A stretch of 64,000 nt of DNA from a phage. The notes below the pieces were generated by a model. The model did no database searches and was not told where the DNA came from. It worked only from the letters and a program-made list of their open reading frames with translations. This document shows, piece after piece, positions 1-64,000 of the stretch. Within the stretch, counting starts at the first letter, position 1. Every line of letters begins with the position of its first letter. The position numbers and the translations under genes are program-made. The stretch lies in NCBI GenBank assembly GCA_027337125.1, contig GCA_027337125.1_3057.1. One strand, 5' to 3'.

Positions 1-431
1 CCAATTAAAGGCGTGTTTGTTTTTGATGACGCAGTTAATTTCGTAGCATTTAACAAGATTATTGACGTTATAAATAATATTGAAGATCAATGGTCAGTCC
101 GTCGTCTGATGCAAGCCCTAGGTACGGATTTGATTGTTAATAACTTCGACCGCATGTATTGGGTAAAATTATTTGCTTTAGATTATCTTGATAAATTTAA
201 CTCAGGTTATGATTATTATATCGTTCCTGATACTCGTCAAGATCATGAAATGGATGCGGCTAGGGCGATGGGTGCTACAGTAATTCATGTAGTTCGTCCT
301 GGTCAAAAATCCAATGATACTCATATTACAGAAGCTGGATTGCCAATTCGTGATGGCGATTTAGTAATTACAAACGATGGTTCTCTTGAAGAACTTTTTT
401 CTAAAATTAAAAATACACTAAAGGTACTATA

Positions 432-432
<1 letters not shown>
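1..432 (+). CDS. 1: dNMP kinase gp1, C-terminal part (5' end lies outside window)
   Basis: Frame is open from window start; C-terminus matches recalled T4 gp1 (...GSLEELFSKIKNTLKVL). Confidence 0.9.
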
Positions 433-1129
<697 letters not shown>

Positions 1130-1201
1130 TTTCACAAAGTTGTTTACACGTTGATGAGGTAGTGATACTATTATCTCATCAAAATTAATTAGGAAAATAA
1201 A

Positions 1202-1489
1202 ATGAAAACTTTCAAAGAATTTACTTCTACAACTACCCCGGTTTCTACTATTACTGAAGCTACTCTTACTTCTGAAGTTATTAAAGCAAATAAAGGACGA
1301 GAAGGTAAACCAATGATTAGTTTGGTTGATGGCGAAGAAATCAAAGGTACTGTTTACCTAGGTGATGGGTGGTCTGCTAAAAAGGATGGTGCTACAATCA
1401 TTATCTCTCCTGCTGAAGAAACTGCGTTGTTTAAAGCTAAACACATTTCTGCGGCACATCTCAAGATTATTGCTAAAAATCTTTTGTAA
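1202..1489 (+). CDS. internal head protein at the ipI locus, with capsid-targeting N-terminus
   Basis: N-terminus MKTFKEF resembles T4 CTS (MKTYQEF); 95 aa; early promoter upstream; T4 IPI is an anti-restriction protein. Confidence 0.65.
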   Translation: MKTFKEFTSTTTPVSTITEATLTSEVIKANKGREGKPMISLVDGEEIKGTVYLGDGWSAKKDGATIIISPAEETALFKAKHISAAHLKIIAKNLL

Positions 1490-1565
1490 TAAATATTTCA
1501 CAAAGTTGTTTACAGTAGGGTAGTAGTGTGATACTATTACCCTATCAACTACTGAGGAGAATAAA

Positions 1566-1751
1566 ATGAAACGTTGTGAATTAATTCGAAATGTTGCTAT
1601 TGCAATTTCTGCTTCCGCTTTTAGTTTTTCAATGTTTGCTGGATTTATATGCGGATTATTGACTACAGCAGAAAATGTTTTTTCACTTGTAGTAGCATTT
1701 TTAATTGGTTTAATCGCTATTGTTATGGATAAAATTTCTAAAGGTGAATAA
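1566..1751 (+). CDS. small hydrophobic membrane protein
   Basis: 61 aa, two hydrophobic segments; SD GAGGAG upstream; own early promoter. Confidence 0.5.
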   Translation: MKRCELIRNVAIAISASAFSFSMFAGFICGLLTTAENVFSLVVAFLIGLIAIVMDKISKGE

Positions 1752-2156
1752 ATGAATATTAACGAATATTATGTTTATGCTGGGGATTATGCAAATCCTT
1801 CTCATTTTGAAGGTAATTTAATACCTGATAGAGTTTTTAATACTCCTTTTGAAGCGTGGAGTTGGGTTGAAAGTAAAAATGGATTTTCTTATCGTTATGT
1901 TGAAGTAACTGATTGGAAAGGAACTAAATATCCTAAAGAGCATTATTATGTAGACCCATCTAAAGTAAATTTTCTTTTGTTCGCAGGCGATAATTACTAT
2001 CCTTGCGGTGGATATGATGATTTGATTGCGTATGCTGAAACAGAAGATGAATTACGCCAAATTATTGAAGACAATAAATCAAAACGATTTGGCGATAGTT
2101 TTGACTGGTGGCAAATCGTAAATACCCATACACATACTATTGTTGATAAAGGTTAA
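1752..2156 (+). CDS. hypothetical protein
   Basis: 134-aa ORF, start abuts previous stop, same strand operon. Confidence 0.55.
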   Translation: MNINEYYVYAGDYANPSHFEGNLIPDRVFNTPFEAWSWVESKNGFSYRYVEVTDWKGTKYPKEHYYVDPSKVNFLLFAGDNYYPCGGYDDLIAYAETEDELRQIIEDNKSKRFGDSFDWWQIVNTHTHTIVDKG

Positions 2157-2158
2157 TA

Positions 2159-2443
2159 ATGATTCTTTATGCGAAAGTATCGTCCATTGAAAATGGATAT
2201 AAATATGATCAAGAAGCAGCTAAAGCCTTGATTGATGATTATGGCATTTTAACGTGTTTTGAAGTTGAAAAGGTTTACATTGACCGTTCATCTTCTCAAG
2301 TTAAATTAGTGAAGGAAGACCGTAAATTTAATACAGTAAATTTTGATTTCTTTATTGAAACAGAAAAAGGTCCTCTTGAATATGATATTTTCAAGAATCC
2401 TTTGGGTCTTGAATGCATCGTAAACATGTATTATCATAAATGA
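2159..2443 (+). CDS. hypothetical protein
   Basis: 94-aa ORF tightly packed after previous gene. Confidence 0.5.
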   Translation: MILYAKVSSIENGYKYDQEAAKALIDDYGILTCFEVEKVYIDRSSSQVKLVKEDRKFNTVNFDFFIETEKGPLEYDIFKNPLGLECIVNMYYHK

Positions 2444-2543
2444 TAAATATGCTTTAAGAATTATTTGTTATTATTAACTCATACCGCACTGATTAATACC
2501 CTCTATCATCAAGGGTTCTTATTTGAGAGCCTTTGTTAATAAT

Positions 2544-2616
2544 TGGGAATTAGCCAAGTTGGTAAGGCATAGCACTTTGACTGCTAGATGCAAAGGTTCG
2601 AGTCCTTTATTCCCAG
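2544..2616 (+). tRNA. tRNA-Gln (anticodon TTG)
   Basis: Cloverleaf read by eye: acceptor TGGGAAT/ATTCCCA, T-arm GGTTCGAGTCC, anticodon loop CTTTGAC. Confidence 0.85.
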
Positions 2617-2617
2617 C

Positions 2618-2704
2618 GCGAGAATGGTCAAATTGGTAAAGGCACAGCACTTAAAATGCTGCGGAATGATTTCCTTGTGGGTTCGAGTCCCACTTCTCGT
2701 ACCA
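2618..2704 (+). tRNA. tRNA-Leu (anticodon TAA), long variable arm, CCA encoded
   Basis: Acceptor GCGAGAA/TTCTCGT, anticodon loop CTTAAAA, T-arm GGTTCGAGTCC, 3' ACCA. Confidence 0.85.
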
Positions 2705-2710
2705 AAGTTT

Positions 2711-2782
<72 letters not shown>

Positions 2783-2794
2783 AAATTTAATTTA

Positions 2795-2868
2795 CTCCGT
2801 GTAGCTCAGTTTGGTAGAGCGTCTGCTTTGGGAGCAGAATGTCGCAGGTTCAAATCCTGCCACGGAGA
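2795..2868 (+). tRNA. tRNA-Pro (anticodon TGG)
   Basis: Acceptor CTCCGTG/CACGGAG, anticodon loop TTTGGGA, T-arm GGTTCAAATCC. Confidence 0.85.
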
Positions 2869-2870
2869 CT

Positions 2871-2957
2871 GGAGGCGTGGCAGAGTGGTTTAATGCACCG
2901 GTCTTGAAAACCGGCAGTCGCTCCGGCGACTCATAGGTTCAAATCCTATCGCCTCCG
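2871..2957 (+). tRNA. tRNA-Ser (anticodon TGA), long variable arm
   Basis: Acceptor GGAGGCG/CGCCTCC, anticodon loop CTTGAAA, T-arm GGTTCAAATCC. Confidence 0.85.
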
Positions 2958-2964
2958 TAATTTC

Positions 2965-3037
2965 GCTGATTTAGCTCAGTAGGTAGAGCACCTCACTTGT
3001 AATGAGGATGTCGGCGGTTCGATTCCGTCAATCAGCA
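2965..3037 (+). tRNA. tRNA-Thr (anticodon TGT)
   Basis: Acceptor GCTGATT/AATCAGC, anticodon loop CTTGTAA, T-arm GGTTCGATTCC. Confidence 0.85.
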
Positions 3038-3043
3038 TATCAA

Positions 3044-3115
3044 GGCCCTGTAGCTGGAAGGTTCAAGCAAGCGACTCATAATCGCCAGATGGTGGTTCAA
3101 TTCCACCCAGGGCCA
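3044..3115 (+). tRNA. tRNA-Ile (anticodon CAT, lysidine-type as in T4)
   Basis: Acceptor GGCCCTG/CAGGGCC, anticodon loop TCATAAT, T-arm GGTTCAATTCC. Confidence 0.8.
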
Positions 3116-3156
3116 TATTTTGAGAACATAAATACTCTTAGAAATAGGAGATATTT

Positions 3157-3822
3157 ATGTTCCATTACATTTATAAAATAACAAATAAAATTAATAATAA
3201 AATCTATATAGGCGCTCATTCTACCGAAAATTTAGATGATGGATATATGGGTTCTGGTAAATTATTAAAAAGAGCCCAAGATAAATATGGTATAGAAAAT
3301 TTTTCTAAAGAAATATTAGAGTTCTTTGACGATAAAACCTCTATGTTTGAGTCAGAAAAGAATATTGTGACTGAAGAGTTTTTAAAGCGCCCTGATGTTT
3401 ATAATTTGAAATTAGGTGGTGAAGGTGGTTGGGACCATTTAAACACTAAAGAATATTTGGATAAAAAGAAAGAAGCTTCCTTAAAAGGAGCTGCCGCTTT
3501 TAAAACCAGATTTGAGAACGACCCAGACCTTAAAGAAAAATATCGTAAAATGGGTTCAGAAAGGTTTAAACAGCTTTGGGATAATCCTAAGTATAGAGAG
3601 AAATTTTTAAATACTAAATCTTTCTTGGGTAAGACCCATACTCCTGAAACTATTAATAAAATGAAAGAATCTCACGCCAGAAATAAACACCAACAAGGTG
3701 AAAAGAATTCCCAATTTGGCATGATGTGGATTCATTCATTAGATGAAAAAGTTTCTAAACGTATTAAGAAAACTGACCCAATTCCAGAAGGATGGTTTAA
3801 AGGTCGAAAAATGAAATTTTAA
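3157..3822 (+). CDS. segB: GIY-YIG homing endonuclease SegB-like, inside tRNA cluster
   Basis: N-terminal GIY-YIG motif (IYKITNKINNKIYIGAH); sits between tRNA subclusters as T4 segB does. Confidence 0.8.
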   Translation: MFHYIYKITNKINNKIYIGAHSTENLDDGYMGSGKLLKRAQDKYGIENFSKEILEFFDDKTSMFESEKNIVTEEFLKRPDVYNLKLGGEGGWDHLNTKEYLDKKKEASLKGAAAFKTRFENDPDLKEKYRKMGSERFKQLWDNPKYREKFLNTKSFLGKTHTPETINKMKESHARNKHQQGEKNSQFGMMWIHSLDEKVSKRIKKTDPIPEGWFKGRKMKF

Positions 3823-3825
3823 TTA

Positions 3826-3902
<77 letters not shown>

Positions 3903-4244
3903 GACAAGAAACCGGGTCGCTACCGGTAAGTCGTCGGACTGATGTTCCCTGAGTAAGGAATTGCGTTAATAATCTTTGTGTTTATTGATGCCCTCTTACA
4001 TCACAGCAGAAACGGCGCACCGAATTATCGATTCGAGGAAATATCTTTGCCGTAAGCCGAGTAGCGTTTTTGACGGAACGTTCGGATATGGTCGAGATGT
4101 GGCCTTTTAAAAATATTGAGTAGCGTCAACTACTTAATAACCGGGTTCGAATCCCGGCGTTTCGTACAAACACTTGCCTTAGCAGGTGGAACCCGACAAG
4201 GTTGCCGCAAGGCTTAGCCCCGACCGAAAGGTTGGGGCTTTTTA
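3903..4244 (+). ncRNA. stable small RNAs downstream of tRNA-Arg (T4 species 1/2, rnaC/rnaD-like); boundaries uncertain
   Basis: No ORF; GC-richer structured segment with tRNA-like T-arm (GGTTCGAATCC) ending in hairpin plus T-run; matches T4 rnaC/rnaD position. Confidence 0.45.
4216..4244 (+). terminator. rho-independent terminator closing the tRNA/stable RNA unit
   Basis: AGCCCCGACC-GAAA-GGTTGGGGCT hairpin followed by TTTTT. Confidence 0.55.
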
Positions 4245-4450
4245 GTATCTAGGCCTTTCTGGACCTCTCTAGGCATCATTTAGTTTCTACCCTTTATAAT
4301 ATATTATCTTATCTTTTAATTGTCCCTCCCTGCCCTAGAATTCCCTAAAACTTTTTAAAAATTTTTTCACAAAACTATTTACATCCCTGTTCTTCCATGG
4401 TACTATACAACTATCAACTACTGATACAGAAAAACAACTTGGATAATAAA

Positions 4451-4714
4451 ATGGATAATTACGGCGAACTGTTCAACTTCTTTATGAAATGTGTTTCAGA
4501 AGATTTCGGTCGTACGGTGAATGATATTAAAGTTATCGGTCCTGACCATCCGATGTTTGAAACTTACGCAGTAATGGGTAATGAAGATGGTCAGTGGTAT
4601 ACTGTAAAGGTTGTGATTAACATGTTTACTGCTGAAGGTTATGTTAAACTGTCTTCTAAAGTTTACCACGATAACGACGAAATCGCAGAAGAATATTTCA
4701 ATAATATGAAATAA
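4451..4714 (+). CDS. hypothetical protein
   Basis: Start moved to MDNYGE: the ORF-track start lies inside the promoter -10; 88 aa. Confidence 0.55.
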   Translation: MDNYGELFNFFMKCVSEDFGRTVNDIKVIGPDHPMFETYAVMGNEDGQWYTVKVVINMFTAEGYVKLSSKVYHDNDEIAEEYFNNMK

Positions 4715-4782
4715 ATGTGTACAAACACCAAGGACGGTGTTATTATAGATTTATCAAAACAATCACAGAAGCGGAGAAATAA

Positions 4783-4959
4783 ATGACTACTTTAACTATT
4801 TGGTTTGACGAAAATGAAGAAACATACTGCGTGAACATTGATGAAAGTCCAATGCCTGACTTTGAATCTTCAGATAAGAAGTCGGTTATATCTTGGGCTG
4901 AAGGTTATAAAGCAGCAAAAGGCGATGTTAAAATAGTTTATAAACTCTTTGAAATATAA
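4783..4959 (+). CDS. hypothetical small protein (58 aa)
   Basis: ATG preceded by GGAG; fills intergenic gap; below ORF-track size cut-off. Confidence 0.4.
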   Translation: MTTLTIWFDENEETYCVNIDESPMPDFESSDKKSVISWAEGYKAAKGDVKIVYKLFEI

Positions 4960-5002
4960 TATTCTCACGGATTTTAAATCTTAATCAACCTAAGGAAATA
5001 CT

Positions 5003-5596
5003 ATGAACACACTGAAGAAAATTGTTGAGTTTATTCGCACTAAACTTGGTTCTGCTATGGCTAAAAATCTATCTGTTGAAGAACAGTATACTGCTGCAGC
5101 AGCAAAACTACTTGATAAAATTAAAGATCTAAAAACTGCTTCTGTTAAATCTATTAATGAAGAAAAACGTATTCGTGAACTTGTTATCGAAAAGAATCGA
5201 CAGGCCGAATCAAAAGAGCGTGAAATTCGTAAACTTCTTTCCGAAGGTCAAGATGTAACAATGCATGCTAAACTCGGTTTGCTATATCGTCGAACAGCTG
5301 AACAGTTGACTACTAAAGCTGATGGTTATGCTGAAATGCGAATTGAAATCGCCAAGAAAGTAGTTGAGTTAGATGATGCTCGCCAAGAACTTGCAGTTAA
5401 ATTGGAATATATCCGTGAAACTCGTGCAGCAAATGCCCTTGGAATTAGTACTGCCGATGATGTAGTTGAAATTGCAGCACTGACTAAGGTTGATATTGAA
5501 GATACTCTTGCTCGAGTTGAAACCTTTAATGGCAATATTTCTGGGGTTGAAACCACCTCTGCTGATGTTCAGGAATACATTAATTCTCTGAAATAA
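5003..5596 (+). CDS. coiled-coil protein, PspA/IM30-like architecture (unverified)
   Basis: 197 aa, charged heptad-rich sequence; SD AAGGAAA upstream. Confidence 0.5.
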
Positions 5597-5601
5597 TGAT
5601 A

Positions 5602-5617
5602 AGGGGCTTCGGCCCCT
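5602..5617 (+). terminator. UUCG-tetraloop hairpin (terminator or RNA stability element)
   Basis: AGGGGC-TTCG-GCCCCT directly after stop; no clear U-tract. Confidence 0.4.
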
Positions 5618-5637
5618 ATTACTTGGAGTAAATAGGA

Positions 5638-6246
5638 ATGAGAATGCAAAATGATTTCAATTCAATGTTTGAAGAGTTCCAAAGACAGGTTGATGTTCCA
5701 GACCAATTACTGAATGCTCTTAAACGCATGGCAGAAGGACGTAATTACTATTGGGGGTCTTCATATGAAACTGACGAAAGTCTTTCTGGAAGATTTTATA
5801 GAGGTAAAAAGTCTTTAATACGTCCTGGAATACTTATTAACAGTATTGAATCAATTCATTCATTGACATGTGATTTTGATGTTGAATTTACTGATTTCAT
5901 TTCTCCTGAATGGACAGTTTGTTATTTAAACGACGATTATGATTATCTTGGCATTTATAGTTTAAGTGACGCATGGTTTAAGCGTAATTTACAAAAGTCA
6001 AATTTATTTTATATTGATACTACGGTAAAATTTCAAGGCAAGAAATATTTCTTTACTCTTATAGTTGACTCTGAAACAAAATATGAAAATAAGCGTATTC
6101 TTAGTAAAAAGAATATCTTGACTATTGTTGATGATCTTTTTGATAAATTCGTAGAAAATCCTAATTTTGAAAGCGATTTATTACTAGAAAAATTTGTTAA
6201 GGAATGTAGAGAATATGTCAAAGCCATCACTATACCTTCCAAGTAA
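5638..6246 (+). CDS. hypothetical protein
   Basis: 202-aa ORF with GGAG SD. Confidence 0.55.
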   Translation: MRMQNDFNSMFEEFQRQVDVPDQLLNALKRMAEGRNYYWGSSYETDESLSGRFYRGKKSLIRPGILINSIESIHSLTCDFDVEFTDFISPEWTVCYLNDDYDYLGIYSLSDAWFKRNLQKSNLFYIDTTVKFQGKKYFFTLIVDSETKYENKRILSKKNILTIVDDLFDKFVENPNFESDLLLEKFVKECREYVKAITIPSK

Positions 6247-6607
6247 ACCTTTGAAGTATGAATTAAAGCGCCAGCTAATTTCTACTGATGTATTAATAGG
6301 TCCTGTTATACTCATATCATTTGTAATTCTATTGATTATTGGAGGTGTTTTAGATGTTATGACTGATATTGATTCTGGCGAAATACTTGTATTAATGCTA
6401 ATTCTTCCATTAATAGTTCCATTTTTATTAGTACCTGTAAATTGGGTAGGATACTGGTATCAAGGAAGGCATTATCGTAAACGCGTACGTGATTGGAAAG
6501 CACAGTGTAAAAAGATTAAAAAGGAATATCAGCTTAAACTTGCTGCGTATGAATTTGATGAAATTATGAAATTTGTTAAGGAATCACGATGCAAAAGCCA
6601 AAACTAA
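6215..6607 (+). CDS. membrane protein (two TM segments)
   Basis: Start at MSKPSLY with AAGGAA SD; hydrophobic helices. Confidence 0.5.
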   Translation: MSKPSLYLPSKPLKYELKRQLISTDVLIGPVILISFVILLIIGGVLDVMTDIDSGEILVLMLILPLIVPFLLVPVNWVGYWYQGRHYRKRVRDWKAQCKKIKKEYQLKLAAYEFDEIMKFVKESRCKSQN

Positions 6608-6951
6608 ATAAAGTCAAATATTCGCTTCCTGAGTCATTTTTAATTTTTGCTGTGGCGTTGGCTGCAGCTCTTGCGGGTAGTCTTTTTGGATTGTTAATTG
6701 ACTGTCTTATTTTAAACATCGATGGCACAGTAAATATAATAGAAGTTTGGAGTGAACTTCGCTATACTAAAATTATTTCATTATTTTCATTCTTTTGTAT
6801 CATTCTATATTTTCATTATGATAATTTTAAAATAAATTGGCAAAGAAAAAAGGATTACAAAATACAATTAAAAGAATATAATAGCTACATGTCTTATATT
6901 GAAAATGAATCAATGAAAGAGTTTGTGATTGATTGCAGGAAATTAAAATGA
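6589..6951 (+). CDS. membrane protein
   Basis: 120 aa with N-terminal and central hydrophobic segments. Confidence 0.5.
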   Translation: MQKPKLNKVKYSLPESFLIFAVALAAALAGSLFGLLIDCLILNIDGTVNIIEVWSELRYTKIISLFSFFCIILYFHYDNFKINWQRKKDYKIQLKEYNSYMSYIENESMKEFVIDCRKLK

Positions 6952-7388
6952 AAACATTATCAGCTGGTATTATCTTTATGACAGAAGATAAAGATTTATT
7001 TATGGGTCGGGTTACTGGTTCTCGTAAGCCTGGAATGATGGCACATCGCTGGGATATTCCAAAGGGCCGTGTAGAAAATTCTGATTTAAGCGCATTAGAT
7101 GCAGCACGAAGAGAATGCTTAGAAGAGACTGGTTTTAGCAATTATAATCCAGACCTTCTAGAAGACCTAGGTGTATTTAAATATTCTAGTAATAAAGACT
7201 TACAGTTATTTTATTATACGATTCCAGTAGAGCATGAGATGTTTAGAAATTGCCATTGCGAGTCTTATTTTGAAAATAAAGATGGTGTTATGATTCCAGA
7301 GATGGATGCTTTTGCTCTTATTCCTCGTACTCAGTGGCAATATGTGATGGGTCCTTCACTTTACCGAATAATGAACAGCCTCTTTTAA
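6948..7388 (+). CDS. nudE: Nudix hydrolase NudE (e.1)
   Basis: Nudix box GRVENSDLSALDAARRECLEETG; immediately upstream of lysozyme as in T4; ORF-track TTG start replaced by ATG with AGGAAA SD. Confidence 0.75.
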   Translation: MKTLSAGIIFMTEDKDLFMGRVTGSRKPGMMAHRWDIPKGRVENSDLSALDAARRECLEETGFSNYNPDLLEDLGVFKYSSNKDLQLFYYTIPVEHEMFRNCHCESYFENKDGVMIPEMDAFALIPRTQWQYVMGPSLYRIMNSLF

Positions 7389-8308
<920 letters not shown>

Positions 8309-8310
8309 TA

Positions 8311-8328
8311 AGGCCTATACTTAGGCCT
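8311..8328 (+). terminator. hairpin after internal-protein gene
   Basis: AGGCCT-atactt-AGGCCT palindromic stem followed by ATTT. Confidence 0.35.
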
Positions 8329-8485
8329 ATTTACATTCAAATAACATGGGAACAAGCTGGACCTCATGATTCTGTGAGGGATTCCCGCCAACCTGTAATA
8401 AGGTCGAGCCCAAGTGCGGTAATGGGTAAATACAGAAACGGACAATTCATGCGCCATGGAATGGCCCAAATTTAGAGATAACAAA

Positions 8486-9028
8486 ATGAAAACATTTTTA
8501 ACTGGTCCTTATCTATCCCTGATGAATGCTTTTACACACCATTCTGATGCTAGAGTAGAAGAAATTTGTAATAGTGGATTTTATGTACCTGATTCGCCAC
8601 ATTTATTTAAAGAATACTGCACACTTCGACTAGATGGTGGACGTCAATCCGGTAAATCAACTGCAGTAACTAATTTTGCCGCTAATTGGTTGTATGACGG
8701 TGGAACAGTTATTGTTCTTTCTAATACTTCAGCTTACGCTAAAATTTCTGCGGGCCACATTAAAAAAGAATTTTCACGCTATTCTAATGATGATATTCGA
8801 TTCCGTTTATTTACTGATTCTGTCCGTAGTTTTGTTGGTAATAGAGGTAGCAAGTTCAGAGGTTTATCGCTTTCGCGGATTTTGTATATAATCGATGAGC
8901 CTGTTAAATCTCCTGATATGGATAAAATTTATGATATTCATATTGAAACTGTGCAACACTGCTGCAATAGTAAATGTTGCATTGGTGGTATTACTCGTCC
9001 ACAGTTTTTCGTAATCGGAATGCAATGA
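8486..9028 (+). CDS. small P-loop NTPase (Walker A/B)
   Basis: GGRQSGKST Walker A and ILYIIDE Walker B; start taken at second ATG (MKTFLTG); boundary uncertain. Confidence 0.5.
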   Translation: MKTFLTGPYLSLMNAFTHHSDARVEEICNSGFYVPDSPHLFKEYCTLRLDGGRQSGKSTAVTNFAANWLYDGGTVIVLSNTSAYAKISAGHIKKEFSRYSNDDIRFRLFTDSVRSFVGNRGSKFRGLSLSRILYIIDEPVKSPDMDKIYDIHIETVQHCCNSKCCIGGITRPQFFVIGMQ

Positions 9029-9354
9029 TGACAGACACACAGCTTTTCGAATATCTTTATTTTTCGCCAAAAACTATTAAAAATAAATTGGTGAATCATT
9101 TTGAAATTTTGGCAAATAACAACGTCTTGAGCGAATTTTATCCTAAGCAGTATAAACTACAAAAAGGTGTATTCAAAGGATGTAGAGTTTTGTGTACTGC
9201 TCCTAATGCACGGTTAATGAATAAAATTCCATATTTTACAATGGAATTTATTGATGGACCTTTTAAAGGACTAATTACCCAGAGTTTAATGGCATATGAT
9301 TCTGAGCCATTTTTAATTAAAGAACAATCTTGGATAAATTTATTTTCTAATTGA
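9025..9354 (+). CDS. hypothetical protein
   Basis: In-frame ATG overlapping upstream stop (ATGATGA), 109 aa. Confidence 0.45.
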
Positions 9355-9361
9355 GGTTTAT

Positions 9362-9724
9362 ATGAAAGCATATCAAATTCTTGAAGGCACGCACAAAGGT
9401 ACTATTTATTTTGAAGATGGTATTCAAGCACGAATTATCGTTTCTAAAACCTTTAAAGAGGACTCTTTTGTAGACCCAGAAATTTTCTATGGTTTGCATG
9501 CCCGTGAAATTGAAATTGAGCCACAGCCTACAGTTAAAATTGAAGGTGGTCAGCACCTGAACGTTAACGTTCTGCGTCGTGAAACTCTGGAAGATGCAGT
9601 TAAGCATCCGGAAAAATATCCGCAGCTGACCATCCGTGTCTCCGGTTATGCAGTTCGCTTTAACTCTCTGACTCCGGAACAGCAGCGCGACGTTATCGCT
9701 CGTACCTTTACCGAGAGTTTGTAA
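9362..9724 (+). CDS. autonomous glycyl-radical cofactor GrcA/YfiD-like protein
   Basis: C-terminal 60 aa essentially identical to recalled E. coli GrcA / PflB glycyl-radical domain ([10 protein letters not shown]...[29 protein letters not shown]). Confidence 0.8.
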
Positions 9725-9945
9725 TGGCAAAGATAATTATTGAAGGTTCTAAAGATGTGCTAAATGCTTTCGCCGAATGGTTTAGTAATTCAGGCGAACA
9801 GCAATTTAATGAAGCATGGAACATGGGTGATATTAGTGGAATTTATCCTACGACAGAAATTTCTGTTCAGGGATATGGCATTCATGAACCTATTCGTTTA
9901 GTTGAATATGATTTGGGTACTGGTGAGGAAGTAAAATATGATTGA
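9724..9945 (+). CDS. hypothetical protein
   Basis: 73-aa ORF, TAATG overlap with grcA-like stop. Confidence 0.5.
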   Translation: MAKIIIEGSKDVLNAFAEWFSNSGEQQFNEAWNMGDISGIYPTTEISVQGYGIHEPIRLVEYDLGTGEEVKYD

Positions 9946-10204
9946 AGATATTAAGGGTTATAAGCCACATACTGACGATAAAATCAGTAAAGTGAATGCT
10001 ATTAAAGATGCTGAAGTTCGTTTAGGACTTATCTTTGACGCTTTATATGATGAATTCTGGGAAGCACTAGATAATTGTGAAGACTGTGAATTCGCGAAGA
10101 ATTATGCTGAAAGCCTCGATCAGTTAACTATTGCTAAAACGAAACTCAAAGAAGCCAGTATGTGGGCTTGTCGTGCTGTGTTCCAACCAGAGGAAAAATA
10201 TTAA
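9938..10204 (+). CDS. hypothetical protein
   Basis: 88-aa acidic ORF with ATGA overlap to previous gene. Confidence 0.5.
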
Positions 10205-10482
10205 TGGCTCAATTAAGCGCAGGGTTTGGTTATGAGTATTATACTGCCCCTCGTCGTGTATCTGTTGCTCCTAAGAAAATTCAAAGTCTTGATGACTTCC
10301 AGGAAGTAGTTCGTAAAGCTTTCCATGACTATGCGAGTTATCTTAAAGAAGATTCACAGGACTGTCTCGAAGAAGATGAAATTGCTTACTATGAGCAGCG
10401 TCTTGAACAGCTTAAAAACCTACATGAGGTTCGTGCAGAAGTTTCAAAGTCTATGAATAAATTGATTAGATTTAAAGAATAA
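10204..10482 (+). CDS. hypothetical protein
   Basis: ATG (MAQLSAG) overlapping previous stop preferred over ORF-track GTG. Confidence 0.5.
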
Positions 10483-10484
10483 CT

Positions 10485-10533
10485 GTTTACTTTTCCTCTT
10501 GACTGTGGTATAATTTTTCTATCAGTTAAGAGG
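10485..10533 (+). promoter_or_regulatory. early promoter embedded in inverted repeat whose 3' arm covers the regB Shine-Dalgarno
   Basis: GTTTAC-17 bp-TATAAT; arms CCTCTTGACTG / CAGTTAAGAGG (10 pairs plus one G-T). Confidence 0.6.
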
Positions 10534-10541
10534 AGAATAAC

Positions 10542-11003
10542 ATGACTATCAACACAGAAGTTTTTATCCGTCGAAATAAGCTCCGTCGTCACTTTGAGTC
10601 GGAGTTTCGTCAAATTAACAATGAGATTCGTGAGGCATCAAAAGCAGCAGGGGTCTCATCGTTTCATCTAAAATATTCTCAACATCTTCTTGATCGTGCA
10701 ATTCAACGGGAGATTGATGAGACATATGTTTTTGAATTATTCCATAAAATAAAAGACCATGTTTTAGAAGTTAATGAATTCCTAAGTATGCCTCCGCGTC
10801 CTGACATTAATGAGGATTTTATTGATGGGGTTGAATATCGTCCTGGGCGTTTAGAAATCACCGATGGAAATCTTTGGCTTGGATTTACAGTTTGTAAACC
10901 TAACGAGAAGTTCAAAGACCCGTCACTTCAGTGCAGGATGGCAATTATCAACAGTCGTCGTTTACCGGGAAAGGCTTCTAAAGCAGTAATTAAAACTCAA
11001 TGA
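10542..11003 (+). CDS. regB: RegB sequence-specific endoribonuclease
   Basis: 153 aa, matches recalled T4 RegB (MTINTEVFIRRNKLRRHFESEFRQ...). Confidence 0.85.
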   Translation: MTINTEVFIRRNKLRRHFESEFRQINNEIREASKAAGVSSFHLKYSQHLLDRAIQREIDETYVFELFHKIKDHVLEVNEFLSMPPRPDINEDFIDGVEYRPGRLEITDGNLWLGFTVCKPNEKFKDPSLQCRMAIINSRRLPGKASKAVIKTQ

Positions 11004-11010
11004 GGTAAGC

Positions 11011-11556
11011 ATGAGAAAAGCACTACTCGCTGGTCTATTGGCCATTTCAATGATGGCACATAGCTCCGAGCATACTTTCAGTAATGTCCAACTCGATAAC
11101 ATGCGTTACGCGTATCAATTCGGGGAACAATTTTCTAAGGATGGAAAATATAAAACACACAAAAATATCCACAAGAGCGGATTAGGTCATATAATGGCTG
11201 CTATTTTATGGCAAGAAAGCTCTGCCGGAGTTAATTTAAAATCTAAACCAAAGCATCACGCTTATGGAATGTTCCAAAATTATTTGCCTACTATGCGAGC
11301 AAGAGTTAAGGAACTTGGTTATAATATGACCGATGCTGAAATAAAAAGAATGTTGAATAAACGATCCAATTCAGCTTCATGGGCGTACATTGAACTTTCT
11401 TATTGGTTAAATATACATAAGGGTGATATAAGAAAAGCAATATCCTCTTATAATTCGGGATGGAATGTTAAAGCAGGTTCTAAATATGCTTCTGAAGTCC
11501 TAGAAAAGGCTAATTACCTTAAAAATAATAAACTTTTGGAAATAGTAAATGACTAA
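11011..11556 (+). CDS. secreted lytic transglycosylase-like protein (vs.1 position)
   Basis: Signal peptide; SLT-like E-S-S...G-M-F-Q motif. Confidence 0.6.
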   Translation: MRKALLAGLLAISMMAHSSEHTFSNVQLDNMRYAYQFGEQFSKDGKYKTHKNIHKSGLGHIMAAILWQESSAGVNLKSKPKHHAYGMFQNYLPTMRARVKELGYNMTDAEIKRMLNKRSNSASWAYIELSYWLNIHKGDIRKAISSYNSGWNVKAGSKYASEVLEKANYLKNNKLLEIVND

Positions 11557-11896
11557 AATTTTGGTTTTATGTATAGGATTAATTTCATTTTCTGCTTATG
11601 CGTCAGCAGATACATCATATACTGAAATTAGAGAGTATGTAAACCGTACTGCCGCGGATTATTGCGGGAAAAATAAAGCATGCCAAGCTGAATTTGCGCA
11701 GAAATTAATATATGCATATAAAGACGGAGAAAGAGATAAATCAAGCAGATACAAAAATGATACTTTATTAAAACGATATGCTAAAAAGTGGAATACCTTA
11801 GAATGTTCAGTTGCGGAGGAGAAAGATAAAGCCGCTTGTCATTCAATGGTTGACCGTTTGGTAGATTCTTATAATCGAGGATTGAGTACTAGATGA
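11549..11896 (+). CDS. small secreted protein at the vs position
   Basis: 115 aa with N-terminal signal-like hydrophobic segment; identity with T4 Vs not established. Confidence 0.45.
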   Translation: MTKILVLCIGLISFSAYASADTSYTEIREYVNRTAADYCGKNKACQAEFAQKLIYAYKDGERDKSSRYKNDTLLKRYAKKWNTLECSVAEEKDKAACHSMVDRLVDSYNRGLSTR

Positions 11897-12372
11897 TTGT
11901 AAAATATATCAAGGGCGATATTGTCGCCCTATTTCTTCAAGGTAATATTATTGCGCATGGGTGCAACTGCTTTCATACTATGGGTTCAGGTGTAGCAGGT
12001 CAATTAGCAAGGGCCTATCCTAAAATTTTAGAAATAGATAAAACCACAACTGAATATGGTTCGCGTGAAAAACTTGGTGATATGTCTATTGTTTTTAAAC
12101 ATAATCCTACAGGATTTGGTATATGCTATAACCTGTATACACAATACGAACCAGGTCCTAATCTTGATTATGGTGCTTTAGTAAACTGCATGATAGAATT
12201 AAATCTACAGGCAGAAACCCTTTTGTTTAAACCAGTAATTTACATTCCACGCATAGGTTGTGGTATTGCTGGCGGTGATTGGGATAAGGTTTCTAAATTA
12301 ATCGACATGTTTACTCCTGATATTGATTTAATAGTGGTGGATTATGAAAGCACATTACCCGCATCCGTTTGA
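11893..12372 (+). CDS. macro-domain protein (ADP-ribose binding/processing)
   Basis: Macro-domain glycine motifs HGCNCFHTMGSGVAGQL and GCGIAGG. Confidence 0.65.
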   Translation: MIVKYIKGDIVALFLQGNIIAHGCNCFHTMGSGVAGQLARAYPKILEIDKTTTEYGSREKLGDMSIVFKHNPTGFGICYNLYTQYEPGPNLDYGALVNCMIELNLQAETLLFKPVIYIPRIGCGIAGGDWDKVSKLIDMFTPDIDLIVVDYESTLPASV

Positions 12373-12556
12373 TCCTAAAAACAAAGCAGAAATTATTCGT
12401 CAATGGGAACGCATTTGCCGTACTAAATGCCCAATTAATAGTCCACATGATGTAGATAAAGACTATATTGGAACATTCGTTGAATATACCTTTATTGATA
12501 AGAAAGGTCGTAAACAGCATGTAGAAGAATATTGCTTAAAGGTTACATGGTTATGA
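12344..12556 (+). CDS. hypothetical protein
   Basis: 70-aa ORF with GGTGG SD, overlaps macro gene end. Confidence 0.45.
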   Translation: MKAHYPHPFDPKNKAEIIRQWERICRTKCPINSPHDVDKDYIGTFVEYTFIDKKGRKQHVEEYCLKVTWL

Positions 12557-12738
12557 GTTTAAGTAAAGAACAGAAAGATAAATTGTTTGAGCTTATCCAT
12601 GAACTTCTAGATGAGCATACAGAAGCAAACACCTTTTATGATGAATACGGCCCGCTATCTCCCGAACAGCAGGAAGAATTTGCTGAACGGTTTGATAAGA
12701 AAGAAAATGAATTAATAGCTTATGTGAATACACTTTAA
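12547..12738 (+). CDS. hypothetical acidic protein
   Basis: ATG (MVMSLSK) after AAAGG; ORF-track start is TTG. Confidence 0.45.
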   Translation: MVMSLSKEQKDKLFELIHELLDEHTEANTFYDEYGPLSPEQQEEFAERFDKKENELIAYVNTL

Positions 12739-12747
12739 GAAGGTGAT

Positions 12748-13329
12748 ATGGCGAGTTTAATTTTTACTTATGCAGCAATGAATGCTGGAAAATCTGCTTC
12801 TCTTTTGACTGCTGCGCATAATTATAAAGAACGTGGAATGAGTGTATTAGTTCTTAAGCCTGCTATTGATATTCGCGATTCTGTCTGTGAAGTTGTTTCT
12901 CGCATTGGAATTAAACAGGAAGCGAATATTATTACAGATGATATGGATATTTTCGAGTTCTATAAATGGGCTGAAGCACAAAAAGATATTCATTGCGTAT
13001 TTGTAGATGAAGCTCAGTTTTTAAAAACTGAACAAGTACACCAATTAAGCCGGATTGTTGATACATATAATGTTCCTGTTATGGCTTATGGATTAAGAAC
13101 TGATTTCGCTGGAAAATTATTTGAAGGTTCTAAAGAACTTTTGGCGATTGCTGATAAACTTATTGAGCTTAAAGCGGTTTGTCACTGTGGTAAAAAAGCT
13201 ATTATGACCGCTCGATTAATGGAAGATGGAACCCCAGTTAAAGAAGGCGATCAAATTTGTATTGGTGATGAAATTTACGTATCTTTATGTAGAAAACATT
13301 GGAACGAATTAACTAAAAAGCTAGATTAG
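12748..13329 (+). CDS. tk: thymidine kinase
   Basis: 193 aa, P-loop AMNAGKS, zinc-ribbon CHCG...C; matches recalled T4 Tk. Confidence 0.9.
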   Translation: MASLIFTYAAMNAGKSASLLTAAHNYKERGMSVLVLKPAIDIRDSVCEVVSRIGIKQEANIITDDMDIFEFYKWAEAQKDIHCVFVDEAQFLKTEQVHQLSRIVDTYNVPVMAYGLRTDFAGKLFEGSKELLAIADKLIELKAVCHCGKKAIMTARLMEDGTPVKEGDQICIGDEIYVSLCRKHWNELTKKLD

Positions 13330-13371
13330 CGCAAAAGTTATAAATAGGTTTATCTAACTAAAGGGGTATAT

Positions 13372-13584
13372 ATGCTACAATTAACTGAAAAGCAACTTCG
13401 CAATCTTACTGTGCTTCAATTAGATGAAATTCGTAGAGAAGTTGGAAATGTTATTTCAGCTTTGCGTCGAGAAGTATCAATCAACCAATCTCCGGCAGAC
13501 TATACCAGATTGCGAAATTTTGAAAAATACCTTGATAAAGTTAAGGCCGTACATCGGCATAAAGTAAATACAGGACAAAAATGA
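13372..13584 (+). CDS. hypothetical protein
   Basis: 70-aa ORF with AAAGGGG SD; TATAAATA-like box upstream. Confidence 0.5.
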
Positions 13585-13596
13585 TAGGAGGCCTTT

Positions 13597-13890
13597 ATGG
13601 CCTTAAAAGCAACGGCACTATTTGCCATGCTAGGATTGTCATTTGTTTTATCTCCATCTATTGAAGCGAATGTCAATCCTCATTTTGATAAATTTATGGA
13701 ATCTGGTATTAGGCATGTTTATACACTTTTTGAAAACAAAAGCGTAGAATCGTCTGAACAATTCTATAGTTTTATGAGAACGACCTATAAAAATGACCCG
13801 TGCTCTTCTGATTTTGAATGTATAGAACGAGGCGCGGAGATGGCACAATCATACGCTAGAATTATGAACATTAAATTGGAGACTGAATGA
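13597..13890 (+). CDS. secreted protein
   Basis: Signal peptide MALKATALFAMLGLSFVLSPSIEA; GGAGG SD. Confidence 0.5.
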   Translation: MALKATALFAMLGLSFVLSPSIEANVNPHFDKFMESGIRHVYTLFENKSVESSEQFYSFMRTTYKNDPCSSDFECIERGAEMAQSYARIMNIKLETE

Positions 13891-14273
13891 AATTCAGCGA
13901 CTTTTCACAAAGTGGAAAACCTTCGAAGGCAGATGAATACTTAGGTTTATTAATGGCTGCACAAGCTTATTTTCATTCTGCACATTTTGAAACTAAAAGT
14001 TATGCTAGACACAAAGCATACGATTTTATTTTTTCCGAGTTACCAGATTTGATTGACAAATTTGGTGAGCAGTATTTGGGGTATTCTGGTAGAAAATACA
14101 CTCCTTCAATTCCAGATGCTAGTAAACTTCCTACCGATACAATTAAAATGATTGATCACATACTAGACCAATCTAACAGCATTTATAAAGAAATGCCTCC
14201 AGCCATTCAAAGCACGATAGATGATATTACTGGAATGTTTTATCAAAGTAAATATCTTCTTTCCCTCGAATAA
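13887..14273 (+). CDS. hypothetical protein
   Basis: 128-aa ORF, ATGA overlap. Confidence 0.5.
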
Positions 14274-14276
14274 CAT

Positions 14277-14300
14277 TAGTCTCCTTCGGGAGACTTTTTT
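14277..14300 (+). terminator. rho-independent terminator
   Basis: AGTCTCC-TTCG-GGAGACT hairpin plus TTTTTT, immediately followed by an early promoter. Confidence 0.65.
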
Positions 14301-14310
14301 CATTTTACCA

Positions 14311-14340
14311 GTTTACTTTTCGTTTGAGCCGTGGTACTAT
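14311..14340 (+). promoter_or_regulatory. early promoter (GTTTAC / TACTAT) with conserved leader
   Basis: GTTTAC, 17-bp spacer, TGGTACTATACAACTATCAA block shared with four other promoters. Confidence 0.6.
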
Positions 14341-14368
14341 ACAACTATCAAATAAAGAGGAGAACATC

Positions 14369-14557
14369 ATGAAAATTGAAGCACTCAATCAAGAAGGAAA
14401 TATCTATGTCATCATTAATGGTGATTTTTTCGTCGACATGGATGAAGTCACTAGTGAAGAACTTGTAGAATTTCTTAAGAAACGCTATAATATGTGTGAT
14501 GAAGCTGCAACTCACATGGCGTGTGCAATATTCTCTCTTTCATATGTGGTGGAATAA
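14369..14557 (+). CDS. hypothetical protein
   Basis: ATG after AAAGAGGAG SD; ORF-track start lies in promoter. Confidence 0.5.
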
Positions 14558-14760
14558 TGATTAGTATCGAACAAGCGGATAAGATTAAAGAATTGGTGGC
14601 TTTAATTCGTAAAGCAGATGAGGAACTTAGTGACTTTGGTTGGTTTTCGTCAGGCATTGCAAATAAAGGTATTGATGAATTTGAAGCTAAAGTTGATAAT
14701 GCTATGGAAGCTTTAGATAGGTTTCTTGATGAAATTATCGATCACAATACGAGAGTTTAA
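14557..14760 (+). CDS. hypothetical protein
   Basis: ATG (MISIEQ) overlapping previous stop, GGTGGAA SD. Confidence 0.5.
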   Translation: MISIEQADKIKELVALIRKADEELSDFGWFSSGIANKGIDEFEAKVDNAMEALDRFLDEIIDHNTRV

Positions 14761-14762
14761 GT

Positions 14763-14957
14763 ATGCTGACACACGAACAGTTTGAAAAAATCATTAAATT
14801 AGCACGTGATGTTGAAATAGATTCATATCAATTAGCAGTTGAGCATTGCGAAGGATATTCATACGAAGGTATAGCAGCAGCTAAAAAGGATTTGGATAAA
14901 TCTAAAGCTAAGTTAGTTCAATATCTTGAAATGATTAGGTGGAATAATGAAAACTGA
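14763..14957 (+). CDS. hypothetical protein
   Basis: 64-aa ORF. Confidence 0.5.
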   Translation: MLTHEQFEKIIKLARDVEIDSYQLAVEHCEGYSYEGIAAAKKDLDKSKAKLVQYLEMIRWNNEN

Positions 14958-15120
14958 AAAGCAGATGTTTTTAATGAAGCTAATTGAAGAATATGCTAAT
15001 GCAGTTTCTGACTATGAGTATTCTTCTCGTGAAAGAGGTACAGCTTTCGCCAAAGAAGAAATGAAAATCATGGTTGATGCTCATACAAAGCTTCAAAATT
15101 TTATTGAAAACAACATTTAA
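14947..15120 (+). CDS. hypothetical small protein (57 aa)
   Basis: ATG overlapping previous gene end, coding-like composition; below ORF-track cut-off. Confidence 0.4.
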   Translation: MKTEKQMFLMKLIEEYANAVSDYEYSSRERGTAFAKEEMKIMVDAHTKLQNFIENNI

Positions 15121-15122
15121 CG

Positions 15123-15152
15123 GTTTACAAGTTGGCAAGGTTATGGTATAGT
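15123..15152 (+). promoter_or_regulatory. early promoter
   Basis: GTTTAC-17 bp-TATAGT. Confidence 0.5.
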
Positions 15153-15180
15153 AATCTTGTCAACTGCCAAGGAGAAGAGA

Positions 15181-15285
15181 ATGAAAGTTTTGTTTGTTGT
15201 GTATGTGATGATTCAATATAATTACCCAATGTTTACTTATAATCTAGTGAACAACATTATTGATATTATTCAAAGGAGTATGTAA
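15181..15285 (+). CDS. possible small hydrophobic peptide (34 aa)
   Basis: ATG 8 nt after CCAAGGAGAAGAGA; very short. Confidence 0.25.
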   Translation: MKVLFVVYVMIQYNYPMFTYNLVNNIIDIIQRSM

Positions 15286-15287
15286 CT

Positions 15288-15611
15288 GTGAGTGAGTCGA
15301 AGAGAATCAATATGAAACGATTAGTACTAGAAGTTAGTTCACTTTTTGGTGAATTGGCTATAGAAAAAGTAAATAACATGTATCGTTTGACGCAAGAAGA
15401 CGATATGCTATATTTTACGCCTAGCGAAATTATTCATTTAACCCAAATTGAAAAACCTTACACTGATAAAATTGTAAGCATTAATGATGAGCATAAAATT
15501 CATTTTTATTCTTTATGCCCAGGATTTAATATTGAAAGCGAGTCAATATGCTTATCAATTAATAATTGGGATAATTTTATAGCTAAGATTAAATATTTTC
15601 TATTATTCTAA
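15288..15611 (+). CDS. hypothetical protein, possibly N-terminal part of a frameshifted gene
   Basis: GTG start after AAAGGAG; 107 aa; a start-less open frame in +1 continues downstream. Confidence 0.35.
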   Translation: MSESKRINMKRLVLEVSSLFGELAIEKVNNMYRLTQEDDMLYFTPSEIIHLTQIEKPYTDKIVSINDEHKIHFYSLCPGFNIESESICLSINNWDNFIAKIKYFLLF

Positions 15612-15843
15612 TGAAAGAAAACATGGTTTAAAATGGTTTAAAAATTGCAATGCTATTATTACTAACGCTTGTAATCAAAATTATGAAACTGTTTTAAATG
15701 TATCAAAATGCTATGAAGAGGGAGATGTCTTAACTATTCGTCAATCGGTAAATGATGTTAATGCTGTTGTATTAAACAAAGAAGAAGCTGTTTTATTAAA
15801 GACTTATCTTGATTCTGTCATTCCAACTATGATTTCAAAGTGA
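15583..15843 (+). pseudogene. start-less +1-frame ORF (86 codons), putative C-terminal part of disrupted or frameshifted gene
   Basis: Protein-like translation with no ATG/GTG/TTG start; overlaps end of upstream ORF; adjacent 10-bp tandem duplication ATGGTTTAAA. Confidence 0.3.
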
Positions 15844-15917
15844 GGAAATATGTTTATTTCAAGTGGAACAGACCTGTGTTATAAATGCAAAGCAAAATTA
15901 AATGAGACGAAGAACCA

Positions 15918-16697
15918 ATGAATTATACTAAAGTATATAATAATTTAATTAAGAAAGGAAAACTCAGAAAATTAGATAAATCTAAATTAAATTTTTATAC
16001 GGAAAAGCATCATATTATTCCATCTTGTATTGGTGGTAATGATGATTCTGATAATCTAGTTTTATTAACAGCTAGAGAGCATTTTATAGCCCATTGGCTT
16101 TTAGCTAAAATTCATTATAATTCGCCTGGATTAATTTATGCATGGTGGTCATTTTATAATTTTGGAGAAGATTCTTTAGGAAGAAATCTCAAATTAACTT
16201 CAAGAGGATATCAGTTAGTTAGAGAAAAATTTTCAAAAATACATTCTAATACAATGAAAGAAATGTGGAAGTCTAATGAATACAGAGAAAAACGTTCGAT
16301 AACATTAAGTCTTCCTGAAATAAGGGCTAAAATTTCAGAATCCCAGTTAGAAGCACAAAACAAACCGGAAGTTAAAGAAAAAATATCTAAAGGGGTGAAA
16401 GCTGCTTTTAAACGACCGGGAGTTAAAGAAAAACACTCTGCTGCAGTCAAAAAATCTTTGAATAATTTTGAAACTAAAAAGAAACAATCAAATTCATCTA
16501 AAATTAGACAAAGAACTGGTAAACATTGGCAAGACTATGACTTACTTTATAAGTTATGGATTAAATTAAATAGACCTAAACGCGGGTCATTCGGAACTTA
16601 TATAAGTAAATTAGGATATCCAAAATCTAATTATCATCGATTGATTGTACAATTTAATGAAGATTATGAAAGGTCTAATAATGAAAACTGTAGTTAA
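15918..16697 (+). CDS. HNH homing endonuclease (MobD-like)
   Basis: HNH motif EKHHIIPSCIGGNDDSDNLVLLTAREHFIAH plus repeated NUMOD-like PEVKEK/PGVKEK motifs. Confidence 0.75.
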   Translation: MNYTKVYNNLIKKGKLRKLDKSKLNFYTEKHHIIPSCIGGNDDSDNLVLLTAREHFIAHWLLAKIHYNSPGLIYAWWSFYNFGEDSLGRNLKLTSRGYQLVREKFSKIHSNTMKEMWKSNEYREKRSITLSLPEIRAKISESQLEAQNKPEVKEKISKGVKAAFKRPGVKEKHSAAVKKSLNNFETKKKQSNSSKIRQRTGKHWQDYDLLYKLWIKLNRPKRGSFGTYISKLGYPKSNYHRLIVQFNEDYERSNNENCS

Positions 16698-17691
16698 GTC
16701 TTATTTTGGTAGTCATCTTTATGGAACTTCTACCCCAGAATCTGATGTAGATTTTAAAGAAATCTTTGTTCCTCCTGCTCGTGATATTCTTATCGGAAAT
16801 GTTAAAGAGCATATGAGTAAAAATACCAACAACACATCATCTAAAAACACTAAAGATGATATTGACCATGAACTATACAGTCTTAAATATTTCTTTAAAT
16901 TAGCAGCAGATGCTGAAACTGTAGCATTGGATATGCTCCATACTCCACCTGAGTTAGTGGTTAAATCTGATTTGCCTGATGTATGGAAGTTTATTCAAGA
17001 CAATCGTTCTCGTTTTTATACGACTAACATGAAATCCTATTTAGGATATGTTCGCAAGCAAGCTTCTAAATACGGCGTCAAGGGTTCTCGTTTGGCCGCA
17101 TTACGTGATGTATTGAAAGTAGTTAATCAAATCCCTGATCAGTGGGTTGATTATCAAGAAGACGGTTCTATTAAGCAGCGTCGTACTAAAGTTGAAGATA
17201 TTAAGCATCGTCTTCCAGAGAACGAATTCTGTGAATGGGTGTTCCATAATCATGAGAAAACAGGCCCACAAACGTTCTATACAGTGTTGGGTCGTAAATA
17301 TCAGACAACGCTTTCTCTTATTGAGCTTAAGCAGTCACTGAACAAATTAGATGCTGAATACGGCGAACGCGCTCGTAAGGCTGAAGCGAATGAAGGTATT
17401 GACTGGAAAGCTCTGAGTCATGCTTGTCGTGGTGGACTTCAATTATTGGAAATTTACAAAACTGGTGACTTAGTTTATCCACTTCAAGACGCTCCATTTA
17501 TTCTCGACGTGAAGCTGGGTAAACACCCATTTAAAACTGTTCAAGAGTTTTTGGAAGATGTGGTCGATCAAGTAGAAGCAGCATCCATTGAAGCTTCTAA
17601 GAATGGTATGCAGCAAAAAGTAGACATGAGTTTCTGGGATGACTTCCTTGAAAGGGTGTATCTCGAAAACCACCGAAGTTATTATAAATGA
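16681..17691 (+). CDS. Pol-beta-superfamily nucleotidyltransferase-like protein
   Basis: hG[GS]x9-13[DE]h[DE]h motif: YFGSHLYGTSTPESDVDF, then DHE; ATG start with AAAGG SD. Confidence 0.55.
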   Translation: MKTVVKSYFGSHLYGTSTPESDVDFKEIFVPPARDILIGNVKEHMSKNTNNTSSKNTKDDIDHELYSLKYFFKLAADAETVALDMLHTPPELVVKSDLPDVWKFIQDNRSRFYTTNMKSYLGYVRKQASKYGVKGSRLAALRDVLKVVNQIPDQWVDYQEDGSIKQRRTKVEDIKHRLPENEFCEWVFHNHEKTGPQTFYTVLGRKYQTTLSLIELKQSLNKLDAEYGERARKAEANEGIDWKALSHACRGGLQLLEIYKTGDLVYPLQDAPFILDVKLGKHPFKTVQEFLEDVVDQVEAASIEASKNGMQQKVDMSFWDDFLERVYLENHRSYYK

Positions 17692-17692
17692 T

Positions 17693-17718
17693 AGGGAGCC
17701 TTCGGGCTCCCTTTTTTT
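17693..17718 (+). terminator. rho-independent terminator
   Basis: AGGGAGCC-TTCG-GGCTCCCT hairpin plus TTTTTTT. Confidence 0.65.
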
Positions 17719-17742
17719 ATTTCAAAATTTTTTCATAAAACA

Positions 17743-17772
17743 GTTTACAAACATAAAGCTTTATGGTACTAT
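17743..17772 (+). promoter_or_regulatory. early promoter with conserved leader
   Basis: GTTTAC-17 bp-TACTAT followed by ACAACTATCAACTGATACGGATTTGGAGAA leader. Confidence 0.6.
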
Positions 17773-17806
17773 ACAACTATCAACTGATACGGATTTGGAG
17801 AACAAA

Positions 17807-18775
17807 ATGAAAACTGTAACTATCAATAAGGGTATCTACTTCGGTAAAGAAATCTCTGGAACTTTTGAGCTCTTAGGCGAATGGTTCCCAGATAATGCTC
17901 CGGTAGATGCACAAGGAGATGGTAAAGTTTTTGTTGAAATTGACGGTAAACGTCGCGGTGTTTGGGTTTACAAATCAGACATTTCATATGATGGTGTAAA
18001 AGTTGAAGAAGTTAAAGAATCATATGAAGATATGAAAACCCGCATTAATAAAAGATTTAATGTTATGGGAATGATGACGAATGGTATTATTAACGGAAAT
18101 ATTCGTTCATTAATTATCTCTGGTGCGGCGGGTATTGGTAAAACGTATTCTTTAGATAAAGCTTTAAATAAAGCAAATGATATTGGATACATTGAGTATA
18201 AAAGCATTAACGGTAAAATCTCTGGTATCGGTCTTTATGAACAGCTTTGGAATAATCGTGAAGAGAATTCTGTCCTTTTGATTGATGATGTGGATGTTTT
18301 CTCTGATATGGACATTCTTAATCTTCTAAAAGCTGCTCTGGACACTGGAGAGACCCGTAAAGTCTGCTGGAGCACTGCATCTTCTTACTTAGAAGAAAAA
18401 GGCATTGAGCGTGAGTTTGAATTTAAAGGAACGATTGTTTTTATCACAAACGTTGATATTGACCACGAATTAGACCGTGGTACTAAACTTGCTCCACATT
18501 TACAAGCATTAGTGTCCCGCTCAGTTTATTTAGATTTGGGTGTTCACACTAATGAAGAAATTATGGTCAGGGTTGAAGATGTTATTCTTTCAACTGACAT
18601 GATGCAAAAGCGCGGTCTTTCTGATGAAGAAACTTATAAAGCATTATCATGGATGAAAGTCAATGTTAATCGTTTACGCAATGTTTCACTGCGTACTGCA
18701 CTTTATCTTGCTGACTTTATTATGACCGACAAAAACGGTTGGGAAGAAATCGCTGAAACGGTATTGTTAAAATGA
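17807..18775 (+). CDS. AAA+ family ATPase
   Basis: Walker A SGAAGIGKTYS, Walker B LLIDDVD, sensor-like ITN; ATG after GGAGAA; ORF-track upstream extension runs through terminator and promoter. Confidence 0.6.
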   Translation: MKTVTINKGIYFGKEISGTFELLGEWFPDNAPVDAQGDGKVFVEIDGKRRGVWVYKSDISYDGVKVEEVKESYEDMKTRINKRFNVMGMMTNGIINGNIRSLIISGAAGIGKTYSLDKALNKANDIGYIEYKSINGKISGIGLYEQLWNNREENSVLLIDDVDVFSDMDILNLLKAALDTGETRKVCWSTASSYLEEKGIEREFEFKGTIVFITNVDIDHELDRGTKLAPHLQALVSRSVYLDLGVHTNEEIMVRVEDVILSTDMMQKRGLSDEETYKALSWMKVNVNRLRNVSLRTALYLADFIMTDKNGWEEIAETVLLK

Positions 18776-19491
18776 AAAAATATTTTACTATCTATAAAAC
18801 TGAAATATTAAATTTAAAGACTGGCATTAAGAAATATTATTATGGTCGACATATAACTAATAATATCAATGATTCGTATGTTGGTAGTGGAAATTATATA
18901 GAACGCGTAAAAGTGTCAAATGACCATATATTATCAAAAACTGTTTTAGAAGTTTTTGATAATTATGATAAAATGGTACAATCTGAAATATTATATATCA
19001 TGGCAGGCAAATTAAAATATGGTAAAAACTGTGTTAATCTGTCGTATGGGGGTGAAGGAGGAAAAGTTGCGGATGAAACTAGGATAAAATGTAAAAAGCA
19101 TTCCATAAATTTATGGAAAAATCCTAATCATATACAGCATATGAAGAAAAAGATGAAAGAGGTCACATCTACACCAGAAGCTAAATTAAACACTTCAATA
19201 AAAACTTCACAACGATATAAGGACCCAGTTTTTGTTAGAAAAGTTAGTAATATTATTAAAAAGGCACTAAGCAATCCTACGGTAAAAGAAAAGCATATTA
19301 ATGGAATTAAAGCTGCAAAGCGTTCTCATTTAACTATATGGCAGTATGAAGATGAATTATTCGAGCTTTGGAAAGAAACTAAATATGGATGGAGAAAATT
19401 TACAAAGGAAGCTATAAAACACGGGTATCCAAATGAACCGTATCGTAGTATGGTATCAACTTTTCAGAAAAGACATTTAGAAGAATCGTAA
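18772..19491 (+). CDS. GIY-YIG homing endonuclease (Seg-like)
   Basis: IYK...YYYGRH...YVGSG GIY-YIG motif; NUMOD-like PTVKEKH; ATGA overlap with AAA+ gene. Confidence 0.75.
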   Translation: MKKYFTIYKTEILNLKTGIKKYYYGRHITNNINDSYVGSGNYIERVKVSNDHILSKTVLEVFDNYDKMVQSEILYIMAGKLKYGKNCVNLSYGGEGGKVADETRIKCKKHSINLWKNPNHIQHMKKKMKEVTSTPEAKLNTSIKTSQRYKDPVFVRKVSNIIKKALSNPTVKEKHINGIKAAKRSHLTIWQYEDELFELWKETKYGWRKFTKEAIKHGYPNEPYRSMVSTFQKRHLEES

Positions 19492-19573
19492 GACAAAAAG
19501 GCAGTTCAGAAATAGATTATATGGACTGCCATCAAAAAGATGACTAGAATTAAACTGGTAAATGGAGGTAGTG

Positions 19574-19876
19574 ATGTTATACTCAAAGGCTCGTGAAATT
19601 TACGAAACTAAAATTAAAGAAGCAGTATTTCAGTTCGCAACAACAATGCGATGGACAAATGATTGGGAATATTCAAAAAATCATAAGAAGCCCCTGGTGA
19701 CAAGAAAGACTCATATGTTAGTGTTAATAGACCGTGAGCAGATTAAAGCCCGAGAAGCCCTCCAGAATCATAAAAAGGCTGCCTTTGAATGGTTTATGGA
19801 TAACACTGCTCCTGAGACTAAGAAAGCAGTGAGCGCTTGGTTCAGTGGAAAAAATTGTGAAAGAAGTTTCTTTTAG
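19574..19876 (+). CDS. hypothetical protein
   Basis: ATG 5 nt after GGAGG; 100 aa. Confidence 0.5.
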   Translation: MLYSKAREIYETKIKEAVFQFATTMRWTNDWEYSKNHKKPLVTRKTHMLVLIDREQIKAREALQNHKKAAFEWFMDNTAPETKKAVSAWFSGKNCERSFF

Positions 19877-19878
19877 TG

Positions 19879-19931
19879 GTTTACAAGACTGTTCCTCTGT
19901 GGTACTATACAACTATCAACTACGGAGGAAC
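19879..19931 (+). promoter_or_regulatory. early promoter inside inverted repeat whose 3' arm covers the SD
   Basis: GTTTAC-17-TACTAT; arms GTTCCTC / GAGGAAC (the latter is the SD of the 19937 gene). Confidence 0.6.
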
Positions 19932-19936
19932 ACAAA

Positions 19937-20464
19937 ATGAACGCTAAAGATATTTTCAACCTGGTAAATTACAACGACGGTAAATTTAAATCTGAAGCAC
20001 AAAGCAAGTTCTTTAATGACATCTCAATCGGAGGTGAAATCACGGTTGATGGAGGACAAATTTACAAATCCCGTTGGAATTGGATCGTTATTATTGATGA
20101 GATTGGTATTATAGAAATTTATAAGAATACGAATAAAAATCGTACATTACACTGGTCTCGTGATACTAACGAACAGTACAAAAAGGATAAAGCATCTAAA
20201 TTATCTCGTGTAACTCAAGAAGATATTGAGTTCATCAAGAAAGATATTTTGATGTATGATAACTTAATTGCTGAAGAGCAAGCTGTTATTGATAAATTTG
20301 ATGAGATTAAAGCTTCTCGTGAAATTCCTGATTTTATGAAAGAATCAGTAAATGAACGATACACTCTCATTTCAGAGCGTATTGAAACTTACAAAAAGCA
20401 AAGAGCTGAACGCCAAAATACTCTTCGGAAGTTTGAAGAACGGTTAAAGACGGTACTCGCATAA
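19937..20464 (+). CDS. hypothetical protein
   Basis: 175-aa ORF, C-terminal coiled-coil character. Confidence 0.55.
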   Translation: MNAKDIFNLVNYNDGKFKSEAQSKFFNDISIGGEITVDGGQIYKSRWNWIVIIDEIGIIEIYKNTNKNRTLHWSRDTNEQYKKDKASKLSRVTQEDIEFIKKDILMYDNLIAEEQAVIDKFDEIKASREIPDFMKESVNERYTLISERIETYKKQRAERQNTLRKFEERLKTVLA

Positions 20465-20519
20465 CCGCTTTATACCAAGGATGGTATAATGGTTCTAAGC
20501 CCTTTTAATTGAGATTATT

Positions 20520-20858
20520 ATGAAACAGTTGATAATTAAAAGATTGAATTTATTGATATGTTGTTTATGTATAGTAATTGCATATGGTTATTATGCTATT
20601 AATGATTATATGCATTATAAAGATTATGATGTTACTGTAGTTAATACCCTTACAGGAACTCAAGGAAAGGGGTCTAGTTTATCGTTTATTGCTGTATATG
20701 AACTAAATGACGGTTATAGATTTAGTGAATATATTTCCCCAGAGATGTATTCTTCAATAGAAAAAGGTGATAATATTACTGTAAGTTTACGTCCTTTCGA
20801 CGTAAAACAGACATGGTTTGATAATATTGTTTGGTTCTTTGGAATGGTATTAGTTTAA
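20520..20858 (+). CDS. membrane protein
   Basis: N- and C-terminal hydrophobic segments; TGGTATAAT extended -10-like box upstream. Confidence 0.5.
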   Translation: MKQLIIKRLNLLICCLCIVIAYGYYAINDYMHYKDYDVTVVNTLTGTQGKGSSLSFIAVYELNDGYRFSEYISPEMYSSIEKGDNITVSLRPFDVKQTWFDNIVWFFGMVLV

Positions 20859-20934
20859 TCTGTGTGTGGTGCTTATGTAGTCTGTTCAATCATATTCTGT
20901 GTATTTAGTAAAATTGAAATTGAGTGAGGAAAAT

Positions 20935-21825
20935 ATGTCAGTGGTAATTAATAATGTCAATGCAGTAATTAAATCTTTAGTTAATAAAAAAATGATGAAT
21001 GAATGGACTGTATTTCGTCGTGGAGAGCCAGATAAATTTTTTCATAGATTTAACCCAACTTTGGATTTGAATGTTATTGACAGAGATGTTCATGCCGAAA
21101 TTTTAGATAAGTTTAAAGTTGATATTGGCTTTGGATTAGAAAAACATTTACAGCGAACAAATGGGTCTGGAATGAGTTTATCTAATCGCATTATGAAAGC
21201 CCTTAATAAAATTGGAGCATTGTCTCGTATTAATGCGAGTGAAATCCTTCGCAATTATAATAAAGGATATGACCTTTATGATCGACTAATGCCGAAGTTA
21301 TCATTTGACCAAATGATAGCAGATTTGTGGGAAAATCAACGACGATTATTAGCATTAGGCGCTCGATTAGCTAAAGGTCTAGATAAACAAATGATTTTTA
21401 AGACCAATAATACAGAAGACCTTAAATGCTTTAAATTTAGTATTCGCGGAGATGATTATTATATCAGAGCTCGCTCTACAGATTATGTTAATATGGGGCA
21501 TCATCTCTGTTTAGCTTTTGAAGTTTTAAAAGAAGCTGGAACATTAGAATATTCATCTGGTGCAAAATGTCCAATTGGTTCAAGTTGTATTTTAATTTAT
21601 CGCCCTGATGAATCCAGTTCATCTAAATTACCTACAAAACCTGTACCAGTTCGTAGTAACGAAAAACATTCTGAACAAATTGATTATTTTAATAAGCAGA
21701 TTGAAGAGCTGAATATTTCTATTCAACAATATGATGATGAAATTTTTAGACTATCTGGATTGAGTAGTAAAGCTAAATCTGAGCGTGAAAAGTTAATTAA
21801 AATTGTTGATTTACTTAAATCTTAA
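20935..21825 (+). CDS. hypothetical protein with C-terminal coiled coil
   Basis: ATG after GAGTGAGGAAAAT; ORF-track start is GTG. Confidence 0.55.
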   Translation: MSVVINNVNAVIKSLVNKKMMNEWTVFRRGEPDKFFHRFNPTLDLNVIDRDVHAEILDKFKVDIGFGLEKHLQRTNGSGMSLSNRIMKALNKIGALSRINASEILRNYNKGYDLYDRLMPKLSFDQMIADLWENQRRLLALGARLAKGLDKQMIFKTNNTEDLKCFKFSIRGDDYYIRARSTDYVNMGHHLCLAFEVLKEAGTLEYSSGAKCPIGSSCILIYRPDESSSSKLPTKPVPVRSNEKHSEQIDYFNKQIEELNISIQQYDDEIFRLSGLSSKAKSEREKLIKIVDLLKS

Positions 21826-21833
21826 GGAATACT

Positions 21834-22862
21834 ATGAAAACTCGTTCTCAAATTGAAGATATTGTTCGTAATGCCAGTTATACTCGTGATGCTATGACAT
21901 TTTTGTGCGAAAATAATTTAGACCTTGGTAAAGTTAATTGTTCCATTCATGCCTTTAAGCATCTGAATAGCAGTGAATGGTTACGTCATTTTAGTAAAGC
22001 GGGGTATATTACACAAATGACTGCTCGTGAACAACTCGTTGATTTCTGTAAAACTATTGATTATAAAAATCCTCTATTTGTTCAAGGTGTTGGTCAAAGT
22101 AAGGTCGATTTATCATCTGGATTTTTCAATCCAAATCATTATCGTATTGAATGGAGATTTATTGCTCTATTTCGTAAACAACTAAAACAAATTTTGTCCA
22201 CAGCAAGTCGATTAAAAGGTTCTGATATCAACTTAAAGAATCTGAAATTTGATGGTTATACTCTTCAGATGGAAGTAAGACCATTAAAAGAAAATAATAG
22301 AACTGCACGAATTAGCTTTAAACCTAATACAAAAAATTCTCTTTCAATTTGCGAATGCCTTAAATCGCAGTTGACAGAAGCATTTAAGTATATGGATGTT
22401 GTTGCTGGTGTTCAGTCTAAGATTTCACAGCATTTCGAACGATTTAAATTAGACACAACAACATATGAACTTGATATGATCGTTTCATTTAAATATGATT
22501 TTTTGAGAAAGGACGAAGTCACGCAAGAGAAAAAGCAGGAAGTGCAAGATAACTTAAATTTAAATTTATCCAATTACTCATCAAACGATCCTAAATTTTG
22601 GATGTATAGTTCAGGTAATAAGGATGCATGGAAATTCAATAAAGTGAATTTTCTTCCTGTTGAAAATCCGAGTCTTAAACCTGTTGAAAAATGGCATGCT
22701 GATGCGATTGAGAAGTCTATCAAGGCAGTAGATGATGAACTCGTTAAAGCAACTAATGAAGTGTTAGAAGCTGAAAAGATGTTAGAAAAAGCTCAAGAAA
22801 AAGTCAAAAATCTCACGAAGCAACGTTCTAAACTGAACAATGCACTAAATGCACTGAACTAG
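21834..22862 (+). CDS. hypothetical protein with C-terminal coiled coil
   Basis: 342-aa ORF, AAGGAA SD. Confidence 0.55.
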   Translation: MKTRSQIEDIVRNASYTRDAMTFLCENNLDLGKVNCSIHAFKHLNSSEWLRHFSKAGYITQMTAREQLVDFCKTIDYKNPLFVQGVGQSKVDLSSGFFNPNHYRIEWRFIALFRKQLKQILSTASRLKGSDINLKNLKFDGYTLQMEVRPLKENNRTARISFKPNTKNSLSICECLKSQLTEAFKYMDVVAGVQSKISQHFERFKLDTTTYELDMIVSFKYDFLRKDEVTQEKKQEVQDNLNLNLSNYSSNDPKFWMYSSGNKDAWKFNKVNFLPVENPSLKPVEKWHADAIEKSIKAVDDELVKATNEVLEAEKMLEKAQEKVKNLTKQRSKLNNALNALN

Positions 22863-22891
22863 TTTACTTTACCACAAGGATGTGGTATAAT
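22862..22891 (+). promoter_or_regulatory. early promoter
   Basis: GTTTAC-17 bp-TATAAT. Confidence 0.55.
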
Positions 22892-22919
22892 GTTCTTACT
22901 TTCTACTGAGGAGATTAAT

Positions 22920-23921
22920 ATGACTCGTAACGAATATATCAAATCATTCAACAGCGTTATTGATGATAAAGCTATACCGATGTTTGGCCAAAATAGCGTT
23001 ATTTCTATTATCAATCAATGGCTCAATAGCGTTGACGCAAGTATTGTTTCTTCTGTTAAATTTATTCATGAAATTCGTAAAATTTCTAGCCGTGTAGATA
23101 AAGATGTTATCAAGAAAACCTTTAAAGAGTCTCGTCTTCTTTCATATTTGGTTAATCGGGATATTCTTGGTAATTTTGGGAAAGAAATTAAACGAACCAA
23201 AGATGTAGTAGGATATAATTGGTTCGGTGATGTTAATTCTTATCATCTTAATGTCAAAGAAGACCCCGAGAATATTTTTACTCGTCGTTGGATTAGTAAT
23301 TTCAGACTTTTCAAAGGACAGATTCTAAAATCAGCTTCTAAATTATGTTATGGTGATTATCGTCAAATTCATCCTTTGGCTTCTGATATGATTATCGTAA
23401 AAGAATATGAGCTTGATAAAAATAAAGTAGCTATTTTTGTGAATTATGAATTTTTTACACCAGAAACTAATCAAAAGAATATTAATAAATTTTTCTCAAT
23501 TGCTAGCACTATAACTCGTCAATTAGAAACCGCATTACTTTGTATGGAAACGGTAGAAAATATTCATACTTATCCTTTTAAGAATATGTGCGGTTGGGAA
23601 GGATATAAAATTGTAGTTAGTCTTCGTGAAGTGAAATGTGCTTATTCACCGACTGATAAAGAAATTTACCAACAAAAATGTGATGAAATTGTGAATACTC
23701 CTAAAGAAGAAACCACCCTTGAGGAACTAATGGATAATCTTAATGATTCGCCTGAACCAGTAGAAATTCGTCCAGAAGTTATTGCACTAGAAAAAGCTTA
23801 TAAAGAAGCTCTAGAAATTTCTAATAAAGCACAGAAAGAATATGTGCAGGCTAAAAGGATTTGGGAAGAATCTGTTAATCGCCTGGATCGTCTTGAACAA
23901 GCTTTACAGTTAATTAAGTAA
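22920..23921 (+). CDS. hypothetical protein with C-terminal coiled coil
   Basis: ATG after GAGGAG; ORF-track ATG lies within the -10. Confidence 0.55.
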   Translation: MTRNEYIKSFNSVIDDKAIPMFGQNSVISIINQWLNSVDASIVSSVKFIHEIRKISSRVDKDVIKKTFKESRLLSYLVNRDILGNFGKEIKRTKDVVGYNWFGDVNSYHLNVKEDPENIFTRRWISNFRLFKGQILKSASKLCYGDYRQIHPLASDMIIVKEYELDKNKVAIFVNYEFFTPETNQKNINKFFSIASTITRQLETALLCMETVENIHTYPFKNMCGWEGYKIVVSLREVKCAYSPTDKEIYQQKCDEIVNTPKEETTLEELMDNLNDSPEPVEIRPEVIALEKAYKEALEISNKAQKEYVQAKRIWEESVNRLDRLEQALQLIK

Positions 23922-23973
23922 TTTAAAGCCAAGGATGGCTCGGAGCATAAATCATTAACCAAGTGAGAAGAAA

Positions 23974-24216
23974 ATGACCAAGCGTAAAGAATATATGGAG
24001 ATTGCTGAAAAGGCAGTCCGTGAATTAGCAATAGCGTATTATAATGAACACGGTAAATTTCCTGATAGATACAGCGTGCTTAAATCTGCTTTAACTCGTT
24101 CATATAAAAATATGCTATCAGAAGTAAGTGATATTATATACAAACATAAAGAACAAACAGGTCAAAGTCTTGATTACGACGAGACTTTTAAACAAGTACT
24201 AGGAATTAAGGAATAA
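23974..24216 (+). CDS. hypothetical protein
   Basis: 80-aa ORF. Confidence 0.5.
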
Positions 24217-24217
24217 T

Positions 24218-24481
24218 ATGTTTAAAGTATATGGTTATGATAGCAACATCCACAAATGTGTGTATTGCGATAATGCAAAACGTCTCTTGACTGTGAAGAA
24301 ACAGCCGTTTGAATTTATCAACATTATGCCGGAAAAAGGTGTTTTTGATGATGAGAAAATTGCTGAGCTTCTGACGAAACTAGGTCGTGATACTCAAATC
24401 GGATTGACGATGCCTCAGGTATTTGCTCCTGATGGAAGTCATATTGGTGGATTTGACCAATTGCGGGAATACTTTAAATGA
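24218..24481 (+). CDS. nrdC: thioredoxin/glutaredoxin NrdC
   Basis: 87 aa, CVYC active site; matches recalled T4 thioredoxin. Confidence 0.9.
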   Translation: MFKVYGYDSNIHKCVYCDNAKRLLTVKKQPFEFINIMPEKGVFDDEKIAELLTKLGRDTQIGLTMPQVFAPDGSHIGGFDQLREYFK

Positions 24482-24693
24482 TGCTCGAAGGAACTGATTA
24501 TATCCATGACTACCGCGGAAGCGCGGTATATGTGGGTGATGAGGTTGCAGTTTATTATGGTTATGGAACTTTGATGACAGCAAAGGTTATTCAAATTAAA
24601 AATGGCCGCGCTAAACTCGAAGTTTATTATTCTAATGGTGAAAAGTCTATTTCTAAATGGAAATACGGCGATTGTATCGTCAAATTGGGGTAA
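24478..24693 (+). CDS. hypothetical protein
   Basis: ATGATG overlapping nrdC stop. Confidence 0.5.
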   Translation: MMLEGTDYIHDYRGSAVYVGDEVAVYYGYGTLMTAKVIQIKNGRAKLEVYYSNGEKSISKWKYGDCIVKLG

Positions 24694-24695
24694 AT

Positions 24696-24866
24696 ATGAT
24701 TTACGATATTAGTGTATCAAGAACTCCGTCAATGGTTACTATTCCAGCTGAAGAATTAGATCGTCTTCAGAAAATTGAAGAGCTTCTTTGGGAAATTGAA
24801 TCTGATTTGCCATCAGGATTAGAATCCTGGATTGATTATGAAGAACTTAATAAATTGCGAAATTAA
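24696..24866 (+). CDS. hypothetical small acidic protein
   Basis: ATG after GGGG; alternative upstream ATG at 24657 possible. Confidence 0.4.
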   Translation: MIYDISVSRTPSMVTIPAEELDRLQKIEELLWEIESDLPSGLESWIDYEELNKLRN

Positions 24867-24876
24867 GTGGTGACAA

Positions 24877-25197
24877 ATGACTATTGAAAATAAATTAGAT
24901 GTTGATGCAGTTCTGAGTGAAATCATCGAAGACCATGATGCATTTTCAGAAAACTATGATTTCGATTTTTCCGATTATCTTAAACCTGTCGAAATAGAAG
25001 ACTGGGTGCAAGATGGTAAATGCCAATATCGTCAGTGTGTTTATTTTAGCCCAAAACATAATGTACATGTTTCCGTAAATGAATGCCGTTCAGGTTCTTA
25101 TCATTCTGACTGGTATTATGCAGTTCCGACTGTTGAATTAGTCGAGCCCCGTGAACGTGTAGTAACCCAGACAGTACGAGAATGGATTACGCTATAA
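24877..25197 (+). CDS. hypothetical protein
   Basis: 106-aa ORF. Confidence 0.5.
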   Translation: MTIENKLDVDAVLSEIIEDHDAFSENYDFDFSDYLKPVEIEDWVQDGKCQYRQCVYFSPKHNVHVSVNECRSGSYHSDWYYAVPTVELVEPRERVVTQTVREWITL

Positions 25198-25320
25198 AAC
25201 CCTGGTGGGCGGCTAGATGGGAAACTGTAGAGCCAGAGCCGGAAGAACCGGTTTACACTGATGAAGAAACAGTATATAATGAACCAACGATAAACGACTT
25301 AATTGATATGGAGATGGGAT

Positions 25321-25704
25321 ATGATTGCAGTAGATAAGTGGTTTAGAATTAATCGTGCTGATATAGGGTTGTGTAATTACTGGCCGGAACTTAGTGCAGG
25401 TATTGTCTTTAAAGTTCGTGAACTTGTAAAAGAATGTGAAGATGACATAGAACCTGATATTGGAATTATTGAAATTGAACTTTCTGATGGAAAGATTATT
25501 AACATCTACGATAAGCCAATTACCTATTGGTGCTTGTGGAATACTGAATCAGTAGAAAATGGCGAAATTGAAGAAGTTGTAGAACGAGCTGATCAAGCTC
25601 TTCATAAACCTAAAGCCGCTTTTCAAGGTGAACGCATTTCATACGCATTAGCTAAATTAGCTGCACAAGAAAATAACGATGGTTATGAAGGAAATTTGAT
25701 GTAA
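25321..25704 (+). CDS. hypothetical protein
   Basis: ATG 7 nt after GGAG; ORF-track start is TTG. Confidence 0.5.
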   Translation: MIAVDKWFRINRADIGLCNYWPELSAGIVFKVRELVKECEDDIEPDIGIIEIELSDGKIINIYDKPITYWCLWNTESVENGEIEEVVERADQALHKPKAAFQGERISYALAKLAAQENNDGYEGNLM

Positions 25705-25785
25705 GCTGCGGCAGAATATATTGAATGGCTTGAAACTCAAATTTCTTTTTCTGACCGAGCGTTTTAATACTTGAAAATAATAAAT

Positions 25786-25810
25786 ACCCTTATCTATTCA
25801 AGGTAAGGGT
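25786..25810 (+). promoter_or_regulatory. hairpin immediately upstream of gene 49 start
   Basis: ACCCTTA / TAAGGGT stem then TTTATT; T4 gene 49 is known to be regulated by 5' hairpins. Confidence 0.45.
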
Positions 25811-25816
25811 TTTATT

Positions 25817-26290
25817 ATGTTATTGACTGGCAAATTATATAAAGAAGAAAAACAGAAATTTTATGATGCACAAAACGGTAAATGCTTAATTTGCCAACGA
25901 GAATTAAATCCTGATGTTCAAGCTAATCACCTTGACCATGACCATGAATTAAATGGACCGAAAGCTGGAAAGGTACGTGGGTTGCTTTGTAATCTCTGTA
26001 ATGCGGCAGAAGGTCAAATGAAACATAAATTTAATCGTTCTGGCTTAAAAGGACAAGGCGTTGATTATCTTGAATGGTTAGAAAATTTACTTACTTATTT
26101 AAAATCCGATTACACCCAAAATAATATTCACCCTAACTTTGTTGGAGATAAATCAAAGGAATTTTCTCGTTTAGGAAAAGAGGAAATGATGGCCGAGATG
26201 CTTCAAAGAGGATTTGAATATAATGAATCTGACACCAAAACACAGTTAATAGCTTCATTTAAGAAGCAGCTTAGAAAGAGTTTAAAATGA
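25817..26290 (+). CDS. 49: endonuclease VII (Holliday junction resolvase)
   Basis: 157 aa, zinc-binding CLICQ...C and HLDHDHE motifs; matches recalled T4 gp49. Confidence 0.9.
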   Translation: MLLTGKLYKEEKQKFYDAQNGKCLICQRELNPDVQANHLDHDHELNGPKAGKVRGLLCNLCNAAEGQMKHKFNRSGLKGQGVDYLEWLENLLTYLKSDYTQNNIHPNFVGDKSKEFSRLGKEEMMAEMLQRGFEYNESDTKTQLIASFKKQLRKSLK

Positions 26291-27108
26291 ATGTAGTATA
26301 TAAACTATCATTTGTTAATAGAATTAATGCTAAAACCCCGCCATATTATTACATTGGAAGTAAAACTAATTGCACTTTTGATGGAACGAATATTATTGAT
26401 AAAAATGGTAAATTTTATTATTCGTCTTCGTCATCTTCTGAATTTCAAAACGCTCTATTGAAAGAAACGCCGAAAGTTGAAATATTATATTTTCAATTAG
26501 TCGGAGATGAACAAATAACTAGCATTGAAGCTGAATTTCAAAAGAATGTAGAAAAAGATGTATGGAATAAAGAGTATTTTAATTTAGCATATGCTGATGG
26601 CCAATTTACGACATATGGTATTTCTCCTTCTAAAGAAACTAGAGAAAAGCAATCAATAACCATGATTAAAAGAAATCGTAATAAAGGCAAAAATCATGGA
26701 TTTTATGGAAAGCATCATACTAATTTAGCCAGAAAGAAAATATCAGAAGCTTCTAAAAAATACTGGAAAGAAAATCCACATCGTGGATTTTCGCATACAA
26801 AGGAAGCTAAAATTAAAATTGGAATTTCATCTTCTATCAGGCATAAAGGAAGTGGAAATCCGATGTATGGTGTAAAACCTTGGAAAACTCCGAGAGCAAT
26901 TAAATCTGGTACTTGTATATTATGGTTAAAATACGCAGAAATTTTATATGATTATTTAGGTCCAGATTTTAAAAGTAAATCATCTGTTTTTGTGGATTTA
27001 AACTTACCGAAATTTAGAATTGATAATTTCATCAAAAGGTTTAAAATGGGTTGGAACCCATATTTAGACGAAGAATTTCAAAAGGATAAATTAGAATTAT
27101 GTCTTTAG
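26287..27108 (+). CDS. GIY-YIG-type homing endonuclease-like protein
   Basis: VYKLSF...YYIGSK GIY-YIG-like N-terminus, NUMOD-like NHGFYGKHH and GNPMYG motifs; overlaps nrdD start. Confidence 0.6.
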   Translation: MNVVYKLSFVNRINAKTPPYYYIGSKTNCTFDGTNIIDKNGKFYYSSSSSSEFQNALLKETPKVEILYFQLVGDEQITSIEAEFQKNVEKDVWNKEYFNLAYADGQFTTYGISPSKETREKQSITMIKRNRNKGKNHGFYGKHHTNLARKKISEASKKYWKENPHRGFSHTKEAKIKIGISSSIRHKGSGNPMYGVKPWKTPRAIKSGTCILWLKYAEILYDYLGPDFKSKSSVFVDLNLPKFRIDNFIKRFKMGWNPYLDEEFQKDKLELCL

Positions 27109-28916
27109 AGAAAGATGTTTTAAATTTTATTTCAAATAAAGATAAAGAATTAAATACCGAAAATGCCAACAAAGATTCTCGTGTCTTTCCAACAAAAAGA
27201 GATTTAATGGCCGGTATTGTTTCTAAACATATCGCTTGTAGTATTCTTCCAAGCCATATTGTAAATGCTCATAATGCCGGGTTAATTCATTTTCATGATT
27301 TAGATTACAGTATATCATTGCCTTTTACTAATTGTTGTTTAGTAGATTTAAAAGGAATGCTTGAGAACGGATTTAAGCTTGGTAATGCACAGATTGAAAC
27401 TCCTAAATCAATCGGTGTTGCTACTGCAATTATGGCACAAATTACTGCACAGGTTGCTTCCCATCAATACGGCGGAACGACTTTTGCTAATGTAGATAAA
27501 GTACTTTCTCCTTATGTTAAACGCACCTATGCAAAACATATTGAGGATGCAGAAAAATGGCAAATCGCTGATGCGTTAAATTATGCTCAATCTAAAACAG
27601 AAAAAGACGTATACGATGCATTCCAAGCTTATGAATATGAAGTAAATACTCTCTTTAGTTCAAACGGACAAACGCCTTTTGTAACAATTACATTTGGTAC
27701 GGGAACTGACTGGACTGAACGAATGATTCAGAAAGCAATTCTGAAAAATCGTATTAAAGGTCTTGGTCGTGATGGGATAACTCCTATTTTCCCTAAGCTT
27801 GTTATGTTTGTTGAAGAAGGTGTTAATCTTTATAAAGACGATCCGAACTATGATATTAAGCAGCTTGCTTTAGAGTGTGCAAGCAAAAGGATGTATCCTG
27901 ATATTATTTCAGCTAAGAACAATAAAGCTATCACTGGTTCATCTGTTCCTGTTTCTCCAATGGGTTGTCGTAGTTTCTTGAGCATATGGAAAGATTCGAC
28001 TGGCAATGAAATTCTTGATGGACGTAATAATCTCGGTGTTGTAACACTGAATCTTCCTCGTATTGCGTTAGATTCTTATATTGGAACACAGTTCAATGAA
28101 CAGAAATTTACTGAATTATTCAATGAACGAATGGATTTGTGTTTTGAAGCTTTGATGTGTAGAATTAGTTCCTTAAAAGGAGTTAAAGCGACTGTTGCTC
28201 CTATTCTTTACCAAGAAGGCGCATTCGGGGTTCGTCTTAAACCTGATGACGACATAATTGAGTTATTTAAAAACGGTAGAAGTTCAGTGTCTTTAGGATA
28301 CATTGGTATTCACGAATTGAATATTCTTGTCGGTCGTGATATTGGACGAGAAATTTTAACTAAAATGAATGCTCATCTTAAACAGTGGACTGAAAGAACC
28401 GGATTTGCTTTTAGTTTATATTCGACTCCTGCTGAAAACCTTTGTTATCGCTTCTGTAAACTTGATACAGAGAAATATGGAAGTGTAAAAGATGTTACCG
28501 ATAAAGGCTGGTACACTAACAGTTTCCATGTTTCAGTAGAAGAAAATATTACTCCGTTTGAAAAGATTTCTCGTGAAGCTCCATATCATTTCATTGCGAC
28601 AGGTGGTCACATTTCTTATGTTGAACTTCCTGATATGAAAAATAACTTAAAAGGTCTTGAGGCCGTGTGGGATTATGCCGCACAACATTTAGATTATTTT
28701 GGTGTTAATATGCCAGTAGATAAATGTTTTACATGTGGAAGTACCCATGAAATGACTCCTACTGAAAACGGATTTGTTTGTTCTATTTGCGGAGAAACTG
28801 ATCCTAAAAAGATGAACACAATAAGAAGAACGTGTGGTTATTTGGGAAATCCGAACGAACGCGGATTTAATCTCGGTAAAAATAAAGAAATCATGCATAG
28901 GGTTAAACACCAATGA
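27099..28916 (+). CDS. nrdD: anaerobic ribonucleotide reductase NrdD (uninterrupted)
   Basis: 605 aa, C-terminal glycyl-radical motif RTCGYLG and zinc ribbon CFTCG...CSICG. Confidence 0.95.
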   Translation: MSLEKDVLNFISNKDKELNTENANKDSRVFPTKRDLMAGIVSKHIACSILPSHIVNAHNAGLIHFHDLDYSISLPFTNCCLVDLKGMLENGFKLGNAQIETPKSIGVATAIMAQITAQVASHQYGGTTFANVDKVLSPYVKRTYAKHIEDAEKWQIADALNYAQSKTEKDVYDAFQAYEYEVNTLFSSNGQTPFVTITFGTGTDWTERMIQKAILKNRIKGLGRDGITPIFPKLVMFVEEGVNLYKDDPNYDIKQLALECASKRMYPDIISAKNNKAITGSSVPVSPMGCRSFLSIWKDSTGNEILDGRNNLGVVTLNLPRIALDSYIGTQFNEQKFTELFNERMDLCFEALMCRISSLKGVKATVAPILYQEGAFGVRLKPDDDIIELFKNGRSSVSLGYIGIHELNILVGRDIGREILTKMNAHLKQWTERTGFAFSLYSTPAENLCYRFCKLDTEKYGSVKDVTDKGWYTNSFHVSVEENITPFEKISREAPYHFIATGGHISYVELPDMKNNLKGLEAVWDYAAQHLDYFGVNMPVDKCFTCGSTHEMTPTENGFVCSICGETDPKKMNTIRRTCGYLGNPNERGFNLGKNKEIMHRVKHQ

Positions 28917-29752
28917 ATTATGATAGATTTTATCCTTGCGATTTTGTGAATGATAAATTATCTTTAATATTTGAAGAAAATAATGATTTACTATTGTCAT
29001 ATGTTGATTTGATAACAAAAAATTATAATAATCCTAAAATAAAAGGAAAAACGGAAGCACATCACGTGCTTCCCAAATCTATATTTCCTGAATATAAAAC
29101 AGATAAATGGAATATTGTTAATTTGTCATATTATGACCACGCGTTAGCTCATTACTATTTAGCTAAAACAAGTAATAGTAAAATGTGTTATGCCTTTCAT
29201 AGAATGATAAACTCGAATACCGATAGATTTAATACAAATGAATTGGATGAAATTCTTAAATTGTATTCCAGCGAAAAGGAATTATTTCACCGCTCTATGT
29301 CAAAATTATCGAAAAATATATGGAAGGATGACGATTTTAGAAAAAGACATAGAGAACTAACTAAGTTAGCAATGCAAAAACCTGAAGTTAGAAATAAAAC
29401 TTTATTAAATTTGTCAAATGCAATGAAAACTGATGAAGTTAGAAATAAAATTTCCAGGCTAACTAAGTTAGCAATGCAAAAACCTGAAGTAAAAGAAAAA
29501 CATAGAAATTCATTGAAGTTGGCGTATGCAAATCCTGAGGTTATGAAAAGGAAACATCAGCGTCTTCGAGAAAAATATACTCTTAATTTATTTGGCGCAT
29601 ATAAAGATGGTGTTCTTTTAAAAACATTTAATTATATACCAGACGCAGCAAAATATTTTAATATTTCTAGCAAAGGAAATATTTTAAAATGTTTAAATGG
29701 CGAACGTAAAAGTGTTGAAGGCTATAATTGGAAATATATAAATGAATTATGA
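28913..29752 (+). CDS. HNH homing endonuclease (MobC-like) between nrdD and nrdG
   Basis: HNH motif EAHHVLPKS...YDHALAH; tandem NUMOD-like repeats; N-terminus duplicates nrdG start. Confidence 0.75.
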   Translation: MNYDRFYPCDFVNDKLSLIFEENNDLLLSYVDLITKNYNNPKIKGKTEAHHVLPKSIFPEYKTDKWNIVNLSYYDHALAHYYLAKTSNSKMCYAFHRMINSNTDRFNTNELDEILKLYSSEKELFHRSMSKLSKNIWKDDDFRKRHRELTKLAMQKPEVRNKTLLNLSNAMKTDEVRNKISRLTKLAMQKPEVKEKHRNSLKLAYANPEVMKRKHQRLREKYTLNLFGAYKDGVLLKTFNYIPDAAKYFNISSKGNILKCLNGERKSVEGYNWKYINEL

Positions 29753-30212
29753 CAGAATATACCCGTGCTGCTTCGTGAATGGCCCTGGATGCAGGACCGT
29801 TCTTTTCGTTACAGGTTGTTTGCATAAATGTGAAGGGTGTTATAATAAATCAACATGGAATGCTAGAAATGGTATTCCATTCACTGGTGAAACACTAGAA
29901 CAATTGATTGAATGTTTGAATAATGATTATATAGAAGGATTAACTATAACCGGAGGTGACCCTCTTTATCCTGATAACAGAGACGTGATTCACTCTGTGG
30001 TTCAAACTATTAAAAATCTTTATCCCAATAAAAGCATTTGGTTGTGGACAGGATATAAGTTTGAAGATATTAAACAACTAGAAATGCTTAAATATGTTGA
30101 TGTTATTATTGATGGGAAGTATGAGAAAAATCTTCCGACCAAAAAGCTGTGGCGAGGTTCAGATAATCAGCGACTTTGGTCAAATACCGATGGGGTGTGG
30201 AAACATGATTAA
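29742..30212 (+). CDS. nrdG: anaerobic RNR activating enzyme NrdG (radical SAM)
   Basis: 156 aa, cysteine cluster CCFVNGPGCRTVLFVTGCLHKCEGC. Confidence 0.9.
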   Translation: MNYDRIYPCCFVNGPGCRTVLFVTGCLHKCEGCYNKSTWNARNGIPFTGETLEQLIECLNNDYIEGLTITGGDPLYPDNRDVIHSVVQTIKNLYPNKSIWLWTGYKFEDIKQLEMLKYVDVIIDGKYEKNLPTKKLWRGSDNQRLWSNTDGVWKHD

Positions 30213-30326
30213 ATTGAATTATATTATGGACACTATAAATGATATGATTTTTCATTTTGGTCCAGAATTTTATTCGCAATATAGTTTAGTGCTTATCAAT
30301 GCTTGGTTAATCAATTAAGGGTAAAT

Positions 30327-30539
30327 ATGTATAAATTTCGTAAAGGTTTAGCTGATTTTCTTACAACCGTAACGTTCTTTTTGTTTATGGCAGTTGGTGC
30401 TATTTTTCTTATTCCTTTTATTGCTATATTTTTCGTGATTAGTTTGATTTCTCCAGAAAAAGGACTGTCTTCTAGCGAATTCAATGAGCGTCTGGATAAA
30501 ATTACTAACAAGCTGAATGCTGCTCTTAGTAAGGAATAG
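30327..30539 (+). CDS. membrane protein
   Basis: ATG (MYKFRKG) after AAGGG; long hydrophobic helix. Confidence 0.45.
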   Translation: MYKFRKGLADFLTTVTFFLFMAVGAIFLIPFIAIFFVISLISPEKGLSSSEFNERLDKITNKLNAALSKE

Positions 30540-30541
30540 TT

Positions 30542-30850
30542 GTGAAACAAAACAAGATTGAAGTCTATGGAATTCCAGATGAAGTAGGTCGTTGTCCTGG
30601 ATGTCAATCAGTTACAAAACTTCTAAAGGAGCTCAATGCTCCTTTTACTTTCTATAAAGTTCTTACAAATAATGGTAAGATTGAGTATGATCGTCCACTG
30701 ATTGTATCTCTTGCTAAACGAGCTGGATTCACATCTCTTAACATTCGTTATCCAGTCATTTTCATCAATGATTCTAGACAAAAGAACATTAAACACTTCA
30801 AAGAAACTCTCATTTCACTTGGATATGATAGAGATATCATAGAAGACTAA
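30542..30850 (+). CDS. glutaredoxin/NrdH-like redoxin
   Basis: CPGC active site in thioredoxin-fold context; GTG start 6 nt after AAGGAA. Confidence 0.6.
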   Translation: MKQNKIEVYGIPDEVGRCPGCQSVTKLLKELNAPFTFYKVLTNNGKIEYDRPLIVSLAKRAGFTSLNIRYPVIFINDSRQKNIKHFKETLISLGYDRDIIED

Positions 30851-30854
30851 GACG

Positions 30855-30873
30855 GGCCCTCTGGGCCTTTCTT
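30855..30873 (+). terminator. hairpin terminator
   Basis: GGCCC-tct-GGGCC followed by T-rich tract. Confidence 0.45.
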
Positions 30874-30946
30874 TCTCGCATTCTGTATATTACCATTCTA
30901 AGCTATCGTTCCCTTCTTATCATTCCCTAAAAATTTTCACAAAGTT

Positions 30947-30976
30947 GTTTACAAGAAGTTCAAACTGTGGTATTAT
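30947..30976 (+). promoter_or_regulatory. early promoter
   Basis: GTTTAC-17 bp-TATTAT with ATTCCCTAAAAATTTT upstream element. Confidence 0.55.
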
Positions 30977-31006
30977 TGACATATGAATTGCCTTTGAGGA
31001 ATTGAT

Positions 31007-31189
31007 ATGGTTGTGGTTGATAAAGAAATTAAAAAGGGACAATATTATCTTATTAATGGTAATGTTGTTCGTGTTACTTATGTAAACGGTTTTGAAGTTT
31101 ATTATCTTATACTTAAGTTAAATAAACAGATGATTTGTGACCGTGCTGTATTTAGTTCAGTTGCTAAGGAAATTAAACTCCATGGGTAA
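31007..31189 (+). CDS. hypothetical protein
   Basis: 60-aa ORF with GAGGAA SD. Confidence 0.45.
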   Translation: MVVVDKEIKKGQYYLINGNVVRVTYVNGFEVYYLILKLNKQMICDRAVFSSVAKEIKLHG

Positions 31190-31475
31190 AACGTATCGTC
31201 GTAAAGACTTGAAAGTTCGTGATTATGACTATTTCGGAAAGCGTAAAGCTCCTGATGGCGTAAGTCATAAAGATATGGTTGAAAACATTTTTCGCTCAGA
31301 TAAATGGCGTAGAATGAAAGGCATTGATTCAGAAGTTAAAGATGAGCTAAATCGCCAATTACGTGGTGAAGTAAGAAAGTTGAAAAAATCAGTTTACATT
31401 GATGATGATTTTGATTATAATACTTCTCAACGAGTTGCTAAACGTAAATCAAACGAGTGCTATCGTTACAGCTGA
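31182..31475 (+). CDS. hypothetical basic protein
   Basis: ATG overlapping previous gene end; Lys/Arg-rich. Confidence 0.45.
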   Translation: MGKTYRRKDLKVRDYDYFGKRKAPDGVSHKDMVENIFRSDKWRRMKGIDSEVKDELNRQLRGEVRKLKKSVYIDDDFDYNTSQRVAKRKSNECYRYS

Positions 31476-31482
31476 GGAAAAT

Positions 31483-31614
31483 ATGAATATCAAACGCATG
31501 CTTTTTAAACAAGGATTATACACTTTAAATGTTACTCCAAAAGGTGATACAACTAAGTGGTCAGTAAATGACTGGATTAAATTTATTGATGAAAACGGTA
31601 ACTGGAAAATTTAA
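31483..31614 (+). CDS. hypothetical small protein (43 aa)
   Basis: ATG after GAGGAAAAT. Confidence 0.35.
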   Translation: MNIKRMLFKQGLYTLNVTPKGDTTKWSVNDWIKFIDENGNWKI

Positions 31615-31815
31615 ATGAATCCTGAATCTAAATTATCGCAACGAATTGCTGAAGCTCGTCGCCAGTTCTTTGAAAATATGATAGCCCAAGGTATTGATGA
31701 CGAAGTTTTTCTGAACTGGTTTTGGAATCACAAATATTCAAGTTGCTCAGGAGCAATATTAATATCAGCCGCAATGATGTACGAAGGCTGGAAGGGCGCC
31801 AAAAAGTTTAGCTAA
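31615..31815 (+). CDS. hypothetical protein
   Basis: 66-aa ORF, ATG overlaps previous stop. Confidence 0.45.
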   Translation: MNPESKLSQRIAEARRQFFENMIAQGIDDEVFLNWFWNHKYSSCSGAILISAAMMYEGWKGAKKFS

Positions 31816-31832
31816 GGGCTTCGGCCCTTTTT
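31815..31832 (+). terminator. rho-independent terminator
   Basis: AGGGC-TTCG-GCCCT hairpin plus TTTT. Confidence 0.55.
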
Positions 31833-31867
31833 GGATAATAAAATTTTAACGTAATTGGGAATAATGT

Positions 31868-32194
31868 ATGACTATTCAAATTAAAAACGCCATTAATTCT
31901 TATGCATATGATAAAGTAGTTTCTTTGCTAGAAAAAGGCGATATTGTAACTCCTCAAATTTTGGATAACTGGGAAAAAGAGCTTCATCAGACGATGAAAC
32001 AGAATGATCAGAAGATTGGACGCAATACTGTCCGTGAATTGCTGGTTCAATATATCTTGTCAGAATTTGATGTTAAAGCCTTTGGTGTAGAATCGAAAGC
32101 TTATCAAAAGCACGAAATTTCCGATAAAACTATTCGTCGCATGAAAAATCAACGCAAGAAAAAATTTGCAGACCTGAAAATTACTAAGGCATAA
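31868..32194 (+). CDS. hypothetical protein
   Basis: 108-aa ORF. Confidence 0.5.
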   Translation: MTIQIKNAINSYAYDKVVSLLEKGDIVTPQILDNWEKELHQTMKQNDQKIGRNTVRELLVQYILSEFDVKAFGVESKAYQKHEISDKTIRRMKNQRKKKFADLKITKA

Positions 32195-32196
32195 TT

Positions 32197-32412
32197 ATGA
32201 ACGAAGCTCTTATTAACGATTTACGCCTTGCTGGATATGAAGTAAATACAAATGGCATTGGTTTAACTCAAATTGAAGGAAATGGATTCATCCTTGAGTA
32301 TGAATTCAATCAATGGTGGTTATATGCCAATTACGGCGAATTGATTGAATATGTTGACCAATTTGATTCACTGGATGCAGCTCTTGGAGCAGCTAAGTTG
32401 ATGAATGTATGA
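32197..32412 (+). CDS. hypothetical protein
   Basis: 71-aa ORF. Confidence 0.5.
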   Translation: MNEALINDLRLAGYEVNTNGIGLTQIEGNGFILEYEFNQWWLYANYGELIEYVDQFDSLDAALGAAKLMNV

Positions 32413-32678
32413 AATTTATTAATATTTCTATTACTATTGAAAATTATGGAATTTTCTATGTTGACCAATACATGAAAATTTCATTTTTTCCAAATAAGAC
32501 TGGTGTTGGATATTGGGAAAGTCATGTTTCTGAATTAAATGAAAGTGAATATGTTAGCACCCATGAAAAGTTTTTAAACTTTTTATATCATGCTGATTTA
32601 ACTAGTCATTATATAGATATTCATGAATTTAAAAAGATGATGGAGAAAGTGTTCCAAGCATACTGTTTACTTAGATAA
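32409..32678 (+). CDS. hypothetical protein
   Basis: 89-aa ORF, ATGA overlap. Confidence 0.5.
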   Translation: MKFINISITIENYGIFYVDQYMKISFFPNKTGVGYWESHVSELNESEYVSTHEKFLNFLYHADLTSHYIDIHEFKKMMEKVFQAYCLLR

Positions 32679-32756
32679 CTGATATCCTCTATGCTTTAAG
32701 ATAGATCTTCAAATATTATGATATAATAGATCTATGAATTGAGCTAAGAGGTGAAA

Positions 32757-33314
32757 ATGTCAGAAACTAAGCCTAAATATAATTACGTAAACAATAAAGA
32801 GCTTTTACAAGCTATTATTGATTGGAAAACAGAATTAGCAAATAATAAAGACCCAAATAAAGTAGTTCGTCAGAATGATACTATCGGATTAGCCATTATG
32901 CTTATTGCAGAAGGCTTATCTAAACGTTTCAACTTTTCAGGATACACCCAGTCTTGGAAACAAGAAATGATTGCAGATGGTATAGAAGCTTCTATTAAGG
33001 GGCTTCATAATTTTGATGAAACGAAATATAAAAACCCACATGCATATATAACTCAAGCTTGTTTTAATGCATTCGTCCAACGTATTAAAAAAGAGCGTAA
33101 GGAAGTTGCAAAGAAATATAGTTACTTCGTTCACAATGTCTATGACAGTCGTGACGACGATATGGTTGCGTTAGTAGATGAAACTTTTATTCAAGATATC
33201 TACGATAAAATGACGCATTACGAAGAATCAACCTATAGAACACCGGGGGCTGAAAAGAAAAGTGTTGTAGACGATTCTCCTAGTTTGGATTTTTTATATG
33301 AGGCTAACGATTAA
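32757..33314 (+). CDS. 55: late sigma factor gp55
   Basis: 185 aa from [11 protein letters not shown], matches recalled T4 gp55; SD AAGAGGTG. Confidence 0.9.
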
Positions 33315-33516
33315 CCTCTCCGGATTCTTGGAAGAAATACCTGAAGTTGAAGCTATTCCCTATTTACTTAAAATGTATCTCAGGGAAGTTTTAGCTCTTG
33401 ACATTGATATTGACCCAGAAAATCCGTATGATACCGCTTTTAAATCTAATGGTGTAGAATTAAACTATCGGTATCATTTAACAGATGATGATTTTTATTT
33501 TATATTAGAGAAATAA
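33298..33516 (+). CDS. hypothetical protein
   Basis: 72-aa ORF overlapping end of gene 55; weak SD. Confidence 0.35.
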
Positions 33517-33517
33517 T

Positions 33518-33835
33518 ATGACTGATAAACCCGAAATTAATGATGAAGTGGAAAAGCTTATTTCTTCTATTGAAGAAAAGAACCGTCTTGAAGCAGAAAG
33601 AAAAGCAAACAAGTTATTGTCTAAAAACAAACGCGAACTGAACCGTCTTTACAAGCACGCTCAGATTGCAGCTGAAAATAATAATTTTGCTCAGTACGAA
33701 TATGCTATCAAGAAAAGTCGGGATATTCTTAAACAGCCATATAACGATGAACTCATTAGTATTCTTTGGAAGACTACTAGATCACAGATTGAGGATATGA
33801 TTGATGCTTACACACGTAAAATTCAAGCGTCTTAA
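33518..33835 (+). CDS. hypothetical protein
   Basis: 105-aa ORF. Confidence 0.5.
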   Translation: MTDKPEINDEVEKLISSIEEKNRLEAERKANKLLSKNKRELNRLYKHAQIAAENNNFAQYEYAIKKSRDILKQPYNDELISILWKTTRSQIEDMIDAYTRKIQAS

Positions 33836-34007
33836 AATTAATGCAGGATTTACCGAATCTTTGAATGGTCATCTTTGTGTGAAAATTTCTGAAAAAGAAT
33901 ACCATGACAGTTCAATTAAAGAAGTTAATCCTCCTATTGTAAGAGCAGACCCTAATATGAAAGTGTGGGTTGATTCTTATCAAGTCAAAAAATGGTGGCA
34001 ACTGTGA
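33804..34007 (+). CDS. hypothetical protein
   Basis: ATG 8 nt after GAGGA, overlapping upstream gene. Confidence 0.4.
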   Translation: MLTHVKFKRLKINAGFTESLNGHLCVKISEKEYHDSSIKEVNPPIVRADPNMKVWVDSYQVKKWWQL

Positions 34008-34010
34008 AAG

Positions 34011-34184
34011 ATGAACGCCCAGACTTGTGAAATAGATTATAATAAAATTCGTTCCTCTAAAGTAGAAATGATGAGACTCTTTAAAGAGTCTCATGATAAA
34101 GCTAAAGCAGAAGGAACTATAAAATATAAGCGTATAAAATTTAGAAGTTCTAATGAGCCTCTGTATGGTGTATTATGCGGATAG
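34011..34184 (+). CDS. hypothetical small protein (57 aa)
   Basis: Coding-like ORF filling gap, followed by terminator hairpin. Confidence 0.35.
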   Translation: MNAQTCEIDYNKIRSSKVEMMRLFKESHDKAKAEGTIKYKRIKFRSSNEPLYGVLCG

Positions 34185-34200
34185 GAGCTTCGGCTCCTAT
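34181..34200 (+). terminator. UUCG hairpin
   Basis: ATAGGAGC-TTCG-GCTCCTAT. Confidence 0.45.
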
Positions 34201-34250
34201 ATTGCTTTATAAATTTTTGGTAAAATAAACCAAAACAATGAGGATATTAA

Positions 34251-35453
34251 ATGAAAGTATGTATTTTTATGGCTCGGGGTCTTGAAGGTTGCGGTGTAAC
34301 TAAATTTTCTCTCGAGCAACGTGATTGGTTTATTAAAAATGGTCATGAAGTAACTTTGGTTTATGCTAAAGATAAATCATTTACTCGTAACTGTGCGCAT
34401 GATTATAAATCATTTTCAATTCCGGTTTTATTGGCAAAAGAATACGATAAAACACTTAAGCTGGTAAATGATTGTGATATTCTAATTATCAATTCAGTTC
34501 CTGCTACTTCAGTCGAAGAAGACACTATTAATAACTATAAAAAAATTATTGATAACATTAAACCTTCTGTTCGTGTTGTAGTTTATCAACATGACCATTC
34601 TTCTCTTTCTTTACGCCGAAATTTGGGATTAGAAGAAACTGTTCGTCGAGCTGATGTTATTTTTAGTCATTCTGATAATGGTGACTTTAATAAAGTTTTG
34701 ATGAAAGAATGGTATCCAGAAACAGTTTCTTTGTTTGATGATATTGAAGAAGCACCGACCGTATATAACTTTCAGCCTCCTATGGATATTGCGAAGGTTC
34801 GATCAACTTACTGGAAAGATGTTTCTGAAATTAACATGAATATCAACCGTTGGATTGGTCGTACAACTACGTGGAAAGGTTTTTATCAGATGTTTGATTT
34901 TCACGAAAAACATCTTAAACCTGCAGGACTAAGTACTATTATGGAAGGTCTGGAACGTTCTCCGGCATTCATTCCTATTAAAGAAAAAGGAATTCCATAC
35001 GAGTATTATCGTCTTCATCAAGTAGACCAAATTAAAATTGCTCCTAATTTGCCAACGCAAATTCTTGACCGTTATGTAAATAGCGAAATGCTTGAACGCA
35101 TGAGTAAATCCGGATTTGGTTATCAGCTGAGTAAATTGGACAAAAAATATCTACAACGTTCTTTAGAATATACTCATCTCGAGCTTGGTGCGTGCGGAAC
35201 AATTCCGGTATTTTGGAAATCTACTGGCGAAAATTTAAAATTCCGTGTTGATAATACTCCGTTAATTTCGCATGATAGCGGTATCGTTTGGTTTGATGAA
35301 AATGACATGGAATCAACATTTGAGCGTATTAAAGAACTGTCATCTGACCGAGCTCTTTATGACCGTGAACGTGAAAAAGCTTATGAATTTTTGTATCAGC
35401 ACCAAGATTCAAGCTTCTGCTTTAAAGAACAGTTTGACATTATTACAAAATAA
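34251..35453 (+). CDS. agt: DNA alpha-glucosyltransferase
   Basis: 400 aa, closely matches recalled T4 a-gt (MxxCIFMARGLEGCGVTKFSLEQRDWFIKNGHEV...). Confidence 0.9.
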   Translation: MKVCIFMARGLEGCGVTKFSLEQRDWFIKNGHEVTLVYAKDKSFTRNCAHDYKSFSIPVLLAKEYDKTLKLVNDCDILIINSVPATSVEEDTINNYKKIIDNIKPSVRVVVYQHDHSSLSLRRNLGLEETVRRADVIFSHSDNGDFNKVLMKEWYPETVSLFDDIEEAPTVYNFQPPMDIAKVRSTYWKDVSEINMNINRWIGRTTTWKGFYQMFDFHEKHLKPAGLSTIMEGLERSPAFIPIKEKGIPYEYYRLHQVDQIKIAPNLPTQILDRYVNSEMLERMSKSGFGYQLSKLDKKYLQRSLEYTHLELGACGTIPVFWKSTGENLKFRVDNTPLISHDSGIVWFDENDMESTFERIKELSSDRALYDREREKAYEFLYQHQDSSFCFKEQFDIITK

Positions 35454-35467
35454 AGGGCTTCGGCCCT
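35454..35467 (+). terminator. UUCG hairpin
   Basis: AGGGC-TTCG-GCCCT after a-gt stop. Confidence 0.4.
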
Positions 35468-35492
35468 TTAGCTTTATACGGAGTTTGATATA

Positions 35493-35633
35493 ATGATATT
35501 TCTTGGATATGTGATACTTTTTCTTGCATTTTATCTATTCACTAGAGCATGTTGGATTGGGTTCTTTAGTACTCCAGATGGATTTATTTCAATAATTTTA
35601 TTTTGCATTTCAATGACGGTTCTTGATATATGA
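35493..35633 (+). CDS. small hydrophobic peptide (46 aa)
   Basis: ATG to stop overlapping gene 47 start (ATATGA); two hydrophobic segments. Confidence 0.4.
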   Translation: MIFLGYVILFLAFYLFTRACWIGFFSTPDGFISIILFCISMTVLDI

Positions 35634-36649
35634 AAATACTAAACTTGGGTGATTGGCATTTAGGCGTTAAAGCTGATGATGAGTGGGTTCAATCCATTCA
35701 GTTGGATGGAATTAAGCAAGCGATAGAATATTCTAAGAAAAATGGAATTACTGTATGGATTCAATACGGCGATATTTTTGATGTGCGAAAAGCAATCACG
35801 CATAAAACTATGGAGTTCGCTCGTGAAATAGTTCAAATGCTTGATGATGCTGGTATTACCCTACATACTATTGTAGGAAACCATGATATGCACTTCAAAA
35901 ATACTTTAACTCCAAATGCCTCTACTGAGCTTTTGGCTAAATATCCTAATGTTAAAGTATATGATAAGCCTACTACCGTAGATTTTGACGGATGTTTGAT
36001 TGATTTGATTCCTTGGATGTGCGAAGAAAATACTGGTGAAATCTTAGATCACATCAAAACTTCATCTGCTTCTTTTTGTGTCGGTCACTGGGAACTGAAT
36101 GGATTTTATTTTTATAAAGGAATGAAATCTCACGGTCTTGAGCCTGATTTCCTTAAGACTTATAAAGAGGTGTGGTCTGGTCACTTCCATACTATTTCTG
36201 AGGCTGCAAACGTCAAGTATATTGGGACACCATGGACACTAACCGCAGGTGACGAGAATGACCCTCGTGGGTTCTGGATGTTTGATACAGAAACAGAGCG
36301 AATGGAATTTATTCCAAACAATACTACTTGGCATCGTCGAATTCAATATCCATTTAAGGGAAAAATTGACTATAAAGATTTTACAAATCTATCAGTACGT
36401 GTTATAGTAACTGAAGTAGACAAAAATCTGACGAAGTTCGAATCTGAACTAGAAAAAGTTGTGCATTCATTGCGAGTTGTGTCAAAGATTGATAACTCTG
36501 TCGAGTCAGATGATAGTGAAGAAGTTGAAGTTCAATCTCTTCAGACGTTGATGGAAGAATATATTAATGCAATTCCAGACATCACTGATTCTGACCGTGA
36601 AGCACTTATTCAATATGCAAATCAGTTATATGTAGAGGCAACACAATGA
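35630..36649 (+). CDS. 47: recombination nuclease subunit gp47 (Mre11-like)
   Basis: 339 aa; calcineurin-like phosphoesterase motifs GDWHLG, GDIFD, GNHD. Confidence 0.9.
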   Translation: MKILNLGDWHLGVKADDEWVQSIQLDGIKQAIEYSKKNGITVWIQYGDIFDVRKAITHKTMEFAREIVQMLDDAGITLHTIVGNHDMHFKNTLTPNASTELLAKYPNVKVYDKPTTVDFDGCLIDLIPWMCEENTGEILDHIKTSSASFCVGHWELNGFYFYKGMKSHGLEPDFLKTYKEVWSGHFHTISEAANVKYIGTPWTLTAGDENDPRGFWMFDTETERMEFIPNNTTWHRRIQYPFKGKIDYKDFTNLSVRVIVTEVDKNLTKFESELEKVVHSLRVVSKIDNSVESDDSEEVEVQSLQTLMEEYINAIPDITDSDREALIQYANQLYVEATQ

Positions 36650-36909
36650 CTTTTGATGAATTTAAAAATGTTATGATGAGTCAGCATTTTGAATGCGAAG
36701 TAAAAGATGATATTGGTCATAAAGATATTATTGAATACTGGTTTGAACCACTAGAGGTTGAAGATAATTGTATTAAAAAGGTTACAGTCTGCACTGACTG
36801 GGCTGTATCTTTTAACTTCAACATTTTAGATAATGACACACCTAAATCATTACGAGATATGGCTGTATCTTGTATTAAGGATGCATACTGTGAAGTTTTC
36901 GACATTTGA
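36646..36909 (+). CDS. hypothetical protein
   Basis: 87-aa ORF, ATGA overlap with gene 47. Confidence 0.5.
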   Translation: MTFDEFKNVMMSQHFECEVKDDIGHKDIIEYWFEPLEVEDNCIKKVTVCTDWAVSFNFNILDNDTPKSLRDMAVSCIKDAYCEVFDI

Positions 36910-37096
36910 CATTAATGATGAATTCATAGCAAATATTGATTATACTGAAGAAGATTCTAGATATGTTGGAATAATTTATATCACATCAAAAGCAGCACAA
37001 GGTGTTGTTTGCATGGCTGAATTTGATGAATACTTTTTAGATTATGATGATATGATAGAATGGTCTAAAAGATACATTAAAAGGAATCTTTTGTGA
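36833..37096 (+). CDS. hypothetical protein (start uncertain)
   Basis: 87-aa ORF overlapping neighbours; weak SD. Confidence 0.35.
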   Translation: MTHLNHYEIWLYLVLRMHTVKFSTFDINDEFIANIDYTEEDSRYVGIIYITSKAAQGVVCMAEFDEYFLDYDDMIEWSKRYIKRNLL

Positions 37097-38775
37097 AGAA
37101 TTTTAAACTTAACAGAGTAAAATATAAAAATATAATGTCAGTTGGACAAAATCCTATTGACATTCAACTAGATAAGGTTCAAAAAACTCTTATTACTGGA
37201 CGAAATGGCGGTGGTAAGTCTACTATGCTAGAAGCCATCACATTTGGGCTTTTTGGCAAGCCATTTCGCGATGTAAAGAAAGGCCAATTAATAAACAGCA
37301 CAAATAAGAAAGAACTTTTAGTTGAATTGTGGATGGAATATGATGAGAAAAAGTACTATATCAAAAGAGGACAAAAACCAAATGTTTTCGAAATCACCGT
37401 TAACGGTACACGTCTTAATGAATCTGCCAGCAGTAAAGATTTCCAAGCAGAATTTGAACAGCTTATCGGAATGTCATATGCCAGTTTCAAGCAGATTGTT
37501 GTCCTTGGTACAGCAGGGTATACCCCTTTCATGGGTTTGTCGACCCCTGCGCGAAGAAAGCTTGTGGAAGACCTGCTCGAGGTAGGAACATTAGCTGAAA
37601 TGGATAAGCTTAATAAAGCACTAATACGTGAATTAAATTCACAAAACCAAGTGCTTGACGTTAAAAAAGATAGTATTATCCAACAAATTAAAATATATAA
37701 TGATAACGTTGAACGCCAGAAAAAATTAACTGGTGACAACCTTACTCGTCTTCAAAATATGTATGATGATTTGGCAAAAGAAGCTAGAACATTAAAGTCT
37801 GAAATTGAAGAAGCTAATGAAAGATTAGTTAATATTGTTTTGGATGAAGACCCGACTGATGCATTTAATAAAATTGGTCAAGAAGCATTTTTAATTAAAT
37901 CAAAAATTGACTCATATAATAAAGTCATTAATATGTATCACGAAGGTGGATTATGCCCAACCTGTTTGTCACAATTAAGTTCAGGTGATAAAGTTGTTTC
38001 TAAAATTAAAGATAAAGTTTCTGAATGCACACATTCATTTGAACAGCTTTCAACACATCGTGATAATTTAAAAGTTCTTGTTGATGAATACCGAGATAAT
38101 ATTAAAACTCAACAATCATTGGCAAATGATATTCGCAATAAAAAGCAATCTCTAATTACGACAGTAGATAAAGCTAAAAAAGTTAAAGCGGCTATAGAAA
38201 AAGCATCTTCTGAGTTTATTGACCATGCTGATGAAATAGCACTGCTTCAAGAAGAACTTGATAAAATTGTTAAGACAAAAACTAATTTAGTAATGGAAAA
38301 ATACCACCGAGGAATTTTGACTGATATGCTCAAAGATTCTGGTATTAAAGGTGCTATTATTAAAAAGTACATTCCATTATTCAATAAGCAGATTAACCAT
38401 TATCTTAAAATAATGGAAGCGGATTATGTGTTTACATTAGATGAAGAATTTAATGAGACAATTAAATCCCGCGGTCGCGAAGATTTTAGTTATGCTTCAT
38501 TTAGTCAAGGTGAAAAAGCGCGAATTGATATTGCTCTTTTATTTACTTGGCGTGATATTGCTGAAAAAGTTTCAGGTGTTAAAATAAACACACTAATTCT
38601 TGATGAAGTTTTTGATTCAGCCACCGACGTTGAAGGTGTAAAAGCTATTTCAACTATTTTAGATAGTTTAAAAAATACTAATGTTTTTGTTATTTCACAC
38701 AGAGACCATGACCCACAAGCATATGGTCAGCATCTTCAAATGAAGAAAGTTGGTCGATTTACTGTAATGGCTTAA
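37093..38775 (+). CDS. 46: recombination nuclease subunit gp46 (Rad50/SbcC-like ATPase)
   Basis: 560 aa; Walker A GRNGGGKST, coiled-coil with CPTC zinc hook, Walker B/D-loop LILDEVFD; GTG start after AAGGAA. Confidence 0.9.
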   Translation: MKNFKLNRVKYKNIMSVGQNPIDIQLDKVQKTLITGRNGGGKSTMLEAITFGLFGKPFRDVKKGQLINSTNKKELLVELWMEYDEKKYYIKRGQKPNVFEITVNGTRLNESASSKDFQAEFEQLIGMSYASFKQIVVLGTAGYTPFMGLSTPARRKLVEDLLEVGTLAEMDKLNKALIRELNSQNQVLDVKKDSIIQQIKIYNDNVERQKKLTGDNLTRLQNMYDDLAKEARTLKSEIEEANERLVNIVLDEDPTDAFNKIGQEAFLIKSKIDSYNKVINMYHEGGLCPTCLSQLSSGDKVVSKIKDKVSECTHSFEQLSTHRDNLKVLVDEYRDNIKTQQSLANDIRNKKQSLITTVDKAKKVKAAIEKASSEFIDHADEIALLQEELDKIVKTKTNLVMEKYHRGILTDMLKDSGIKGAIIKKYIPLFNKQINHYLKIMEADYVFTLDEEFNETIKSRGREDFSYASFSQGEKARIDIALLFTWRDIAEKVSGVKINTLILDEVFDSATDVEGVKAISTILDSLKNTNVFVISHRDHDPQAYGQHLQMKKVGRFTVMA

Positions 38776-38830
38776 TTTACAAGAGATTATGCTTTAATTT
38801 ATTAGAGTATAATCTCTATGGAGGAAAAAC

Positions 38831-39019
38831 ATGGAATATTCAACTGGACAGCATTTATTAACTTTTCCTGAAATAAAACGATATATTCTGAGAAATAATT
38901 TTTCTAATGAAGAGCATATAGTTACTGAATCTATGCTTAAGAATGCATTTAAATCAGAATATACAAAAATAATGTCCAACAGAAATGAAGCTTGGACTGT
39001 TACTGATTATTATGACTAA
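38831..39019 (+). CDS. hypothetical protein
   Basis: 62-aa ORF with GGAGGAAAAAC SD. Confidence 0.5.
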   Translation: MEYSTGQHLLTFPEIKRYILRNNFSNEEHIVTESMLKNAFKSEYTKIMSNRNEAWTVTDYYD

Positions 39020-39028
39020 AGGTGTATT

Positions 39029-39418
39029 ATGACTAAAATTACTGTGAATTATAACGTTGATGTAAAAGATATTCAGCCAAAACACGTGCGTTCTGACTCA
39101 AATCCGCAAAACCAAAATAAAATTCGTCGAGCATGGGTTTTGTCTCTTTCTGAAAACGCAATGGAAATTATTCAGGATAAAATTAAATCTGCTCCAGCTC
39201 GTCATGCGTATTATGAAGCTATCGATCGTGAAGTAAGCGATAAATGGATTGAACTAATGCGTAAACATACTGCAGAATCCCTAAACGCCGGTGCTAAATT
39301 TATTATGACTTCATGTGGTGAACGCCTTGAAGATGATTATTGTGGTAATGCAGATGAACGTCTAATTGTCGCTGCTCAAATTGTTGCAGAAACAATTGCT
39401 TCTGATTTTAATCGTTAA
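39029..39418 (+). CDS. rpbA: RNA polymerase binding protein RpbA-like
   Basis: 129 aa at the position between 46 and 45 where T4 rpbA lies. Confidence 0.6.
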
Positions 39419-39473
39419 TTGCTTTATTAAATTAGTTATAAAATTAAATCTCATTTGAATTGAAGGAAATTAC

Positions 39474-40160
39474 ATGAAACTGTCTAAAGATACTACTGCT
39501 CTGCTTAAAAATTTCGCTACTATTAACTCCGGTATTATGCTTAAATCAGGTCAATTTATTATGACTCGCGCAGTTAATGGTACAACTTATGCGGAAGCAA
39601 ATATTTCTGACGTTATTGATTTTGATGTTGCAATTTACGATTTGAACGGTTTTCTCGGTATTCTGTCTCTAGTTAACGATGATGCAGAAATTTCCCAGTC
39701 AGAAGATGGAAATATTAAAATTGCTGATGCCCGCTCAACAATTTTTTGGCCAGCAGCCGATCCGAGTACAGTAGTTGCTCCTAATAAACCAATTCCATTC
39801 CCGGTAGCATCTGTTGTTACTGAAATTAAAGCTGAAGACCTTCAACAGCTGTTGCGTGTATCTCGTGGTCTGCAGATTGATACAATTGCTATCACAGTAA
39901 AAGAAGGTAAAATCGTAATTAACGGTTTTAACAAAGTAGAAGATTCTGCTTTGACTCGTGTTAAATATTCTTTAACTCTTGGTGATTATGATGGTGAAAA
40001 TACATTTAATTTCATTATCAATATGGCAAATATGAAAATGCAACCAGGAAATTATAAACTTCTGCTCTGGGCAAAAGGTAAACAAGGCGCTGCTAAATTT
40101 GAAGGTGAACACGCGAATTATGTAGTAGCTCTTGAAGCTGATTCCACCCACGATTTTTAA
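39474..40160 (+). CDS. 45: sliding clamp gp45
   Basis: 228 aa, matches recalled T4 gp45 (MKLSKDTTALLKNFATINSGIMLKSGQFIMTRAVNGTTYAEANISD...). Confidence 0.95.
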   Translation: MKLSKDTTALLKNFATINSGIMLKSGQFIMTRAVNGTTYAEANISDVIDFDVAIYDLNGFLGILSLVNDDAEISQSEDGNIKIADARSTIFWPAADPSTVVAPNKPIPFPVASVVTEIKAEDLQQLLRVSRGLQIDTIAITVKEGKIVINGFNKVEDSALTRVKYSLTLGDYDGENTFNFIINMANMKMQPGNYKLLLWAKGKQGAAKFEGEHANYVVALEADSTHDF

Positions 40161-40163
40161 TAG

Positions 40164-40177
40164 AGGGCTTCGGCCCT
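40164..40177 (+). terminator. UUCG hairpin
   Basis: AGGGC-TTCG-GCCCT after gene 45. Confidence 0.4.
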
Positions 40178-40210
40178 TTATAATTTACACTAAACTTGAA
40201 TGAGGAAATT

Positions 40211-41170
40211 ATGATTACCGTAAATGAAAAAGAACACATTCTTGAACAGAAATATCGTCCATCTACTATCGATGAATGTATTCTTCCCGCCTTTGATAAA
40301 GAAACCTTTAAATCTATTACAAGTAAAGGTAAGATTCCACATATTATTCTTCATTCTCCTTCTCCAGGAACAGGTAAAACAACTGTAGCAAAAGCATTGT
40401 GCCATGATGTAAATGCTGATATGATGTTTGTGAATGGATCAGATTGTAAAATTGATTTCGTTCGTGGTCCTTTGACTAATTTTGCCAGCGCCGCTTCATT
40501 TGATGGTCGTCAAAAAGTAATCGTTATTGATGAATTTGACCGCTCAGGATTAGCAGAGTCTCAGCGACATCTTCGTTCCTTTATGGAAGCTTATAGTTCA
40601 AACTGCAGTATTATTATTACTGCTAACAATATTGATGGTATTATTAAACCGCTTCAGTCACGCTGCCGAGTTATCACATTCGGTCAACCGACCGATGAAG
40701 ATAAAATTGAAATGATGAAGCAGATGATTCGTCGATTGACTGAAATCTGTAAACATGAAGGAATTGCTATAGCTGATATGAAAGTTGTAGCAGCTTTGGT
40801 TAAAAAGAATTTTCCTGATTTTCGTAAAACTATTGGCGAGCTCGATAGTTATTCATCTAAAGGTGTTTTGGATGCTGGTATTTTATCACTGGTTACTAAC
40901 GATCGTGGTGCTATTGATGATGTTCTTGAGTCTCTCAAAAATAAAGATGTTAAACAACTCAGAGCTTTAGCACCAAAATATGCGGCTGATTATTCGTGGT
41001 TCGTGGGTAAACTTGCCGAAGAAATCTATTCACGTGTAACTCCACAGAGTATTATTCGTATGTACGAAATTGTCGGCGAAAATAATCAGTATCATGGTAT
41101 TGCAGCTAATACTGAATTGCATCTAGCTTATCTTTTCATTCAGTTAGCATGTGAAATGCAGTGGAAGTGA
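40211..41170 (+). CDS. 44: clamp loader large subunit gp44
   Basis: 319 aa from MITVNEKEH; Walker A GTGKTT, DEFD box, SRC motif; ORF-track TTG start replaced by ATG after GAGGAA. Confidence 0.95.
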
Positions 41171-41171
41171 T

Positions 41172-41735
41172 ATGAGCTTATTTGAAGATGATATTCAATT
41201 AAACGAGCATCAAGTTGCTTGGTATTCAAAAGATTGGACAGCTGTCCAATCCGCTGCTGATTCTTTTAAAGAAAAAGCTGAAAATGAGTTTTTTGAAATA
41301 ATTGGAGCTATTAATAATAAAACTAAATGCTCTATTGCTCAAAAAGATTATTCAAAATTCATGGTTGAGAATGCATTATCACAATTTCCAGAGTGCATGC
41401 CAGCTGTATATGCTATGAATTTAATTGGATCAGGCTTAAGCGATGAAGCTCATTTTAATTATCTGATGGCTGCAGTTCCTCGTGGTAAAAGATATGGTAA
41501 ATGGGCAAAACTGGTTGAAGATTCCACTGAAGTATTGATTATTAAGTTACTTGCTAAGCGGTATCAAGTTAATACAAATGATGCAATTAACTATAAATCA
41601 ATTCTTACTAAAAATGGAAAACTTCCTTTAGTATTAAAAGAACTAAAAGGTTTAGTCACGGATGATTTTTTGAAAGAAGTGACTAAGAACGTAAAAGAAC
41701 AGAAACAACTCAAAAAACTAGCATTGGAATGGTAA
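41172..41735 (+). CDS. 62: clamp loader small subunit gp62
   Basis: 187 aa from [18 protein letters not shown]; ATG 1 nt after gene 44 stop. Confidence 0.9.
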
Positions 41736-41736
41736 A

Positions 41737-42105
41737 ATGATTGAAATTACTCTTAAAAAACCTGAAGATTTTCTGAAAGTAAAAGAAACTTTGACTCGTA
41801 TGGGAATTGCTAATAATAAAGATAAAGTTCTGTATCAGTCCTGTCATATTCTTCAGAAAAAAGGACTATACTATATCGTTCATTTTAAAGAAATGCTTCG
41901 TATGGATGGTCGCCAAGTTGAAATGACAGAAGAAGATGAAGTTCGTCGTGATTCGATTGCATGGCTATTAGAAGATTGGGGACTGATTGAAATCGTTCCT
42001 GGTCAAAGAACTTTTATGAAAGATTTAACTAATAACTTCCGAGTTATTTCTTTTAAACAAAAACATGAATGGAAACTCGTTCCTAAATATACGATTGGTA
42101 ATTAA
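41737..42105 (+). CDS. regA: translational repressor RegA
   Basis: 122 aa, matches recalled T4 RegA (MIEITLKKPEDFLKVKETLTRMGIANNKDKVLYQSCHILQKKG...). Confidence 0.9.
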   Translation: MIEITLKKPEDFLKVKETLTRMGIANNKDKVLYQSCHILQKKGLYYIVHFKEMLRMDGRQVEMTEEDEVRRDSIAWLLEDWGLIEIVPGQRTFMKDLTNNFRVISFKQKHEWKLVPKYTIGN

Positions 42106-42108
42106 GCA

Positions 42109-42124
42109 AGGGGCTTCGGCCCCT
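42109..42124 (+). terminator. UUCG hairpin
   Basis: AGGGGC-TTCG-GCCCCT after regA. Confidence 0.4.
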
Positions 42125-42146
42125 TAATTGGAGTATAATATATCAA

Positions 42147-42183
42147 GAGCCTAATAACTCGGGCTATAAACTAAGGAATATCT
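42147..42183 (+). promoter_or_regulatory. gp43 translational operator (hairpin plus SD)
   Basis: 5-bp stem with 8-nt loop (GAGCC-TAATAACT-CGGGCT) just 5' of AAGGAA and the gene 43 ATG, as in the T4 autogenous operator. Confidence 0.6.
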
Positions 42184-44880
42184 ATGAAAGAATTTTATAT
42201 CTCTATTGAAACAGTCGGAAATAACATTGTTGAACGTTATATTGATGAAAACGGAAAGGAACGTACTCGTGAAGTAGAATATCTTCCGACTATGTTTAGG
42301 CATTGTAAGGAAGAGTCAAAATACAAAGACATCTATGGTAAAAACTGTGCTCCTCAAAAATTTCCATCAATGAAAGATGCTCGAGATTGGATGAAGCGAA
42401 TGGAAGACATCGGTCTCGAAGCTCTCGGTATGAACGATTTTAAACTCGCTTATATCAGTGATACATATGGTTCAGAAATTGTTTATGACCGAAAATTTGT
42501 TCGTGTAGCTAACTGTGACATTGAGGTTACTGGTGATAAATTTCCTGACCCAATGAAAGCAGAATATGAAATTGATGCTATCACTCATTATGATTCAATT
42601 GACGATCGTTTTTATGTTTTCGACCTTTTGAATTCAATGTATGGTTCAGTATCAAAATGGGATGCAAAGTTAGCTGCTAAGCTTGACTGTGAAGGTGGTG
42701 ATGAAGTTCCTCAAGAAATTCTTGACCGAGTAATTTATATGCCATTTGATAATGAGCGTGATATGCTCATGGAATATATCAATCTCTGGGAACAGAAACG
42801 ACCTGCTATTTTTACTGGTTGGAATATTGAGGGATTTGACGTTCCGTATATCATGAATCGCGTTAAAATGGTTCTCGGTGAACGTAGTATGAAACGTTTC
42901 TCTCCAATCGGTCGAGTAAAATCTAAACTAATTCAAAATGTGTACGGTAGCAAAGAAATTTATTCTATTGATGGCGTATCTATTCTTGATTATTTAGATT
43001 TGTATAAGAAATTCGCATTTACTAATTTACCGTCATTCTCTTTGGAATCAGTTGCTCAACATGAAACCAAAAAAGGTAAATTACCGTACGACGGTCCTAT
43101 TAATAAACTTCGTGAGACTAATCATCAACGATACATTAGTTATAACATCATTGACGTAGAATCAGTTCAAGCAATTGATAAAATTCGTGGGTTTATCGAT
43201 CTAGTTTTAAGTATGTCTTATTATGCTAAAATGCCTTTTTCTGGTGTAATGAGTCCTATTAAAACTTGGGATGCTATTATTTTTAACTCGTTGAAAGGTG
43301 AACATAAGGTTATTCCTCAACAAGGTTCGCACGTTAAACAGAGTTTTCCGGGTGCATTTGTGTTTGAACCTAAACCAATTGCTCGTCGATATATTATGAG
43401 TTTTGACTTGACGTCTCTGTATCCGAGTATTATTCGTCAGGTTAACATTAGTCCTGAGACTATTCGTGGGCAGTTTAAAGTTCATCCAATTCATGAATAT
43501 ATTGCAGGAACAGCTCCTAAACCGAGTGATGAATATTCTTGTTCTCCGAATGGATGGATGTATGATAAGCATCAAGAAGGTATCATTCCAAAGGAAATCG
43601 CTAAAGTATTTTTCCAGCGTAAAGACTGGAAAAAGAAAATGTTCGCTGAAGAAATGAATGCCGAAGCTATTAAAAAGATTATTATGAAAGGCGCAGGGTC
43701 TTGTTCAACTAAACCTGAAGTTGAACGATATGTTAAGTTCAGTGATGATTTCTTAAATGAACTATCGAATTACACCGAATCCGTTCTCAATAGTCTGATT
43801 GAAGAATGTGAAAAAGCAGCTACACTTGCTAACACAAATCAACTTAACCGTAAAATTCTTATTAACAGTCTTTATGGTGCTCTTGGTAATATTCATTTCC
43901 GTTACTATGATTTGCGAAATGCTACTGCTATCACAATTTTCGGCCAAGTCGGTATTCAGTGGATTGCTCGTAAAATTAATGAATATCTGAATAAAGTATG
44001 CGGAACTAATGGTGAAGATTTCATCGCAGCAGGTGATACTGATTCGGTATATGTTTGCGTAGATAAAGTTATTGAAAAAGTTGGTCTTGACCGATTCAAA
44101 GAGCAGAACGATTTAGTTGAATTCATGAATCAGTTCGGTAAGAAAAAGATGGAACCTATGATTGATGTTGCATATCGTGAGTTATGTGATTATATGAATA
44201 ACCGCGAGCATCTGATGCATATGGACCGTGAAGCTATTTCTTGCCCTCCACTTGGTTCAAAGGGCGTAGGTGGATTTTGGAAAGCGAAAAAGCGTTATGC
44301 TCTGAACGTTTATGATATGGAAGATAAGCGATTTGCTGAACCGCATCTAAAAATCATGGGTATGGAAACTCAGCAGAGTTCAACACCAAAAGCAGTGCAA
44401 GAAGCTCTCGAAGAAAGTATTCGTCGTATTCTTCAGGAAGGTGAAGAGTCTGTCCAAGAATACTACAAGAACTTCGAGAAAGAATATCGTCAACTTGACT
44501 ATAAAGTTATTGCTGAAGTAAAAACTGCGAACGATATAGCGAAATATGATGATAAAGGTTGGCCAGGATTTAAATGCCCGTTCCATATTCGCGGTGTGCT
44601 AACTTATCGTCGAGCTGTTAGTGGTCTAGGTGTAGCTCCAATTTTGGATGGAAATAAGGTAATGGTTCTTCCATTACGTGAAGGAAATCCATTTGGTGAT
44701 AAGTGCATTGCTTGGCCATCGGGTACAGAACTTCCAAAAGAAATTCGTTCTGATGTGCTATCTTGGATTGACCACTCAACTTTGTTCCAAAAATCGTTTG
44801 TTAAACCGCTTGCAGGTATGTGTGAATCGGCTGGCATGGACTATGAAGAAAAAGCTTCGTTAGACTTCCTGTTTGGCTGA
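42184..44880 (+). CDS. 43: DNA polymerase gp43 (family B, with 3'-5' exonuclease)
   Basis: 898 aa; exo motifs and polymerase motifs (YPSII, KINSLYG, GDTDS region) recognisable. Confidence 0.95.
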   Translation: MKEFYISIETVGNNIVERYIDENGKERTREVEYLPTMFRHCKEESKYKDIYGKNCAPQKFPSMKDARDWMKRMEDIGLEALGMNDFKLAYISDTYGSEIVYDRKFVRVANCDIEVTGDKFPDPMKAEYEIDAITHYDSIDDRFYVFDLLNSMYGSVSKWDAKLAAKLDCEGGDEVPQEILDRVIYMPFDNERDMLMEYINLWEQKRPAIFTGWNIEGFDVPYIMNRVKMVLGERSMKRFSPIGRVKSKLIQNVYGSKEIYSIDGVSILDYLDLYKKFAFTNLPSFSLESVAQHETKKGKLPYDGPINKLRETNHQRYISYNIIDVESVQAIDKIRGFIDLVLSMSYYAKMPFSGVMSPIKTWDAIIFNSLKGEHKVIPQQGSHVKQSFPGAFVFEPKPIARRYIMSFDLTSLYPSIIRQVNISPETIRGQFKVHPIHEYIAGTAPKPSDEYSCSPNGWMYDKHQEGIIPKEIAKVFFQRKDWKKKMFAEEMNAEAIKKIIMKGAGSCSTKPEVERYVKFSDDFLNELSNYTESVLNSLIEECEKAATLANTNQLNRKILINSLYGALGNIHFRYYDLRNATAITIFGQVGIQWIARKINEYLNKVCGTNGEDFIAAGDTDSVYVCVDKVIEKVGLDRFKEQNDLVEFMNQFGKKKMEPMIDVAYRELCDYMNNREHLMHMDREAISCPPLGSKGVGGFWKAKKRYALNVYDMEDKRFAEPHLKIMGMETQQSSTPKAVQEALEESIRRILQEGEESVQEYYKNFEKEYRQLDYKVIAEVKTANDIAKYDDKGWPGFKCPFHIRGVLTYRRAVSGLGVAPILDGNKVMVLPLREGNPFGDKCIAWPSGTELPKEIRSDVLSWIDHSTLFQKSFVKPLAGMCESAGMDYEEKASLDFLFG

Positions 44881-44892
44881 TAGAATAAATCT

Positions 44893-44914
44893 AGGGACCT
44901 CCAGGTCCCTTTTT
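44893..44914 (+). terminator. rho-independent terminator
   Basis: AGGGACC-tcca-GGTCCCT hairpin plus TTTTT. Confidence 0.6.
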
Positions 44915-44997
44915 CATACAAGTAATATAAATCTATACTTATGAAAAAGAGATGATTCTGGACCCTTTGGATTCCCTAAAAATTTTTTCACAAAACT

Positions 44998-45027
44998 GTT
45001 TACATCCCTGTTCTTCTATGGTACTAT
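44998..45027 (+). promoter_or_regulatory. early promoter, part of duplicated promoter-leader cassette
   Basis: About 67 bp nearly identical to the cassette at 4361-4427 (GTTTACATCCCTGTTCTTC.ATGGTACTATACAACTATCAACTACTGATAC). Confidence 0.6.
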
Positions 45028-45064
45028 ACAACTATCAACTACTGATACGGATTTGGAGAATGAA

Positions 45065-45301
45065 ATGAAAATTGTTATGGGATGCTTAGCAGTTTGTTTA
45101 GTTGCATTAGCAGCAGTTCCATTTGTTAGTGTTGAAAATGATACCCAACCTGTGATTGAATCTAGCACTGTTATTCACACTAATGGTAAAATATCAGTTA
45201 AAATTGATGATAATCTTCATGTGAATACAAATGGATCTTTAGGTGTGCAAATAGGTAATACCTGCATAAGCACTATTGGAGTAATTACTACTTGCATTTG
45301 A
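45065..45301 (+). CDS. small secreted or membrane protein
   Basis: ATG after GGAGAATGAA; signal-like hydrophobic N-terminus. Confidence 0.5.
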   Translation: MKIVMGCLAVCLVALAAVPFVSVENDTQPVIESSTVIHTNGKISVKIDDNLHVNTNGSLGVQIGNTCISTIGVITTCI

Positions 45302-45311
45302 GGAAATTATT

Positions 45312-45692
45312 ATGAAAATCGCTATTTTGGTTATTGCATTAGGTCTTACTGGTTGTGTAGCTCAAGGACCGGTAGTAAATCAGTCTGATGTAGGAAAAAT
45401 TGTAAACTGTTCAAGCAAGTTTTATAATCCTAATGTCAAGTGTTATAAAGAAGCTCCAAAACAGACAGTAGAACAAATGCAGGCGAATTTTGACGAAGCT
45501 ATTCGTCCAGATGAATCTGCCCAAGCATATCGTAATTCAGATGTGATTACACGTGAAGAAAAAATTGAAAACTACTGTGCTGAACTTTGGGCAAATTGGG
45601 CTAATAATTACCAATGGCGTACCGGTAAAAATGCTCCGATGGAGTATGTAGTAAATTCTTATAATTCATGCGTAAAAAATTTGACTAAGTGA
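45312..45692 (+). CDS. putative lipoprotein
   Basis: Signal peptide with lipobox LTGC. Confidence 0.5.
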   Translation: MKIAILVIALGLTGCVAQGPVVNQSDVGKIVNCSSKFYNPNVKCYKEAPKQTVEQMQANFDEAIRPDESAQAYRNSDVITREEKIENYCAELWANWANNYQWRTGKNAPMEYVVNSYNSCVKNLTK

Positions 45693-45699
45693 GGAAAAT

Positions 45700-45951
45700 A
45701 TGGAAACTTTAGTAGCAGGTTCAATTTTTATGGTTTTAGTTTCAGGTGTGTTGGCTATTATTATATACATGCTTCCTTGGTTCATTGCCTTGATGCGTGG
45801 GTCAAAATCGACAGTAGGAATCTTTTTTACATCTTTACTGTTTAACTGGTCAATCATTGGTTGGTTTATTACATTTATTTGGTCAATTGCGGGTGAAACT
45901 AAAAAGTCAACACAGCCAAATCAAGTAATTATCATCAGAGAGAAGGAATGA
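45700..45951 (+). CDS. imm: superinfection immunity protein Imm (membrane)
   Basis: 83 aa, two TM helices; matches recalled T4 Imm and its position between 43 and 42. Confidence 0.75.
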   Translation: METLVAGSIFMVLVSGVLAIIIYMLPWFIALMRGSKSTVGIFFTSLLFNWSIIGWFITFIWSIAGETKKSTQPNQVIIIREKE

Positions 45952-46097
45952 AAAGCAAAATTTTAGCAGTATTGCTTTTAATCTTGATGATTATAATAAG
46001 TATATACTATAGTGTAACGGTTCCTCTTATGATTCCAACTATTATTTTAGGTTGGGGTTTATTACTGTTACAAGTTAAATATGAATGTATCAATTGA
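45948..46097 (+). CDS. small hydrophobic peptide (49 aa)
   Basis: ATG overlapping imm stop (ATGA); two hydrophobic segments. Confidence 0.35.
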   Translation: MKSKILAVLLLILMIIISIYYSVTVPLMIPTIILGWGLLLLQVKYECIN

Positions 46098-46104
46098 GGT
46101 TTAA

Positions 46105-46845
46105 ATGATTAATGATTCTTTGACAGTTGAAGAAATCCGTCTTCATTTGGGAATTGCATTAAAGGAAAAAGATTTCGTAATTGATAAAACTGGTGTTAAA
46201 ACTATTGAAATTATTGGCGCATCATTTGTAGCAGATGAACCGTTTATTTTTGGCGCTCTTAATGATGAATACATTCAGCGTGAACTTGAATGGTACAAGT
46301 CTCAAAGTCTGTTTGTTAAAGATATTCCAGGCGAAACGCCAAAGATTTGGCAACAGGTAGCATCTTCTAAAGGTGAAATTAACTCGAATTATGGTTGGGC
46401 TATCTGGTCAGAAGATAACTATGCCCAGTATGATATGTGTTTAGCTGAACTTGGTCAAAATCCTGATTCTCGCCGCGGTATCATGATTTATACTCGTCCA
46501 TCCATGCAGTTTGACTACAACAAAGATGGTATGTCAGATTTCATGTGTACGAATACAGTACAGTACCTGATTCGTGATAAGAAAGTCAATGCAGTAGTAA
46601 GCATGCGTTCAAATGACGTGGTCTTTGGATTCCGTAATGATTATGCATGGCAAAAATACGTACTAGATAAATTAGTATCTGATTTGAATGCAGGTGATTC
46701 AACTCGTCAGTATAAAGCAGGTTCCATTATATGGAATGTTGGAAGCCTTCATGTGTATTCTCGTCATTTTTATTTGGTTGACCATTGGTGGAAAACTGGC
46801 GAAACTCATATTGCGAAAAAAGATTATAACGGTGAGTGGAAATGA
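46105..46845 (+). CDS. 42: dCMP hydroxymethylase gp42
   Basis: 246 aa, thymidylate-synthase-like fold; matches recalled T4 gp42. Confidence 0.95.
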   Translation: MINDSLTVEEIRLHLGIALKEKDFVIDKTGVKTIEIIGASFVADEPFIFGALNDEYIQRELEWYKSQSLFVKDIPGETPKIWQQVASSKGEINSNYGWAIWSEDNYAQYDMCLAELGQNPDSRRGIMIYTRPSMQFDYNKDGMSDFMCTNTVQYLIRDKKVNAVVSMRSNDVVFGFRNDYAWQKYVLDKLVSDLNAGDSTRQYKAGSIIWNVGSLHVYSRHFYLVDHWWKTGETHIAKKDYNGEWK

Positions 46846-47684
46846 TTCAATTCGTAATTCCAAGCTATCAACGTGTAGGGGCAGTTTCTGCCCTTGATAT
46901 GTTTCCGACTGATTATGAACCTCATATTGTAGTACGTAAACACGAAGAAAAAGCTTATTATGACGCTTATGGGTCTAGAGCTAAAATTATAACTATTCCT
47001 GATGATGTTAATGGAATTGCTGGAACTCGTAAAGCAATTACTGATATGTATGCAGGTCAACGAATCTGGATGATTGACGATGATACTACGATTCGTATGA
47101 GTTCAATACGAAAGAGAGACGATAAACGGCGCGTAGATAAAATTAATCAATTAACTCGTGAACAGTTCTATGAATTGATTCAATACGTTGAAGATGCCAT
47201 GGATTGCGGGTATTATCATGGCCATGCTCGTCTACCAATTTTTAAAATTACTTCATCTTGGGGTAATTATCGTGAAAACTCATATGGATTCACGAATACG
47301 TGGTATGACCTCGGAAAACTTACGACAGAACAAATTGGGTATGGAAAAATTGATTTATGCGAAGATATGTATGCATTTCTCAATTTAATTAATCAAGGTT
47401 ATCCGCATTTGGCCTTGTTCAAATATCTAGTTGTATCTGGAAAATCACACGCTCCCGGTGGGTGTAGTTCAATTCGTAGTAATTCTAAACATAATAGAGC
47501 GCTTGAGCAAATCAATAGAGAGTTTCCAGAGCAAGCTCGTTGGAAAACTTCTAATATTGAAAAACGAAAATCGTTGGGTGAAGAAGATGAACCATTAAAG
47601 GTTCTTCGCATGTGTGTTTCGCGTAAAGAAAAATCAGAAGCATTTCATAAGTTTAATGCTATTCATCCAATAGCAGTTGATTAA
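46842..47684 (+). CDS. putative HMC-DNA glycosyltransferase at the beta-gt locus (beta-alpha-gt-like, unverified)
   Basis: ORF between 42 and uvsX where T4 carries beta-gt, but sequence unlike recalled T4 beta-gt; T2/T6 carry a different transferase here. Confidence 0.45.
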   Translation: MIQFVIPSYQRVGAVSALDMFPTDYEPHIVVRKHEEKAYYDAYGSRAKIITIPDDVNGIAGTRKAITDMYAGQRIWMIDDDTTIRMSSIRKRDDKRRVDKINQLTREQFYELIQYVEDAMDCGYYHGHARLPIFKITSSWGNYRENSYGFTNTWYDLGKLTTEQIGYGKIDLCEDMYAFLNLINQGYPHLALFKYLVVSGKSHAPGGCSSIRSNSKHNRALEQINREFPEQARWKTSNIEKRKSLGEEDEPLKVLRMCVSRKEKSEAFHKFNAIHPIAVD

Positions 47685-47761
47685 TGCCTAAATTTATTGT
47701 GTTATAATTACTCTATCTTTAACCAGTGAGGAAAATATAATGATGCCTATGGAAAAAATGA

Positions 47762-48943
47762 ATGTCTATTGCAGATTTAAAATCCCGTTTGATTAAAGCT
47801 TCCACTTCTAAAATGACTGCTGAACTGACTACATCTAAATTCTTTAATGAAAAGGATGTAATTCGTACAAAAATCCCAATGCTTAATATTGCTATTTCTG
47901 GTGCGATTGATGGCGGTATGCAGTCTGGTTTAACTATTTTCGCAGGGCCTTCTAAACACTTTAAATCAAATATGTCTTTGACTATGGTTGCGGCATATTT
48001 GAACAAATATCCTGATGCAGTTTGTCTATTCTATGATAGCGAATTTGGTATTACTCCAGCTTATTTGCGATCCATGGGAGTTGACCCGGAACGAGTAATT
48101 CATACGCCAATCCAGTCAGTTGAACAGCTAAAAATTGATATGGTGAATCAGCTTGAAGCTATTGAGCGCGGTGAAAAGGTTATTGTATTCATCGACTCAA
48201 TCGGTAATATGGCTTCTAAGAAAGAAACGGAAGATGCCCTGAATGAAAAATCTGTGGCAGATATGACTCGTGCTAAATCACTGAAGTCATTATTCCGTAT
48301 TGTTACTCCTTACTTTAGCATTAAAAATATTCCGTGTGTTGCGGTTAACCATACAATTGAAACAATTGAAATGTTTAGTAAAACCGTGATGACAGGTGGT
48401 ACAGGCGTAATGTATTCGGCTGATACCGTATTCATTATCGGTAAACGTCAGATTAAAGATGGTTCTGATCTTCAGGGGTATCAATTTGTTCTAAATGTAG
48501 AAAAATCTCGTACTGTTAAAGAAAAAAGTAAATTCTTTATTGATGTTAAATTTGACGGTGGTATCGATCCTTATTCTGGATTGTTAGATATGGCTCTAGA
48601 ATTAGGATTTGTAGTAAAACCTAAAAATGGCTGGTATGCTCGTGAATTTCTTGACGAAGAAACCGGCGAGATGATTCGCGAAGAAAAATCTTGGCGTGCA
48701 AAAGATACCAACTGCACTACATTCTGGGGTCCTTTATTTAAGCATCAACCATTCCGAGATGCTATTAAACGTGCTTATCAGTTAGGTGCTATTGATAGTA
48801 ATGAAATTGTTGAAGCTGAAGTTGATGAATTGATTAACTCAAAGGTTGAAAAATTTAAATCTCCAGAAAGTAAAAGTAAATCAGCTGCTGATTTAGAAAC
48901 TGACCTCGAGCAGTTAAGTGATATGGAAGAATTTAATGAGTAA
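47762..48943 (+). CDS. uvsX: recombinase UvsX (RecA-like)
   Basis: 393 aa, Walker A GPSKHFKS; matches recalled T4 UvsX. Confidence 0.95.
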   Translation: MSIADLKSRLIKASTSKMTAELTTSKFFNEKDVIRTKIPMLNIAISGAIDGGMQSGLTIFAGPSKHFKSNMSLTMVAAYLNKYPDAVCLFYDSEFGITPAYLRSMGVDPERVIHTPIQSVEQLKIDMVNQLEAIERGEKVIVFIDSIGNMASKKETEDALNEKSVADMTRAKSLKSLFRIVTPYFSIKNIPCVAVNHTIETIEMFSKTVMTGGTGVMYSADTVFIIGKRQIKDGSDLQGYQFVLNVEKSRTVKEKSKFFIDVKFDGGIDPYSGLLDMALELGFVVKPKNGWYAREFLDEETGEMIREEKSWRAKDTNCTTFWGPLFKHQPFRDAIKRAYQLGAIDSNEIVEAEVDELINSKVEKFKSPESKSKSAADLETDLEQLSDMEEFNE

Positions 48944-49286
48944 AGATGATTTAGATTTAGATTTAGATCTAGAAATTATCGATGAATCCCCCTCTTCGGA
49001 GGGGGAAGAAGAAAGAAAAGAACGTCTTTTTAATGAATCTCTTAAGATAATTAAATCTGCCATGGAAAATGTTATCCAGGAGATTGTCATTAAACTAGAA
49101 GATGGTTCTACACACATTGTGTATGTGACAAAATTAGATTGGGTTGATGGAAAAGTCGTAATGGACTTTGCTGTTCTTGACCAAGAAAGAAAAGCTGAGT
49201 TAGCTCCTCATGTAGAAAAATGTATTACAATGCAACTACAAGATGCATTTAATAAAAGGTCAAAGAAAAAATTTAAATTCTTTTAA
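48936..49286 (+). CDS. 40: gp40-like head vertex assembly protein
   Basis: Position between uvsX and 41; ATG overlapping uvsX stop; acidic DLDLDLDLE repeat at N-terminus. Confidence 0.5.
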   Translation: MSKDDLDLDLDLEIIDESPSSEGEEERKERLFNESLKIIKSAMENVIQEIVIKLEDGSTHIVYVTKLDWVDGKVVMDFAVLDQERKAELAPHVEKCITMQLQDAFNKRSKKKFKFF

Positions 49287-49295
49287 GGAGTAAGT

Positions 49296-50723
49296 GTGGT
49301 AGAAATTATTCTTTCTCATCTCATATTTGATCAAGCTTATTTTTCAAAAGTTTGGCCATATATGGATTCAGAATATTTTGAAAGTGGTCCAGCTAAAAAT
49401 ACATTCAAATTAATTAAATCTCATGTTAATGAGTACCATAGCGTTCCATCTATTAATGCGTTAAATGTTGCATTAGAAAATAGTTCATTTACTGAAACAG
49501 AATATTCTGGTGTAAAAACACTTATTTCGAAACTAGCCGATTCTCCAGAAGACCACAGCTGGTTAGTAAAAGAAACAGAAAAATATGTTCAGCAAAGGGC
49601 GATGTTTAATGCTACGTCTAAAATAATTGAAATTCAAACTAATGCTGAGCTTCCTCCGGAAAAACGAAATAAGAAAATGCCGGATGTTGGTGCTATTCCT
49701 GACATCATGCGCCAAGCATTATCAATTTCATTTGATAGTTACGTTGGCCATGATTGGATGGATGACTACGAAGCACGTTGGCTATCTTATATGAATAAAG
49801 CTCGTAAGGTTCCATTTAAACTCAAAATTCTAAATAAAATTACTAAAGGCGGAGCTGAGACTGGAACACTGAACGTTTTAATGGCTGGTGTTAACGTTGG
49901 TAAGTCATTAGGTCTATGTTCATTGGCAGCAGATTATTTACAACTCGGTCATAATGTTCTTTACATTTCAATGGAAATGGCAGAAGAAGTCTGTGCTAAA
50001 CGTATTGACGCTAATATGCTCGATGTTTCTCTTGATGACATTGATGATGGGCATATTTCTTATGCTGAGTATAAAGGAAAAATGGAAAAATGGCGTGAGA
50101 AATCTACTCTCGGCCGTTTAATCGTTAAACAGTATCCTACTGGCGGAGCAGACGCTAATACATTTAGATCGCTTTTAAACGAATTAAAGCTCAAGAAGAA
50201 TTTTGTTCCAACAATCATTATTGTTGACTATCTAGGTATTTGTAAATCTTGCCGCATCAGAGTTTACTCAGAAAATAGTTACACAACTGTTAAAGCTATC
50301 GCAGAGGAATTGCGTGCTCTGGCTGTTGAAACAGAAACTGTTCTTTGGACTGCAGCGCAGGTTGGTAAACAAGCTTGGGATTCTTCCGATGTTAACATGA
50401 GCGATATTGCAGAATCCGCCGGTCTTCCAGCAACAGCCGATTTTATGCTTGCGGTCATTGAAACCGAGGAGTTAGCAGCTGCTGAACAACAACTCATTAA
50501 GCAAATCAAATCACGATATGGTGATAAGAATAAATGGAATAAGTTTTTGATGGGTGTTCAAAAAGGAAATCAGAAATGGGTAGAAATTGAACAAGATTCT
50601 ACTCCAACTGAAGTGAACGAAGTAGCAGGTTCACAGCAGATTCAGGCTGAACAGAACCGCTATCAAAGAAACGAATCTACTCGAGCTCAGTTAGATGCTT
50701 TGGCGAATGAATTAAAATTTTAG
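49296..50723 (+). CDS. 41: replicative helicase gp41 (DnaB-like)
   Basis: 475 aa, GTG start (MVEIILSHLIFDQAYF...), Walker A GVNVGKS. Confidence 0.95.
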   Translation: MVEIILSHLIFDQAYFSKVWPYMDSEYFESGPAKNTFKLIKSHVNEYHSVPSINALNVALENSSFTETEYSGVKTLISKLADSPEDHSWLVKETEKYVQQRAMFNATSKIIEIQTNAELPPEKRNKKMPDVGAIPDIMRQALSISFDSYVGHDWMDDYEARWLSYMNKARKVPFKLKILNKITKGGAETGTLNVLMAGVNVGKSLGLCSLAADYLQLGHNVLYISMEMAEEVCAKRIDANMLDVSLDDIDDGHISYAEYKGKMEKWREKSTLGRLIVKQYPTGGADANTFRSLLNELKLKKNFVPTIIIVDYLGICKSCRIRVYSENSYTTVKAIAEELRALAVETETVLWTAAQVGKQAWDSSDVNMSDIAESAGLPATADFMLAVIETEELAAAEQQLIKQIKSRYGDKNKWNKFLMGVQKGNQKWVEIEQDSTPTEVNEVAGSQQIQAEQNRYQRNESTRAQLDALANELKF

Positions 50724-50760
50724 TTTACAAGCTGACAAGACTATGGTATAGTAGTCTTGT
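50723..50760 (+). promoter_or_regulatory. early promoter with -10 bracketed by 8-bp inverted repeat
   Basis: GTTTAC-17-TATAGT; arms ACAAGACT / AGTCTTGT. Confidence 0.6.
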
Positions 50761-50781
50761 TGGTTAAATGAGGAGATCGTT

Positions 50782-50964
50782 ATGGAATTGGTAAAGGTAG
50801 TTTTTATGGGGTGGTTTAAGAATGAAAGCGTGTTTACTAAAGAAATCACAATGATGAAAGATGACGTTCAATGGGCTACTACTCAATATGCTGAAGTTAA
50901 TAAAGCATTAGTTAAAGCTTTCATTGATGACAAGAAAGTGTGTGAAGTGGATTGCAGAGGATAA
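50782..50964 (+). CDS. dmd: Dmd antitoxin-mimic (61.5), inhibitor of RnlA/LsoA
   Basis: 60 aa, matches recalled T4 Dmd (MELVKVVFMGWFKNES.FTKEITMMKDD...). Confidence 0.85.
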   Translation: MELVKVVFMGWFKNESVFTKEITMMKDDVQWATTQYAEVNKALVKAFIDDKKVCEVDCRG

Positions 50965-50965
50965 T

Positions 50966-51208
50966 ATGCACATTGTTTTATTTAAACCTACTCCGTATAA
51001 TGTCAAGAAAAATACTCAATTCAAAGCACTTGTTGCAGATACGTGGGAATTGGTGTTAGATATTCCAGCAGAAGAAAGTCCTCCATTTGGTCGAGTGGAA
51101 TTTATTAAGTTTGCTGTGCGCCCTACGAAGCGACAGATTCGCCAATGCAAAAGATACTTTCGTAAAATCGTCAAGTTAGAGAAACAGTTATTGATGCTAG
51201 TAAAATAG
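50966..51208 (+). CDS. hypothetical basic protein (61.4 position; candidate anti-toxin factor)
   Basis: ATG after GAGGATAAT; 80 aa, Lys/Arg-rich C-terminus; sits in dmd-sp island. Confidence 0.5.
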   Translation: MHIVLFKPTPYNVKKNTQFKALVADTWELVLDIPAEESPPFGRVEFIKFAVRPTKRQIRQCKRYFRKIVKLEKQLLMLVK

Positions 51209-51210
51209 TA

Positions 51211-51252
51211 GTTTACAAGCTGATAGAGTTGTGTTATAGTAATTCTATCAGC
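51211..51252 (+). promoter_or_regulatory. early promoter with -10 bracketed by 9-bp inverted repeat
   Basis: GTTTAC-17-TATAGT; arms GCTGATAGA / TCTATCAGC. Confidence 0.6.
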
Positions 51253-51271
51253 TAATCGTGGAGAAAAGAAA

Positions 51272-51526
51272 ATGATGCTAGTTAATAGAGAATATCAGTT
51301 TAAATCAGAAGAAGATTTGGAAAAATTCGCGAGTGGTTGTGAACTGAATAGACGCACAGCTAAAGTCATAGGATTAAAACCCTTTACAGTTCTAGATTGT
51401 GAAGTTTCTAAATTCCGCAGAGGGTGTTCTATTAGCGGTCATGCTCTGGTTGATGGGAACACATTTTTCTTTGTTTTTAGCGTCAGAGAACTTTTATTGA
51501 TTAACGAACTTGAGGAAATAAAATAG
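51272..51526 (+). CDS. hypothetical protein
   Basis: 84-aa ORF with GGAG SD. Confidence 0.5.
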   Translation: MMLVNREYQFKSEEDLEKFASGCELNRRTAKVIGLKPFTVLDCEVSKFRRGCSISGHALVDGNTFFFVFSVRELLLINELEEIK

Positions 51527-51555
51527 TTTACTTTTGTTGGAAATTGAGATACTAT
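51526..51555 (+). promoter_or_regulatory. early promoter
   Basis: GTTTAC-17 bp-TACTAT. Confidence 0.5.
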
Positions 51556-51583
51556 ATAAACATAAACTACTGAGGAGATTATC

Positions 51584-51877
51584 ATGAAAAAATTTGTTTT
51601 TGCTGCAATTTTTGCTTTGGCTTCTTGTGCTGCTCAGCCTGCTATGGCGGGTTATGATAAAGATTTGTGCGAATGGTCTATGACTGCAGATCAGACTGAG
51701 GTTGAAACTCAGATTGAAGCAGATATTATGAATATCGTTGAACGTGATCGCCCTGAAATGAAAGCTGAAGTACAAAAACAGCTTAAGTCTGGTGGTGTAA
51801 TGCAGTATAATTACGTTCTGTATTGTGATAAAAACTTCAATAATAAAAATATCATCGCTGAAGTAGTAGGTGAATAA
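51584..51877 (+). CDS. sp: Spackle (Sp, 61.3) periplasmic lysozyme inhibitor
   Basis: 97 aa with signal peptide; matches recalled T4 Sp (MKKF.FA.IFALASCAAQPAMAGYDKDLCEW...). Confidence 0.85.
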   Translation: MKKFVFAAIFALASCAAQPAMAGYDKDLCEWSMTADQTEVETQIEADIMNIVERDRPEMKAEVQKQLKSGGVMQYNYVLYCDKNFNNKNIIAEVVGE

Positions 51878-51889
51878 TTAGAGGCTAAT

Positions 51890-52056
51890 ATGAAAACGTT
51901 TAAAGAATTTATCAAAGAAGATATGGTCGCTGGAGATTCAGGTGGTAATCCTGAAAATATCTCTACTGGAACAACGTCAGGCGCTGTAGTAAATAAAGGT
52001 CCTGAACAGATTCCTAAAAAGAAAAAAGAGGAATCTAAAGAAAAAGAAGAGTAAAA
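51890..52056 (+). CDS. small Lys/Glu-rich peptide with CTS-like N-terminus (55 aa)
   Basis: MKTFKEFIKE resembles capsid-targeting sequence with I-x-E; below ORF-track cut-off. Confidence 0.4.
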
Positions 52057-53085
52057 ATGTCATCAATACCTTGGATTGATAATGAGTTTGCATATCGTGC
52101 GCTAGCTCATTTACCTAAATTCACACAAGTAAATAATAGTTCAACTTTTAAATTACGGTTTAGATGCCCTGTTTGTGGAGATTCAAAAACCGACCAAAAT
52201 AAAGCTCGTGGATGGTATTATGGCGATAATAATGAAGGAAATATTCATTGCTATAACTGTAACTATCATGCACCAATCGGAATATATTTAAAGGAGTTTG
52301 AACCCGATTTATATCGTGAGTATATCTTTGAAATAAGAAAAGAAAAAGGTAAAAGTCGTCCAGCAGAAAAACCTAAAGAACTTCCTAAACAACCTGAGAA
52401 GAAAATAATTAAATCTCTTCCGTCATGCATTAGATTGGATAAACTGGCGGAAGACCATCCAATTATAAAATACGTAAAAGCTCGATGTATTCCAAAGGAT
52501 AAATGGAAATATCTTTGGTTTACAACCGAATGGCCTAAATTAGTTAATAGTATAGCGCCAGGAACATATAAAAAGGAAATATCTGAGCCTCGTCTTGTTA
52601 TTCCAATTTATAATGCTAATGGAAAAGCTGAGTCTTTTCAAGGACGTGCATTAAAGAAAGATGCTCCTCAAAAATATATCACCATCAAAGCTTATCCTGA
52701 GGCAACAAAAATCTATGGAGTCGAACGGGTTAAAGATGGTGATGTATATGTTCTAGAAGGACCTATAGATTCTCTTTTTATTGAAAATGGTATAGCTATT
52801 ACGGGTGGTCAATTAGACCTAGAAATTGTTCCATTTAAAGATAGACGTGTATGGGTTTTAGATAATGAACCTCGTCACCCTGACACTATTAAACGAATGA
52901 CTAAATTAGTTGATGCAGGAGAAAGGGTTATGTTTTGGGATAAATCTCCCTGGAAATCAAAAGATGTCAATGATATGATTAGAAAGGAAGGTGCAACCCC
53001 TGAACAAATTATGGAATATATGAAAAATAATATTGCCCAAGGGTTGATGGCTAAAATGCGGCTATCTAAATATGCTAAGATTTAA
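52057..53085 (+). CDS. 61: DNA primase gp61
   Basis: 342 aa; zinc ribbon CPVCGDS...CYNCNYH; TOPRIM-like EGPIDSLF. Confidence 0.95.
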   Translation: MSSIPWIDNEFAYRALAHLPKFTQVNNSSTFKLRFRCPVCGDSKTDQNKARGWYYGDNNEGNIHCYNCNYHAPIGIYLKEFEPDLYREYIFEIRKEKGKSRPAEKPKELPKQPEKKIIKSLPSCIRLDKLAEDHPIIKYVKARCIPKDKWKYLWFTTEWPKLVNSIAPGTYKKEISEPRLVIPIYNANGKAESFQGRALKKDAPQKYITIKAYPEATKIYGVERVKDGDVYVLEGPIDSLFIENGIAITGGQLDLEIVPFKDRRVWVLDNEPRHPDTIKRMTKLVDAGERVMFWDKSPWKSKDVNDMIRKEGATPEQIMEYMKNNIAQGLMAKMRLSKYAKI

Positions 53086-53282
53086 ATTAACCCAACTAAA
53101 GCAAATGCTAAATCTACGAATGTATCAAGAGTAATTACTGGAATACTAACGCCATGAGCAATAGCAACTGGCGATAAAACAAAATTCCAAAGTAAAATTC
53201 CTATCATAGCAGAAATAGTAAAAGCTATACGTTTTTTATTACCTTTGATGGCATTAACAAGTGCCATTAATTTTTGTACCAT
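53082..53282 (-). CDS. small membrane protein on the opposite strand (66 aa)
   Basis: Only minus-strand gene with strong SD (AAAGGAGG 7 nt before ATG) and ATAAATAT late-promoter-like box; two hydrophobic helices; overlaps last codons of gene 61. Confidence 0.5.
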   Translation of the reverse strand: MVQKLMALVNAIKGNKKRIAFTISAMIGILLWNFVLSPVAIAHGVSIPVITLDTFVDLAFALVGLI

Positions 53283-53330
53283 GCGTCGTCCTCCTTTAAA
53301 TTAATATTTATCGCAAATTTTACAAAATTT

Positions 53331-53376
53331 GTTTACTTTCTCAGCTTGTTATGGTATTATAAAATAAACTGCTGAG
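53331..53376 (+). promoter_or_regulatory. early promoter inside inverted repeat whose 3' arm covers the SD
   Basis: GTTTAC-17-TATTAT; arms CTCAGC / GCTGAG, the latter within GCTGAGGA SD. Confidence 0.55.
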
Positions 53377-53385
53377 GATAATATA

Positions 53386-54725
<1,340 letters not shown>

Positions 54726-54785
54726 TTGCTTATATATTCAAATGATATAATTATTTAACTTATTAATGAATTGAAAGGAAAAATA

Positions 54786-55304
54786 ATGGCATACTTTAAT
54801 GAATGTTCACAACTGATTGAAGGCGCTGATAAAGCTCAAAATGAATACTGGGATATTCTCGGTGATGAAAAAGACCCGCTGCAGGTTATGCTTGATATGC
54901 AGAAATCTTTACAGGTTCGTTTAGCTAAAGATAAACCTGAATATAACCGTCATCCTGATGATTTGGCTACTGCAGGTGAAGTTGTTGATTGGCTACGTAA
55001 TCAGAAAGATTATATTGACGATGAATTCCGCGAACTTCTGACTTCTCTTGGCGGTATGAGCAATGGTGAAAAAGATGCATCTGCTGTATGGAAGCCTTGG
55101 AAAGCTCAACATGGTGAACGCCGTGAAACTCTAATTACTGATTTGTCTCCACAAGACCAGTTGGAAATTAAATTCGAAATGATTGATATTCTTCATTTCG
55201 TTCTGAACATGTTCCAAGGTCTCGGCCTTACAGCTGAAGAAATCTTTAAACTTTATTATCTGAAAAATGCTGAAAACTTCGCGCGTCAAGACCGAGGTTA
55301 TTAA
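54786..55304 (+). CDS. 56: dCTPase/dUTPase gp56
   Basis: 172 aa from MAYFNEC; closely resembles recalled T4 gp56. Confidence 0.9.
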   Translation: MAYFNECSQLIEGADKAQNEYWDILGDEKDPLQVMLDMQKSLQVRLAKDKPEYNRHPDDLATAGEVVDWLRNQKDYIDDEFRELLTSLGGMSNGEKDASAVWKPWKAQHGERRETLITDLSPQDQLEIKFEMIDILHFVLNMFQGLGLTAEEIFKLYYLKNAENFARQDRGY

Positions 55305-55348
55305 TGGCTCGTTTATTTAAACGACGACTTAAAAGCCGTGAGAATTAT

Positions 55349-55356
55349 TATAAATA
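55349..55356 (+). promoter_or_regulatory. late promoter of soc
   Basis: Exact TATAAATA box about 30 nt upstream of soc ATG. Confidence 0.65.
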
Positions 55357-55386
55357 ATCATGTAATTTAAATAAAAGGAGAATTAC

Positions 55387-55632
55387 ATGGCTAGTACTCG
55401 CGGTTATGTTAATATCAAAACGTTTGAGCAGAAATTAGATGGAAATAAGAAAATTGAAGGAAAGGAAATTTCTGTAGCTTTCCCTCTTTATTCTGACGTT
55501 CACAAAATTTCTGGCGCTCATTATCAGATATTCCCTTCAGAAAAAGCAGCATATACTACCGTATATGAAGAAAATCAACGTGCTGCGTGGATTGCTGCAA
55601 ACGAAGATTTGTGGAAAGTAACTGGTGAATAA
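55387..55632 (+). CDS. soc: small outer capsid protein Soc
   Basis: 81 aa, matches recalled T4 Soc (MASTRGYVNIKTFEQKLDGNKKIEGKEISVAFPLYSDVHKISGAHYQ...). Confidence 0.9.
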   Translation: MASTRGYVNIKTFEQKLDGNKKIEGKEISVAFPLYSDVHKISGAHYQIFPSEKAAYTTVYEENQRAAWIAANEDLWKVTGE

Positions 55633-55638
55633 ATTCAG

Positions 55639-55662
55639 GGACTCCTTCGGGAGTCCTTTTTT
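55639..55662 (+). terminator. rho-independent terminator
   Basis: GGACTCC-TTCG-GGAGTCC hairpin plus TTTTTT. Confidence 0.65.
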
Positions 55663-55672
55663 CATTTTACCG

Positions 55673-55702
55673 GTTTACTTTCCACAATGAGTATGGTATA
55701 AT
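55673..55702 (+). promoter_or_regulatory. early promoter
   Basis: GTTTAC-17 bp-TATAAT directly after terminator. Confidence 0.6.
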
Positions 55703-55728
55703 AGAATTATCTTATAGAGGAGAGCACT

Positions 55729-55941
55729 ATGTTAAATCGTTGGATTAAACCAAATGAAGACCTCCAGAAGGTTCTTGATAAAGCTATCTCTGATAAATGG
55801 GGTATGAAAAGCTGGGATTGTGATATCGTCACGCATTCATTCATGATGCATACAGATGGTTCAGTCGAGTTCAATGCTGAAATGCGATACACTGACTGGG
55901 GTGGATTTCAAAGAGTCGAATTTCAAAGAGGCTTTTTGTAA
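55729..55941 (+). CDS. hypothetical protein
   Basis: 70-aa ORF with AGAGGAGAG SD. Confidence 0.5.
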   Translation: MLNRWIKPNEDLQKVLDKAISDKWGMKSWDCDIVTHSFMMHTDGSVEFNAEMRYTDWGGFQRVEFQRGFL

Positions 55942-56282
55942 TGTTTATCTTTAATTGGTTTAAAAGTTTCTTTACGGATTTTTTCTCTACAACTCCCGGA
56001 GAAGGTGTAGTTCCTATTTCAAATGACTACCTTCCTTTAACTGTAGTTGAATATGTTTATATGGGAGATGGAACAGTAGAAGCAGTTACTATGACTTATG
56101 AAGAAGCCCAGGAATATTATAAAAATCCTTGGCGCTGGTCAACACCTACTACATCATCTAATACGCAGAATACACAGTCTAGTTCTGATTCATATGACAC
56201 TAATGTTCCTGTTCATGTATGGGCAGGCGATTCGTGTGGAAGTTCTTGTGATTCTAGTTGTTCATCTACATCTTGTGATTGA
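55941..56282 (+). CDS. hypothetical Ser/Cys-rich protein
   Basis: 113-aa ORF, low-complexity C-terminus. Confidence 0.5.
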
Positions 56283-56290
56283 GGAAAATT

Positions 56291-56776
56291 ATGGAAGCGA
56301 TTTTGTTTGAAATGTATATTAGCAGTGATAGCATGGCGTTTGCTAAAGATATTCCAATTACAGTAGCAGTAATGATTGATAAGGGTTATTGTGACCCAAT
56401 GTATCTCGTAGAAAATTTCGTTTCAATGCCAGTTCCAGAAGATGCTGAAATAAAGCTTAAAAAGATTGGTATCATTGAAACTGTACCAAATATTCCGTTT
56501 AGAGCAATTGAAGCATTTACTAAATCCGAATACATTAATGTTAGCGCAGAACAATATAATGATAAGCCTTTATCTTTTTATTCGTACGATTCACTATATA
56601 GCTGGAAAATAGATAAAGGAAATAAATTTATAATTGCAAGTGAAGATGCTTTATCATACTTTATTTCTTCTGTATGGAATAGTTTACATCCAAATTTGCT
56701 AAAAATTCATGAATTTGATGATGCTCCTACTGTTGTTTTAGGTAAAACAAATGAAAGTTCTGAAGAAAATGTTTGA
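56291..56776 (+). CDS. hypothetical protein
   Basis: ATG after TGAGGAAAATT; ORF-track start is TTG. Confidence 0.5.
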
Positions 56777-56954
56777 ATGGTTCAATAGACCAAACTCAAT
56801 GTACATTGACGATGGTTGGGTTGAACAGGCAAATAAAGAAATGCAGAACGAATCAGAAGAATGGATGAAATCAATGATTAGTGCCGAGAAAGAAAAGAAA
56901 TTAGAACGCTCAGCGCTTAAATTGATGAGAGACATCTATGGGGATAAATCATGA
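56751..56954 (+). CDS. hypothetical protein
   Basis: 67-aa ORF overlapping previous gene end. Confidence 0.45.
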
Positions 56955-57115
56955 ACAGAGATATGACGTTAGAAGAGGCCAAGGCTAAAGCAAATGAAGC
57001 ATTGGATTTGCTTCTTAAAATTGGCAGTAAAATGATGGAAGAAAATGAGAAATATATCCAGGAAAACAAAATTCCTGACGGTCCATTAGTAGGCAAGAGG
57101 AAATCATATGATTGA
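56951..57115 (+). CDS. hypothetical small protein (54 aa)
   Basis: ATG overlapping previous stop; coding-like. Confidence 0.4.
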
Positions 57116-57578
57116 AGTAGCAAAACATTATTCAATAGAATTTATGTCCAAAGAAGGTAAATCAGTAAATACACTTGATAAAAAGTGCTCATTAATTATT
57201 CCTTTAGCAGAAAATCCGGATCTTTTAATTAAAGATATAAAAGAAAGAAAATATCCAGAAAATGTTATTCTAATTATAAAGCATACTGAAGATATTTTGC
57301 AGAATACTGATTCACCATTTTCTTCTTCTGAAGCTTTAACTATTAAAGGCTATAAAAGAGCTCGTGAATATGGTCTTTTTGACCTGTTTGAAGACGATAA
57401 AGTTAAATTAGCGAGTCAACCTTCTAAAAGTAAAACATTCATTATTGAAGATATTAAAGATATAAATGCATTTGTTAAGATGGTCTGGGCTCATTTTGAT
57501 GTTGGACTACGCTGGAGAATGTCCGAAGAAGAAAGAAAGATTATTGAAGCTAATCGTCAATTTGGTTTTTATCGCTAG
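57108..57578 (+). CDS. hypothetical protein
   Basis: 156-aa ORF. Confidence 0.55.
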
Positions 57579-57586
57579 GAATTAGT

Positions 57587-57769
57587 ATGGATTTATTTGA
57601 GATGTTAGAAGATAATCATTCTACGAATATCCAGAATGATTCTAGTGATTATAAGAAAGAATACCGTATAGTATTACAGAATTATGGAATTGAAGCCCCA
57701 GATGCTCTTCTAGAAGAACTGGCTTCATACCATCTTGACCCTCCGCCTTGGGCTCCCTGGGCAAAATAA
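57587..57769 (+). CDS. hypothetical acidic protein
   Basis: 60-aa ORF. Confidence 0.5.
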   Translation: MDLFEMLEDNHSTNIQNDSSDYKKEYRIVLQNYGIEAPDALLEELASYHLDPPPWAPWAK

Positions 57770-57780
57770 TTCAAAAAGTT

Positions 57781-57836
57781 GTTTACTTTCCTTTCTAACG
57801 ATGATATGATAGCTTCTGAAGTATACGGAGGCTATC
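57781..57836 (+). promoter_or_regulatory. early promoter with inverted repeat flanking SD
   Basis: GTTTAC-17-TATGAT; arms GATAGC / GCTATC enclosing TACGGAGG SD. Confidence 0.5.
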
Positions 57837-58460
57837 ATGATTATTAATCTTGCAGATGTTGAACAGTTATCTATAAAAGCTGAAAGCGTTGATTTTCAAT
57901 ATGATATGTATAAAAAGGTCTGTGAAAAATTTACTGACTTTGAACAGTCAATTCTTTGGCAATGTATGGAAGCCAAAAAGAATGAAGCTCTTCATCGGCA
58001 GTTGAATAAAATCATTAAAAAGCATTTAACTAAATCACCTTATCAGCTATATCGTGGTATATCAAAATCGACAAAAGAACTCATTAAAGATTTACAAGTC
58101 GGAGAAGTGTTTTCAACGAACAGAGTAGATTCATTTACTACTAGTTTGCACACAGCGTGTTCTTTTTCTTATGCTGAATATTTTACTGAAACAATACTTC
58201 GCTTAAAAACTGATAAAGCTTTTAATTACTCTGACCATATCAGCGATATTATACTTTCTTCTCCTAATACTGAGTTTAAGTATACATATGAAGATACTGA
58301 TGGATTAGATTCAGAACGTACTGATAACTTAATGATGATTGTGCGTGAACAAGAATGGATGATTCCAATTGGAAAGTATAAAATAACTTCTATTTCAAAA
58401 GAAAAATTACATGATTCATTTGGAACATTTAAAGTGTATGATATTGAGGTAGTTGAATGA
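57837..58460 (+). CDS. modB: ADP-ribosyltransferase ModB-like
   Basis: 207 aa; ART signature R (YRGIS), S-T-x, and EQEWMIP (Q/E-x-E). Confidence 0.65.
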   Translation: MIINLADVEQLSIKAESVDFQYDMYKKVCEKFTDFEQSILWQCMEAKKNEALHRQLNKIIKKHLTKSPYQLYRGISKSTKELIKDLQVGEVFSTNRVDSFTTSLHTACSFSYAEYFTETILRLKTDKAFNYSDHISDIILSSPNTEFKYTYEDTDGLDSERTDNLMMIVREQEWMIPIGKYKITSISKEKLHDSFGTFKVYDIEVVE

Positions 58461-59059
58461 AATATTCAGCAATGCAATTAAAAGATTTTAAAATCAAATC
58501 AATGGATGCATCGGTGCGTGCTTCTATTCGTGAAGAATTACTTTCTGAAGGATTTAATTTATCTGAAATTGAACTTTTAATTCATTGTATTACTAATAAG
58601 CCAGACGATCATTCTTGGTTAAATGAAATAATCAAATCTCGTTTGGTTCCAAACGATAAACCTCTTTGGAGAGGTGTTCCAGTTGAGACTAAGCAGGTGT
58701 TAAATCAAGGAATTGATATTATTACATTTGATAAAGTAGTATCAGCTTCATATGATAAAAATATAGCTCTGCATTTTGCTTCTGGATTAGAATACAACAC
58801 GCAAGTTATTTTTGAATTCAAAGCTCCTATGGTATTTAATTTTCAGGAGTATGCTATAAAAGCTCTACGCTGTAAAGAATATAGTCCAAGTTTTAAGTTT
58901 CCGGATAGCCATCGCTATCGTAATATGGAATTAGTTTCAGATGAACAAGAAGTAATGATACCAGCTGGAAGTGTATTTAGAATTGCGGATAGATACGAGT
59001 ATAAAAAGTATTCAACATACACTATCTATACTCTTGACTTTGAAGGATTTAATCTATAA
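58457..59059 (+). CDS. modA: ADP-ribosyltransferase ModA-like
   Basis: 200 aa; LWRGV, SASYD and EQEVMIP motifs; paralogue of preceding gene. Confidence 0.65.
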   Translation: MKYSAMQLKDFKIKSMDASVRASIREELLSEGFNLSEIELLIHCITNKPDDHSWLNEIIKSRLVPNDKPLWRGVPVETKQVLNQGIDIITFDKVVSASYDKNIALHFASGLEYNTQVIFEFKAPMVFNFQEYAIKALRCKEYSPSFKFPDSHRYRNMELVSDEQEVMIPAGSVFRIADRYEYKKYSTYTIYTLDFEGFNL

Positions 59060-59115
59060 TGGAAGGACTTAGATTCATTATACCATGAAAGTTTTAAAGC
59101 ATTTTTCATAAAGTT

Positions 59116-59145
59116 GTTTACAAGCTGAAGTAAAAATGTTATAAT
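59116..59145 (+). promoter_or_regulatory. early promoter
   Basis: GTTTAC-17 bp-TATAAT. Confidence 0.55.
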
Positions 59146-59175
59146 ATAAGTAGTTAACCCGTCCGTGAGAAAAAT

Positions 59176-59922
59176 ATGAAACTGTCTAAAAATCAAATTC
59201 GTAAAATTACACGTCGTCTAGAGCATACTCAGGCATCAGCTAAAAGACGTTCTAAAGATTTTAACTTAGACTTCAATTACATTAAGAACATTTTAGATCA
59301 GAAAGTTTGCGCTTACTCAGGAGAACCTTTTGATAATCGTATTGAAGGAGAGAAATTATCGTTAGAACGTTTTGATAATAACGTTGGATACATTAAAGGG
59401 AATGTTATTGCAGTAAAGAAAAAGTATAATACATTTCGTTCTGATTATACTTTAGAAGAGTTGATTGAAAAGCGTGATTTATTTGCTTTGCGAATTGGTC
59501 GTTCATCTGCGAAAAAAGTTCATAAACTAAATTTAGATGAAAAGAAATGGGCTAAAATCAAAAAGACTTATAATCAAATTAAAGCTATACAGAAAAAACG
59601 TGAAAACCGAATTGAACACATTTCTCAGCTTTCTAAATCAAAACAAACTTCTGACGTTAAGCTAACGATTATAGCACTTAAAGCTCGTATTGATGGTTCT
59701 CGTATAGCAGAAGGCGCTGAAGTTGTTAAATTGAACGTTCTTCTTAAAGGCTCGGATTGGAAAACTGTGAAAAAGCTGTCAGAAGCAGAAATGCAATATG
59801 ATATGTGTGATAAAATTATTCAAGGTGTAGAGCGGTATCAAAACTTGTCTTTTATTGATAAACTTAAACTGAAAAGAGGATACCCGCTAAATTGTTCAAT
59901 TTTTAAACTTATCCGAGGATAA
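59176..59922 (+). CDS. srd: Srd-like protein (sigma-related, RNase E activator in T4)
   Basis: 248-aa basic protein at the position between modA and dda. Confidence 0.55.
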   Translation: MKLSKNQIRKITRRLEHTQASAKRRSKDFNLDFNYIKNILDQKVCAYSGEPFDNRIEGEKLSLERFDNNVGYIKGNVIAVKKKYNTFRSDYTLEELIEKRDLFALRIGRSSAKKVHKLNLDEKKWAKIKKTYNQIKAIQKKRENRIEHISQLSKSKQTSDVKLTIIALKARIDGSRIAEGAEVVKLNVLLKGSDWKTVKKLSEAEMQYDMCDKIIQGVERYQNLSFIDKLKLKRGYPLNCSIFKLIRG

Positions 59923-59923
59923 T

Positions 59924-60235
59924 ATGTTTTATGTATATGCGATAGTGTATAGAGATAAAGATGGTTTTGCGGTGCCTGTTCCTCTTGATGAACATCGCCC
60001 TGCTGTATTTTTTGAAAGGGAGATTGCTGATAAAGTATTTACAACTCTTAAAGAGCAGTATCGACTAGCTTTAGGTATGGGAATTCCTAGATTAGTTGAG
60101 ACTCCACGCAAGTTTTGGTTTAATAAAATAGAAGTTAAACATGTTAAGCCTGATGTAGACACACAAAGATTATATCGGCGAATTTTAGATACTGGGCGTA
60201 TTGTTAGTATACCAATTGCAGGGAATTTACGATGA
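59924..60235 (+). CDS. hypothetical protein (dda.1 position)
   Basis: 103-aa ORF immediately upstream of dda. Confidence 0.5.
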   Translation: MFYVYAIVYRDKDGFAVPVPLDEHRPAVFFEREIADKVFTTLKEQYRLALGMGIPRLVETPRKFWFNKIEVKHVKPDVDTQRLYRRILDTGRIVSIPIAGNLR

Positions 60236-61551
60236 CATTTGATGATTTGACCGAAGGCCAGAAAAATGCCTTTAACATTGTTATGAGGGCTATTAAAGAA
60301 AAGAAACATCATGTAACTATTAATGGACCTGCTGGTACCGGTAAGACTACTCTTACTAAGTTCATCATTGAAGCTTTAATATCTACAGGCGAAACTGGAA
60401 TTATTTTAGCAGCTCCTACACATGCAGCTAAAAAGATTCTTTCAAAACTATCAGGGAAAGAAGCGAGTACTATTCACAGTATTCTTAAAATTAACCCAGT
60501 AACATACGAAGAAAACGTTCTTTTTGAGCAAAAAGAAGTACCGGATTTGGCTAAATGCAGGGTATTAATCTGCGACGAAGTGTCAATGTATGATAGAAAG
60601 CTATTTAAAATTTTGCTTTCAACTATCCCGCCATGGTGTACTATAATTGGAATAGGCGATAATAAGCAAATTAGACCTGTTGACCCAGGAGAAAACACTG
60701 CTTATATCAGTCCGTTCTTTACGCACAAAGACTTTTATCAGTGTGAACTCACCGAAGTTAAACGCAGTAATGCTCCTATTATTGATGTAGCTACTGATGT
60801 TCGCAACGGTAAGTGGATTTATGATAAAATTGTTGACGGACATGGAGTACGTGGATTTACTGGTGATACCGCTTTACGCGATTTTATGGTAAATTATTTT
60901 TCAATCGTCAAATCACTAGATGATTTGTTTGAAAATCGTGTAATGGCATTTACGAATAAATCTGTTGATAAGTTAAATAGCATTATTCGCAAAAAGATTT
61001 TTGAAACCGATAAAGATTTTATCGTTGGTGAAATTATTGTAATGCAGGAACCATTAATTAAAACATATAAAATTGATGGAAAGCCTGTGTCAGAAATTAT
61101 TTTTAATAACGGGCAATTAGTTCGTATTATAGAAGCAGAATATACATCAACATTTGTTAAAGCTCGTGGTGTTCCTGGAGAATATCTAATTCGTCATTGG
61201 GATTTAACAGTAGAAACTTACGGCGATGATGAATATTATCGTGAAAAGATTAAAATAATTTCATCTGATGAAGAGCTGTATAAGTTTAACTTATTTTTAG
61301 GTAAAACTGCAGAAACTTACAAAAATTGGAATAAAGGCGGAAAGGCTCCATGGAGTGATTTTTGGGATGCTAAATCACAATTTAGTAAAGTGAAAGCACT
61401 TCCTGCGTCAACATTCCATAAAGCTCAGGGCATGTCTGTAGATCGTGCTTTTATCTATACGCCTTGTATTCATTATGCAGACGCTGAACTAGCTCAACAG
61501 CTTCTTTATGTTGGTGTCACTCGTGGTCGTTATGATGTGTTTTATGTATGA
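60232..61551 (+). CDS. dda: DNA helicase Dda (SF1B)
   Basis: 439 aa; Walker A GPAGTGKTT; matches recalled T4 Dda. Confidence 0.95.
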   Translation: MTFDDLTEGQKNAFNIVMRAIKEKKHHVTINGPAGTGKTTLTKFIIEALISTGETGIILAAPTHAAKKILSKLSGKEASTIHSILKINPVTYEENVLFEQKEVPDLAKCRVLICDEVSMYDRKLFKILLSTIPPWCTIIGIGDNKQIRPVDPGENTAYISPFFTHKDFYQCELTEVKRSNAPIIDVATDVRNGKWIYDKIVDGHGVRGFTGDTALRDFMVNYFSIVKSLDDLFENRVMAFTNKSVDKLNSIIRKKIFETDKDFIVGEIIVMQEPLIKTYKIDGKPVSEIIFNNGQLVRIIEAEYTSTFVKARGVPGEYLIRHWDLTVETYGDDEYYREKIKIISSDEELYKFNLFLGKTAETYKNWNKGGKAPWSDFWDAKSQFSKVKALPASTFHKAQGMSVDRAFIYTPCIHYADAELAQQLLYVGVTRGRYDVFYV

Positions 61552-61572
61552 TTAAATTTGAGGAAGCTATTC

Positions 61573-61818
61573 GTGGAAATAACTAAAGACCAGTTTTATC
61601 TGCTTCAAGATAAAGTAAGCGAAATTTATGAAATAGCTTATAGTAAAAATCGTAAAAACGTGAAAATTGAATCAGGCAAGTTAATGCTTCAATTGGAAGA
61701 AATTGAACGAGATTTGATTGCGTTAGAATTCTTTTGTGGTGAAGTGAAAACTGTTACAATCAGTGATTACGTTTTAGGTGAAATTAGCCATCTTTATAAG
61801 GCGGTTATTAATGATTGA
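61573..61818 (+). CDS. hypothetical protein (paralogue of next gene)
   Basis: GTG start 7 nt after GAGGAAG; C-terminal pattern LEEI...DY.LGEI shared with following ORF. Confidence 0.45.
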   Translation: MEITKDQFYLLQDKVSEIYEIAYSKNRKNVKIESGKLMLQLEEIERDLIALEFFCGEVKTVTISDYVLGEISHLYKAVIND

Positions 61819-62053
61819 ATTAAGTTTGCATCAGTTTAAATCTCTTATGACAAATGTTAAAGCTGTCATTCAAGAAAATTCAGGACCTGATAATGTTACT
61901 ATTCGCGAAAAAGCTTTAAAGATAGTATACAGTCTTGAAGAGATACAAAAAGATATTGAATCTATGGCAAAATTTATTGATGAGCCCATTAATAAAGTTT
62001 ATATCCAAGATTATACTGTAGGTCAAATTCGCGATTTAGCGAGGAAAATTTAA
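61811..62053 (+). CDS. hypothetical protein (paralogue of previous gene)
   Basis: ATG overlapping previous stop; shared C-terminal motif SLEEIQKDI...YIQDYTVGQI. Confidence 0.5.
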   Translation: MIELSLHQFKSLMTNVKAVIQENSGPDNVTIREKALKIVYSLEEIQKDIESMAKFIDEPINKVYIQDYTVGQIRDLARKI

Positions 62054-62736
62054 TGTTTGATTTTATTATAGATTTTGAAACAATGGGAAGCGGTGAAAAG
62101 GCAGCTGTTATTGATTTGGCTGTTATTGCCTTTGACCCTAATCCAGAAGTAGTTGAATCATTTGATGAATTAGTTTCGCGCGGCATTAAAATCAAATTTG
62201 ATTTAAAAAGCCAAAAAGGACATCGTCTTTTTACTAAAAGCACTATCGAATGGTGGAAAAATCAGTCTCCTGAAGCTCGAAAAAATATTGCACCATCAGA
62301 TGAAGATGTAAGCACTATCGATGGTATTGTAAAATTTAATGATTACATCAATGCACATAACATCGATCCTTGGAAATCTCAAGGATGGTGCCGTGGAATG
62401 TCGTTTGATTTTCCAATTTTAGTCGATCTCATTCGCGATATTCAACGTCTTAATGGCGTTTCTGAGAATGAACTTGACACATTTAAGTTAGAACCATGTA
62501 AATTCTGGAATCAGCGTGATATTCGTACCAGAATTGAAGCACTTCTCCTTGTTCGTGATATGACCACGTGTCCTCTTCCAAAGGGAACTTTAGATGGATT
62601 CGTTGCACATGATTCTATTCATGACTGTGCGAAAGACATCTTGATGATGAAGTATGCTTTGCGATATGCTATGGGTCTTGAAGACGCTCCGTCAGAGGAA
62701 GAGTGCGATCCTCTATCTCTTCCAACAAAACGATAA
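62053..62736 (+). CDS. dexA: exonuclease A DexA (DEDDh 3'-5' exonuclease)
   Basis: 227 aa; exo I motif IDFETMG; matches recalled T4 DexA. Confidence 0.9.
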   Translation: MFDFIIDFETMGSGEKAAVIDLAVIAFDPNPEVVESFDELVSRGIKIKFDLKSQKGHRLFTKSTIEWWKNQSPEARKNIAPSDEDVSTIDGIVKFNDYINAHNIDPWKSQGWCRGMSFDFPILVDLIRDIQRLNGVSENELDTFKLEPCKFWNQRDIRTRIEALLLVRDMTTCPLPKGTLDGFVAHDSIHDCAKDILMMKYALRYAMGLEDAPSEEECDPLSLPTKR

Positions 62737-62742
62737 AAAGTT

Positions 62743-62772
62743 GTTTACTTCCTCGGTTAGTTGTGGTATTAT
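62743..62772 (+). promoter_or_regulatory. early promoter
   Basis: GTTTAC-17 bp-TATTAT. Confidence 0.55.
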
Positions 62773-62799
62773 AACACCATAGTTACTGAGGATAATAAA

Positions 62800-63300
62800 A
62801 TGAAAATTTATCGTGTTGAATCATCGTTTAGTATTCTTGATTATGAAGATGCTATAACAATACGTCGAAATCTTTGTGTTCAAATAACACCGTACAGGAG
62901 TATAATAGATTCATGGAGCGAAGAGTGGCTATTACACGTAGGTTATGACAGACCTAATTTTATGCATCATAGCGATAATAATAAAAGAATTCCTTTACCA
63001 CACGAAGATAAACTATTAGTTAAAAACGCTAATATAGTAATTAATACTAAGTTCAAGAAAGATTATGTTGGAGTAGAATATCATATTCCAGGATGGTTTA
63101 TAGCTCTTTATCATTTTGCTTTCGCTAGTGAATATGATATGATGAGATGGTTCACACGAGAAGAGCGGGAAGAATTATCTTCTAAAGGATTTTATCTCGC
63201 TGTATACGAAGTTCCTGAAGATGAAGTTATCATTGGCGGGCACCAAGTAATGTTCCGTAAATCCCATGCTGAACTCGTAGATTTTATTGAAATGAGATAA
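62800..63300 (+). CDS. hypothetical protein (motB position)
   Basis: ATG after GAGGATAAT; ORF-track upstream start lies in promoter. Confidence 0.5.
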   Translation: MKIYRVESSFSILDYEDAITIRRNLCVQITPYRSIIDSWSEEWLLHVGYDRPNFMHHSDNNKRIPLPHEDKLLVKNANIVINTKFKKDYVGVEYHIPGWFIALYHFAFASEYDMMRWFTREEREELSSKGFYLAVYEVPEDEVIIGGHQVMFRKSHAELVDFIEMR

Positions 63301-63302
63301 TT

Positions 63303-63845
63303 ATGAAATTTAATTATAATCCTGAATATACACCAAATCCGGTAGCTAAACTGATTGATTTTGATGTTGTAAGCACTTATGTATGCCCTGTTAAACCACT
63401 GGAAATTAAGGAATCTACTATGACTACCGCTATTGAAATCGGCAAAACCTACAAACTAGTTGAACCTGAAATTAAAACCAATGCCTTGATTTCCGGCTAT
63501 AAAACTTTGACTGATGTTTTTGGCGAAGGCGAATTTACTGTTGAAGACTTTGGAAAAAGTAAATGGTTTACTAAATCTTATATTGTCCACGGTCGTCGTT
63601 TAGACAATAACAAAATAGAGAAAATCCTGGTTTATGAAGCAGAGTTCATCCTGTTCCAAGAAGTTGAAGAACAAGACCCTACAGACCTTCTAACTCGTGC
63701 TATAGCTATCAAGACTCCATTTATTTCGGTCTGTGGTTGGGTAACAGACCAATGGATTGAAGATGGCGTTGAACTTCTGAACGTTGTTCATGCAGGTGAT
63801 TTTAGTGTAGTACCTCGTAGTGCGGTGGTAGCTATTTTGAATTAA
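63303..63845 (+). CDS. hypothetical protein
   Basis: 180-aa ORF. Confidence 0.5.
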   Translation: MKFNYNPEYTPNPVAKLIDFDVVSTYVCPVKPLEIKESTMTTAIEIGKTYKLVEPEIKTNALISGYKTLTDVFGEGEFTVEDFGKSKWFTKSYIVHGRRLDNNKIEKILVYEAEFILFQEVEEQDPTDLLTRAIAIKTPFISVCGWVTDQWIEDGVELLNVVHAGDFSVVPRSAVVAILN

Positions 63846-63847
63846 TA

Positions 63848-63883
63848 GTTTACAAACTCTTGGGACCAGAGTATAATGGTCCC
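63848..63883 (+). promoter_or_regulatory. early promoter with -10 bracketed by inverted repeat
   Basis: GTTTAC-17-TATAAT; arms GGGACC / GGTCCC. Confidence 0.55.
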
Positions 63884-63921
63884 GCGGAGTATAAAATCTT
63901 TTTAACAAGTGAGAGATAACT

Positions 63922-64000
63922 ATGATTATTAATATTGGTGAAATTGCTCGTGTATCTGATAAATCCCGTTCTAAAGCAGCAGGAAAATTGGTCGAAATTG
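63922..64000 (+). CDS. hypothetical protein, N-terminal part (runs off window end)
   Basis: ATG after GAGAGATAAC; open to window end. Confidence 0.35.
   Translation, partial: MIINIGEIARVSDKSRSKAAGKLVEI

Follow-up and report, generated by a model that had tools for sequence, protein, structure and literature searches.

Early promoters interleaved with stem-loops in a T4-like phage and their match to PeSL cassettes

Early promoters around ipI and across the window

The 64-kb stretch of DNA analysed here (hereafter the window) belongs to a T4-like phage, a Tequatrovirus. Positions 1142-1544 hold the internal-protein gene ipI with one early promoter on either side. The two promoters are near-duplicates, and in each of them an inverted repeat brackets the -10 hexamer. 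Such repeats had been predicted from the sequence at many promoters of this type, with arms that differ entirely between copies and remain complementary. What, then, is being selected at these promoters, a sequence or a structure, and is it a structure of DNA or of RNA? The ipI promoter (1142..1171, + strand, GTTTAC ... TACTAT) was identified by pattern match and stands at the orthologous position upstream of ipI in T4T. The ipI open reading frame, which encodes an internal head protein and forms the cassette between both promoters (1202..1489, + strand), was taken from the ORF list and the T4T annotation. The second promoter (1508..1537, + strand), upstream of trna.4, is a near-duplicate of the first outside the arms.

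A scan of the window with the pattern GTTTAC-N18-TAnnnT returned 21 matches on the + strand and one on the - strand, for 2.65 expected. About 19 of the + strand matches are intergenic and accompanied by a Shine-Dalgarno sequence (SD) and an ATG, while those at 25251 and 31392 lie inside coding sequence; promoters 4377 and 4717 were added by a position-weight scan. The SD and ATG are located about 20-50 nt from the -10 at every promoter except the two coding-region matches, and AT-rich blocks upstream of the promoters, such as aatttcacaaagtt, are conserved. The window consensus is identical to the one published for PST/T4, TTTACW-N17-TAYWAT (PMC4122927). The spacing of 17 given in the original prediction is correct if the -35 is read as TTTACn and becomes 18 if the hexamer is GTTTAC. 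A scan of the whole window at Rfam gathering thresholds recovered tRNAs only and no family at the promoters, and a regular-expression scan of MotA-box middle promoters revealed no consistent bracketing hairpins.

Stem frequency, covariation and the strand that folds

Perfect Watson-Crick stems were searched that join the 18 nt preceding the -10 to the 20 nt following it; the controls were 1706 other TAnnnT hexamers, 206 hexamers resembling a -10 and 9115 arbitrary positions. Stems of at least 7 bp were present at 5 of 21 promoters versus 2.4-2.7% of the controls, and stems of at least 8 bp at 3 of 21 versus 0.6-1.5%. The scan of GTTTAC sites against controls that had been proposed as a check thus gave bracketing stems about ten times more often than at random TAnnnT hexamers. 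When each spacer was confronted with the downstream region of another promoter, stems of at least 7 bp formed in 3.6% of the pairs, compared to 6/21 for the native combinations. All twelve arms quoted in the original prediction (12/12) were recovered at their coordinates and with their sequences, but the perfect repeats of 6-9 bp are only the cores of longer stems. These reach 13-16 bp including G.U pairs, with energies of -15 to -22 kcal/mol, and take in the TG of the extended -10 together with the final three positions of the -10 hexamer. Of the 20 intergenic promoters, 10 contain an embedded hairpin of ddG <= -15 kcal/mol (z -3 to -5.5) and another 6-7 have a terminator hairpin upstream; the promoter repeat is absent from half of equally well-matched promoters.

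Six of these hairpins, here called class I, leave the SD free (probability of pairing 0.01-0.06) and fold at -15.5 to -19.7 kcal/mol, with z-scores of -3.1 to -5.4 relative to dinucleotide shuffles. All are on the + strand and two of them lie in 1142-1544. The hairpin of the ipI promoter (1151..1182; arms 1151-1164/1169-1182, loop 1165-1168) comprises 14 bp including G.U around the core GATGAG/CTCATC (-15.5 kcal/mol, z -4.5), and its T4 orthologue has a G-C pair where the window has G.U. That of the trna.4 promoter (1515..1545; arms 1515-1528/1532-1545, loop 1529-1531; -17.8 kcal/mol, z -3.1) adopts a different register, i+j = 44, with the entire -10 hexamer within the 3' arm. At promoter 15123, upstream of a mobD.2-like ORF, the hairpin (15130..15165; -19.0 kcal/mol, z -5.4) corresponds to a perfect 13 bp stem in T4, two A-to-G changes producing G.U pairs in the window. 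At promoter 50723, between gene 41 and dmd (50730..50765; -18.9 kcal/mol, z -4.9), orthologues from other lineages have arms that differ yet are complementary. The last two belong to promoter 51211 (51218..51253; -18.0 kcal/mol, z -4.8), which coincides with a synteny break relative to T4T, and to promoter 63848 (63856..63890; -19.7 kcal/mol, z -4.2), whose core is GGGACC/GGTCCC. RNA taken from the -35 onward folded at -15 to -24 kcal/mol, while RNA from +1 reached only -4.7 to 0 kcal/mol, in agreement with the prediction that the 5' arm precedes the start site and is missing from promoter-initiated transcripts.

Covariation was assessed on an unselected set of 127 unique promoters from the window, RB69 and about 100 IMG/VR loci. 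A single pairing register exceeded partner-permuted controls, i+j = 49 counted from the G of GTTTAC (z = 6.2), every other register remaining at |z| <= 2.7. Among 21 hairpin-bearing promoters, both sides had changed in 14 of 16 pairs, and 80% of the cells were paired versus 67% after shuffling and 31-58% after sliding. Orthologous promoters also had differing arms that were still complementary, with one stepwise G-C, G.U, A-U series across loci: TGGTAGGG/CCCTACCA in L051, a G.U intermediate in L054 and TGATAGGG/CCCTATCA in L053. The single enriched register and the doubly changed pairs bear out the claim that selection acts on pairing and not on sequence, and confirm that the promoter-embedded stem is real and under selection.

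The original prediction left open whether the structure is formed by DNA or RNA. In order to obtain enough interior mismatches from the 127 promoters the mismatch penalties were lowered, the strict penalty yielding too few; on the sense strand we then counted 20 G.T versus 2 A.C, for a null of 57:43 (p ~0.0008). The sense strand folded at -15.5 to -22 kcal/mol and the antisense strand at only -8.5 to -10 kcal/mol. Because of this G.T bias and of the far better folding of the sense strand, the data favour a sense-strand RNA, not a cruciform, as the selected structure. Promoters of the phage N4 virion RNA polymerase consist of a DNA hairpin recognised by a dedicated polymerase. The promoters of the window are of the standard -35/-10 sigma-70 type, and their mismatches and folding energies show none of the both-strand symmetry of a DNA structure, the antisense strand folding about half as well. 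In RB69, one arm pair (GATAGGACTA/TAGTCCTATC) is common to many promoters, a finding that a sequence-specific site, or homogenisation through recombination, could explain as well. Spacer-chimera controls were informative in the T4-like window but blunted in RB69, because many promoters there have the same arms.

Terminators, ribosome-binding sites and read-through RNA

At all 10 promoters with a strong hairpin (ddG <= -15), the preceding ORF ends -1 to 18 nt short of GTTTAC. In the 160 nt upstream, a terminator was present at 0 of these 10 promoters versus 7 of the 10 others (Fisher p = 0.003), an exclusivity that refers to 20 promoters of one genome and to a terminator scan based on a simple rule of our own. 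The canonical intrinsic terminator AGTCTCC-TTCG-GGAGACT, followed by a T5 run (14278..14302, + strand), stands upstream of the hairpin-less promoter 14311, and equivalent ones are found at 4216, 17693, 30854, 44893 and 55637. Sequence inspection detected no U-run after the 10 strong embedded hairpins, the 8 nt that follow containing 3 T or fewer. An intrinsic terminator is a GC-rich hairpin with a U-run directly behind it, for which we required at least 5 T within the 7-8 nt behind the stem; 0 of the 10 hairpins reached this number, and the terminator rule gave no match there. Since they are devoid of U-runs, the reading of the embedded stems as canonical intrinsic terminators was rejected; any attenuation of upstream transcription, to which the exclusivity with canonical terminators points indirectly, would be weak or factor-dependent. 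Intrinsic terminators likewise place a stable RNA hairpin at the gene end, and in the window the embedded stems are distributed in a complementary way to true terminators. They differ, however, by their U-run and, in this phage, by UUCG tetraloops, whereas the embedded stems are AT-richer and have neither. A search of the available literature returned no T-even transcript 3'-end or translation data for the hairpin sites and nothing relevant on T4 TSS maps or on T4 early promoters with dyad symmetry or inverted repeats; a review of T4 prereplicative transcription covers Rho and delayed-early RNA, promoter-embedded hairpins being absent from it.

In a second group, class II, the hairpin covers the SD. 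At the regB promoter (10491..10537, + strand; -22.4 kcal/mol, z -5.5) TTTTCCTCTTGACTG in the spacer forms a helix with CAGTTAAGAGGAGAA, where the regB SD is located, and the probability that the SD is paired with bases preceding the start is 1.00. Despite changes of sequence, this anti-SD helix persists in three lineages (RB69 and L093-95 among the comparisons), a covariation that is understated by the MAFFT alignment of regB promoters, in which the T4-type sequence is mis-registered. At promoter 19879 (nrdC.8; 19890..19932, + strand; -20.2 kcal/mol, z -5.1) TGTTCCTCTGTGG pairs with the SD-containing CTACGGAGGAACA, and at promoter 62743 (62750..62792, + strand) the SD is covered by a stem of the form TCCTCGGT.../...ACTGAGGA. 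For regB, nrdC.8, 62743, 4377 and marginally 53331, the probability of SD pairing was 0.95-1.0, above 91-100% of shuffled spacers. Occlusion exceeded these shuffled-spacer controls individually at only about 4-5 promoters and, because T/C-rich spacers pair with the SD by composition, we limit the class II claim to these few promoters and to the regB covariation. At promoter 57781 (57800..57845, + strand) the -10 region pairs with the SD and AUG of the downstream gene, but this hairpin is not spacer-dependent, since spacer chimeras folded equally well.

A late promoter located within a hairpin is known to underlie translational control of e, soc, 49 and I-TevI (PMC3014915, section 29), and our scan recovered the classical gene e hairpin (7391-7440). 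regB, nrdC.8 and 62743 have a similar layout, with the promoter inside or downstream of the 5' arm. In the known cases the SD or AUG is hidden in read-through RNA and free in promoter-proximal RNA. Those genes use a late TATAAATA promoter, whereas in class II the promoter is of the early sigma-70 type and the occlusion effect is a prediction; as the internal promoter is early and not late, both RNA species would be made simultaneously instead of early versus late. Class I hairpins differ from the e, soc, 49 and I-TevI hairpins in leaving the SD untouched. The literature yielded no experimental translation data for long transcripts of class II genes, and a review of T4 post-transcriptional control makes no mention of a hairpin at regB.

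On this basis, we consider it probable that these elements are composite cassettes of the PeSL (promoter-early stem-loop) type, and we propose insulation from read-through as their function. T4-type phages carry dozens of very strong promoters head-to-tail before small accessory genes. Each cassette would combine an AT-rich upstream element, a strong sigma-70-type early promoter, an interleaved stem-loop and, for the small gene that comes next, its ribosome-binding site. This stem-loop would operate as a sense-strand RNA element with its 5' arm in the -35/-10 spacer, an apex in which the extended -10 (rTG) pairs with the final three positions of the -10 hexamer, and a 3' arm running from the -10 to about +6. 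Both arms would be present only in RNA begun further upstream, RNA from the cassette's own promoter being unstructured. The hairpin would thereby insulate the downstream gene from read-through RNA, provide the upstream message with a structured 3' region and replace a separate terminator, which may be used where room allows. At regB, nrdC.8, 62743 and others, where the 3' arm is the downstream SD, read-through RNA would be untranslatable and own-promoter RNA translated.

It is also conceivable, although we hold this only tentatively, that the embedded hairpins are not terminators at all but make up a genome-wide 'transcript-origin filter', in which own-promoter RNA is open and read-through RNA folded. 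As the promoter spacer encodes the 5' arm, each early gene could tell RNA from its own promoter from read-through RNA, and only the former would be translatable and cleavable by RegB. The regB SD, GGAG, is also the autoregulatory cleavage site of RegB. If this reading were true, translation and RegB sensitivity of regB would be promoter-dependent, the principle of e, soc, 49 and I-TevI would extend to early promoters, and regB would be subject to an undescribed layer of control.

A determinant of RNA processing or decay, with the hairpin in polycistronic early RNA serving as a nuclease entry or barrier that sets cistron half-lives and not as an insulator, appears unlikely. It would suit a sense-strand RNA structure whose 3' ends, for want of a U-run, would need to come from processing, and the class II helix contains the GGAG cut by RegB (PMC3014915, section 11). 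Stems of 13-16 bp are nevertheless short for RNase III, and the explanation overlaps with insulation, from which sequence alone hardly separates it. RNase III-like cleavage, a stop for 3' exonucleases and shielding of GGAG from RegB are its candidate modes.

PeSL cassettes and gene shuffling

The feature matches the PeSL cassette of T4-type phages, which is already known. PeSLs have been defined with a subclass in which the stem overlaps the -10 (Arbiol 2010, PMC2839356, sections 13 and 21) and are present in the PST/T4 pair (Comeau 2014, PMC4122927). Promoter/stem-loop motifs of the IP locus were first noted by Repoila 1994, as cited in PMC2839356 (section 21) and PMC4122927. The original prediction did not recognise the feature as one already named and with its own literature. 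One phi1 PeSL stem-loop was terminator-like in a lacZ reporter (PMC2839356, section 13); this GC-rich element represents the sole functional test of a PeSL stem-loop.

In the window, as in published PeSLs, an AT-rich upstream region and a strong early promoter with a stable stem-loop within or next to it come before the SD and start codon of an ORF that is small and, in PeSLs, usually without known function. The stem-loop lies between -35 and -10 or overlaps the -10, and the elements are repeated many times, intergenic, and linked to insertions, deletions and replacements. The PeSLs of RB49, which we scanned, share this arrangement, with the 5' arm coming from the spacer and the -10 placed in the loop, directly ahead of the 3' arm, but RB49/phi1 stems are made of G/C runs, some followed by T-runs, whereas window stems are AT-richer, variable and without U-runs. 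The elements of Repoila 1994, in so far as the citing papers describe them, come from the same locus, in which 57B and the tRNA region flank ipI. They too consist of early promoters of the T4 type, whose stem-loops, 'weaker, more AT-rich' and variable in size, are linked to IP-gene shuffling. For PST/T4, stem-loops of the form A-Gn-A/T-Cn-T were published as 'just upstream' of the promoter (PMC4122927); we infer that they correspond to the terminators at 14278, 17693, 44893 and 55637 and not to the stems bracketing the -10. New with respect to the published PeSL are the evidence for RNA versus DNA, the exclusivity with terminators and the SD occlusion. Together with the quantitative covariation, the distribution complementary to terminators and the conserved anti-SD arm of regB, the sense-strand evidence sharpens the PeSL model and leaves the overall picture unchanged.

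Homology with T4T is lost at promoters 4717, 51211, 51526 and 53331, or no more than about 25 nt away from them, and again about 75 nt past promoter 44998; by our own estimate, about 0.8 such coincidences are expected by chance. The 51211-51526 cassette, with a promoter at each end, is absent from T4T, and the 57B-trna.4 interval varies across phages from 83 to 1667 nt with 0-3 promoter-flanked cassettes. Since promoter cores are repeated many times, they could also provide short homologies for cassette gain, loss and swap. A further trait of PeSLs is the excision of mini-circles through exchange between neighbouring copies. Independence of a gene from its upstream neighbour, together with swapping, bears on genome plasticity, host-range evolution and phage engineering, which the PeSL concept already covers.

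These breaks and the variable cassette number would also be expected if the repeat were a DNA recombination signal, an extruded hairpin or cruciform or a recombination-protein site that targets cassette shuffling, the RNA structure being incidental. Arbiol et al. speculate on a stem-loop DNA-binding protein and refer to Mosig's end-points of deletions at GGGC/GCCC (PMC2839356, section 21), and the arm sequence recurring at many RB69 promoters would fit such a site. A cruciform requires both strands, however, whereas the mismatches are strand-asymmetric and antisense folds much weaker; arms vary too widely among T4-type phages for a common protein site, promoter-core homology alone suffices for recombination, and the exclusivity with terminators is left unexplained. 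We therefore regard this explanation as quite improbable.

Tuning of the promoter at the DNA level, by a symmetry at the -10 that alters melting or RNA polymerase contacts or by the operator of a dimeric regulator shutting off early promoters, seems very improbable. The stem apex is indeed built from functional promoter bases, those of the extended -10 TG and of the -10 hexamer, and early-promoter shut-off is incompletely understood (PMC3014915, section 5), but the repeat is missing from half of the equally well-matched promoters and the G.T bias speaks against any role as duplex DNA or cruciform. The arms vary, and do so in concert where a shared operator would call for conservation, so that we rejected a protein operator common to the promoters. 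Recombination and homogenisation among promoter copies are evident, but chance repeats or by-products of duplication or gene conversion among them can hardly account for a tenfold enrichment, a single pairing register, compensatory and stepwise changes between orthologues and a non-random distribution relative to terminators and ORF spacing.

One site listed in the original prediction as a GTTTAC-type promoter (32701/32728) proved to be of another kind, fitting no promoter class with confidence: the 8 bp inverted repeat ATAGATCT/AGATCTAT (32701..32735, + strand) surrounds a TATAAT that is preceded, in place of a GTTTAC -35, by a TGCTTTA box at non-canonical spacing.

Stems around the -10 hexamer of early promoters

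The pattern GTTTAC-N18-TAnnnT matched the window 21 times on the + strand, which corresponds to the early-gene strand of T4, with one further match on the - strand, compared with an expectation of 2.65 (the spacing is 18 with GTTTAC as the hexamer and 17 if the -35 box is TTTACn). Two of the + strand matches, at 25251 and 31392, fall inside coding sequence. A weight-matrix promoter scan of the window yielded two extra promoters, at 4377 and 4717, and no match on the - strand. The two promoters first singled out are those of ipI (GTTTAC at 1142, + strand) and trna.4 (1508, + strand). The surrounding ~1.5 kb is 95-99% identical to Tequatrovirus genomes (99% to vB_EcoM-UFV13, 95% to T4), and transfer of the T4T annotation identifies 1142-1544 as the internal head protein gene ipI, whose ORF, also present in the ORF list, spans 1202-1489 on the + strand. 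Genes follow in the order 57B, ipI, trna.4, then the tRNA cluster and segB. Eight tRNA genes lie at 2544-3115 and 3826-3899, the first cluster covering about 570 nt as in T4, and a 221-aa ORF (3157-3822) stands where T4 has the segB homing endonuclease.

The original prediction described perfect 6-9 bp inverted repeats flanking the -10 hexamer, and all twelve arms that it quoted are exact in position and sequence. The scan for flanking repeats that it proposed was run on perfect stems joining the 18 nt before the hexamer to the 20 nt after it. These were enriched at promoters over random hexamers: stems of at least 7 bp occurred at 5/21 promoters versus 2.4-2.7% of controls (1706 other TAnnnT hexamers, 206 -10-like hexamers and 9115 arbitrary positions), and stems of at least 8 bp at 3/21 versus 0.6-1.5%. 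When each spacer was confronted with the downstream region of another promoter, stems of at least 7 bp formed in 3.6% of pairs, compared to 6/21 for the native partners. The inverted repeats are thus real, but 6-9 bp understates their length: with G.U pairs counted, the stems reach 13-16 bp, with energies of -15.5 to -22.4 kcal/mol and z of -3.1 to -5.5 against dinucleotide shuffles. One example, 32701/32728, does not hold as a promoter of this type, as no GTTTAC is found there. At 32690-32735 a TATAAT is bracketed by an 8 bp perfect inverted repeat, ATAGATCT/AGATCTAT, which contains two BglII-like AGATCT palindromes, and a MotA-like box, TGCTTTA, lies 23 nt upstream.

Pairing register, covariation and strand

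We gathered 127 unique promoters irrespective of structure, from the window, the RB69 early region and ~100 IMG/VR loci, and scored all registers. Counting offsets from the G of GTTTAC, a single register (offset i paired with 49-i) rose above partner-permuted controls (z 6.2), while the 23 others all remained at |z| <= 2.7. In the hairpins that bracket the -10 (class I), the 5' arm corresponds to the spacer (offsets 7-22, about -30 to -15), the loop to 4 nt around the first -10 bases, and the 3' arm to offsets 27-42, from the last three -10 bases to about +6. In the trna.4 promoter the register is shifted and the entire -10 falls within the 3' arm. The top three pairs join the extended -10 'rTG' to the last three hexamer bases and are formed in 76-117 of the 127 promoters; these are conserved promoter bases, and co-evolution is needed only in the flanks. 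The core of T4 early promoters is complementary to itself (offsets 20-29, e.g. 1162-1171), rTG facing the end of TAyTAT or TATAGT, and the frequent non-consensus variants TACTAT and TATAGT may be favoured because they lengthen the stem.

Selection for pairing rather than for sequence, as originally proposed, is borne out by this unselected set and by arms that differ between lineages yet remain complementary. At the promoter downstream of gene 41, five arm pairs were found across lineages: AGCTGACAAGACT/AGTCTTGTTGGTT, GTGTAGGAGCG/(T)GCTCCTACAC, TGGTAGGGCTA/TAGCCCTACCA, TGATAGGGCTA/TAGCCCTATCA and TGATAGGACTG/(T)GGTCCTATCA, with a G.U intermediate in one collected locus (L054) linking the third and fourth forms. 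Arm diversity across phages is comparable at the IP locus. Relative to T4, stems of the window have G.U in place of G-C or A-U, and a terminal pair has been lost. Among 21 promoters picked for having hairpins (gapless alignment A2), for which the 127 unselected promoters are the unbiased test, both sides changed in 14/16 pairs, and 80.4% of cells were paired versus 66.7% after shuffling (reached in 0/500 shuffles) and 31-58% with the partner slid by 1-3 columns. In RB69, many early promoters (L104/L105; e.g. 76798, 69240, 67945, 57675, 19006) carry near-identical arms, GATAGGACTA-tgtTATAG-TAGTCCTATC, rather than diverse covarying ones, which points either to a single cassette that recently spread or became homogenised, or to a role of the arms in RB69 that depends on their sequence.

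Helices were then compared for their mismatches, using a scoring that weighs all mismatches equally. Unique native helices contained 20 interior G.T mismatches versus 2 A.C and 5 others, whereas the G.T:A.C ratio in helices of non-partner promoters was 58:44 (binomial p about 0.0008 for the native bias). The same segments folded at -15.5 to -19 kcal/mol in the sense strand versus -8.5 to -10 in the antisense. Strand symmetry would be expected of a cruciform or of a protein site in duplex DNA. Selection therefore acts on the sense strand, most simply as RNA; a hairpin of the non-template DNA strand, while single-stranded, is a formal alternative. Transcripts folded from the presumed start, taken ~7 nt past the -10 from general sigma-70 promoter geometry, reached only -4.7 to 0 kcal/mol. 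On this assumed start site, the earlier argument that the 5' arm lies upstream of the start, confining the hairpin to read-through RNA, is upheld.

Terminators, read-through RNA and Shine-Dalgarno occlusion

A simple rule (GC hairpin, then T-run) located canonical terminators at 4216, 14278, 17693, 30854, 44893 and 55637, several with UUCG loops, each 25-140 nt upstream of a promoter devoid of embedded hairpin (4377, 14311, 17743, 30947, 44998 and 55673). Those at 4216-4246, 14278-14302, 17693-17719, 44893-44917 and 55637-55665 follow one stereotype: an AGGGA(G/C)(C)C-type stem, in many cases a UUCG tetraloop, and then T5-7. No terminator lay upstream of promoters whose embedded hairpin is strong (ddG <= -15 kcal/mol; 0/10 versus 7/10 of the others; Fisher two-sided p = 0.003), and in 10/10 of them the upstream ORF stops -1 to 18 nt from GTTTAC (gap sizes versus other promoters, Mann-Whitney p = 0.02). 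No U-run follows the embedded stems, which rules them out as textbook intrinsic terminators. The main argument for a role in read-through is this complementary distribution: the embedded hairpin would handle read-through RNA as a separate terminator would where room exists. Read-through RNA would then give lowered or altered expression of the downstream gene, possibly through attenuation or pausing at the hairpin, or with the hairpin as a 3' barrier for the upstream message. We infer such an insulator function with evenly balanced confidence.

In a second layout (class II), a T/C-rich spacer pairs with the Shine-Dalgarno (SD) sequence of the downstream gene, which might thereby be hidden in read-through RNA. 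Folding gave the clearest cases at the + strand promoters 10485 (regB; 15 bp, -22.4 kcal/mol), 19879 (nrdC.8; 13-14 bp, -20.2 kcal/mol) and 62743, and a weaker one at 53331; at 57781 (+ strand) the SD and AUG are paired with the -10 region itself. Occlusion exceeded shuffled-spacer controls individually at only four promoters (4377, 10485, 19879, 62743), with a marginal case at 53331, so that class II is a supported subset and not a general rule. The regB helix is conserved with differing sequence in T4-type phages (TTTTCCTCTTGACTG/CAGTTAAGAGGAGAA), in RB69 and loci L090-92 (TTCTCCTCTAGTTG/CAACTAGAGGAGAA) and in a third lineage, L093-95 (TCTCCTGTAAG/CTTACAGGAGA), with covariation in its SD-distal half. 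The promoter spacer forms the anti-SD arm (window 10485-10544; L105 of RB69, 21303-21361, - strand; L093-L095, 536-603), and the 11-15 bp helix covers GGAG, the site at which RegB cleaves its own mRNA. The T4 post-transcription review makes no mention of this anti-SD helix. The class II layout mirrors the established control of e, soc, 49 and I-TevI, genes in which a hairpin occluding the ribosome-binding site encloses a late promoter (PMC3014915). As a positive control, the same scan recovered the gene e (lysozyme) leader at 7391-7440, with two TATAAATA late promoters inside the SD-pairing hairpin; the long RNA folds at -16.2 kcal/mol and RNA from the late promoters at 0 to -2.8.

Relation to PeSL cassettes

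The elements, which are enriched, covarying, sense-strand-specific and absent from promoter-initiated RNA, are very probably cassettes of the promoter-early stem-loop (PeSL) type, and the joint explanation, PeSL-type cassettes with an insulator function, appears reasonably likely. The original observation is confirmed and its reasoning sound; the kind of element is already described. PeSLs were defined by Arbiol et al. (2010), in phi1 and RB49, as an AT-rich region, a sigma-70-like early promoter and a stem-loop, ending in the SD and start codon that open a small ORF; the authors read the stem as a terminator or attenuator, one stem cutting lacZ expression similarly to rrnB T1, and demonstrated exchanges and mini-circles between neighbouring PeSLs (PMC2839356). 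As cited there, such elements were first noted at the ipI locus by Repoila et al. In our own scan, RB49 PeSLs displayed the -10-bracketing geometry of the window, e.g. AAATGGGAGTAG-taaaat-ACTCCCAT. Comeau et al. (2014) described PeSLs in the PST/T4 pair, with the consensus TTTACW-N17-TAYWAT and stems of A-Gn-A/T-Cn-T form just upstream of the promoter (PMC4122927); these stems are probably the canonical terminators found here. Our additions, of interest to T4 specialists and not surprising, are the RNA-strand evidence, the single register on the promoter's self-complementary core, the mutual exclusion of embedded hairpins and terminators, and an anti-SD arm that is conserved in the regB promoter.

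The elements are located at recombination break-points. Between 57B and trna.4, phages carry 0-3 promoter-flanked cassettes, and the length of this interval ranges between 83 and 1667 nt. The window loses homology to T4T at promoters 4717, 51211/51526 and 53331 and just past 44998, the breaks similar to that at 51211/51526 lying at 4714/4986, 45072/45312 and 53317/53859. The segment 51211-51526, with a promoter at each end and missing from T4T, is a textbook promoter-to-promoter cassette indel. The region 51189-51526 includes an 84-aa ORF (51272-51526), and its flanks are about 29 nt apart in T4T. Promoters 4377, 14311, 17743, 19879 and 44998 are identical in the -10 and the initial transcribed block, TACTATacaactatcaact; most of these near-identical copies are free of embedded hairpins and lie downstream of terminators, and three of them also share an upstream block, ccctaaaaatttt(t)tcacaaa(a)ct.

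Follow-up and report, generated by a model that had tools for sequence, protein, structure and literature searches.

The phage and the repeat-bearing loci

The window, which is the whole stretch of 64,000 nucleotides analysed here, was collinear with the reverse complement of the T4 genome (AF158101) at 89-97% identity, window position 3110 corresponding to T4 71965 and position 64000 to T4 7063. It follows that T4 early transcription runs along the + strand of the window. The window was likewise collinear with more than 500 Tequatrovirus records, and a 3-kb piece around the repeat matched 788 phage records at no more than 97% identity, nearly all of them Tequatrovirus. By its sequence the phage is a Tequatrovirus, a T4/T2-like coliphage. 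The gene order runs from the tRNA cluster (8 tRNAs) through e, regB, tk, rI, nrdC.x, nrdD, 55 and a-gt to 47, 46, 45, 44, 62, regA, 43, imm, 42, uvsX and 41, and then through 61, dam, 56, soc, mod and dda, ending at dexA.

A 21-mer, TGGTACTATACAACTATCAAC, was exact at 4398, 17764, 19900 and 45019 in the window. The first-pass annotation had given this block as identical in five promoters; it is exact in four, and the copy at 14332 has one mismatch (last base A). The promoter cassettes that carry it and the features around them are:

4216..4239 (+), intrinsic terminator with a GAAA loop and T-run, 139 nt ahead of the e.8 promoter
4340..4350 (+), far-upstream motif ATTCCCTAAAA, repeated at 30922 and 44971
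4356..4427 (+), long repeat copy 1, the e.8 early promoter cassette: A/T-rich tract 4356-4376; -35 ATTTAC 4377-4382; spacer 4383-4397; TGn plus -10 TGGTACTAT 4398-4406; putative +1 A4413 (numbering from PMC1524935)
4451..4714 (+), gene e.8, 87 aa, phrog_2678, with copy 1 as its promoter and a leader at 4413-4450
14278..14295 (+), terminator with a UUCG loop, immediately ahead of the mobD.5 promoter
14311..14352 (+), mobD.5 early promoter; 21-mer with one mismatch 14332-14352; ATG 14369
17693..17712 (+), UUCG-loop terminator, abutting the nrdC.10 promoter
17743..17784 (+), nrdC.10 early promoter, 'early promoter 54.4' of T4; exact 21-mer 17764-17784; ATG 17807
19879..19920 (+), nrdC.8 early promoter, without an upstream terminator; exact 21-mer 19900-19920; ATG 19937
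30922..30975 (+), related early promoter of the gene 55.6 region, with ATTCCCTAAAA plus TTTTCACAAAGTTGTTTAC; its -10/start region differs
44893..44910 (+), terminator after gene 43, a different hairpin, 88 nt ahead of the post-43 promoter
44977..45048 (+), long repeat copy 2, the post-gene-43 (imm.1-region) early promoter cassette: -35 GTTTAC 44998-45003; TGn plus -10 45019-45027; putative +1 A45034; nrdC.10-type leader from 45041
45065..45301 (+), ORF78, signal-peptide-like, 78 aa, phrog_4189, between the cassette and imm.1
45312..45692 (+), imm.1, which in T4 is fused directly to the cassette

The near-identity of 67 bp first described between the e.8 and post-43 copies was borne out and proved slightly longer, as 4356-4427 and 44977-45048 agreed at 70 of 72 nt without gaps. 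The two mismatches are A versus G at 4377 and C versus T at 4396. Both are private to this phage: the relatives all have G at -36 of the e.8 promoter, and all carry C at the position equivalent to T45015 of the post-43 copy. The motif said to precede both copies was likewise present, with ATTCCCTAAAA at 4340 and 44971 and a third copy at 30922; 10 nt inserted in copy 1, CTTTTTAAAA (4351-4360), intervene between this motif and the repeat. The related upstream element noted near 30926 was recovered at 30922-30953.

The repeats lie in T4-type early promoters

The window holds 20 early promoters, the five copies and 15 others, all on the + strand and with the fixed geometry GTTTAC-N14-RTG-nTAnnnT. 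The sites are laid out as an A/T-rich tract (often TTTCACAAAgtT), GTTTAC, 14 nt, RTG and nTAnnnT, followed by about 7 nt, an ATCAAC-like block, ...CTGAGGAG... and the ATG. Joint consensus sequences for promoter and ribosome-binding site were reportedly given by Liebig and Rüger in 1989. An A/T-rich UP-like tract, AAAAATTTTTTCACAAAACT and variants of it, lies directly upstream of the -35 element in the e.8, post-43 and nrdC.10 copies; the mobD.5 copy has a T-rich version, and the tract of the nrdC.8 copy is weaker. The start codons (4451, 14369, 17807, 19937 and 45065) stand 22-38 nt past the putative +1, with GGAG or GGAT before them. By T4 homology, the genes served are e.8 (4451-4714), mobD.5 (14369-14557), nrdC.10 (17807-18775) and nrdC.8 (19937-20464), and the post-43 copy is preceded by gene 43 (42184-44880) and followed by the 78-aa ORF and then imm.1.

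The T4 early consensus comprises GTTTAC at -36 to -31, TGn, and T-12, A-11 and T-7, together with an A-rich UP-like tract at -40 to -44 (Nolan et al. 2006, PMC1524935), and these promoters have been reviewed as 'über UP/-35/TGn/-10 promoters' with additional consensus regions (Hinton 2010, PMC2988021). The five copies share geometry, motifs and strand with the T4 early promoters (Pe) and occupy orthologous loci (e.8, mobD.5, nrdC.10, nrdC.8 and imm.1); they are of the 'über' UP/-35/TGn/-10 type and, like T4 Pe, have extra conserved positions around +1. In T4 itself, the exact 21-mer stands ahead of e.8, nrdC.10, nrdC.8 and imm.1. In the T4 record U76612 the name 'early promoter 54.4' is given to the nrdC.10 copy and a terminator is marked immediately ahead of it, and the e.8 and post-43 copies have been annotated by other groups as predicted early promoters in the records of relatives. 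A genome-wide map of T4 start sites was not found in the searchable literature, and we infer promoter activity and the +1 positions, as their basis is consensus and homology. At every sequence-level point of comparison the five copies belong to the T4 early-promoter class, and the repeat pair is, on these grounds, a pair of ordinary T4-type host sigma-70 early promoters, located before e.8 and imm.1.

Nothing essential differs from T4 Pe, except that the post-43 copy of this phage would drive an extra 78-aa ORF before imm.1 and that the e.8 copy has A for the conserved G at -36 (4377). This A4377 replaces the highly conserved -36 G of GTTTAC in the e.8 promoter, which was G in 6/6 relatives; the private substitution might weaken the promoter.

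Unmodified host sigma-70 RNA polymerase would use the cassettes in the first minutes of infection. The 5' half would provide the A/T-rich UP-like tract, GTTTAC at -36 to -31, a 15-nt spacer and the extended -10 TGGTACTAT, and the 3' half the conserved discriminator/start region ACAACT/ATCAAC, an unstructured leader of 30-40 nt, a GGAG-type Shine-Dalgarno sequence and the ATG.

The invariant block is mostly promoter

The first-pass annotation described the 21-mer as a -10 plus an initial transcribed block, that is, as a leader shared among the promoters. This description did not stand. In T4 numbering, with GTTTAC at -36 to -31, the 21-mer spans -15 to +6, so that only ATCAAC, six bases, would be transcribed and most of the block is promoter. 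It is made up of the extended -10 with the hexamer TACTAT, the discriminator ACAACT and the six transcribed bases, the discriminator/ITS segment being ACAACTATCAAC. No match to the 21-mer arose in 100 dinucleotide-preserving shuffles.

It is accordingly quite unlikely that the selected unit is a shared cis-acting RNA leader, either a factor-binding site or a structured regulatory 5' UTR, whose AUCAACUAC-containing 5' ends would be bound by a phage or host factor. An ATCAAC(TAC)(TGATAC) block does follow the putative start in several copies, ...CTACTGAGGAG is common to many early leaders, and RegB is known to target GGAG Shine-Dalgarno sequences in T4 (AF158101 annotation); the GGAG sequences here are presumably RegB-sensitive as well. 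However, a mere 6 nt of the invariant 21-mer is transcribed by T4 numbering, the five leaders diverge past +6, their predicted folding was no better than that of shuffles (z-scores of -0.4 to +0.8), and no Rfam family match to the cassette was found. On the shuffle-level folding and the lack of an Rfam match on the cassette, a structured RNA leader and a known RNA family were rejected.

There is a similarly small chance that the invariant -15 to +6 block marks a co-regulated sub-class recognised by a factor, or that a dedicated protein drives exchange among the cassettes. For a sub-class, the candidate factor could be the early-promoter shut-off mechanism or promoter-specific Alt stimulation. 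Early promoters are shut off about 3 min after infection by a mechanism described as unexplained (PMC2988021).

Conservation among T-even phages

The homologous 45 kb was compared from T4, sb3, T2, T6, PST and ime09, giving seven genomes with the window. The exact 21-mer was present at e.8, nrdC.10, nrdC.8 and post-43 in 7/7 genomes (28/28 copies), and the mobD.5 copy varied at its 3' end only. The first-pass annotation had considered the cassettes mobile, whereas all five occupy orthologous sites in T4, T2, T6, PST, sb3 and ime09. The cassettes have thus been kept at fixed positions among T-even phages and are not recent insertions.

Four other early promoters (10485, 15123, 22862 and 30947), compared through their BLAST orthologs, were equally conserved, including their spacers. 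Per-locus conservation of the 21-mer is therefore uninformative about a subfamily, and subfamily-specific constraint deduced from it was rejected, the four unrelated early promoters being just as invariant.

The post-43 promoter is a mosaic of its paralogs

The post-43 locus was typed in 21 genomes, which were the seven compared genomes, 11 GenBank phages and 3 IMG/VR contigs. Twelve extra GenBank phages were sampled, of which G29 was missed by the extraction pattern; the exact-pattern search of IMG/VR for post-43 alleles gave the 3 contigs only, too few by themselves. The spacers of e.8 (ATCCCTGTTCTTCCA), nrdC.10 (AAGCATAAAGCTTTA) and nrdC.8 (AAGACyGTTCCTCTG) were locus-specific and stable among genomes. 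The post-43 spacer was polymorphic, and its alleles were copies of the paralog spacers:

e.8-type post-43 spacer, 7/21 genomes
nrdC.8-type post-43 spacer, 7/21 genomes
AAGAC+TTCTTCCA chimera, 5/21 genomes, T4 among these
reciprocal ATCCC+TTCCTTTG chimera, 2/21 genomes

The four combinations of the two half-spacers were all present, and recombination within 15 nt is therefore required. The post-43 leader also changes independently, being nrdC.10-type (TGATACGGATTTGGAG), nrdC.8-type (TACGGAGGAACACAAAATGAA) or hybrid, and behind the nrdC.8-type leader the T2-type ORF was always found. PST has an nrdC.10 leader that is an e.8/nrdC.10 hybrid, and the upstream tract of its e.8 copy is post-43-like, without the 10-nt insertion and with the CATT of the post-43 type.

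The proposal of the first-pass annotation that the repeats are recombination substrates was supported, since the post-43 copy combines paralog-type segments in a mosaic among the 21 genomes and gene indels end within the cassette. On these haplotypes, the mosaic is direct evidence of exchange inside the cassettes. We consider it highly probable that the cassettes are T4-type early promoters of a Tequatrovirus whose near-identical pair came about by sequence exchange between paralogous cassettes.

The pair would be alike through tract exchange of paralogous cassettes rather than through one recent mobile insertion. At least one ectopic (non-allelic) transfer between paralogous cassettes would have made the alternative alleles, and allelic recombination of co-infecting phages would then shuffle them at the post-43 locus. 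The four-gamete pattern needs one or a few ectopic events, and most of the shuffling could be allelic recombination between phages. Homology for the exchange would be supplied by the invariant -15 to +6 block and the shared upstream tract, and short homologies, the smallest being ATGAAAAT at the start codon, would also be the endpoints of single-gene indels beside the cassette. The pathway between the cassettes appears to be general homologous recombination. Shuffling of the segment between the 40-kb pair, as had been suggested, did not survive scrutiny, the segment holding genes 43, 44, 45, 46, 47, 55 and others. A crossover between the direct repeats would delete 40 kb with essential replication genes, and therefore non-crossover exchange alone would survive.

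Convergent selection alone, in which strong T4 early promoters are driven to one optimum with no transfer between loci, is a highly unlikely explanation for the pair. The strong consensus over about 90 nt common to the 20 early promoters and the tight purifying selection on orthologous promoters agree with it, yet the spacer between -35 and -10 has no consensus: identity averaged 5.0 of 15 (sd 2.1) when the 20 early promoters of the window were compared in 190 pairs, and the e.8/post-43 pair reached 14/15, thus far beyond what the shared promoter consensus gives. Moreover, the post-43 alleles match the e.8 or nrdC.8 spacers at 6/6 differing positions, both reciprocal chimeras exist, and leader segments too switch paralog type.

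A small mobile element, MITE-like or a site-specific att-type repeat, that inserted copies around the genome is extremely unlikely: several dispersed copies do lie in direct orientation and the T6 RefSeq annotation calls the post-43 copy 'attL', but every copy is orthologous in position in seven genomes, the similarity boundaries vary among pairs and genomes, the crossover points are scattered through the cassette, no integrase or transposase was seen in this virulent phage, no terminal inverted repeats or target duplications were noticed on inspection by eye, and the name 'attL' seems to come from automatic detection of direct repeats. On the orthologous positions and variable boundaries, a mobile element or att site was rejected.

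Exchange between paralogous cassettes thus remains the preferred reading, and what the mosaic adds is modest: it is population-level evidence that recombination among paralogs has made a mosaic of the promoter between gene 43 and imm.1, with four haplotype combinations in the 15-nt spacer and three alternative, interchangeable downstream states. It supports the published idea that repeated regulatory sequences, beside homing endonucleases, give crossover points for accessory-gene turnover. It strengthens the case for cassette-mediated exchange but does not amount to a novel class of system. When genes are engineered in behind T4 early promoters, ectopic exchange among the copies is to be expected.

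Terminators and comparison with PeSL cassettes

UUCG-loop terminators had been placed directly ahead of several cassettes by the first-pass annotation. Such adjacency was found for 2/5, the promoters at 14311 and 17743, and not for the other three copies. The UUCG hairpin at 14278-14295 lies 16 nt ahead of the -35 element and that at 17693-17712 lies 31 nt ahead, and the terminator scan found none upstream of the 19879 copy. One unrelated early promoter (55673) is also abutted by a UUCG terminator (55637-55658). As a terminator stands directly before some cassettes, the gene downstream would be an insulated early transcription unit, the 'PeSL' architecture.

PeSL (promoter-early stem-loop) cassettes were described in RB49/phi1 (Arbiol et al. 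2010, PMC2839356), in a model where crossovers fall between -10 and the ATG (PMC2839356), and were extended to the pairs PST/T4 and nt-1/KVP40 (Comeau, Arbiol & Krisch 2014, PMC4122927). In T4/PST they comprise TTTACW-N17-TAYWAT, an A/T-rich upstream tract, and a 3' Shine-Dalgarno sequence with start codon (Comeau et al. 2014, PMC4122927). The present copies have TTTACA-N17-TACTAT in 4/5 cases and TTTACT-N17-TACTAT in the mobD.5 copy (14311), both of which fit TTTACW. The PeSL-type reading offered at first therefore agrees with the cassette as extended to the T4/PST pair, by promoter consensus, A/T-rich tract and Shine-Dalgarno/ATG.

Shared with PeSL are the A/T-rich tract, the sigma-70-like TTTACW-N17-TAYWAT promoter, the 3' Shine-Dalgarno sequence and ATG, a stem-loop just upstream in some copies, the intergenic position among small accessory ORFs, chimeric cassettes, and ORF indels ending between -10 and the ATG. 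In contrast, the stem-loop here abuts 2/5 copies, lies farther off in two others and is missing from the fifth; 40 kb of essential genes separate the members of the long pair, which would leave conversion only and no module excision; and enrichment of indels at the cassettes was not detectable in the window. The cassette type is already known, a regulatory element described as PeSL for T4/PST in 2014. The outcome is chiefly confirmation, in that a reader of the sequence alone recovered the T4 early-promoter/PeSL architecture; that interpretation was essentially right, and overstated the shared 'leader', the mobility and the terminator adjacency.

An analogy can also be drawn with the morons of lambdoid phages and with integron gene cassettes, which are single accessory genes with their own promoter and often a terminator. 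Moron-like insertions between conserved genes are found here at 51211-51526 and 53331-53946. Unlike in those systems, there is no integrase or attC site here, and gain and loss appears to proceed via general homologous recombination of the phage on repeated regulatory sequence.

Gene gain and loss beside the cassettes

The slot between the post-43 cassette and imm.1 had three states among the 21 genomes. It was empty in 11, including T4, T6 and PST; it held ORF78 in 7, the window included; and it held an unrelated 83-aa ORF in T2, RB68 and Ptacy1496. ORF78 was missing in T4, T6, PST, sb3 and ime09, and T2 had the unrelated 83-aa ORF instead. Two or more spacer types were found with each of the three states. 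ORF78 and the T2 ORF have the right junction GAGGAAATTATT-ATG(imm.1) in common, and in T4 the leader is joined straight to the imm.1 ATG. At both ends of the insertion, the ORF78 start and the imm.1 start, ATGAAAAT(T/C)G is repeated. Homologues of ORF78 were found in 326 phage records, one per record; the listed coordinates in these 326 records fit a single locus, and ORF78 at other loci, as expected from cassette-borne transposition, was not found.

Two extra 'promoter plus ORF' units were present relative to T4, one at 51189-51519 with a goF-like 84-aa ORF and promoters at 51211 and 51526, and one at 53317-53859 with a 186-aa ORF and a promoter at 53331. The goF-like 84-aa ORF (phrog_2980; window 51201-51526) sits between 61.4 and sp, and its promoter region is 70% identical to 50713-50776. 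The 186-aa ORF (phrog_8706; window 53331-53946) is an insertion relative to T4 that carries its own early promoter and lies immediately upstream of dam. Its Pfam similarity to the DpnII (GATC) restriction endonuclease was weak and below threshold (E = 0.0025), and it adjoins the GATC methylase gene.

Clear cases of indels at cassettes are found at 51189-51519 and 53317, in the post-43 slot and in the e.7 slot (4714). In the last of these, the slot after e.8 (e.7 in T4; 4714-4986), the small ORF differs between nearly all the genomes compared: a 58-aa ORF here, and ORFs of other sizes in T4/T6, sb3 and ime09. An early-like promoter (4718-4746) precedes this small ORF.

The suggestion that variable modules are bounded by cassettes fits these individual junctions, but indel endpoints were not significantly enriched at cassettes overall. 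When the 113 gene junctions of the window were tested against six relatives, endpoints fell at 7/16 cassette junctions and 30/97 others (OR 1.7, p = 0.39), with rough gene calls and the post-43 junction mis-binned. A count by hand with that junction corrected gave about 8/18 versus 29/95, for which significance is not expected. Most indels were homing-endonuclease ORFs or introns. The extra-gene cases would fit the PeSL model, and the general association appears weak in the window.

Other observations in the window and in related records

In automatic annotation these repeats receive wrong labels, either 'attL' or small ORFs. In T6 (NC_054907 24507-24546; L008 3008-3047) an 'attL' misc_feature is laid on the post-43 cassette, and in T2 (PV648363; L007 1489-1590 and 43043-43150) small 'hypothetical protein' CDSs lie over the e.8 and post-43 promoters.

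Compared with T4, the phage is without ipII and denV (879 bp; window 8325-8348), nrdC.2 and nrdC.3 (about 1.2 kb; 23965-23999) and the nrdD intron with I-TevII (1036 bp; 27634-27637). A TAGT-family glycosyltransferase at 46836-47684 stands in place of T4 b-gt and segA; its location matches that of the T2/T6-type beta-glucosyl-HMC-alpha-glucosyltransferase in the annotations of T2, T6 and ime09, so DNA glucosylation in this phage would be T2/T6-like. Homing-endonuclease-like ORFs were seen at 18772-19491 (phrog_314), 26287-27108 (NUMOD3), 28913-29752 (NUMOD-like) and 15918-16697 (weak HNH), and the one at 26287-27108, between 49 and nrdD, is missing in 6/6 relatives compared. In-frame tandem repeats of 51 nt (GCAATGCAAAAACCTGAAGTTAGAAATAAA...) occur at 29369-29504, in the mobC-like ORF, and at 16353-16433, in the HNH-like endonuclease ORF.

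Follow-up and report, generated by a model that had tools for sequence, protein, structure and literature searches.

The 120-codon gene at positions 9362 to 9724 of the window, the 64,000-nucleotide stretch of phage DNA analysed here, is an orthologue of gene vs.6 (Y06I) of T4-type phages, and the free-standing glycyl radical domain that it encodes very likely repairs cleaved pyruvate formate-lyase (PFL) of the host. The gene is a mosaic, in which a 5′ half of phage type is joined to a 3′ half that is almost letter for letter the grcA gene of E. coli. The vs.6-type gene itself is an already known and biochemically characterised T4 gene, to which the window adds another orthologue.

The gene lies on the plus strand, starts with ATG, and encodes a product of 13.8 kDa (Table 1). 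The TGA stop codon of the upstream gene vs.7 (9352-9354) overlaps the GAGG Shine-Dalgarno sequence of vs.6, and the stop codon of vs.6 in turn overlaps the ATG of the next gene, vs.5, in the sequence TAATG. The end of the gene also contains the GAGAG ribosome-binding stretch of vs.5 together with its overlapping ATG (9724). No MotA-type middle promoter was found between 2474 and 12174, and a sigma-70 promoter scan upstream of vs.6 gave no convincing sites and nothing above chance. An Rfam scan of the window returned the tRNA cluster only, with no match at the vs.6 locus. On the minus strand, a 127-codon open reading frame with a TTG start (9347-9730) covers the entire vs.6 gene; nothing shows it to be more than a mechanical open reading frame opposite a codon-biased gene.

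Table 1. Coordinates in the window of the vs.6 gene, its parts, and the genes for the class III ribonucleotide reductase and its activase
Feature	Position	Strand	Remark
GAGG Shine-Dalgarno sequence	9353..9356	+	5 nt 5′ of ATG; read from sequence
vs.6/Y06I-type CDS, phage autonomous glycyl radical cofactor (GrcA-like)	9362..9724	+	120 aa
5′ half, phage-type	9362..9538	+	codons 1-59; GC 0.35
Host-derived tract encoding the glycyl radical domain	9540..9711	+	GC 0.51
GGT codon of Gly95 in RVSGYAV, radical glycine	9644..9646	+	= GrcA G102 = PFL G734
Gene end	9712..9724	+	third base of ACC codon, then GAG AGT TTG TAA; non-host synonymous codons
nrdD, class III ribonucleotide reductase	27099..28916	+	Pfam NRDD 7.6e-171
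nrdG, NrdD activase	29742..30212	+	Fer4_12 1.4e-48

The original prediction described the product as a GrcA/YfiD-like spare-part protein whose C-terminal 60 residues are essentially the glycyl radical domain of PflB and GrcA, and both statements are borne out. The Pfam domain Gly_radical (PF01228) covers residues 61-101 (E=2.8e-18), and BLASTP against E. coli GrcA, the alignment suggested as a check, gave E=9e-52, with residues 61-120 corresponding to GrcA 68-127 and identical at 60 of 60 positions. When the protein was compared with PDB sequences by phmmer, YfiD (6owr, 8.6e-42) was the best match, followed by PFL (1h16, 5e-26). Residues 58-120 align with residues 697-759 of PFL, placing G95 on G734; the radical glycine, whose fate on precise alignment had been set beforehand as the refuting test, is thus conserved. 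The C-terminal glycyl radical domain of PflB (PDB 1H16, 697-759) is colinear with the phage domain and shares its motif, whereas PflB has in addition a barrel and the catalytic Cys418 and Cys419, both of which are missing from the phage protein, a small, free-standing protein whose alignment with PFL is limited to this segment. E. coli GrcA/YfiD (P68066; NMR structure 6OWR) is likewise small and free-standing, with an N-terminal half of about 60 residues followed by the glycyl radical domain, but it has a segment, NSFWLLD, that the phage protein lacks, being 7 residues shorter. The genomic contexts also differ: the phage gene sits in an early-gene-like cluster, and E. coli grcA adjoins ung.

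T4 vs.6 (Y06I; RefSeq NP_049730) is identical to the window gene at 119 of 120 amino acids and 353 of 363 nucleotides (10 nucleotide differences), occupies the same locus between the same neighbours, and shows the same mosaic with an E. coli grcA 3′ half. The two genes differ at residue 73, which is His in T4 and Arg in the window gene (Arg also in E. coli GrcA), in the codon for Gln64 (the CAG allele in the window, CAA in T4), and in the 3′ end of the host tract, which is shifted by two codons. The gene order vs.8-vs.7-vs.6-vs.5-vs.4-vs.3-regB-vs.1 is the same in the window, RB32, and T4, so that the placement of vs.6 is conserved, with vs.7 before it, vs.5 after it, and regB further downstream. 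A DNA search with the gene gave matches in 757 phage records, mostly from Tequatrovirus and relatives; in 745 of these the match spans at least 80% of the gene, and the closest reach 99.2% nucleotide identity. The protein matches phrog_1209 over its full length (residues 1-120, 1.2e-62), and its length was a constant 120 amino acids in every Tevenvirinae genus sampled and in two further phages of the Straboviridae. The expectation that T4 carries a YfiD homologue and that the gene is conserved is therefore well founded, given a syntenic T4 gene and more than 750 phage records. Among other phages, the GrcA-like genes of Karamvirus, Pseudotevenvirus, Krischvirus RB49, Aeromonas phage 44RR, and T5-like Demerecviridae share the two-part architecture and the conserved domain with vs.6. 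We take Y06I to be the product of vs.6 on the ground that the T4 genome has one GrcA-like gene of fitting size. The RefSeq T4 record names the vs.6 product 'autonomous glycyl radical cofactor GrcA'; elsewhere there is an annotation gap, as PHROGs labels phrog_1209 'unknown function', the NCBIfam GrcA model misses the protein by 17 bits, and many phage copies in GenBank are labelled 'hypothetical protein' or 'pyruvate formate-lyase'.

Several other features of this part of the window were observed in passing. At the head of the same gene order, the vs.8 protein (8456-9028) has a P-loop, GGRQSGKST, and is weakly similar to the ATPase region of the large terminase (phrog_2, 3.5e-6); its own family is phrog_1488, of unknown function in PHROGs. 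The stretch before vs.8 (8311-8455) begins directly 3′ of an internal-protein gene with a terminator-like hairpin (AGGCCTATACTTAGGCCT, then T-rich), which is followed by a 125-nt GC-richer intergenic stretch with the inverted repeat CCTCA...TGAGG; it showed no Rfam match, no E. coli match, and no recognisable promoter. The tRNA cluster consists of eight genes (2544-3902: Gln, Leu, Gly, Pro, Ser, Thr, Met/Ile-CAU, and Arg), as in T4 and RB32. Just downstream of tRNA-Arg, within a GC-rich island (3840-4360), lies a tRNA-like element (4093-4165) that scored 20.8 bits with the Rfam tRNA model, below the cut-off of 29, and has a perfect T-arm, GGTTCGAATCCCGG, at 4144-4157. ARAGORN made no call for this element, and it had no E. 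coli match; it is a candidate for one of the small stable RNAs of T4.

What the protein does in vitro is known from T4. Y06I and E. coli YfiD have been reported as spare parts of about 14 kDa that restore the activity of O2-cleaved PFL in vitro, and the radical on either protein is reported to be installed by the PFL activating enzyme, PFL-AE (Wagner et al. 2001, pmid 11444864, as described in PMC8683613). No spare parts besides these two have been validated, according to Andorfer et al. 2021 (PMC8683613). Repair of oxygen-damaged host PFL, the first of the functions proposed originally, is accordingly what the account in PMC8683613 reports for the 119/120-identical T4 protein. In YfiD, residues 1-60 are disordered and residues 61-127 reproduce the C-terminal fold of PFL, and the N terminus is reported to govern binding and activation rather than catalysis (PMC8683613). 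A 2026 review (PMC13450708) repeats the spare-part account and states that no spare part is known for other glycyl radical enzymes; both reviews leave open that spare parts exist for glycyl radical enzymes other than PFL (PMC8683613, PMC13450708). The gene had also been called functionally underexplored, a description that fits only its in vivo role in infection; no in vivo phenotype of vs.6 was found in the literature searched.

The two halves of the protein differ greatly in their relation to bacterial GrcA. The NCBIfam model TIGR04365 (GrcA equivalog; IPR011140) scored the phage protein at 153.3 bits and E. coli GrcA at 234 bits. The curated equivalog cut-off is 170 bits; under the NCBI rule the phage protein is therefore not an equivalog, and TIGR04365 is still its best-matching family. 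The score falls below the cut-off because the N-terminal half is only 25% identical to that of E. coli GrcA (15 of 59 residues), with which it is colinear, about 7 residues shorter, and shares Q5, K29, D34, R48, and P56; the alignment with the model starts only at residue 20. By comparison, the N-terminal halves of the bacterial proteins share 76% identity from E. coli to Haemophilus. Among phages, the N-terminal half is under purifying selection (dN/dS 0.03-0.28). The phage protein is thus a homologue working like GrcA, but of a diverged phage lineage. It may not behave exactly like GrcA, because the diverged half is the one that matters in YfiD for binding and activation; codons 1-59 are the counterpart of the disordered YfiD region that promotes cPFL binding and activation (PMC8683613). 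Taken further, these observations could mean that the same fold does another job, in which the N-terminal half retargets or re-regulates the domain and modulates formate-lyase activity rather than simply repairing the enzyme; it might, for instance, bind PFL or TdcE in the intact or inactive state, or compete with the GrcA of the host. The low identity of a half that is nevertheless under selection, the score under the equivalog cut-off, and the control of binding and activation by the N terminus of YfiD would all suit such a role. We regard it as unlikely, since rescue of cleaved PFL is reported for T4 Y06I just as for YfiD (as described in PMC8683613) and the N-terminal half is still colinear with GrcA, with the five residues conserved.

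If repair of PFL is the function, we infer a benefit to the phage along the following lines. In a host infected while growing with little or no oxygen, O2 would cleave active PFL at the radical glycine G734. The phage protein would dock on the cleaved enzyme with the help of its N-terminal half, its C-terminal 60 residues would stand in for the lost PFL domain, and host PflA, the PFL activase, would put the radical on Gly95 and so bring PFL activity back. Such repair would sustain the supply of acetyl-CoA/ATP and formate once host gene expression has been shut off by the phage, when new GrcA or PflB could no longer be made by the cell. The formate from repaired PFL would feed the phage NrdD as reductant; class III ribonucleotide reductases use formate in this way, and T4 NrdD has a proposed formate site (PMC4493059). 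The window encodes both NrdD and its activase NrdG on the same strand as vs.6, 17.4 and 20.0 kb downstream, respectively, in agreement with the predicted distance of about 18 kb. NrdD homologues were found in 2,926 phage records, among them those of T4-like and of T5-like phages, two groups in which GrcA-like genes are present as well; this overlap, which is qualitative and not a co-occurrence test, is consistent with the formate link. The proposed chain from PFL repair through formate to phage NrdD predicts a testable effect in anaerobic gut infection. In the window, nrdD is uninterrupted (605 aa) and flanked by two homing-endonuclease-like open reading frames, at 26287-27108 and 28913-29752, the second lying between nrdD and nrdG; one of the two has a NUMOD3 domain (6.5e-7) and the other a weak I-HmuI NUMOD-like match.

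A more direct connection had been suggested as well, namely that the protein serves NrdD. As a spare part for the phage reductase, vs.6 would be activated by NrdG and replace the C terminus of O2-cleaved NrdD. Both are glycyl radical proteins of one genome, and the reviews keep non-PFL spare parts possible (PMC8683613, PMC13450708). However, BLASTP of vs.6 against the NrdD of the window detected no similarity (E=2.4), and the 33 PDB matches, headed by PFL and YfiD, contained no NrdD chain, although a T4 NrdD structure is reported to have been solved (PMC4493059). Moreover, the domain is residue for residue that of GrcA, its DNA comes from host grcA, and vs.6 and nrdD are 17 kb apart in separate gene clusters. 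The suggestion therefore found no support; for want of similarity in both searches we rejected it and regard it as highly improbable, and repair of PFL is the reading that we retain.

The mosaic structure of the gene is seen at the DNA level. In the 3′ half, 171 of 172 nucleotides of the tract are identical to E. coli grcA, and the sole difference, at 9640 (C versus A), is synonymous. The GC content of the tract is 0.51, against a window mean of 0.34 and 0.35 in the 5′ half, and the 5′ half is barely alignable to grcA as DNA. The last four codons of vs.6 are synonymous codons unlike those of the host, and there is no homology to grcA past the stop codon. Over a core of 168 nt, dS between the window and E. 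coli grcA is 0.024 (1 site), whereas E. coli and Citrobacter amalonaticus, which encode an identical protein segment, are separated by a dS of 0.36 (12 synonymous sites), E. coli and K. pneumoniae by 0.52, and E. coli and Salmonella by 1.09. Codon bias combined with protein conservation was rejected as the cause of the DNA identity, as C. amalonaticus shows 12 synonymous differences where the phage shows 1. Likewise, pflB and tdcE were rejected as donors of the 3′ half, grcA being 97% identical at the DNA level and pflB about 80-81%. Some E. coli strains have a grcA with CAA at Gln64, and the RB32 tract is identical to theirs at 167 of 167 positions; the CAG of the window is the alternative allele. 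No Chi site was seen in the tract on reading the sequence. When 5,426 E. coli genomes were searched with the six other GC-rich islands of the window, outside the tRNA cluster, nothing matched, which leaves the vs.6 tract as the one host-like island that this test detected in the window.

The simplest reading of these data is that the 3′ half of a pre-existing phage gene was overwritten by host grcA through homologous recombination, which accounts for its host-like composition. The direction is from host to phage, because the tract has host composition and because bacterial grcA divergence rises by genus as expected, in the order Escherichia, Citrobacter, Klebsiella, and Salmonella. A 3′ half that is literally host DNA might invite the view that vs.6 is a functionless passenger, a recombination-acquired host fragment in frame by chance and with no selected role, and the copy of the Klebsiella phage KPV15 is indeed frameshifted; but an intact reading frame of constant length in hundreds of phages of several genera, the low dN/dS of the N-terminal half, the maintained ribosome-binding sites and translational coupling, and the in vitro activity reported for T4 Y06I (in the account of PMC8683613) make this a very remote prospect.

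The comparison of phage lineages points to overwriting as a recurrent event. Tequatrovirus and Mosigvirus, which infect E. coli, carry E. coli grcA alleles in vs.6. Between their vs.6 genes, the 5′ halves have a dS of 0.6-0.7 and the 3′ halves one of only 0.10-0.16, so that homogenisation of the 3′ halves must postdate the split of the two genera. In the Klebsiella-infecting Jiaodavirus, the phage-type 5′ half is kept, with its first 28 nt unchanged, and the 3′ half is K. pneumoniae grcA (97-98%). The 3′ half of KPV15 is 98.2% identical to K. pneumoniae grcA over 168 nt, the best match of KP01 among 82 bacterial grcA genes is that of K. pneumoniae, and 106 phage records match the Klebsiella-type tract at 95-99%. 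At the protein level, Jiaodavirus copies have L77 and E81, as is typical of Klebsiella. The tract begins, in both lineages, at the onset of phage-host homology (EGGQHLN codons) and ends a few codons short of the stop codon, with 3′ end points that are all different in T4, sb3, the window, RB32, and Jiaodavirus. The retained phage-type end codons coincide with the ribosome-binding stretch of vs.5 (GAGAG or GAGG), which may explain their persistence. Unlike the window gene, the copies of Karamvirus, Pseudotevenvirus, RB49, 44RR, and T5-like phages are without a recent host tract, their 3′ halves being 77-85% identical to any of the 82 bacterial grcA genes. A Salmonella-type tract was not found in phages, the best match reaching 83.8%.

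Some of these records call for comment in their own right. The KPV15 copy of vs.6 (L096 722-1083) lacks one nucleotide in a run of T in its 5′ half, and its annotation shows two short CDSs; either the gene is a pseudogene or the sequence contains an error. The Klebsiella grcA sequences were taken from chromosome-sized or chromosomal pieces that are filed as plasmids in PLSDB (CP125156.1 and LR134122.1), and the K. aerogenes copy of grcA is frameshifted in the assembly. An E. coli-type tract (97-99%) is present in phages whose records name Yersinia, Hafnia, or Pseudomonas as host, and 'Salmonella phage PSE-D1' carries a Klebsiella-type tract (97.1%), so the tract may tell more about the usual hosts than the label of the record.

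Taken together, these observations make it likely that the 3′ half has been overwritten repeatedly by the grcA of the current host, that is, by host-to-phage gene conversion, while the 5′ half was inherited vertically. At least two conversion events are needed, one with E. coli and one with Klebsiella, and there were probably three or more. The alternative to recurrent events is that single conversion events were spread by phage-phage recombination. We found no report of a host-specific conversion of the vs.6 3′ half in the literature searched; older papers may have noted the identity with E. coli, and the Klebsiella parallel relies on recent genomes.

If repeated conversion by the current host is correct, each phage carries in the tract a molecular record of the hosts with which it was recently associated, which could serve as a simple marker of host history. 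It would also offer a natural and tractable assay of host-to-phage recombination and gene flow in phages with hmC-DNA. T4-like phages destroy host DNA and use modified cytosine, and yet they would take up host sequence where homology suffices, with the uptake of host grcA having occurred separately in the E. coli and Klebsiella phage lineages. A known precedent is psbA of cyanophages, in which homologous recombination swaps segments between a host metabolic gene and its phage copy. The case of vs.6 differs from psbA in that exchange is confined to one half of the gene, that the partner is an enterobacterial gene, and that the tract is nearly identical to the gene of the current host species.

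Follow-up and report, generated by a model that had tools for sequence, protein, structure and literature searches.

In bacteriophage T4, the genes e, soc, 49 and I-TevI each possess a promoter within a hairpin that sequesters the Shine-Dalgarno sequence (SD), and their translational control by this arrangement is established (PMC3014915). In these genes, as well as in segB and in mobE of Aeh1, a local helix pairs the SD and/or the AUG with a sequence upstream of the internal start. The RNA initiated upstream is poorly translated, and the promoter-proximal RNA is open. The internal promoter of e, soc, 49 and I-TevI is a late promoter (TATAAATA, gp55) or a middle promoter, which postpones expression to the late period.

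Related arrangements are known in other organisms. In the fold-back inhibition of Tn10/IS10 (Davis, Simons and Kleckner 1985), external transcripts carry an upstream complement of the ribosome binding site and are untranslated, as described in PMC13181058. The read-through hairpin of sigG in B. subtilis follows the same principle; transcription from the gene's own promoter begins within the repeat and yields translated RNA (PMC5942855). Another type, the promoter-early stem-loop (PeSL) of T4-like phages (Arbiol 2010; Comeau 2014), is a short intergenic cassette in which an early sigma-70-like promoter is accompanied by a stem-loop, an SD and an ATG. Its stem-loops often lie in the stretch that separates -35 from -10 or over the -10, G·T pairs were noted in the stems, and these elements were taken to terminate or attenuate transcription and to act as substrates for recombination.

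Here, five sites were compared with these systems in a Tequatrovirus window, which denotes the whole stretch of 64,000 nucleotides of phage DNA that was analysed. As in the T4 class of e, soc, 49 and I-TevI, a local helix pairs the SD and, at one site, the AUG with a sequence upstream of an internal start, and folding predicts that the upstream-initiated RNA is poorly translated and the promoter-proximal RNA is open. However, the promoter is early at each of the five sites, and the expected effect is reversed, with expression confined to the earliest minutes. The likeness to IS10 and sigG is that outside transcripts would be silenced and own-promoter transcripts translated. Those systems belong to other organisms and genes without a sequence relationship, and they insulate against fortuitous or mistimed transcription, whereas the present sites would serve the temporal programme of a phage, to which an SD-specific RNase is coupled. 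The five sites share with PeSL the early sigma-70-like promoter with an AT-rich upstream region, the SD and the ATG in a short intergenic cassette; in contrast to PeSL, the 3' arm lies downstream of the start and is the SD. Three other hairpins of the window (15130-15165, 50730-50765 and 51218-51253) fit the PeSL description.

Because the mechanism is of a known kind (e/soc/49/I-TevI, IS10 and sigG) and the present sites differ in promoter class and temporal direction, the latter are regarded as new members. The novelty is their occurrence at early promoters, for which an earlier description is possible. The T4 reviews that were accessible give regB only a typical early promoter and RegB autocleavage, and the literature search found no T4 Ribo-seq or TSS-seq paper.

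Early promoters and hairpins in the window

Over positions 10000-11500, the window shares 97.6% identity with phage T4 and 99.4% with Escherichia phage FL33. The + strand corresponds to the minus strand of T4, on which the early genes lie, and gene identities were assigned by mapping the T4 coding sequences onto the window. All the sites lie downstream of the early-promoter -35 hexamer GTTTAC, which is followed by an 18-nt spacer and TAnnnT (GTTTAC-N18-TAnnnT). The promoters are of the sigma-70 type at all five sites, and the late motif TATAAATA is absent there. The start sites, predicted from the position of the -10 hexamer only, are 10521 (regB), 19915 (nrdC.8), 53367 (the dam-adjacent ORF), 57817 (modB) and 62779 (motB.2), and leaders from these predicted starts are 19-22 nt long. 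Same-strand promoters are present upstream of all five sites. A terminator-like motif precedes the dam-adjacent ORF only and is absent before regB, nrdC.8, modB and motB.2. The features are as follows.

10485..10490, + strand: regB -35 hexamer GTTTAC; the same promoter is annotated in phage ASO78A
10491..10508, + strand: regB 5' arm, core CCTCTTGACTG at 10495-10505, in the spacer of the promoter, upstream of the start
10509..10514, + strand: regB -10 hexamer TATAAT, in the loop; predicted start near A10521
10519..10535, + strand: regB 3' arm, core CAGTTAAGAGG at 10523-10533, with SD GAGG/GGAG at 10530-10535
10542..11003, + strand: regB coding sequence, RegB endoribonuclease, 153 aa, ATG at 10542
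19879..19884, + strand: nrdC.8 -35 hexamer GTTTAC
19890..19903, + strand: nrdC.8 5' arm TGTTCCTCTGTGGT, whose last base overlaps the -10 hexamer TACTAT at 19903-19908
19919..19932, + strand: nrdC.8 3' arm ACTACGGAGGAACA with SD GGAGG; predicted start near A19915
19937..20464, + strand: nrdC.8 coding sequence, 175 aa
53331..53336, + strand: dam-adjacent ORF, -35 hexamer GTTTAC
53338..53345, + strand: dam-adjacent ORF, 5' arm TTCTCAGC within the spacer of the promoter; -10 hexamer TATTAT at 53355-53360 in the loop
53371..53378, + strand: dam-adjacent ORF, 3' arm GCTGAGGA with SD GAGGA; predicted start near A53367
53386..53946, + strand: dam-adjacent ORF, 186 aa, absent from T4, with its end abutting the dam start and a weak DpnII-like match
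57781..57786, + strand: modB -35 hexamer GTTTAC
57805..57818, + strand: modB 5' arm TATGATAGCTTCTG, consisting of the -10 hexamer (57805-57810) and the discriminator; predicted start 57817-57819
57826..57839, + strand: modB 3' arm CGGAGGCTATCATG over the SD, the spacer and the AUG
57837..58460, + strand: modB coding sequence, ADP-ribosyltransferase, 207 aa, ATG at 57837
62743..62748, + strand: motB.2 -35 hexamer GTTTAC
62750..62767, + strand: motB.2 5' arm TCCTCGGT.TAGTTGTGG; -10 hexamer TATTAT at 62767-62772
62776..62792, + strand: motB.2 3' arm CCATAGTTACTGAGGA with SD GAGGA; predicted start near 62779
62800..63300, + strand: motB.2 coding sequence, 166 aa, ATG at 62800

The first-pass annotation had pointed out four inverted repeats, at regB, the gene at 19937 (nrdC.8), the nuclease-dam operon and modB, and all four were found where it had placed them. 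The 3' arms contain the SD at all four sites, in agreement with its statement that this arm is or abuts the SD. Its short repeats are real, but they are parts of longer helices, which in the minimum-energy folds measure 8-18 bp and include G·U pairs; the nrdC.8 stem has 14 bp including two G·U pairs, the modB stem has 14 bp including three G·U pairs, and the stem of the dam-adjacent ORF is short, at 8 bp. The -10 had been assigned to the loop throughout. This is the case at regB and the dam-adjacent ORF, but the -10 of modB is within the 5' arm, and the nrdC.8 arm reaches one base into the -10. The fifth case, motB.2 at 62743-62802, was absent from that annotation.

Predicted occlusion of the Shine-Dalgarno in long and short RNAs

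For the folding, the long RNA included approximately 55 nt upstream of the predicted start, and the short RNA began at the predicted start. The long RNAs have folding energies of −16.9 to −28.2 kcal/mol, with z values of −2.9, −4.4, −2.6 and −4.5 at the four sites named above and −5.4 at the fifth. The promoter-started RNAs are unstructured at all five sites, with energies of 0 to −2.3 kcal/mol (0 to −1.4 kcal/mol at the four named sites) and z values above zero.

The opening cost was determined for 106 genes of the window as the ensemble energy required to open the region from −16 to +3, in a long RNA covering −150 to +40 and in the short RNA. The values for the five sites, for three known T4 cases in the same window and for gene 55 are given below in kcal/mol.

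regB: 17.0 in the long RNA, 4.8 in the short RNA
nrdC.8: 16.3 in the long RNA, 3.3 in the short RNA
modB: 16.1 in the long RNA, 2.8 in the short RNA
motB.2: 15.2 in the long RNA, 9.2 in the short RNA
dam-adjacent ORF of 186 aa: 11.8 in the long RNA, 3.3 in the short RNA
49 (known T4 case): 18.3 in the long RNA, 3.8 in the short RNA
segB (known T4 case): 17.5 in the long RNA, 7.7 in the short RNA
e (known T4 case): 14.5 in the long RNA, 4.4 in the short RNA
55: 15.2 in the long RNA, 4.4 in the short RNA

The remaining genes among the 106 all have values of at most 11.3 kcal/mol in the long RNA. A promoter motif lies inside the occluding structure in all nine of the most occluded genes. The published hairpins of e, 49 and soc are reproduced by the folding, and the window copies of e, 49 and segB have opening energies equivalent to those of the five sites. 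The median opening energy is 5.3 kcal/mol, which is the same for early-promoter genes and for the other genes of the window.

Thus, the comparison of read-through with promoter-proximal 5' ends, which had been suggested as a check in the first-pass annotation, gives 11.8-17.0 kcal/mol against 2.8-9.2 kcal/mol over the five sites. The idea that RNA from the internal promoter lacks the 5' arm agrees with the position of the arm upstream of the predicted start and with the unstructured short RNAs. The accompanying idea that read-through RNA can occlude the SD is consistent with the folding, the internal positive controls and the comparative data.

A swap control was performed on 21 early promoters, in which the upstream half U (−35 to −1) of each promoter was combined with the downstream half D of all the others, D running from +1 to the start codon. 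The cross-start-site folding of the own U and D halves amounts to −184.6 kcal against −119.3±10.6 kcal for the derangements, of which 0 of 7406 reached the own value. The excess of the own pairing over the derangements indicates that hairpins around the -10 are real and a general property of the early promoters in the window. The occlusion of the SD is a minority feature and no general property: the SD-opening penalty, ΔΔG, is at least 8 kcal/mol in 5 of the 21 own pairs, where 1.25 are expected (P=0.0015). The own pair exceeds every swap at regB, nrdC.8, modB and motB.2, and that of the dam-adjacent site is equalled by one of 20 swaps. At approximately nine of the 21 promoters, the own occlusion is near zero and below almost all the swaps, and the SDs of these promoters seem to be kept open. 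Pyrimidine-rich spacers (…CCTC…) in the swapped constructs give a generic anti-SD pairing of 5-7 kcal/mol.

Conservation of the pairing among T4-like phages

The regB site was compared over 39 loci from IMG/VR with 53-99% protein identity, which come from diverse T4-like phages and represent 14 arm-sequence lineages. In nearly all of the 39 loci, the 5' arm begins just after the -35, the 3' arm is the SD and the -10 is in the loop. The arm pairs themselves vary, including CCTCTTGACTG/CAGTTAAGAGG, CTCCTCTAGTTG/CAACTAGAGGAG, TCTCCTGTAAG/CTTACAGGAGA, ATCCTCATTTG/CAAATGAGGAT, ATCTCCTTTTAGT/ACTAAAAGGAGAT and others. The opening cost in the long RNA is at least 10 kcal/mol in 31 of the 39 loci and at least 8 kcal/mol in 38, and the cost in the short RNA is 1.1-6.6 kcal/mol. 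A weaker occlusion of 5.8-9.4 kcal/mol is found in the lineages L055, L056-60 and L078/79. The lineages L071 and L080 show a variant of the modB style, in which the -10 region is paired with the SD-AUG region.

Over the 14 lineages, the pairing of the own U and D halves amounts to −208.0 kcal against −109.7±7.8 kcal for cross-lineage swaps, and the own sum was attained by none of the 10978 swap sets. Double-sided changes occur in 10 of the 12 pairs, a count that leans towards the structure because the register was taken from the own fold of each sequence; the alignment-free swap test is without this bias. The covariation score is 0.384, compared with 0.145±0.019 for shuffles and 0.06-0.17 for slid controls, in a register anchored at the SD, since a plain MAFFT alignment of the leaders is out of structural register.

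At motB.2, two lineages carry the distinct arms TCCTCGGT/ACTGAGGA and TTCTCCTCATG/CATGAGGAGAA, and all 11 loci have a cost of at least 16 kcal/mol. As judged from these comparisons of relatives, selection acts on the pairing itself, as the compensatory evolution at regB and motB.2 shows. The nrdC.8 stem is kept in six of eight loci; the SD is occluded in the T4 group and in the group with 67-69% identity, and the 5' arm of the distant group is located at another position of the spacer. In the nrdC.8 lineage with 84% identity (L024 and L027), the occlusion of the SD is lost, and the hairpin present there has no contact with the SD. At modB, the sole change is a one-sided C-to-U substitution that keeps a G·U pair, and the phage collection contains no intermediate modB relatives, the matches being either at least 95% or less than 41% identical. 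The relatives of the dam-adjacent ORF contain no informative variation, and no covariation was found among them.

The support is graded among the sites; it is strongest for regB and motB.2, good for nrdC.8 and modB, and weak for the dam-adjacent ORF. The last site, at 53340, is the weakest case, supported by folding and preceded, at a distance of 60 nt, by a terminator-like hairpin.

Proposed read-through silencing and its alternatives

The logic described for the T4 late genes e, soc and 49, which the first-pass annotation had considered to be applied here to early promoters, is supported by the folding, the positive controls and the comparative data. In the proposed mechanism, a sigma-70-type T4 early promoter would be embedded at each site in a hairpin of the sense-strand RNA, with the 5' arm upstream of the start, within the spacer or the -10 region, and the 3' arm formed by the SD and, at modB, also by the AUG. 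RNA initiated at the embedded promoter would lack the 5' arm and leave the SD open. RNA initiated at an upstream promoter would contain both arms, and the local hairpin would close once the 3' arm is made, so that the binding of the 30S subunit is blocked. RegB, NrdC.8, ModB, MotB.2 and probably the product of the dam-adjacent ORF would then be made only from transcripts of their own early promoters. Their synthesis would be limited to the first minutes, before the shut-off of the early promoters and the cutting of exposed GGAG by RegB, and in later read-through transcripts these cistrons would remain silent. Such read-through silencing at early-promoter genes by a promoter-embedded hairpin is the most likely function, and we consider it to be somewhat probable.

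Published observations bear on this mechanism. The early promoters are off after 2-3 minutes (PMC3014915), and therefore an early-only synthesis is expected; RegB and ModB are early proteins by proteomics (PMC9697503). Primer extension showed that RegB cuts the SDs of regB, modB and motB.2, and moderately that of nrdC.8, in vivo (PMC1702504), which indicates that these SDs are exposed in early transcripts. In vitro, modB RNA resisted RegB, which the authors explained by a stable structure (PMC1702504). We speculate that this discrepancy between the results in vitro and in vivo would be explained if the RNA used in vitro had the 5' arm that is absent from the natural early transcripts.

A related interpretation is that the hairpin mainly buries the intercistronic GGAG in long polycistronic RNAs of the middle mode and spares the downstream cistrons from RegB, with the block of translation being secondary. 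Secondary structure readily inhibits RegB, to which GGAG-bearing mRNAs of the middle and late classes are resistant (PMC3014915, PMC1702504). Moreover, the 3' arms cover the GGA(G/U) motif, and all four of the occluded SDs that T4 also bears are in vivo targets of RegB (PMC1702504). Nevertheless, the same architecture at e, soc and 49 is translational control (PMC3014915), the modB stem also extends over the AUG, which is needless against RegB, and T4 denV has a 10-bp stem (10.7 kcal/mol) although its SD is intrinsically resistant to RegB in vivo (PMC1702504). Translational control is rated as primary because translation is what the T4 precedents control, the AUG lies within the modB stem and the denV stem exists despite the RegB-resistant SD. 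As the main function, protection from RegB is rather unlikely; it is compatible with silencing, and the shielding of intercistronic GGAG in long transcripts is a plausible co-function. It is very unlikely that the stems are a by-product of pyrimidine-rich spacers complementing purine-rich SDs, or chance repeats in AT-rich intergenic DNA. Several spacers do contain CCTC or CTCC, the swapped constructs retain an occlusion of 3-7 kcal/mol, and the stem of 6-8 bp at 53338-53378 is matched by one of 20 swaps. However, at regB, nrdC.8, modB and motB.2 the own pairs beat all the swaps of U and D halves, and for these four sites a by-product of the early-promoter consensus was rejected; stems of 14-18 bp with z down to −5.4 also occur. 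Compensatory changes lie outside the SD core, and the covariation largely refutes a chance origin at regB and motB.2.

The stem-loops could also be elements of the PeSL type, as proposed for RB49/phi1 and PST/T4, that is, terminators or attenuators of upstream transcription and conserved cassettes for recombinational shuffling. Intergenic cassettes of the PeSL kind unite sigma-70-like early promoters with stem-loops, SD and ATG (PMC2839356, PMC4122927), the early promoters of the window generally have hairpins around the -10, as the swap sums indicate (−184.6 against −119.3±10.6 kcal), and the GenBank record MZ726795 labels the regB hairpin a terminator. On the other hand, the described stem-loops are compact and lie upstream of the start, apart from the SD (PMC2839356), those of PST/T4 being just upstream of the promoter (PMC4122927), whereas here the SD-containing 3' arms are located at +1 or beyond it; PeSL identity was rejected on this anatomy. 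The arms also diverge between lineages with the pairing kept, which is the opposite of what a cassette for homologous recombination needs. An intrinsic terminator, as in MZ726795, was rejected since no U-tract follows any of the stems, in the window as well as in the relatives. A-rich sequence comes after the stems (AGAAUAAC, ACAAAAUG and similar), and terminator scans at the sites gave nothing except a formal match at modB (tail TGATTATTAA) without a contiguous U-run. The PeSL interpretation is improbable. An inverted repeat acting at the DNA level, as a cruciform or a symmetric protein site that tunes the activity or the shut-off of the promoter, is hardly credible. The repeats flank or include the -10 hexamer, and the shut-off of the early promoters is incompletely understood (PMC3014915). 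However, the sense and antisense folds of the five stems are −22.4/−12.5 (regB), −20.2/−13.1, −12.1/−8.4, −18.0/−10.1 and −18.4/−14.3 kcal/mol, so that the antisense folds are 4-10 kcal/mol weaker, and the 13 G·U pairs found in total correspond to A·C mismatches on the other strand. The better sense folds and the G·U pairs indicate that the stems act as structures of the sense RNA and not as a DNA cruciform. In addition, the arm sequences differ between sites and lineages, so that there is no common protein site, and the 3' arm consistently tracks the SD.

Two further candidates were considered. Translational coupling through ribosomes terminating upstream was rejected because the stop codons lie approximately 13-36 nt before the 5' arms and direct melting of the stem would be unlikely; the stop TAA upstream of regB is at 10480-10482 and the arm core starts at 10495, and the stop of modA.2 is at 57767-57769 and the modB arm begins at 57805. 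A search with Rfam 15 at the gathering threshold returned eight tRNAs only in the window and no family at the sites.

As an extension of read-through silencing, we tentatively suggest a genome-wide switch of two parts, RegB and the hairpins, which may confine the translation of about one-fifth to one-third of the early-promoter genes of T4-like phages to the immediate-early period, although we hold this to be more doubtful than otherwise. In the short promoter-proximal transcripts, RegB would cleave the SD, which is exposed there; in the read-through transcripts of the middle mode, the hairpin would block translation from this SD and protect it against RegB. If this is true, long transcripts would cross toxic or regulatory genes silently and reach the downstream cistrons intact. 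Read-through silencing by itself would give a testable cis-acting reason for the brief burst of some T4 immediate-early proteins (the RNase RegB, the ADP-ribosyltransferase ModB and, in T4, Alc) despite continued transcription in longer RNAs, and it ties this burst to the inactivation of early mRNAs by RegB. The regB stem, which is kept by compensatory change across most T4-like lineages, is a clean model for isoform-dependent translation. For annotation, such stems should not be labelled terminators.

The T4 reference genome carries the same stems. A terminator upstream was found at 0 of the 8 strongest T4 cases and at 9 of 29 others, and the association of occlusion with the absence of an upstream terminator is a trend that is not significant. 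Among the 37 early-promoter genes of T4, seven have an opening cost of at least 13.9 kcal/mol, namely alc, alt.-3, regB, motB.2, modB, the start in the ndd.4 region and nrdC.8, and five further early-promoter genes have values of 9.6-10.7 kcal/mol.

Occluded gene starts in T4 and upstream of gene 55

The T4 reference (AF158101; loci L086-L088, L014 and L015) was examined at gene starts that lie outside the window or are missing from it. At further early promoters there, the Shine-Dalgarno (SD) sequence is occluded in the read-through RNA, which is initiated upstream, and the opening energy, the cost of opening positions -16 to +3, is 10.5-19.7 kcal/mol.

T4 gene starts at early promoters with an occluded SD (AF158101 coordinates)
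136278, alc
123032, alt.-3
166749, ndd.4 region
65355, denV
130253, 30.8

The promoter-hairpin cassette is almost the same at alc and alt.-3.

In the window, a nested hairpin (32679-32763) is predicted 5' of gene 55 (ATG at 32757), where the SD (AGAGG) pairs with GATATCCTCT in the outer helix. Nested inside this helix is a second hairpin, ATAGATCT…AGATCTAT, whose loop contains TATGATATAAT. The region is regarded as a further candidate promoter-in-hairpin site because the calculated opening energy is 15.2 kcal/mol in the long, read-through RNA compared with 4.4 kcal/mol in the short RNA.

Early-promoter hairpins that leave the SD free

Six early promoters of the window lie in long hairpins that do not touch the SD.

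Early promoters in long hairpins, SD not touched
1151-1182, ipI
1515-1545, trna.4
15130-15165, mobD.2
22870-22887, nrdC.4
50730-50765, dmd
51218-51253, 84-aa ORF

These hairpins have 7-15 bp, the 3' arm ends at about +1 to +9, and the SD in the read-through RNA is at least as open as in swapped controls, in which promoter-upstream and downstream halves were exchanged among the 21 early promoters. They match the description of the promoter-early stem-loop (PeSL), an intergenic cassette of T4-like phages, with the stem-loop placed either in the spacer that separates -35 from -10 or across the -10. At four other genes, a strong stem-loop followed by a U-run lies directly 5' of the early promoter, which corresponds to the terminator-then-promoter PeSL form reported for PST/T4 (PMC4122927).

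Stem-loops with U-run directly 5' of early promoters
14278-14295, mobD.5
17693-17712, nrdC.10
44893-44910, 45065 ORF
55637-55658, mrh.2

A UUCG tetraloop is present in three of these four stem-loops, and SD occlusion was found in none of the four genes.

A near-identical block, TGGTACTATACAACTATCAACTAC, extending from -10 to about +10, is common to several early promoters.

Promoters carrying the block
4401-4430
14335-14360
17767-17790
19903-19923
45022-45045

The block suggests paralogous promoter cassettes, which could serve as recombination substrates.

Annotation at regB and mosaic gene content

In MZ726795.1 (locus L002), the regB promoter hairpin (1997-2043) is labelled a rho-independent terminator (WebGeSTer); no U-tract follows the hairpin in that record, and the label is probably a mis-annotation. 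One ORF overlaps the regB promoter and start from the opposite strand.

10389-10613, minus strand, 74-aa ORF with a TTG start

It is probably spurious, and no supporting signal was seen for it.

The 186-aa ORF at 53386-53946, whose end coincides with the dam start, is absent from T4; of the 504 records of related phages, about 146 carry it in full. Its match to the Pfam DpnII restriction endonuclease is sub-threshold (E=0.0025; 17.6 bits, cut-off 23), and this neighbor of Dam is a putative GATC-type nuclease-like gene.

By blastn over the whole window, no counterparts were found of T4 segF, 61.2, b-gt, mobB, mobC, I-TevII, 49.3, nrdC.2, nrdC.3, tk.1, denV, ipII, e.2 and e.7, and the window ORFs 45065, 51272 and 53386 have no T4 equivalent. 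The mosaic differences between the window and T4 cluster near early promoters.
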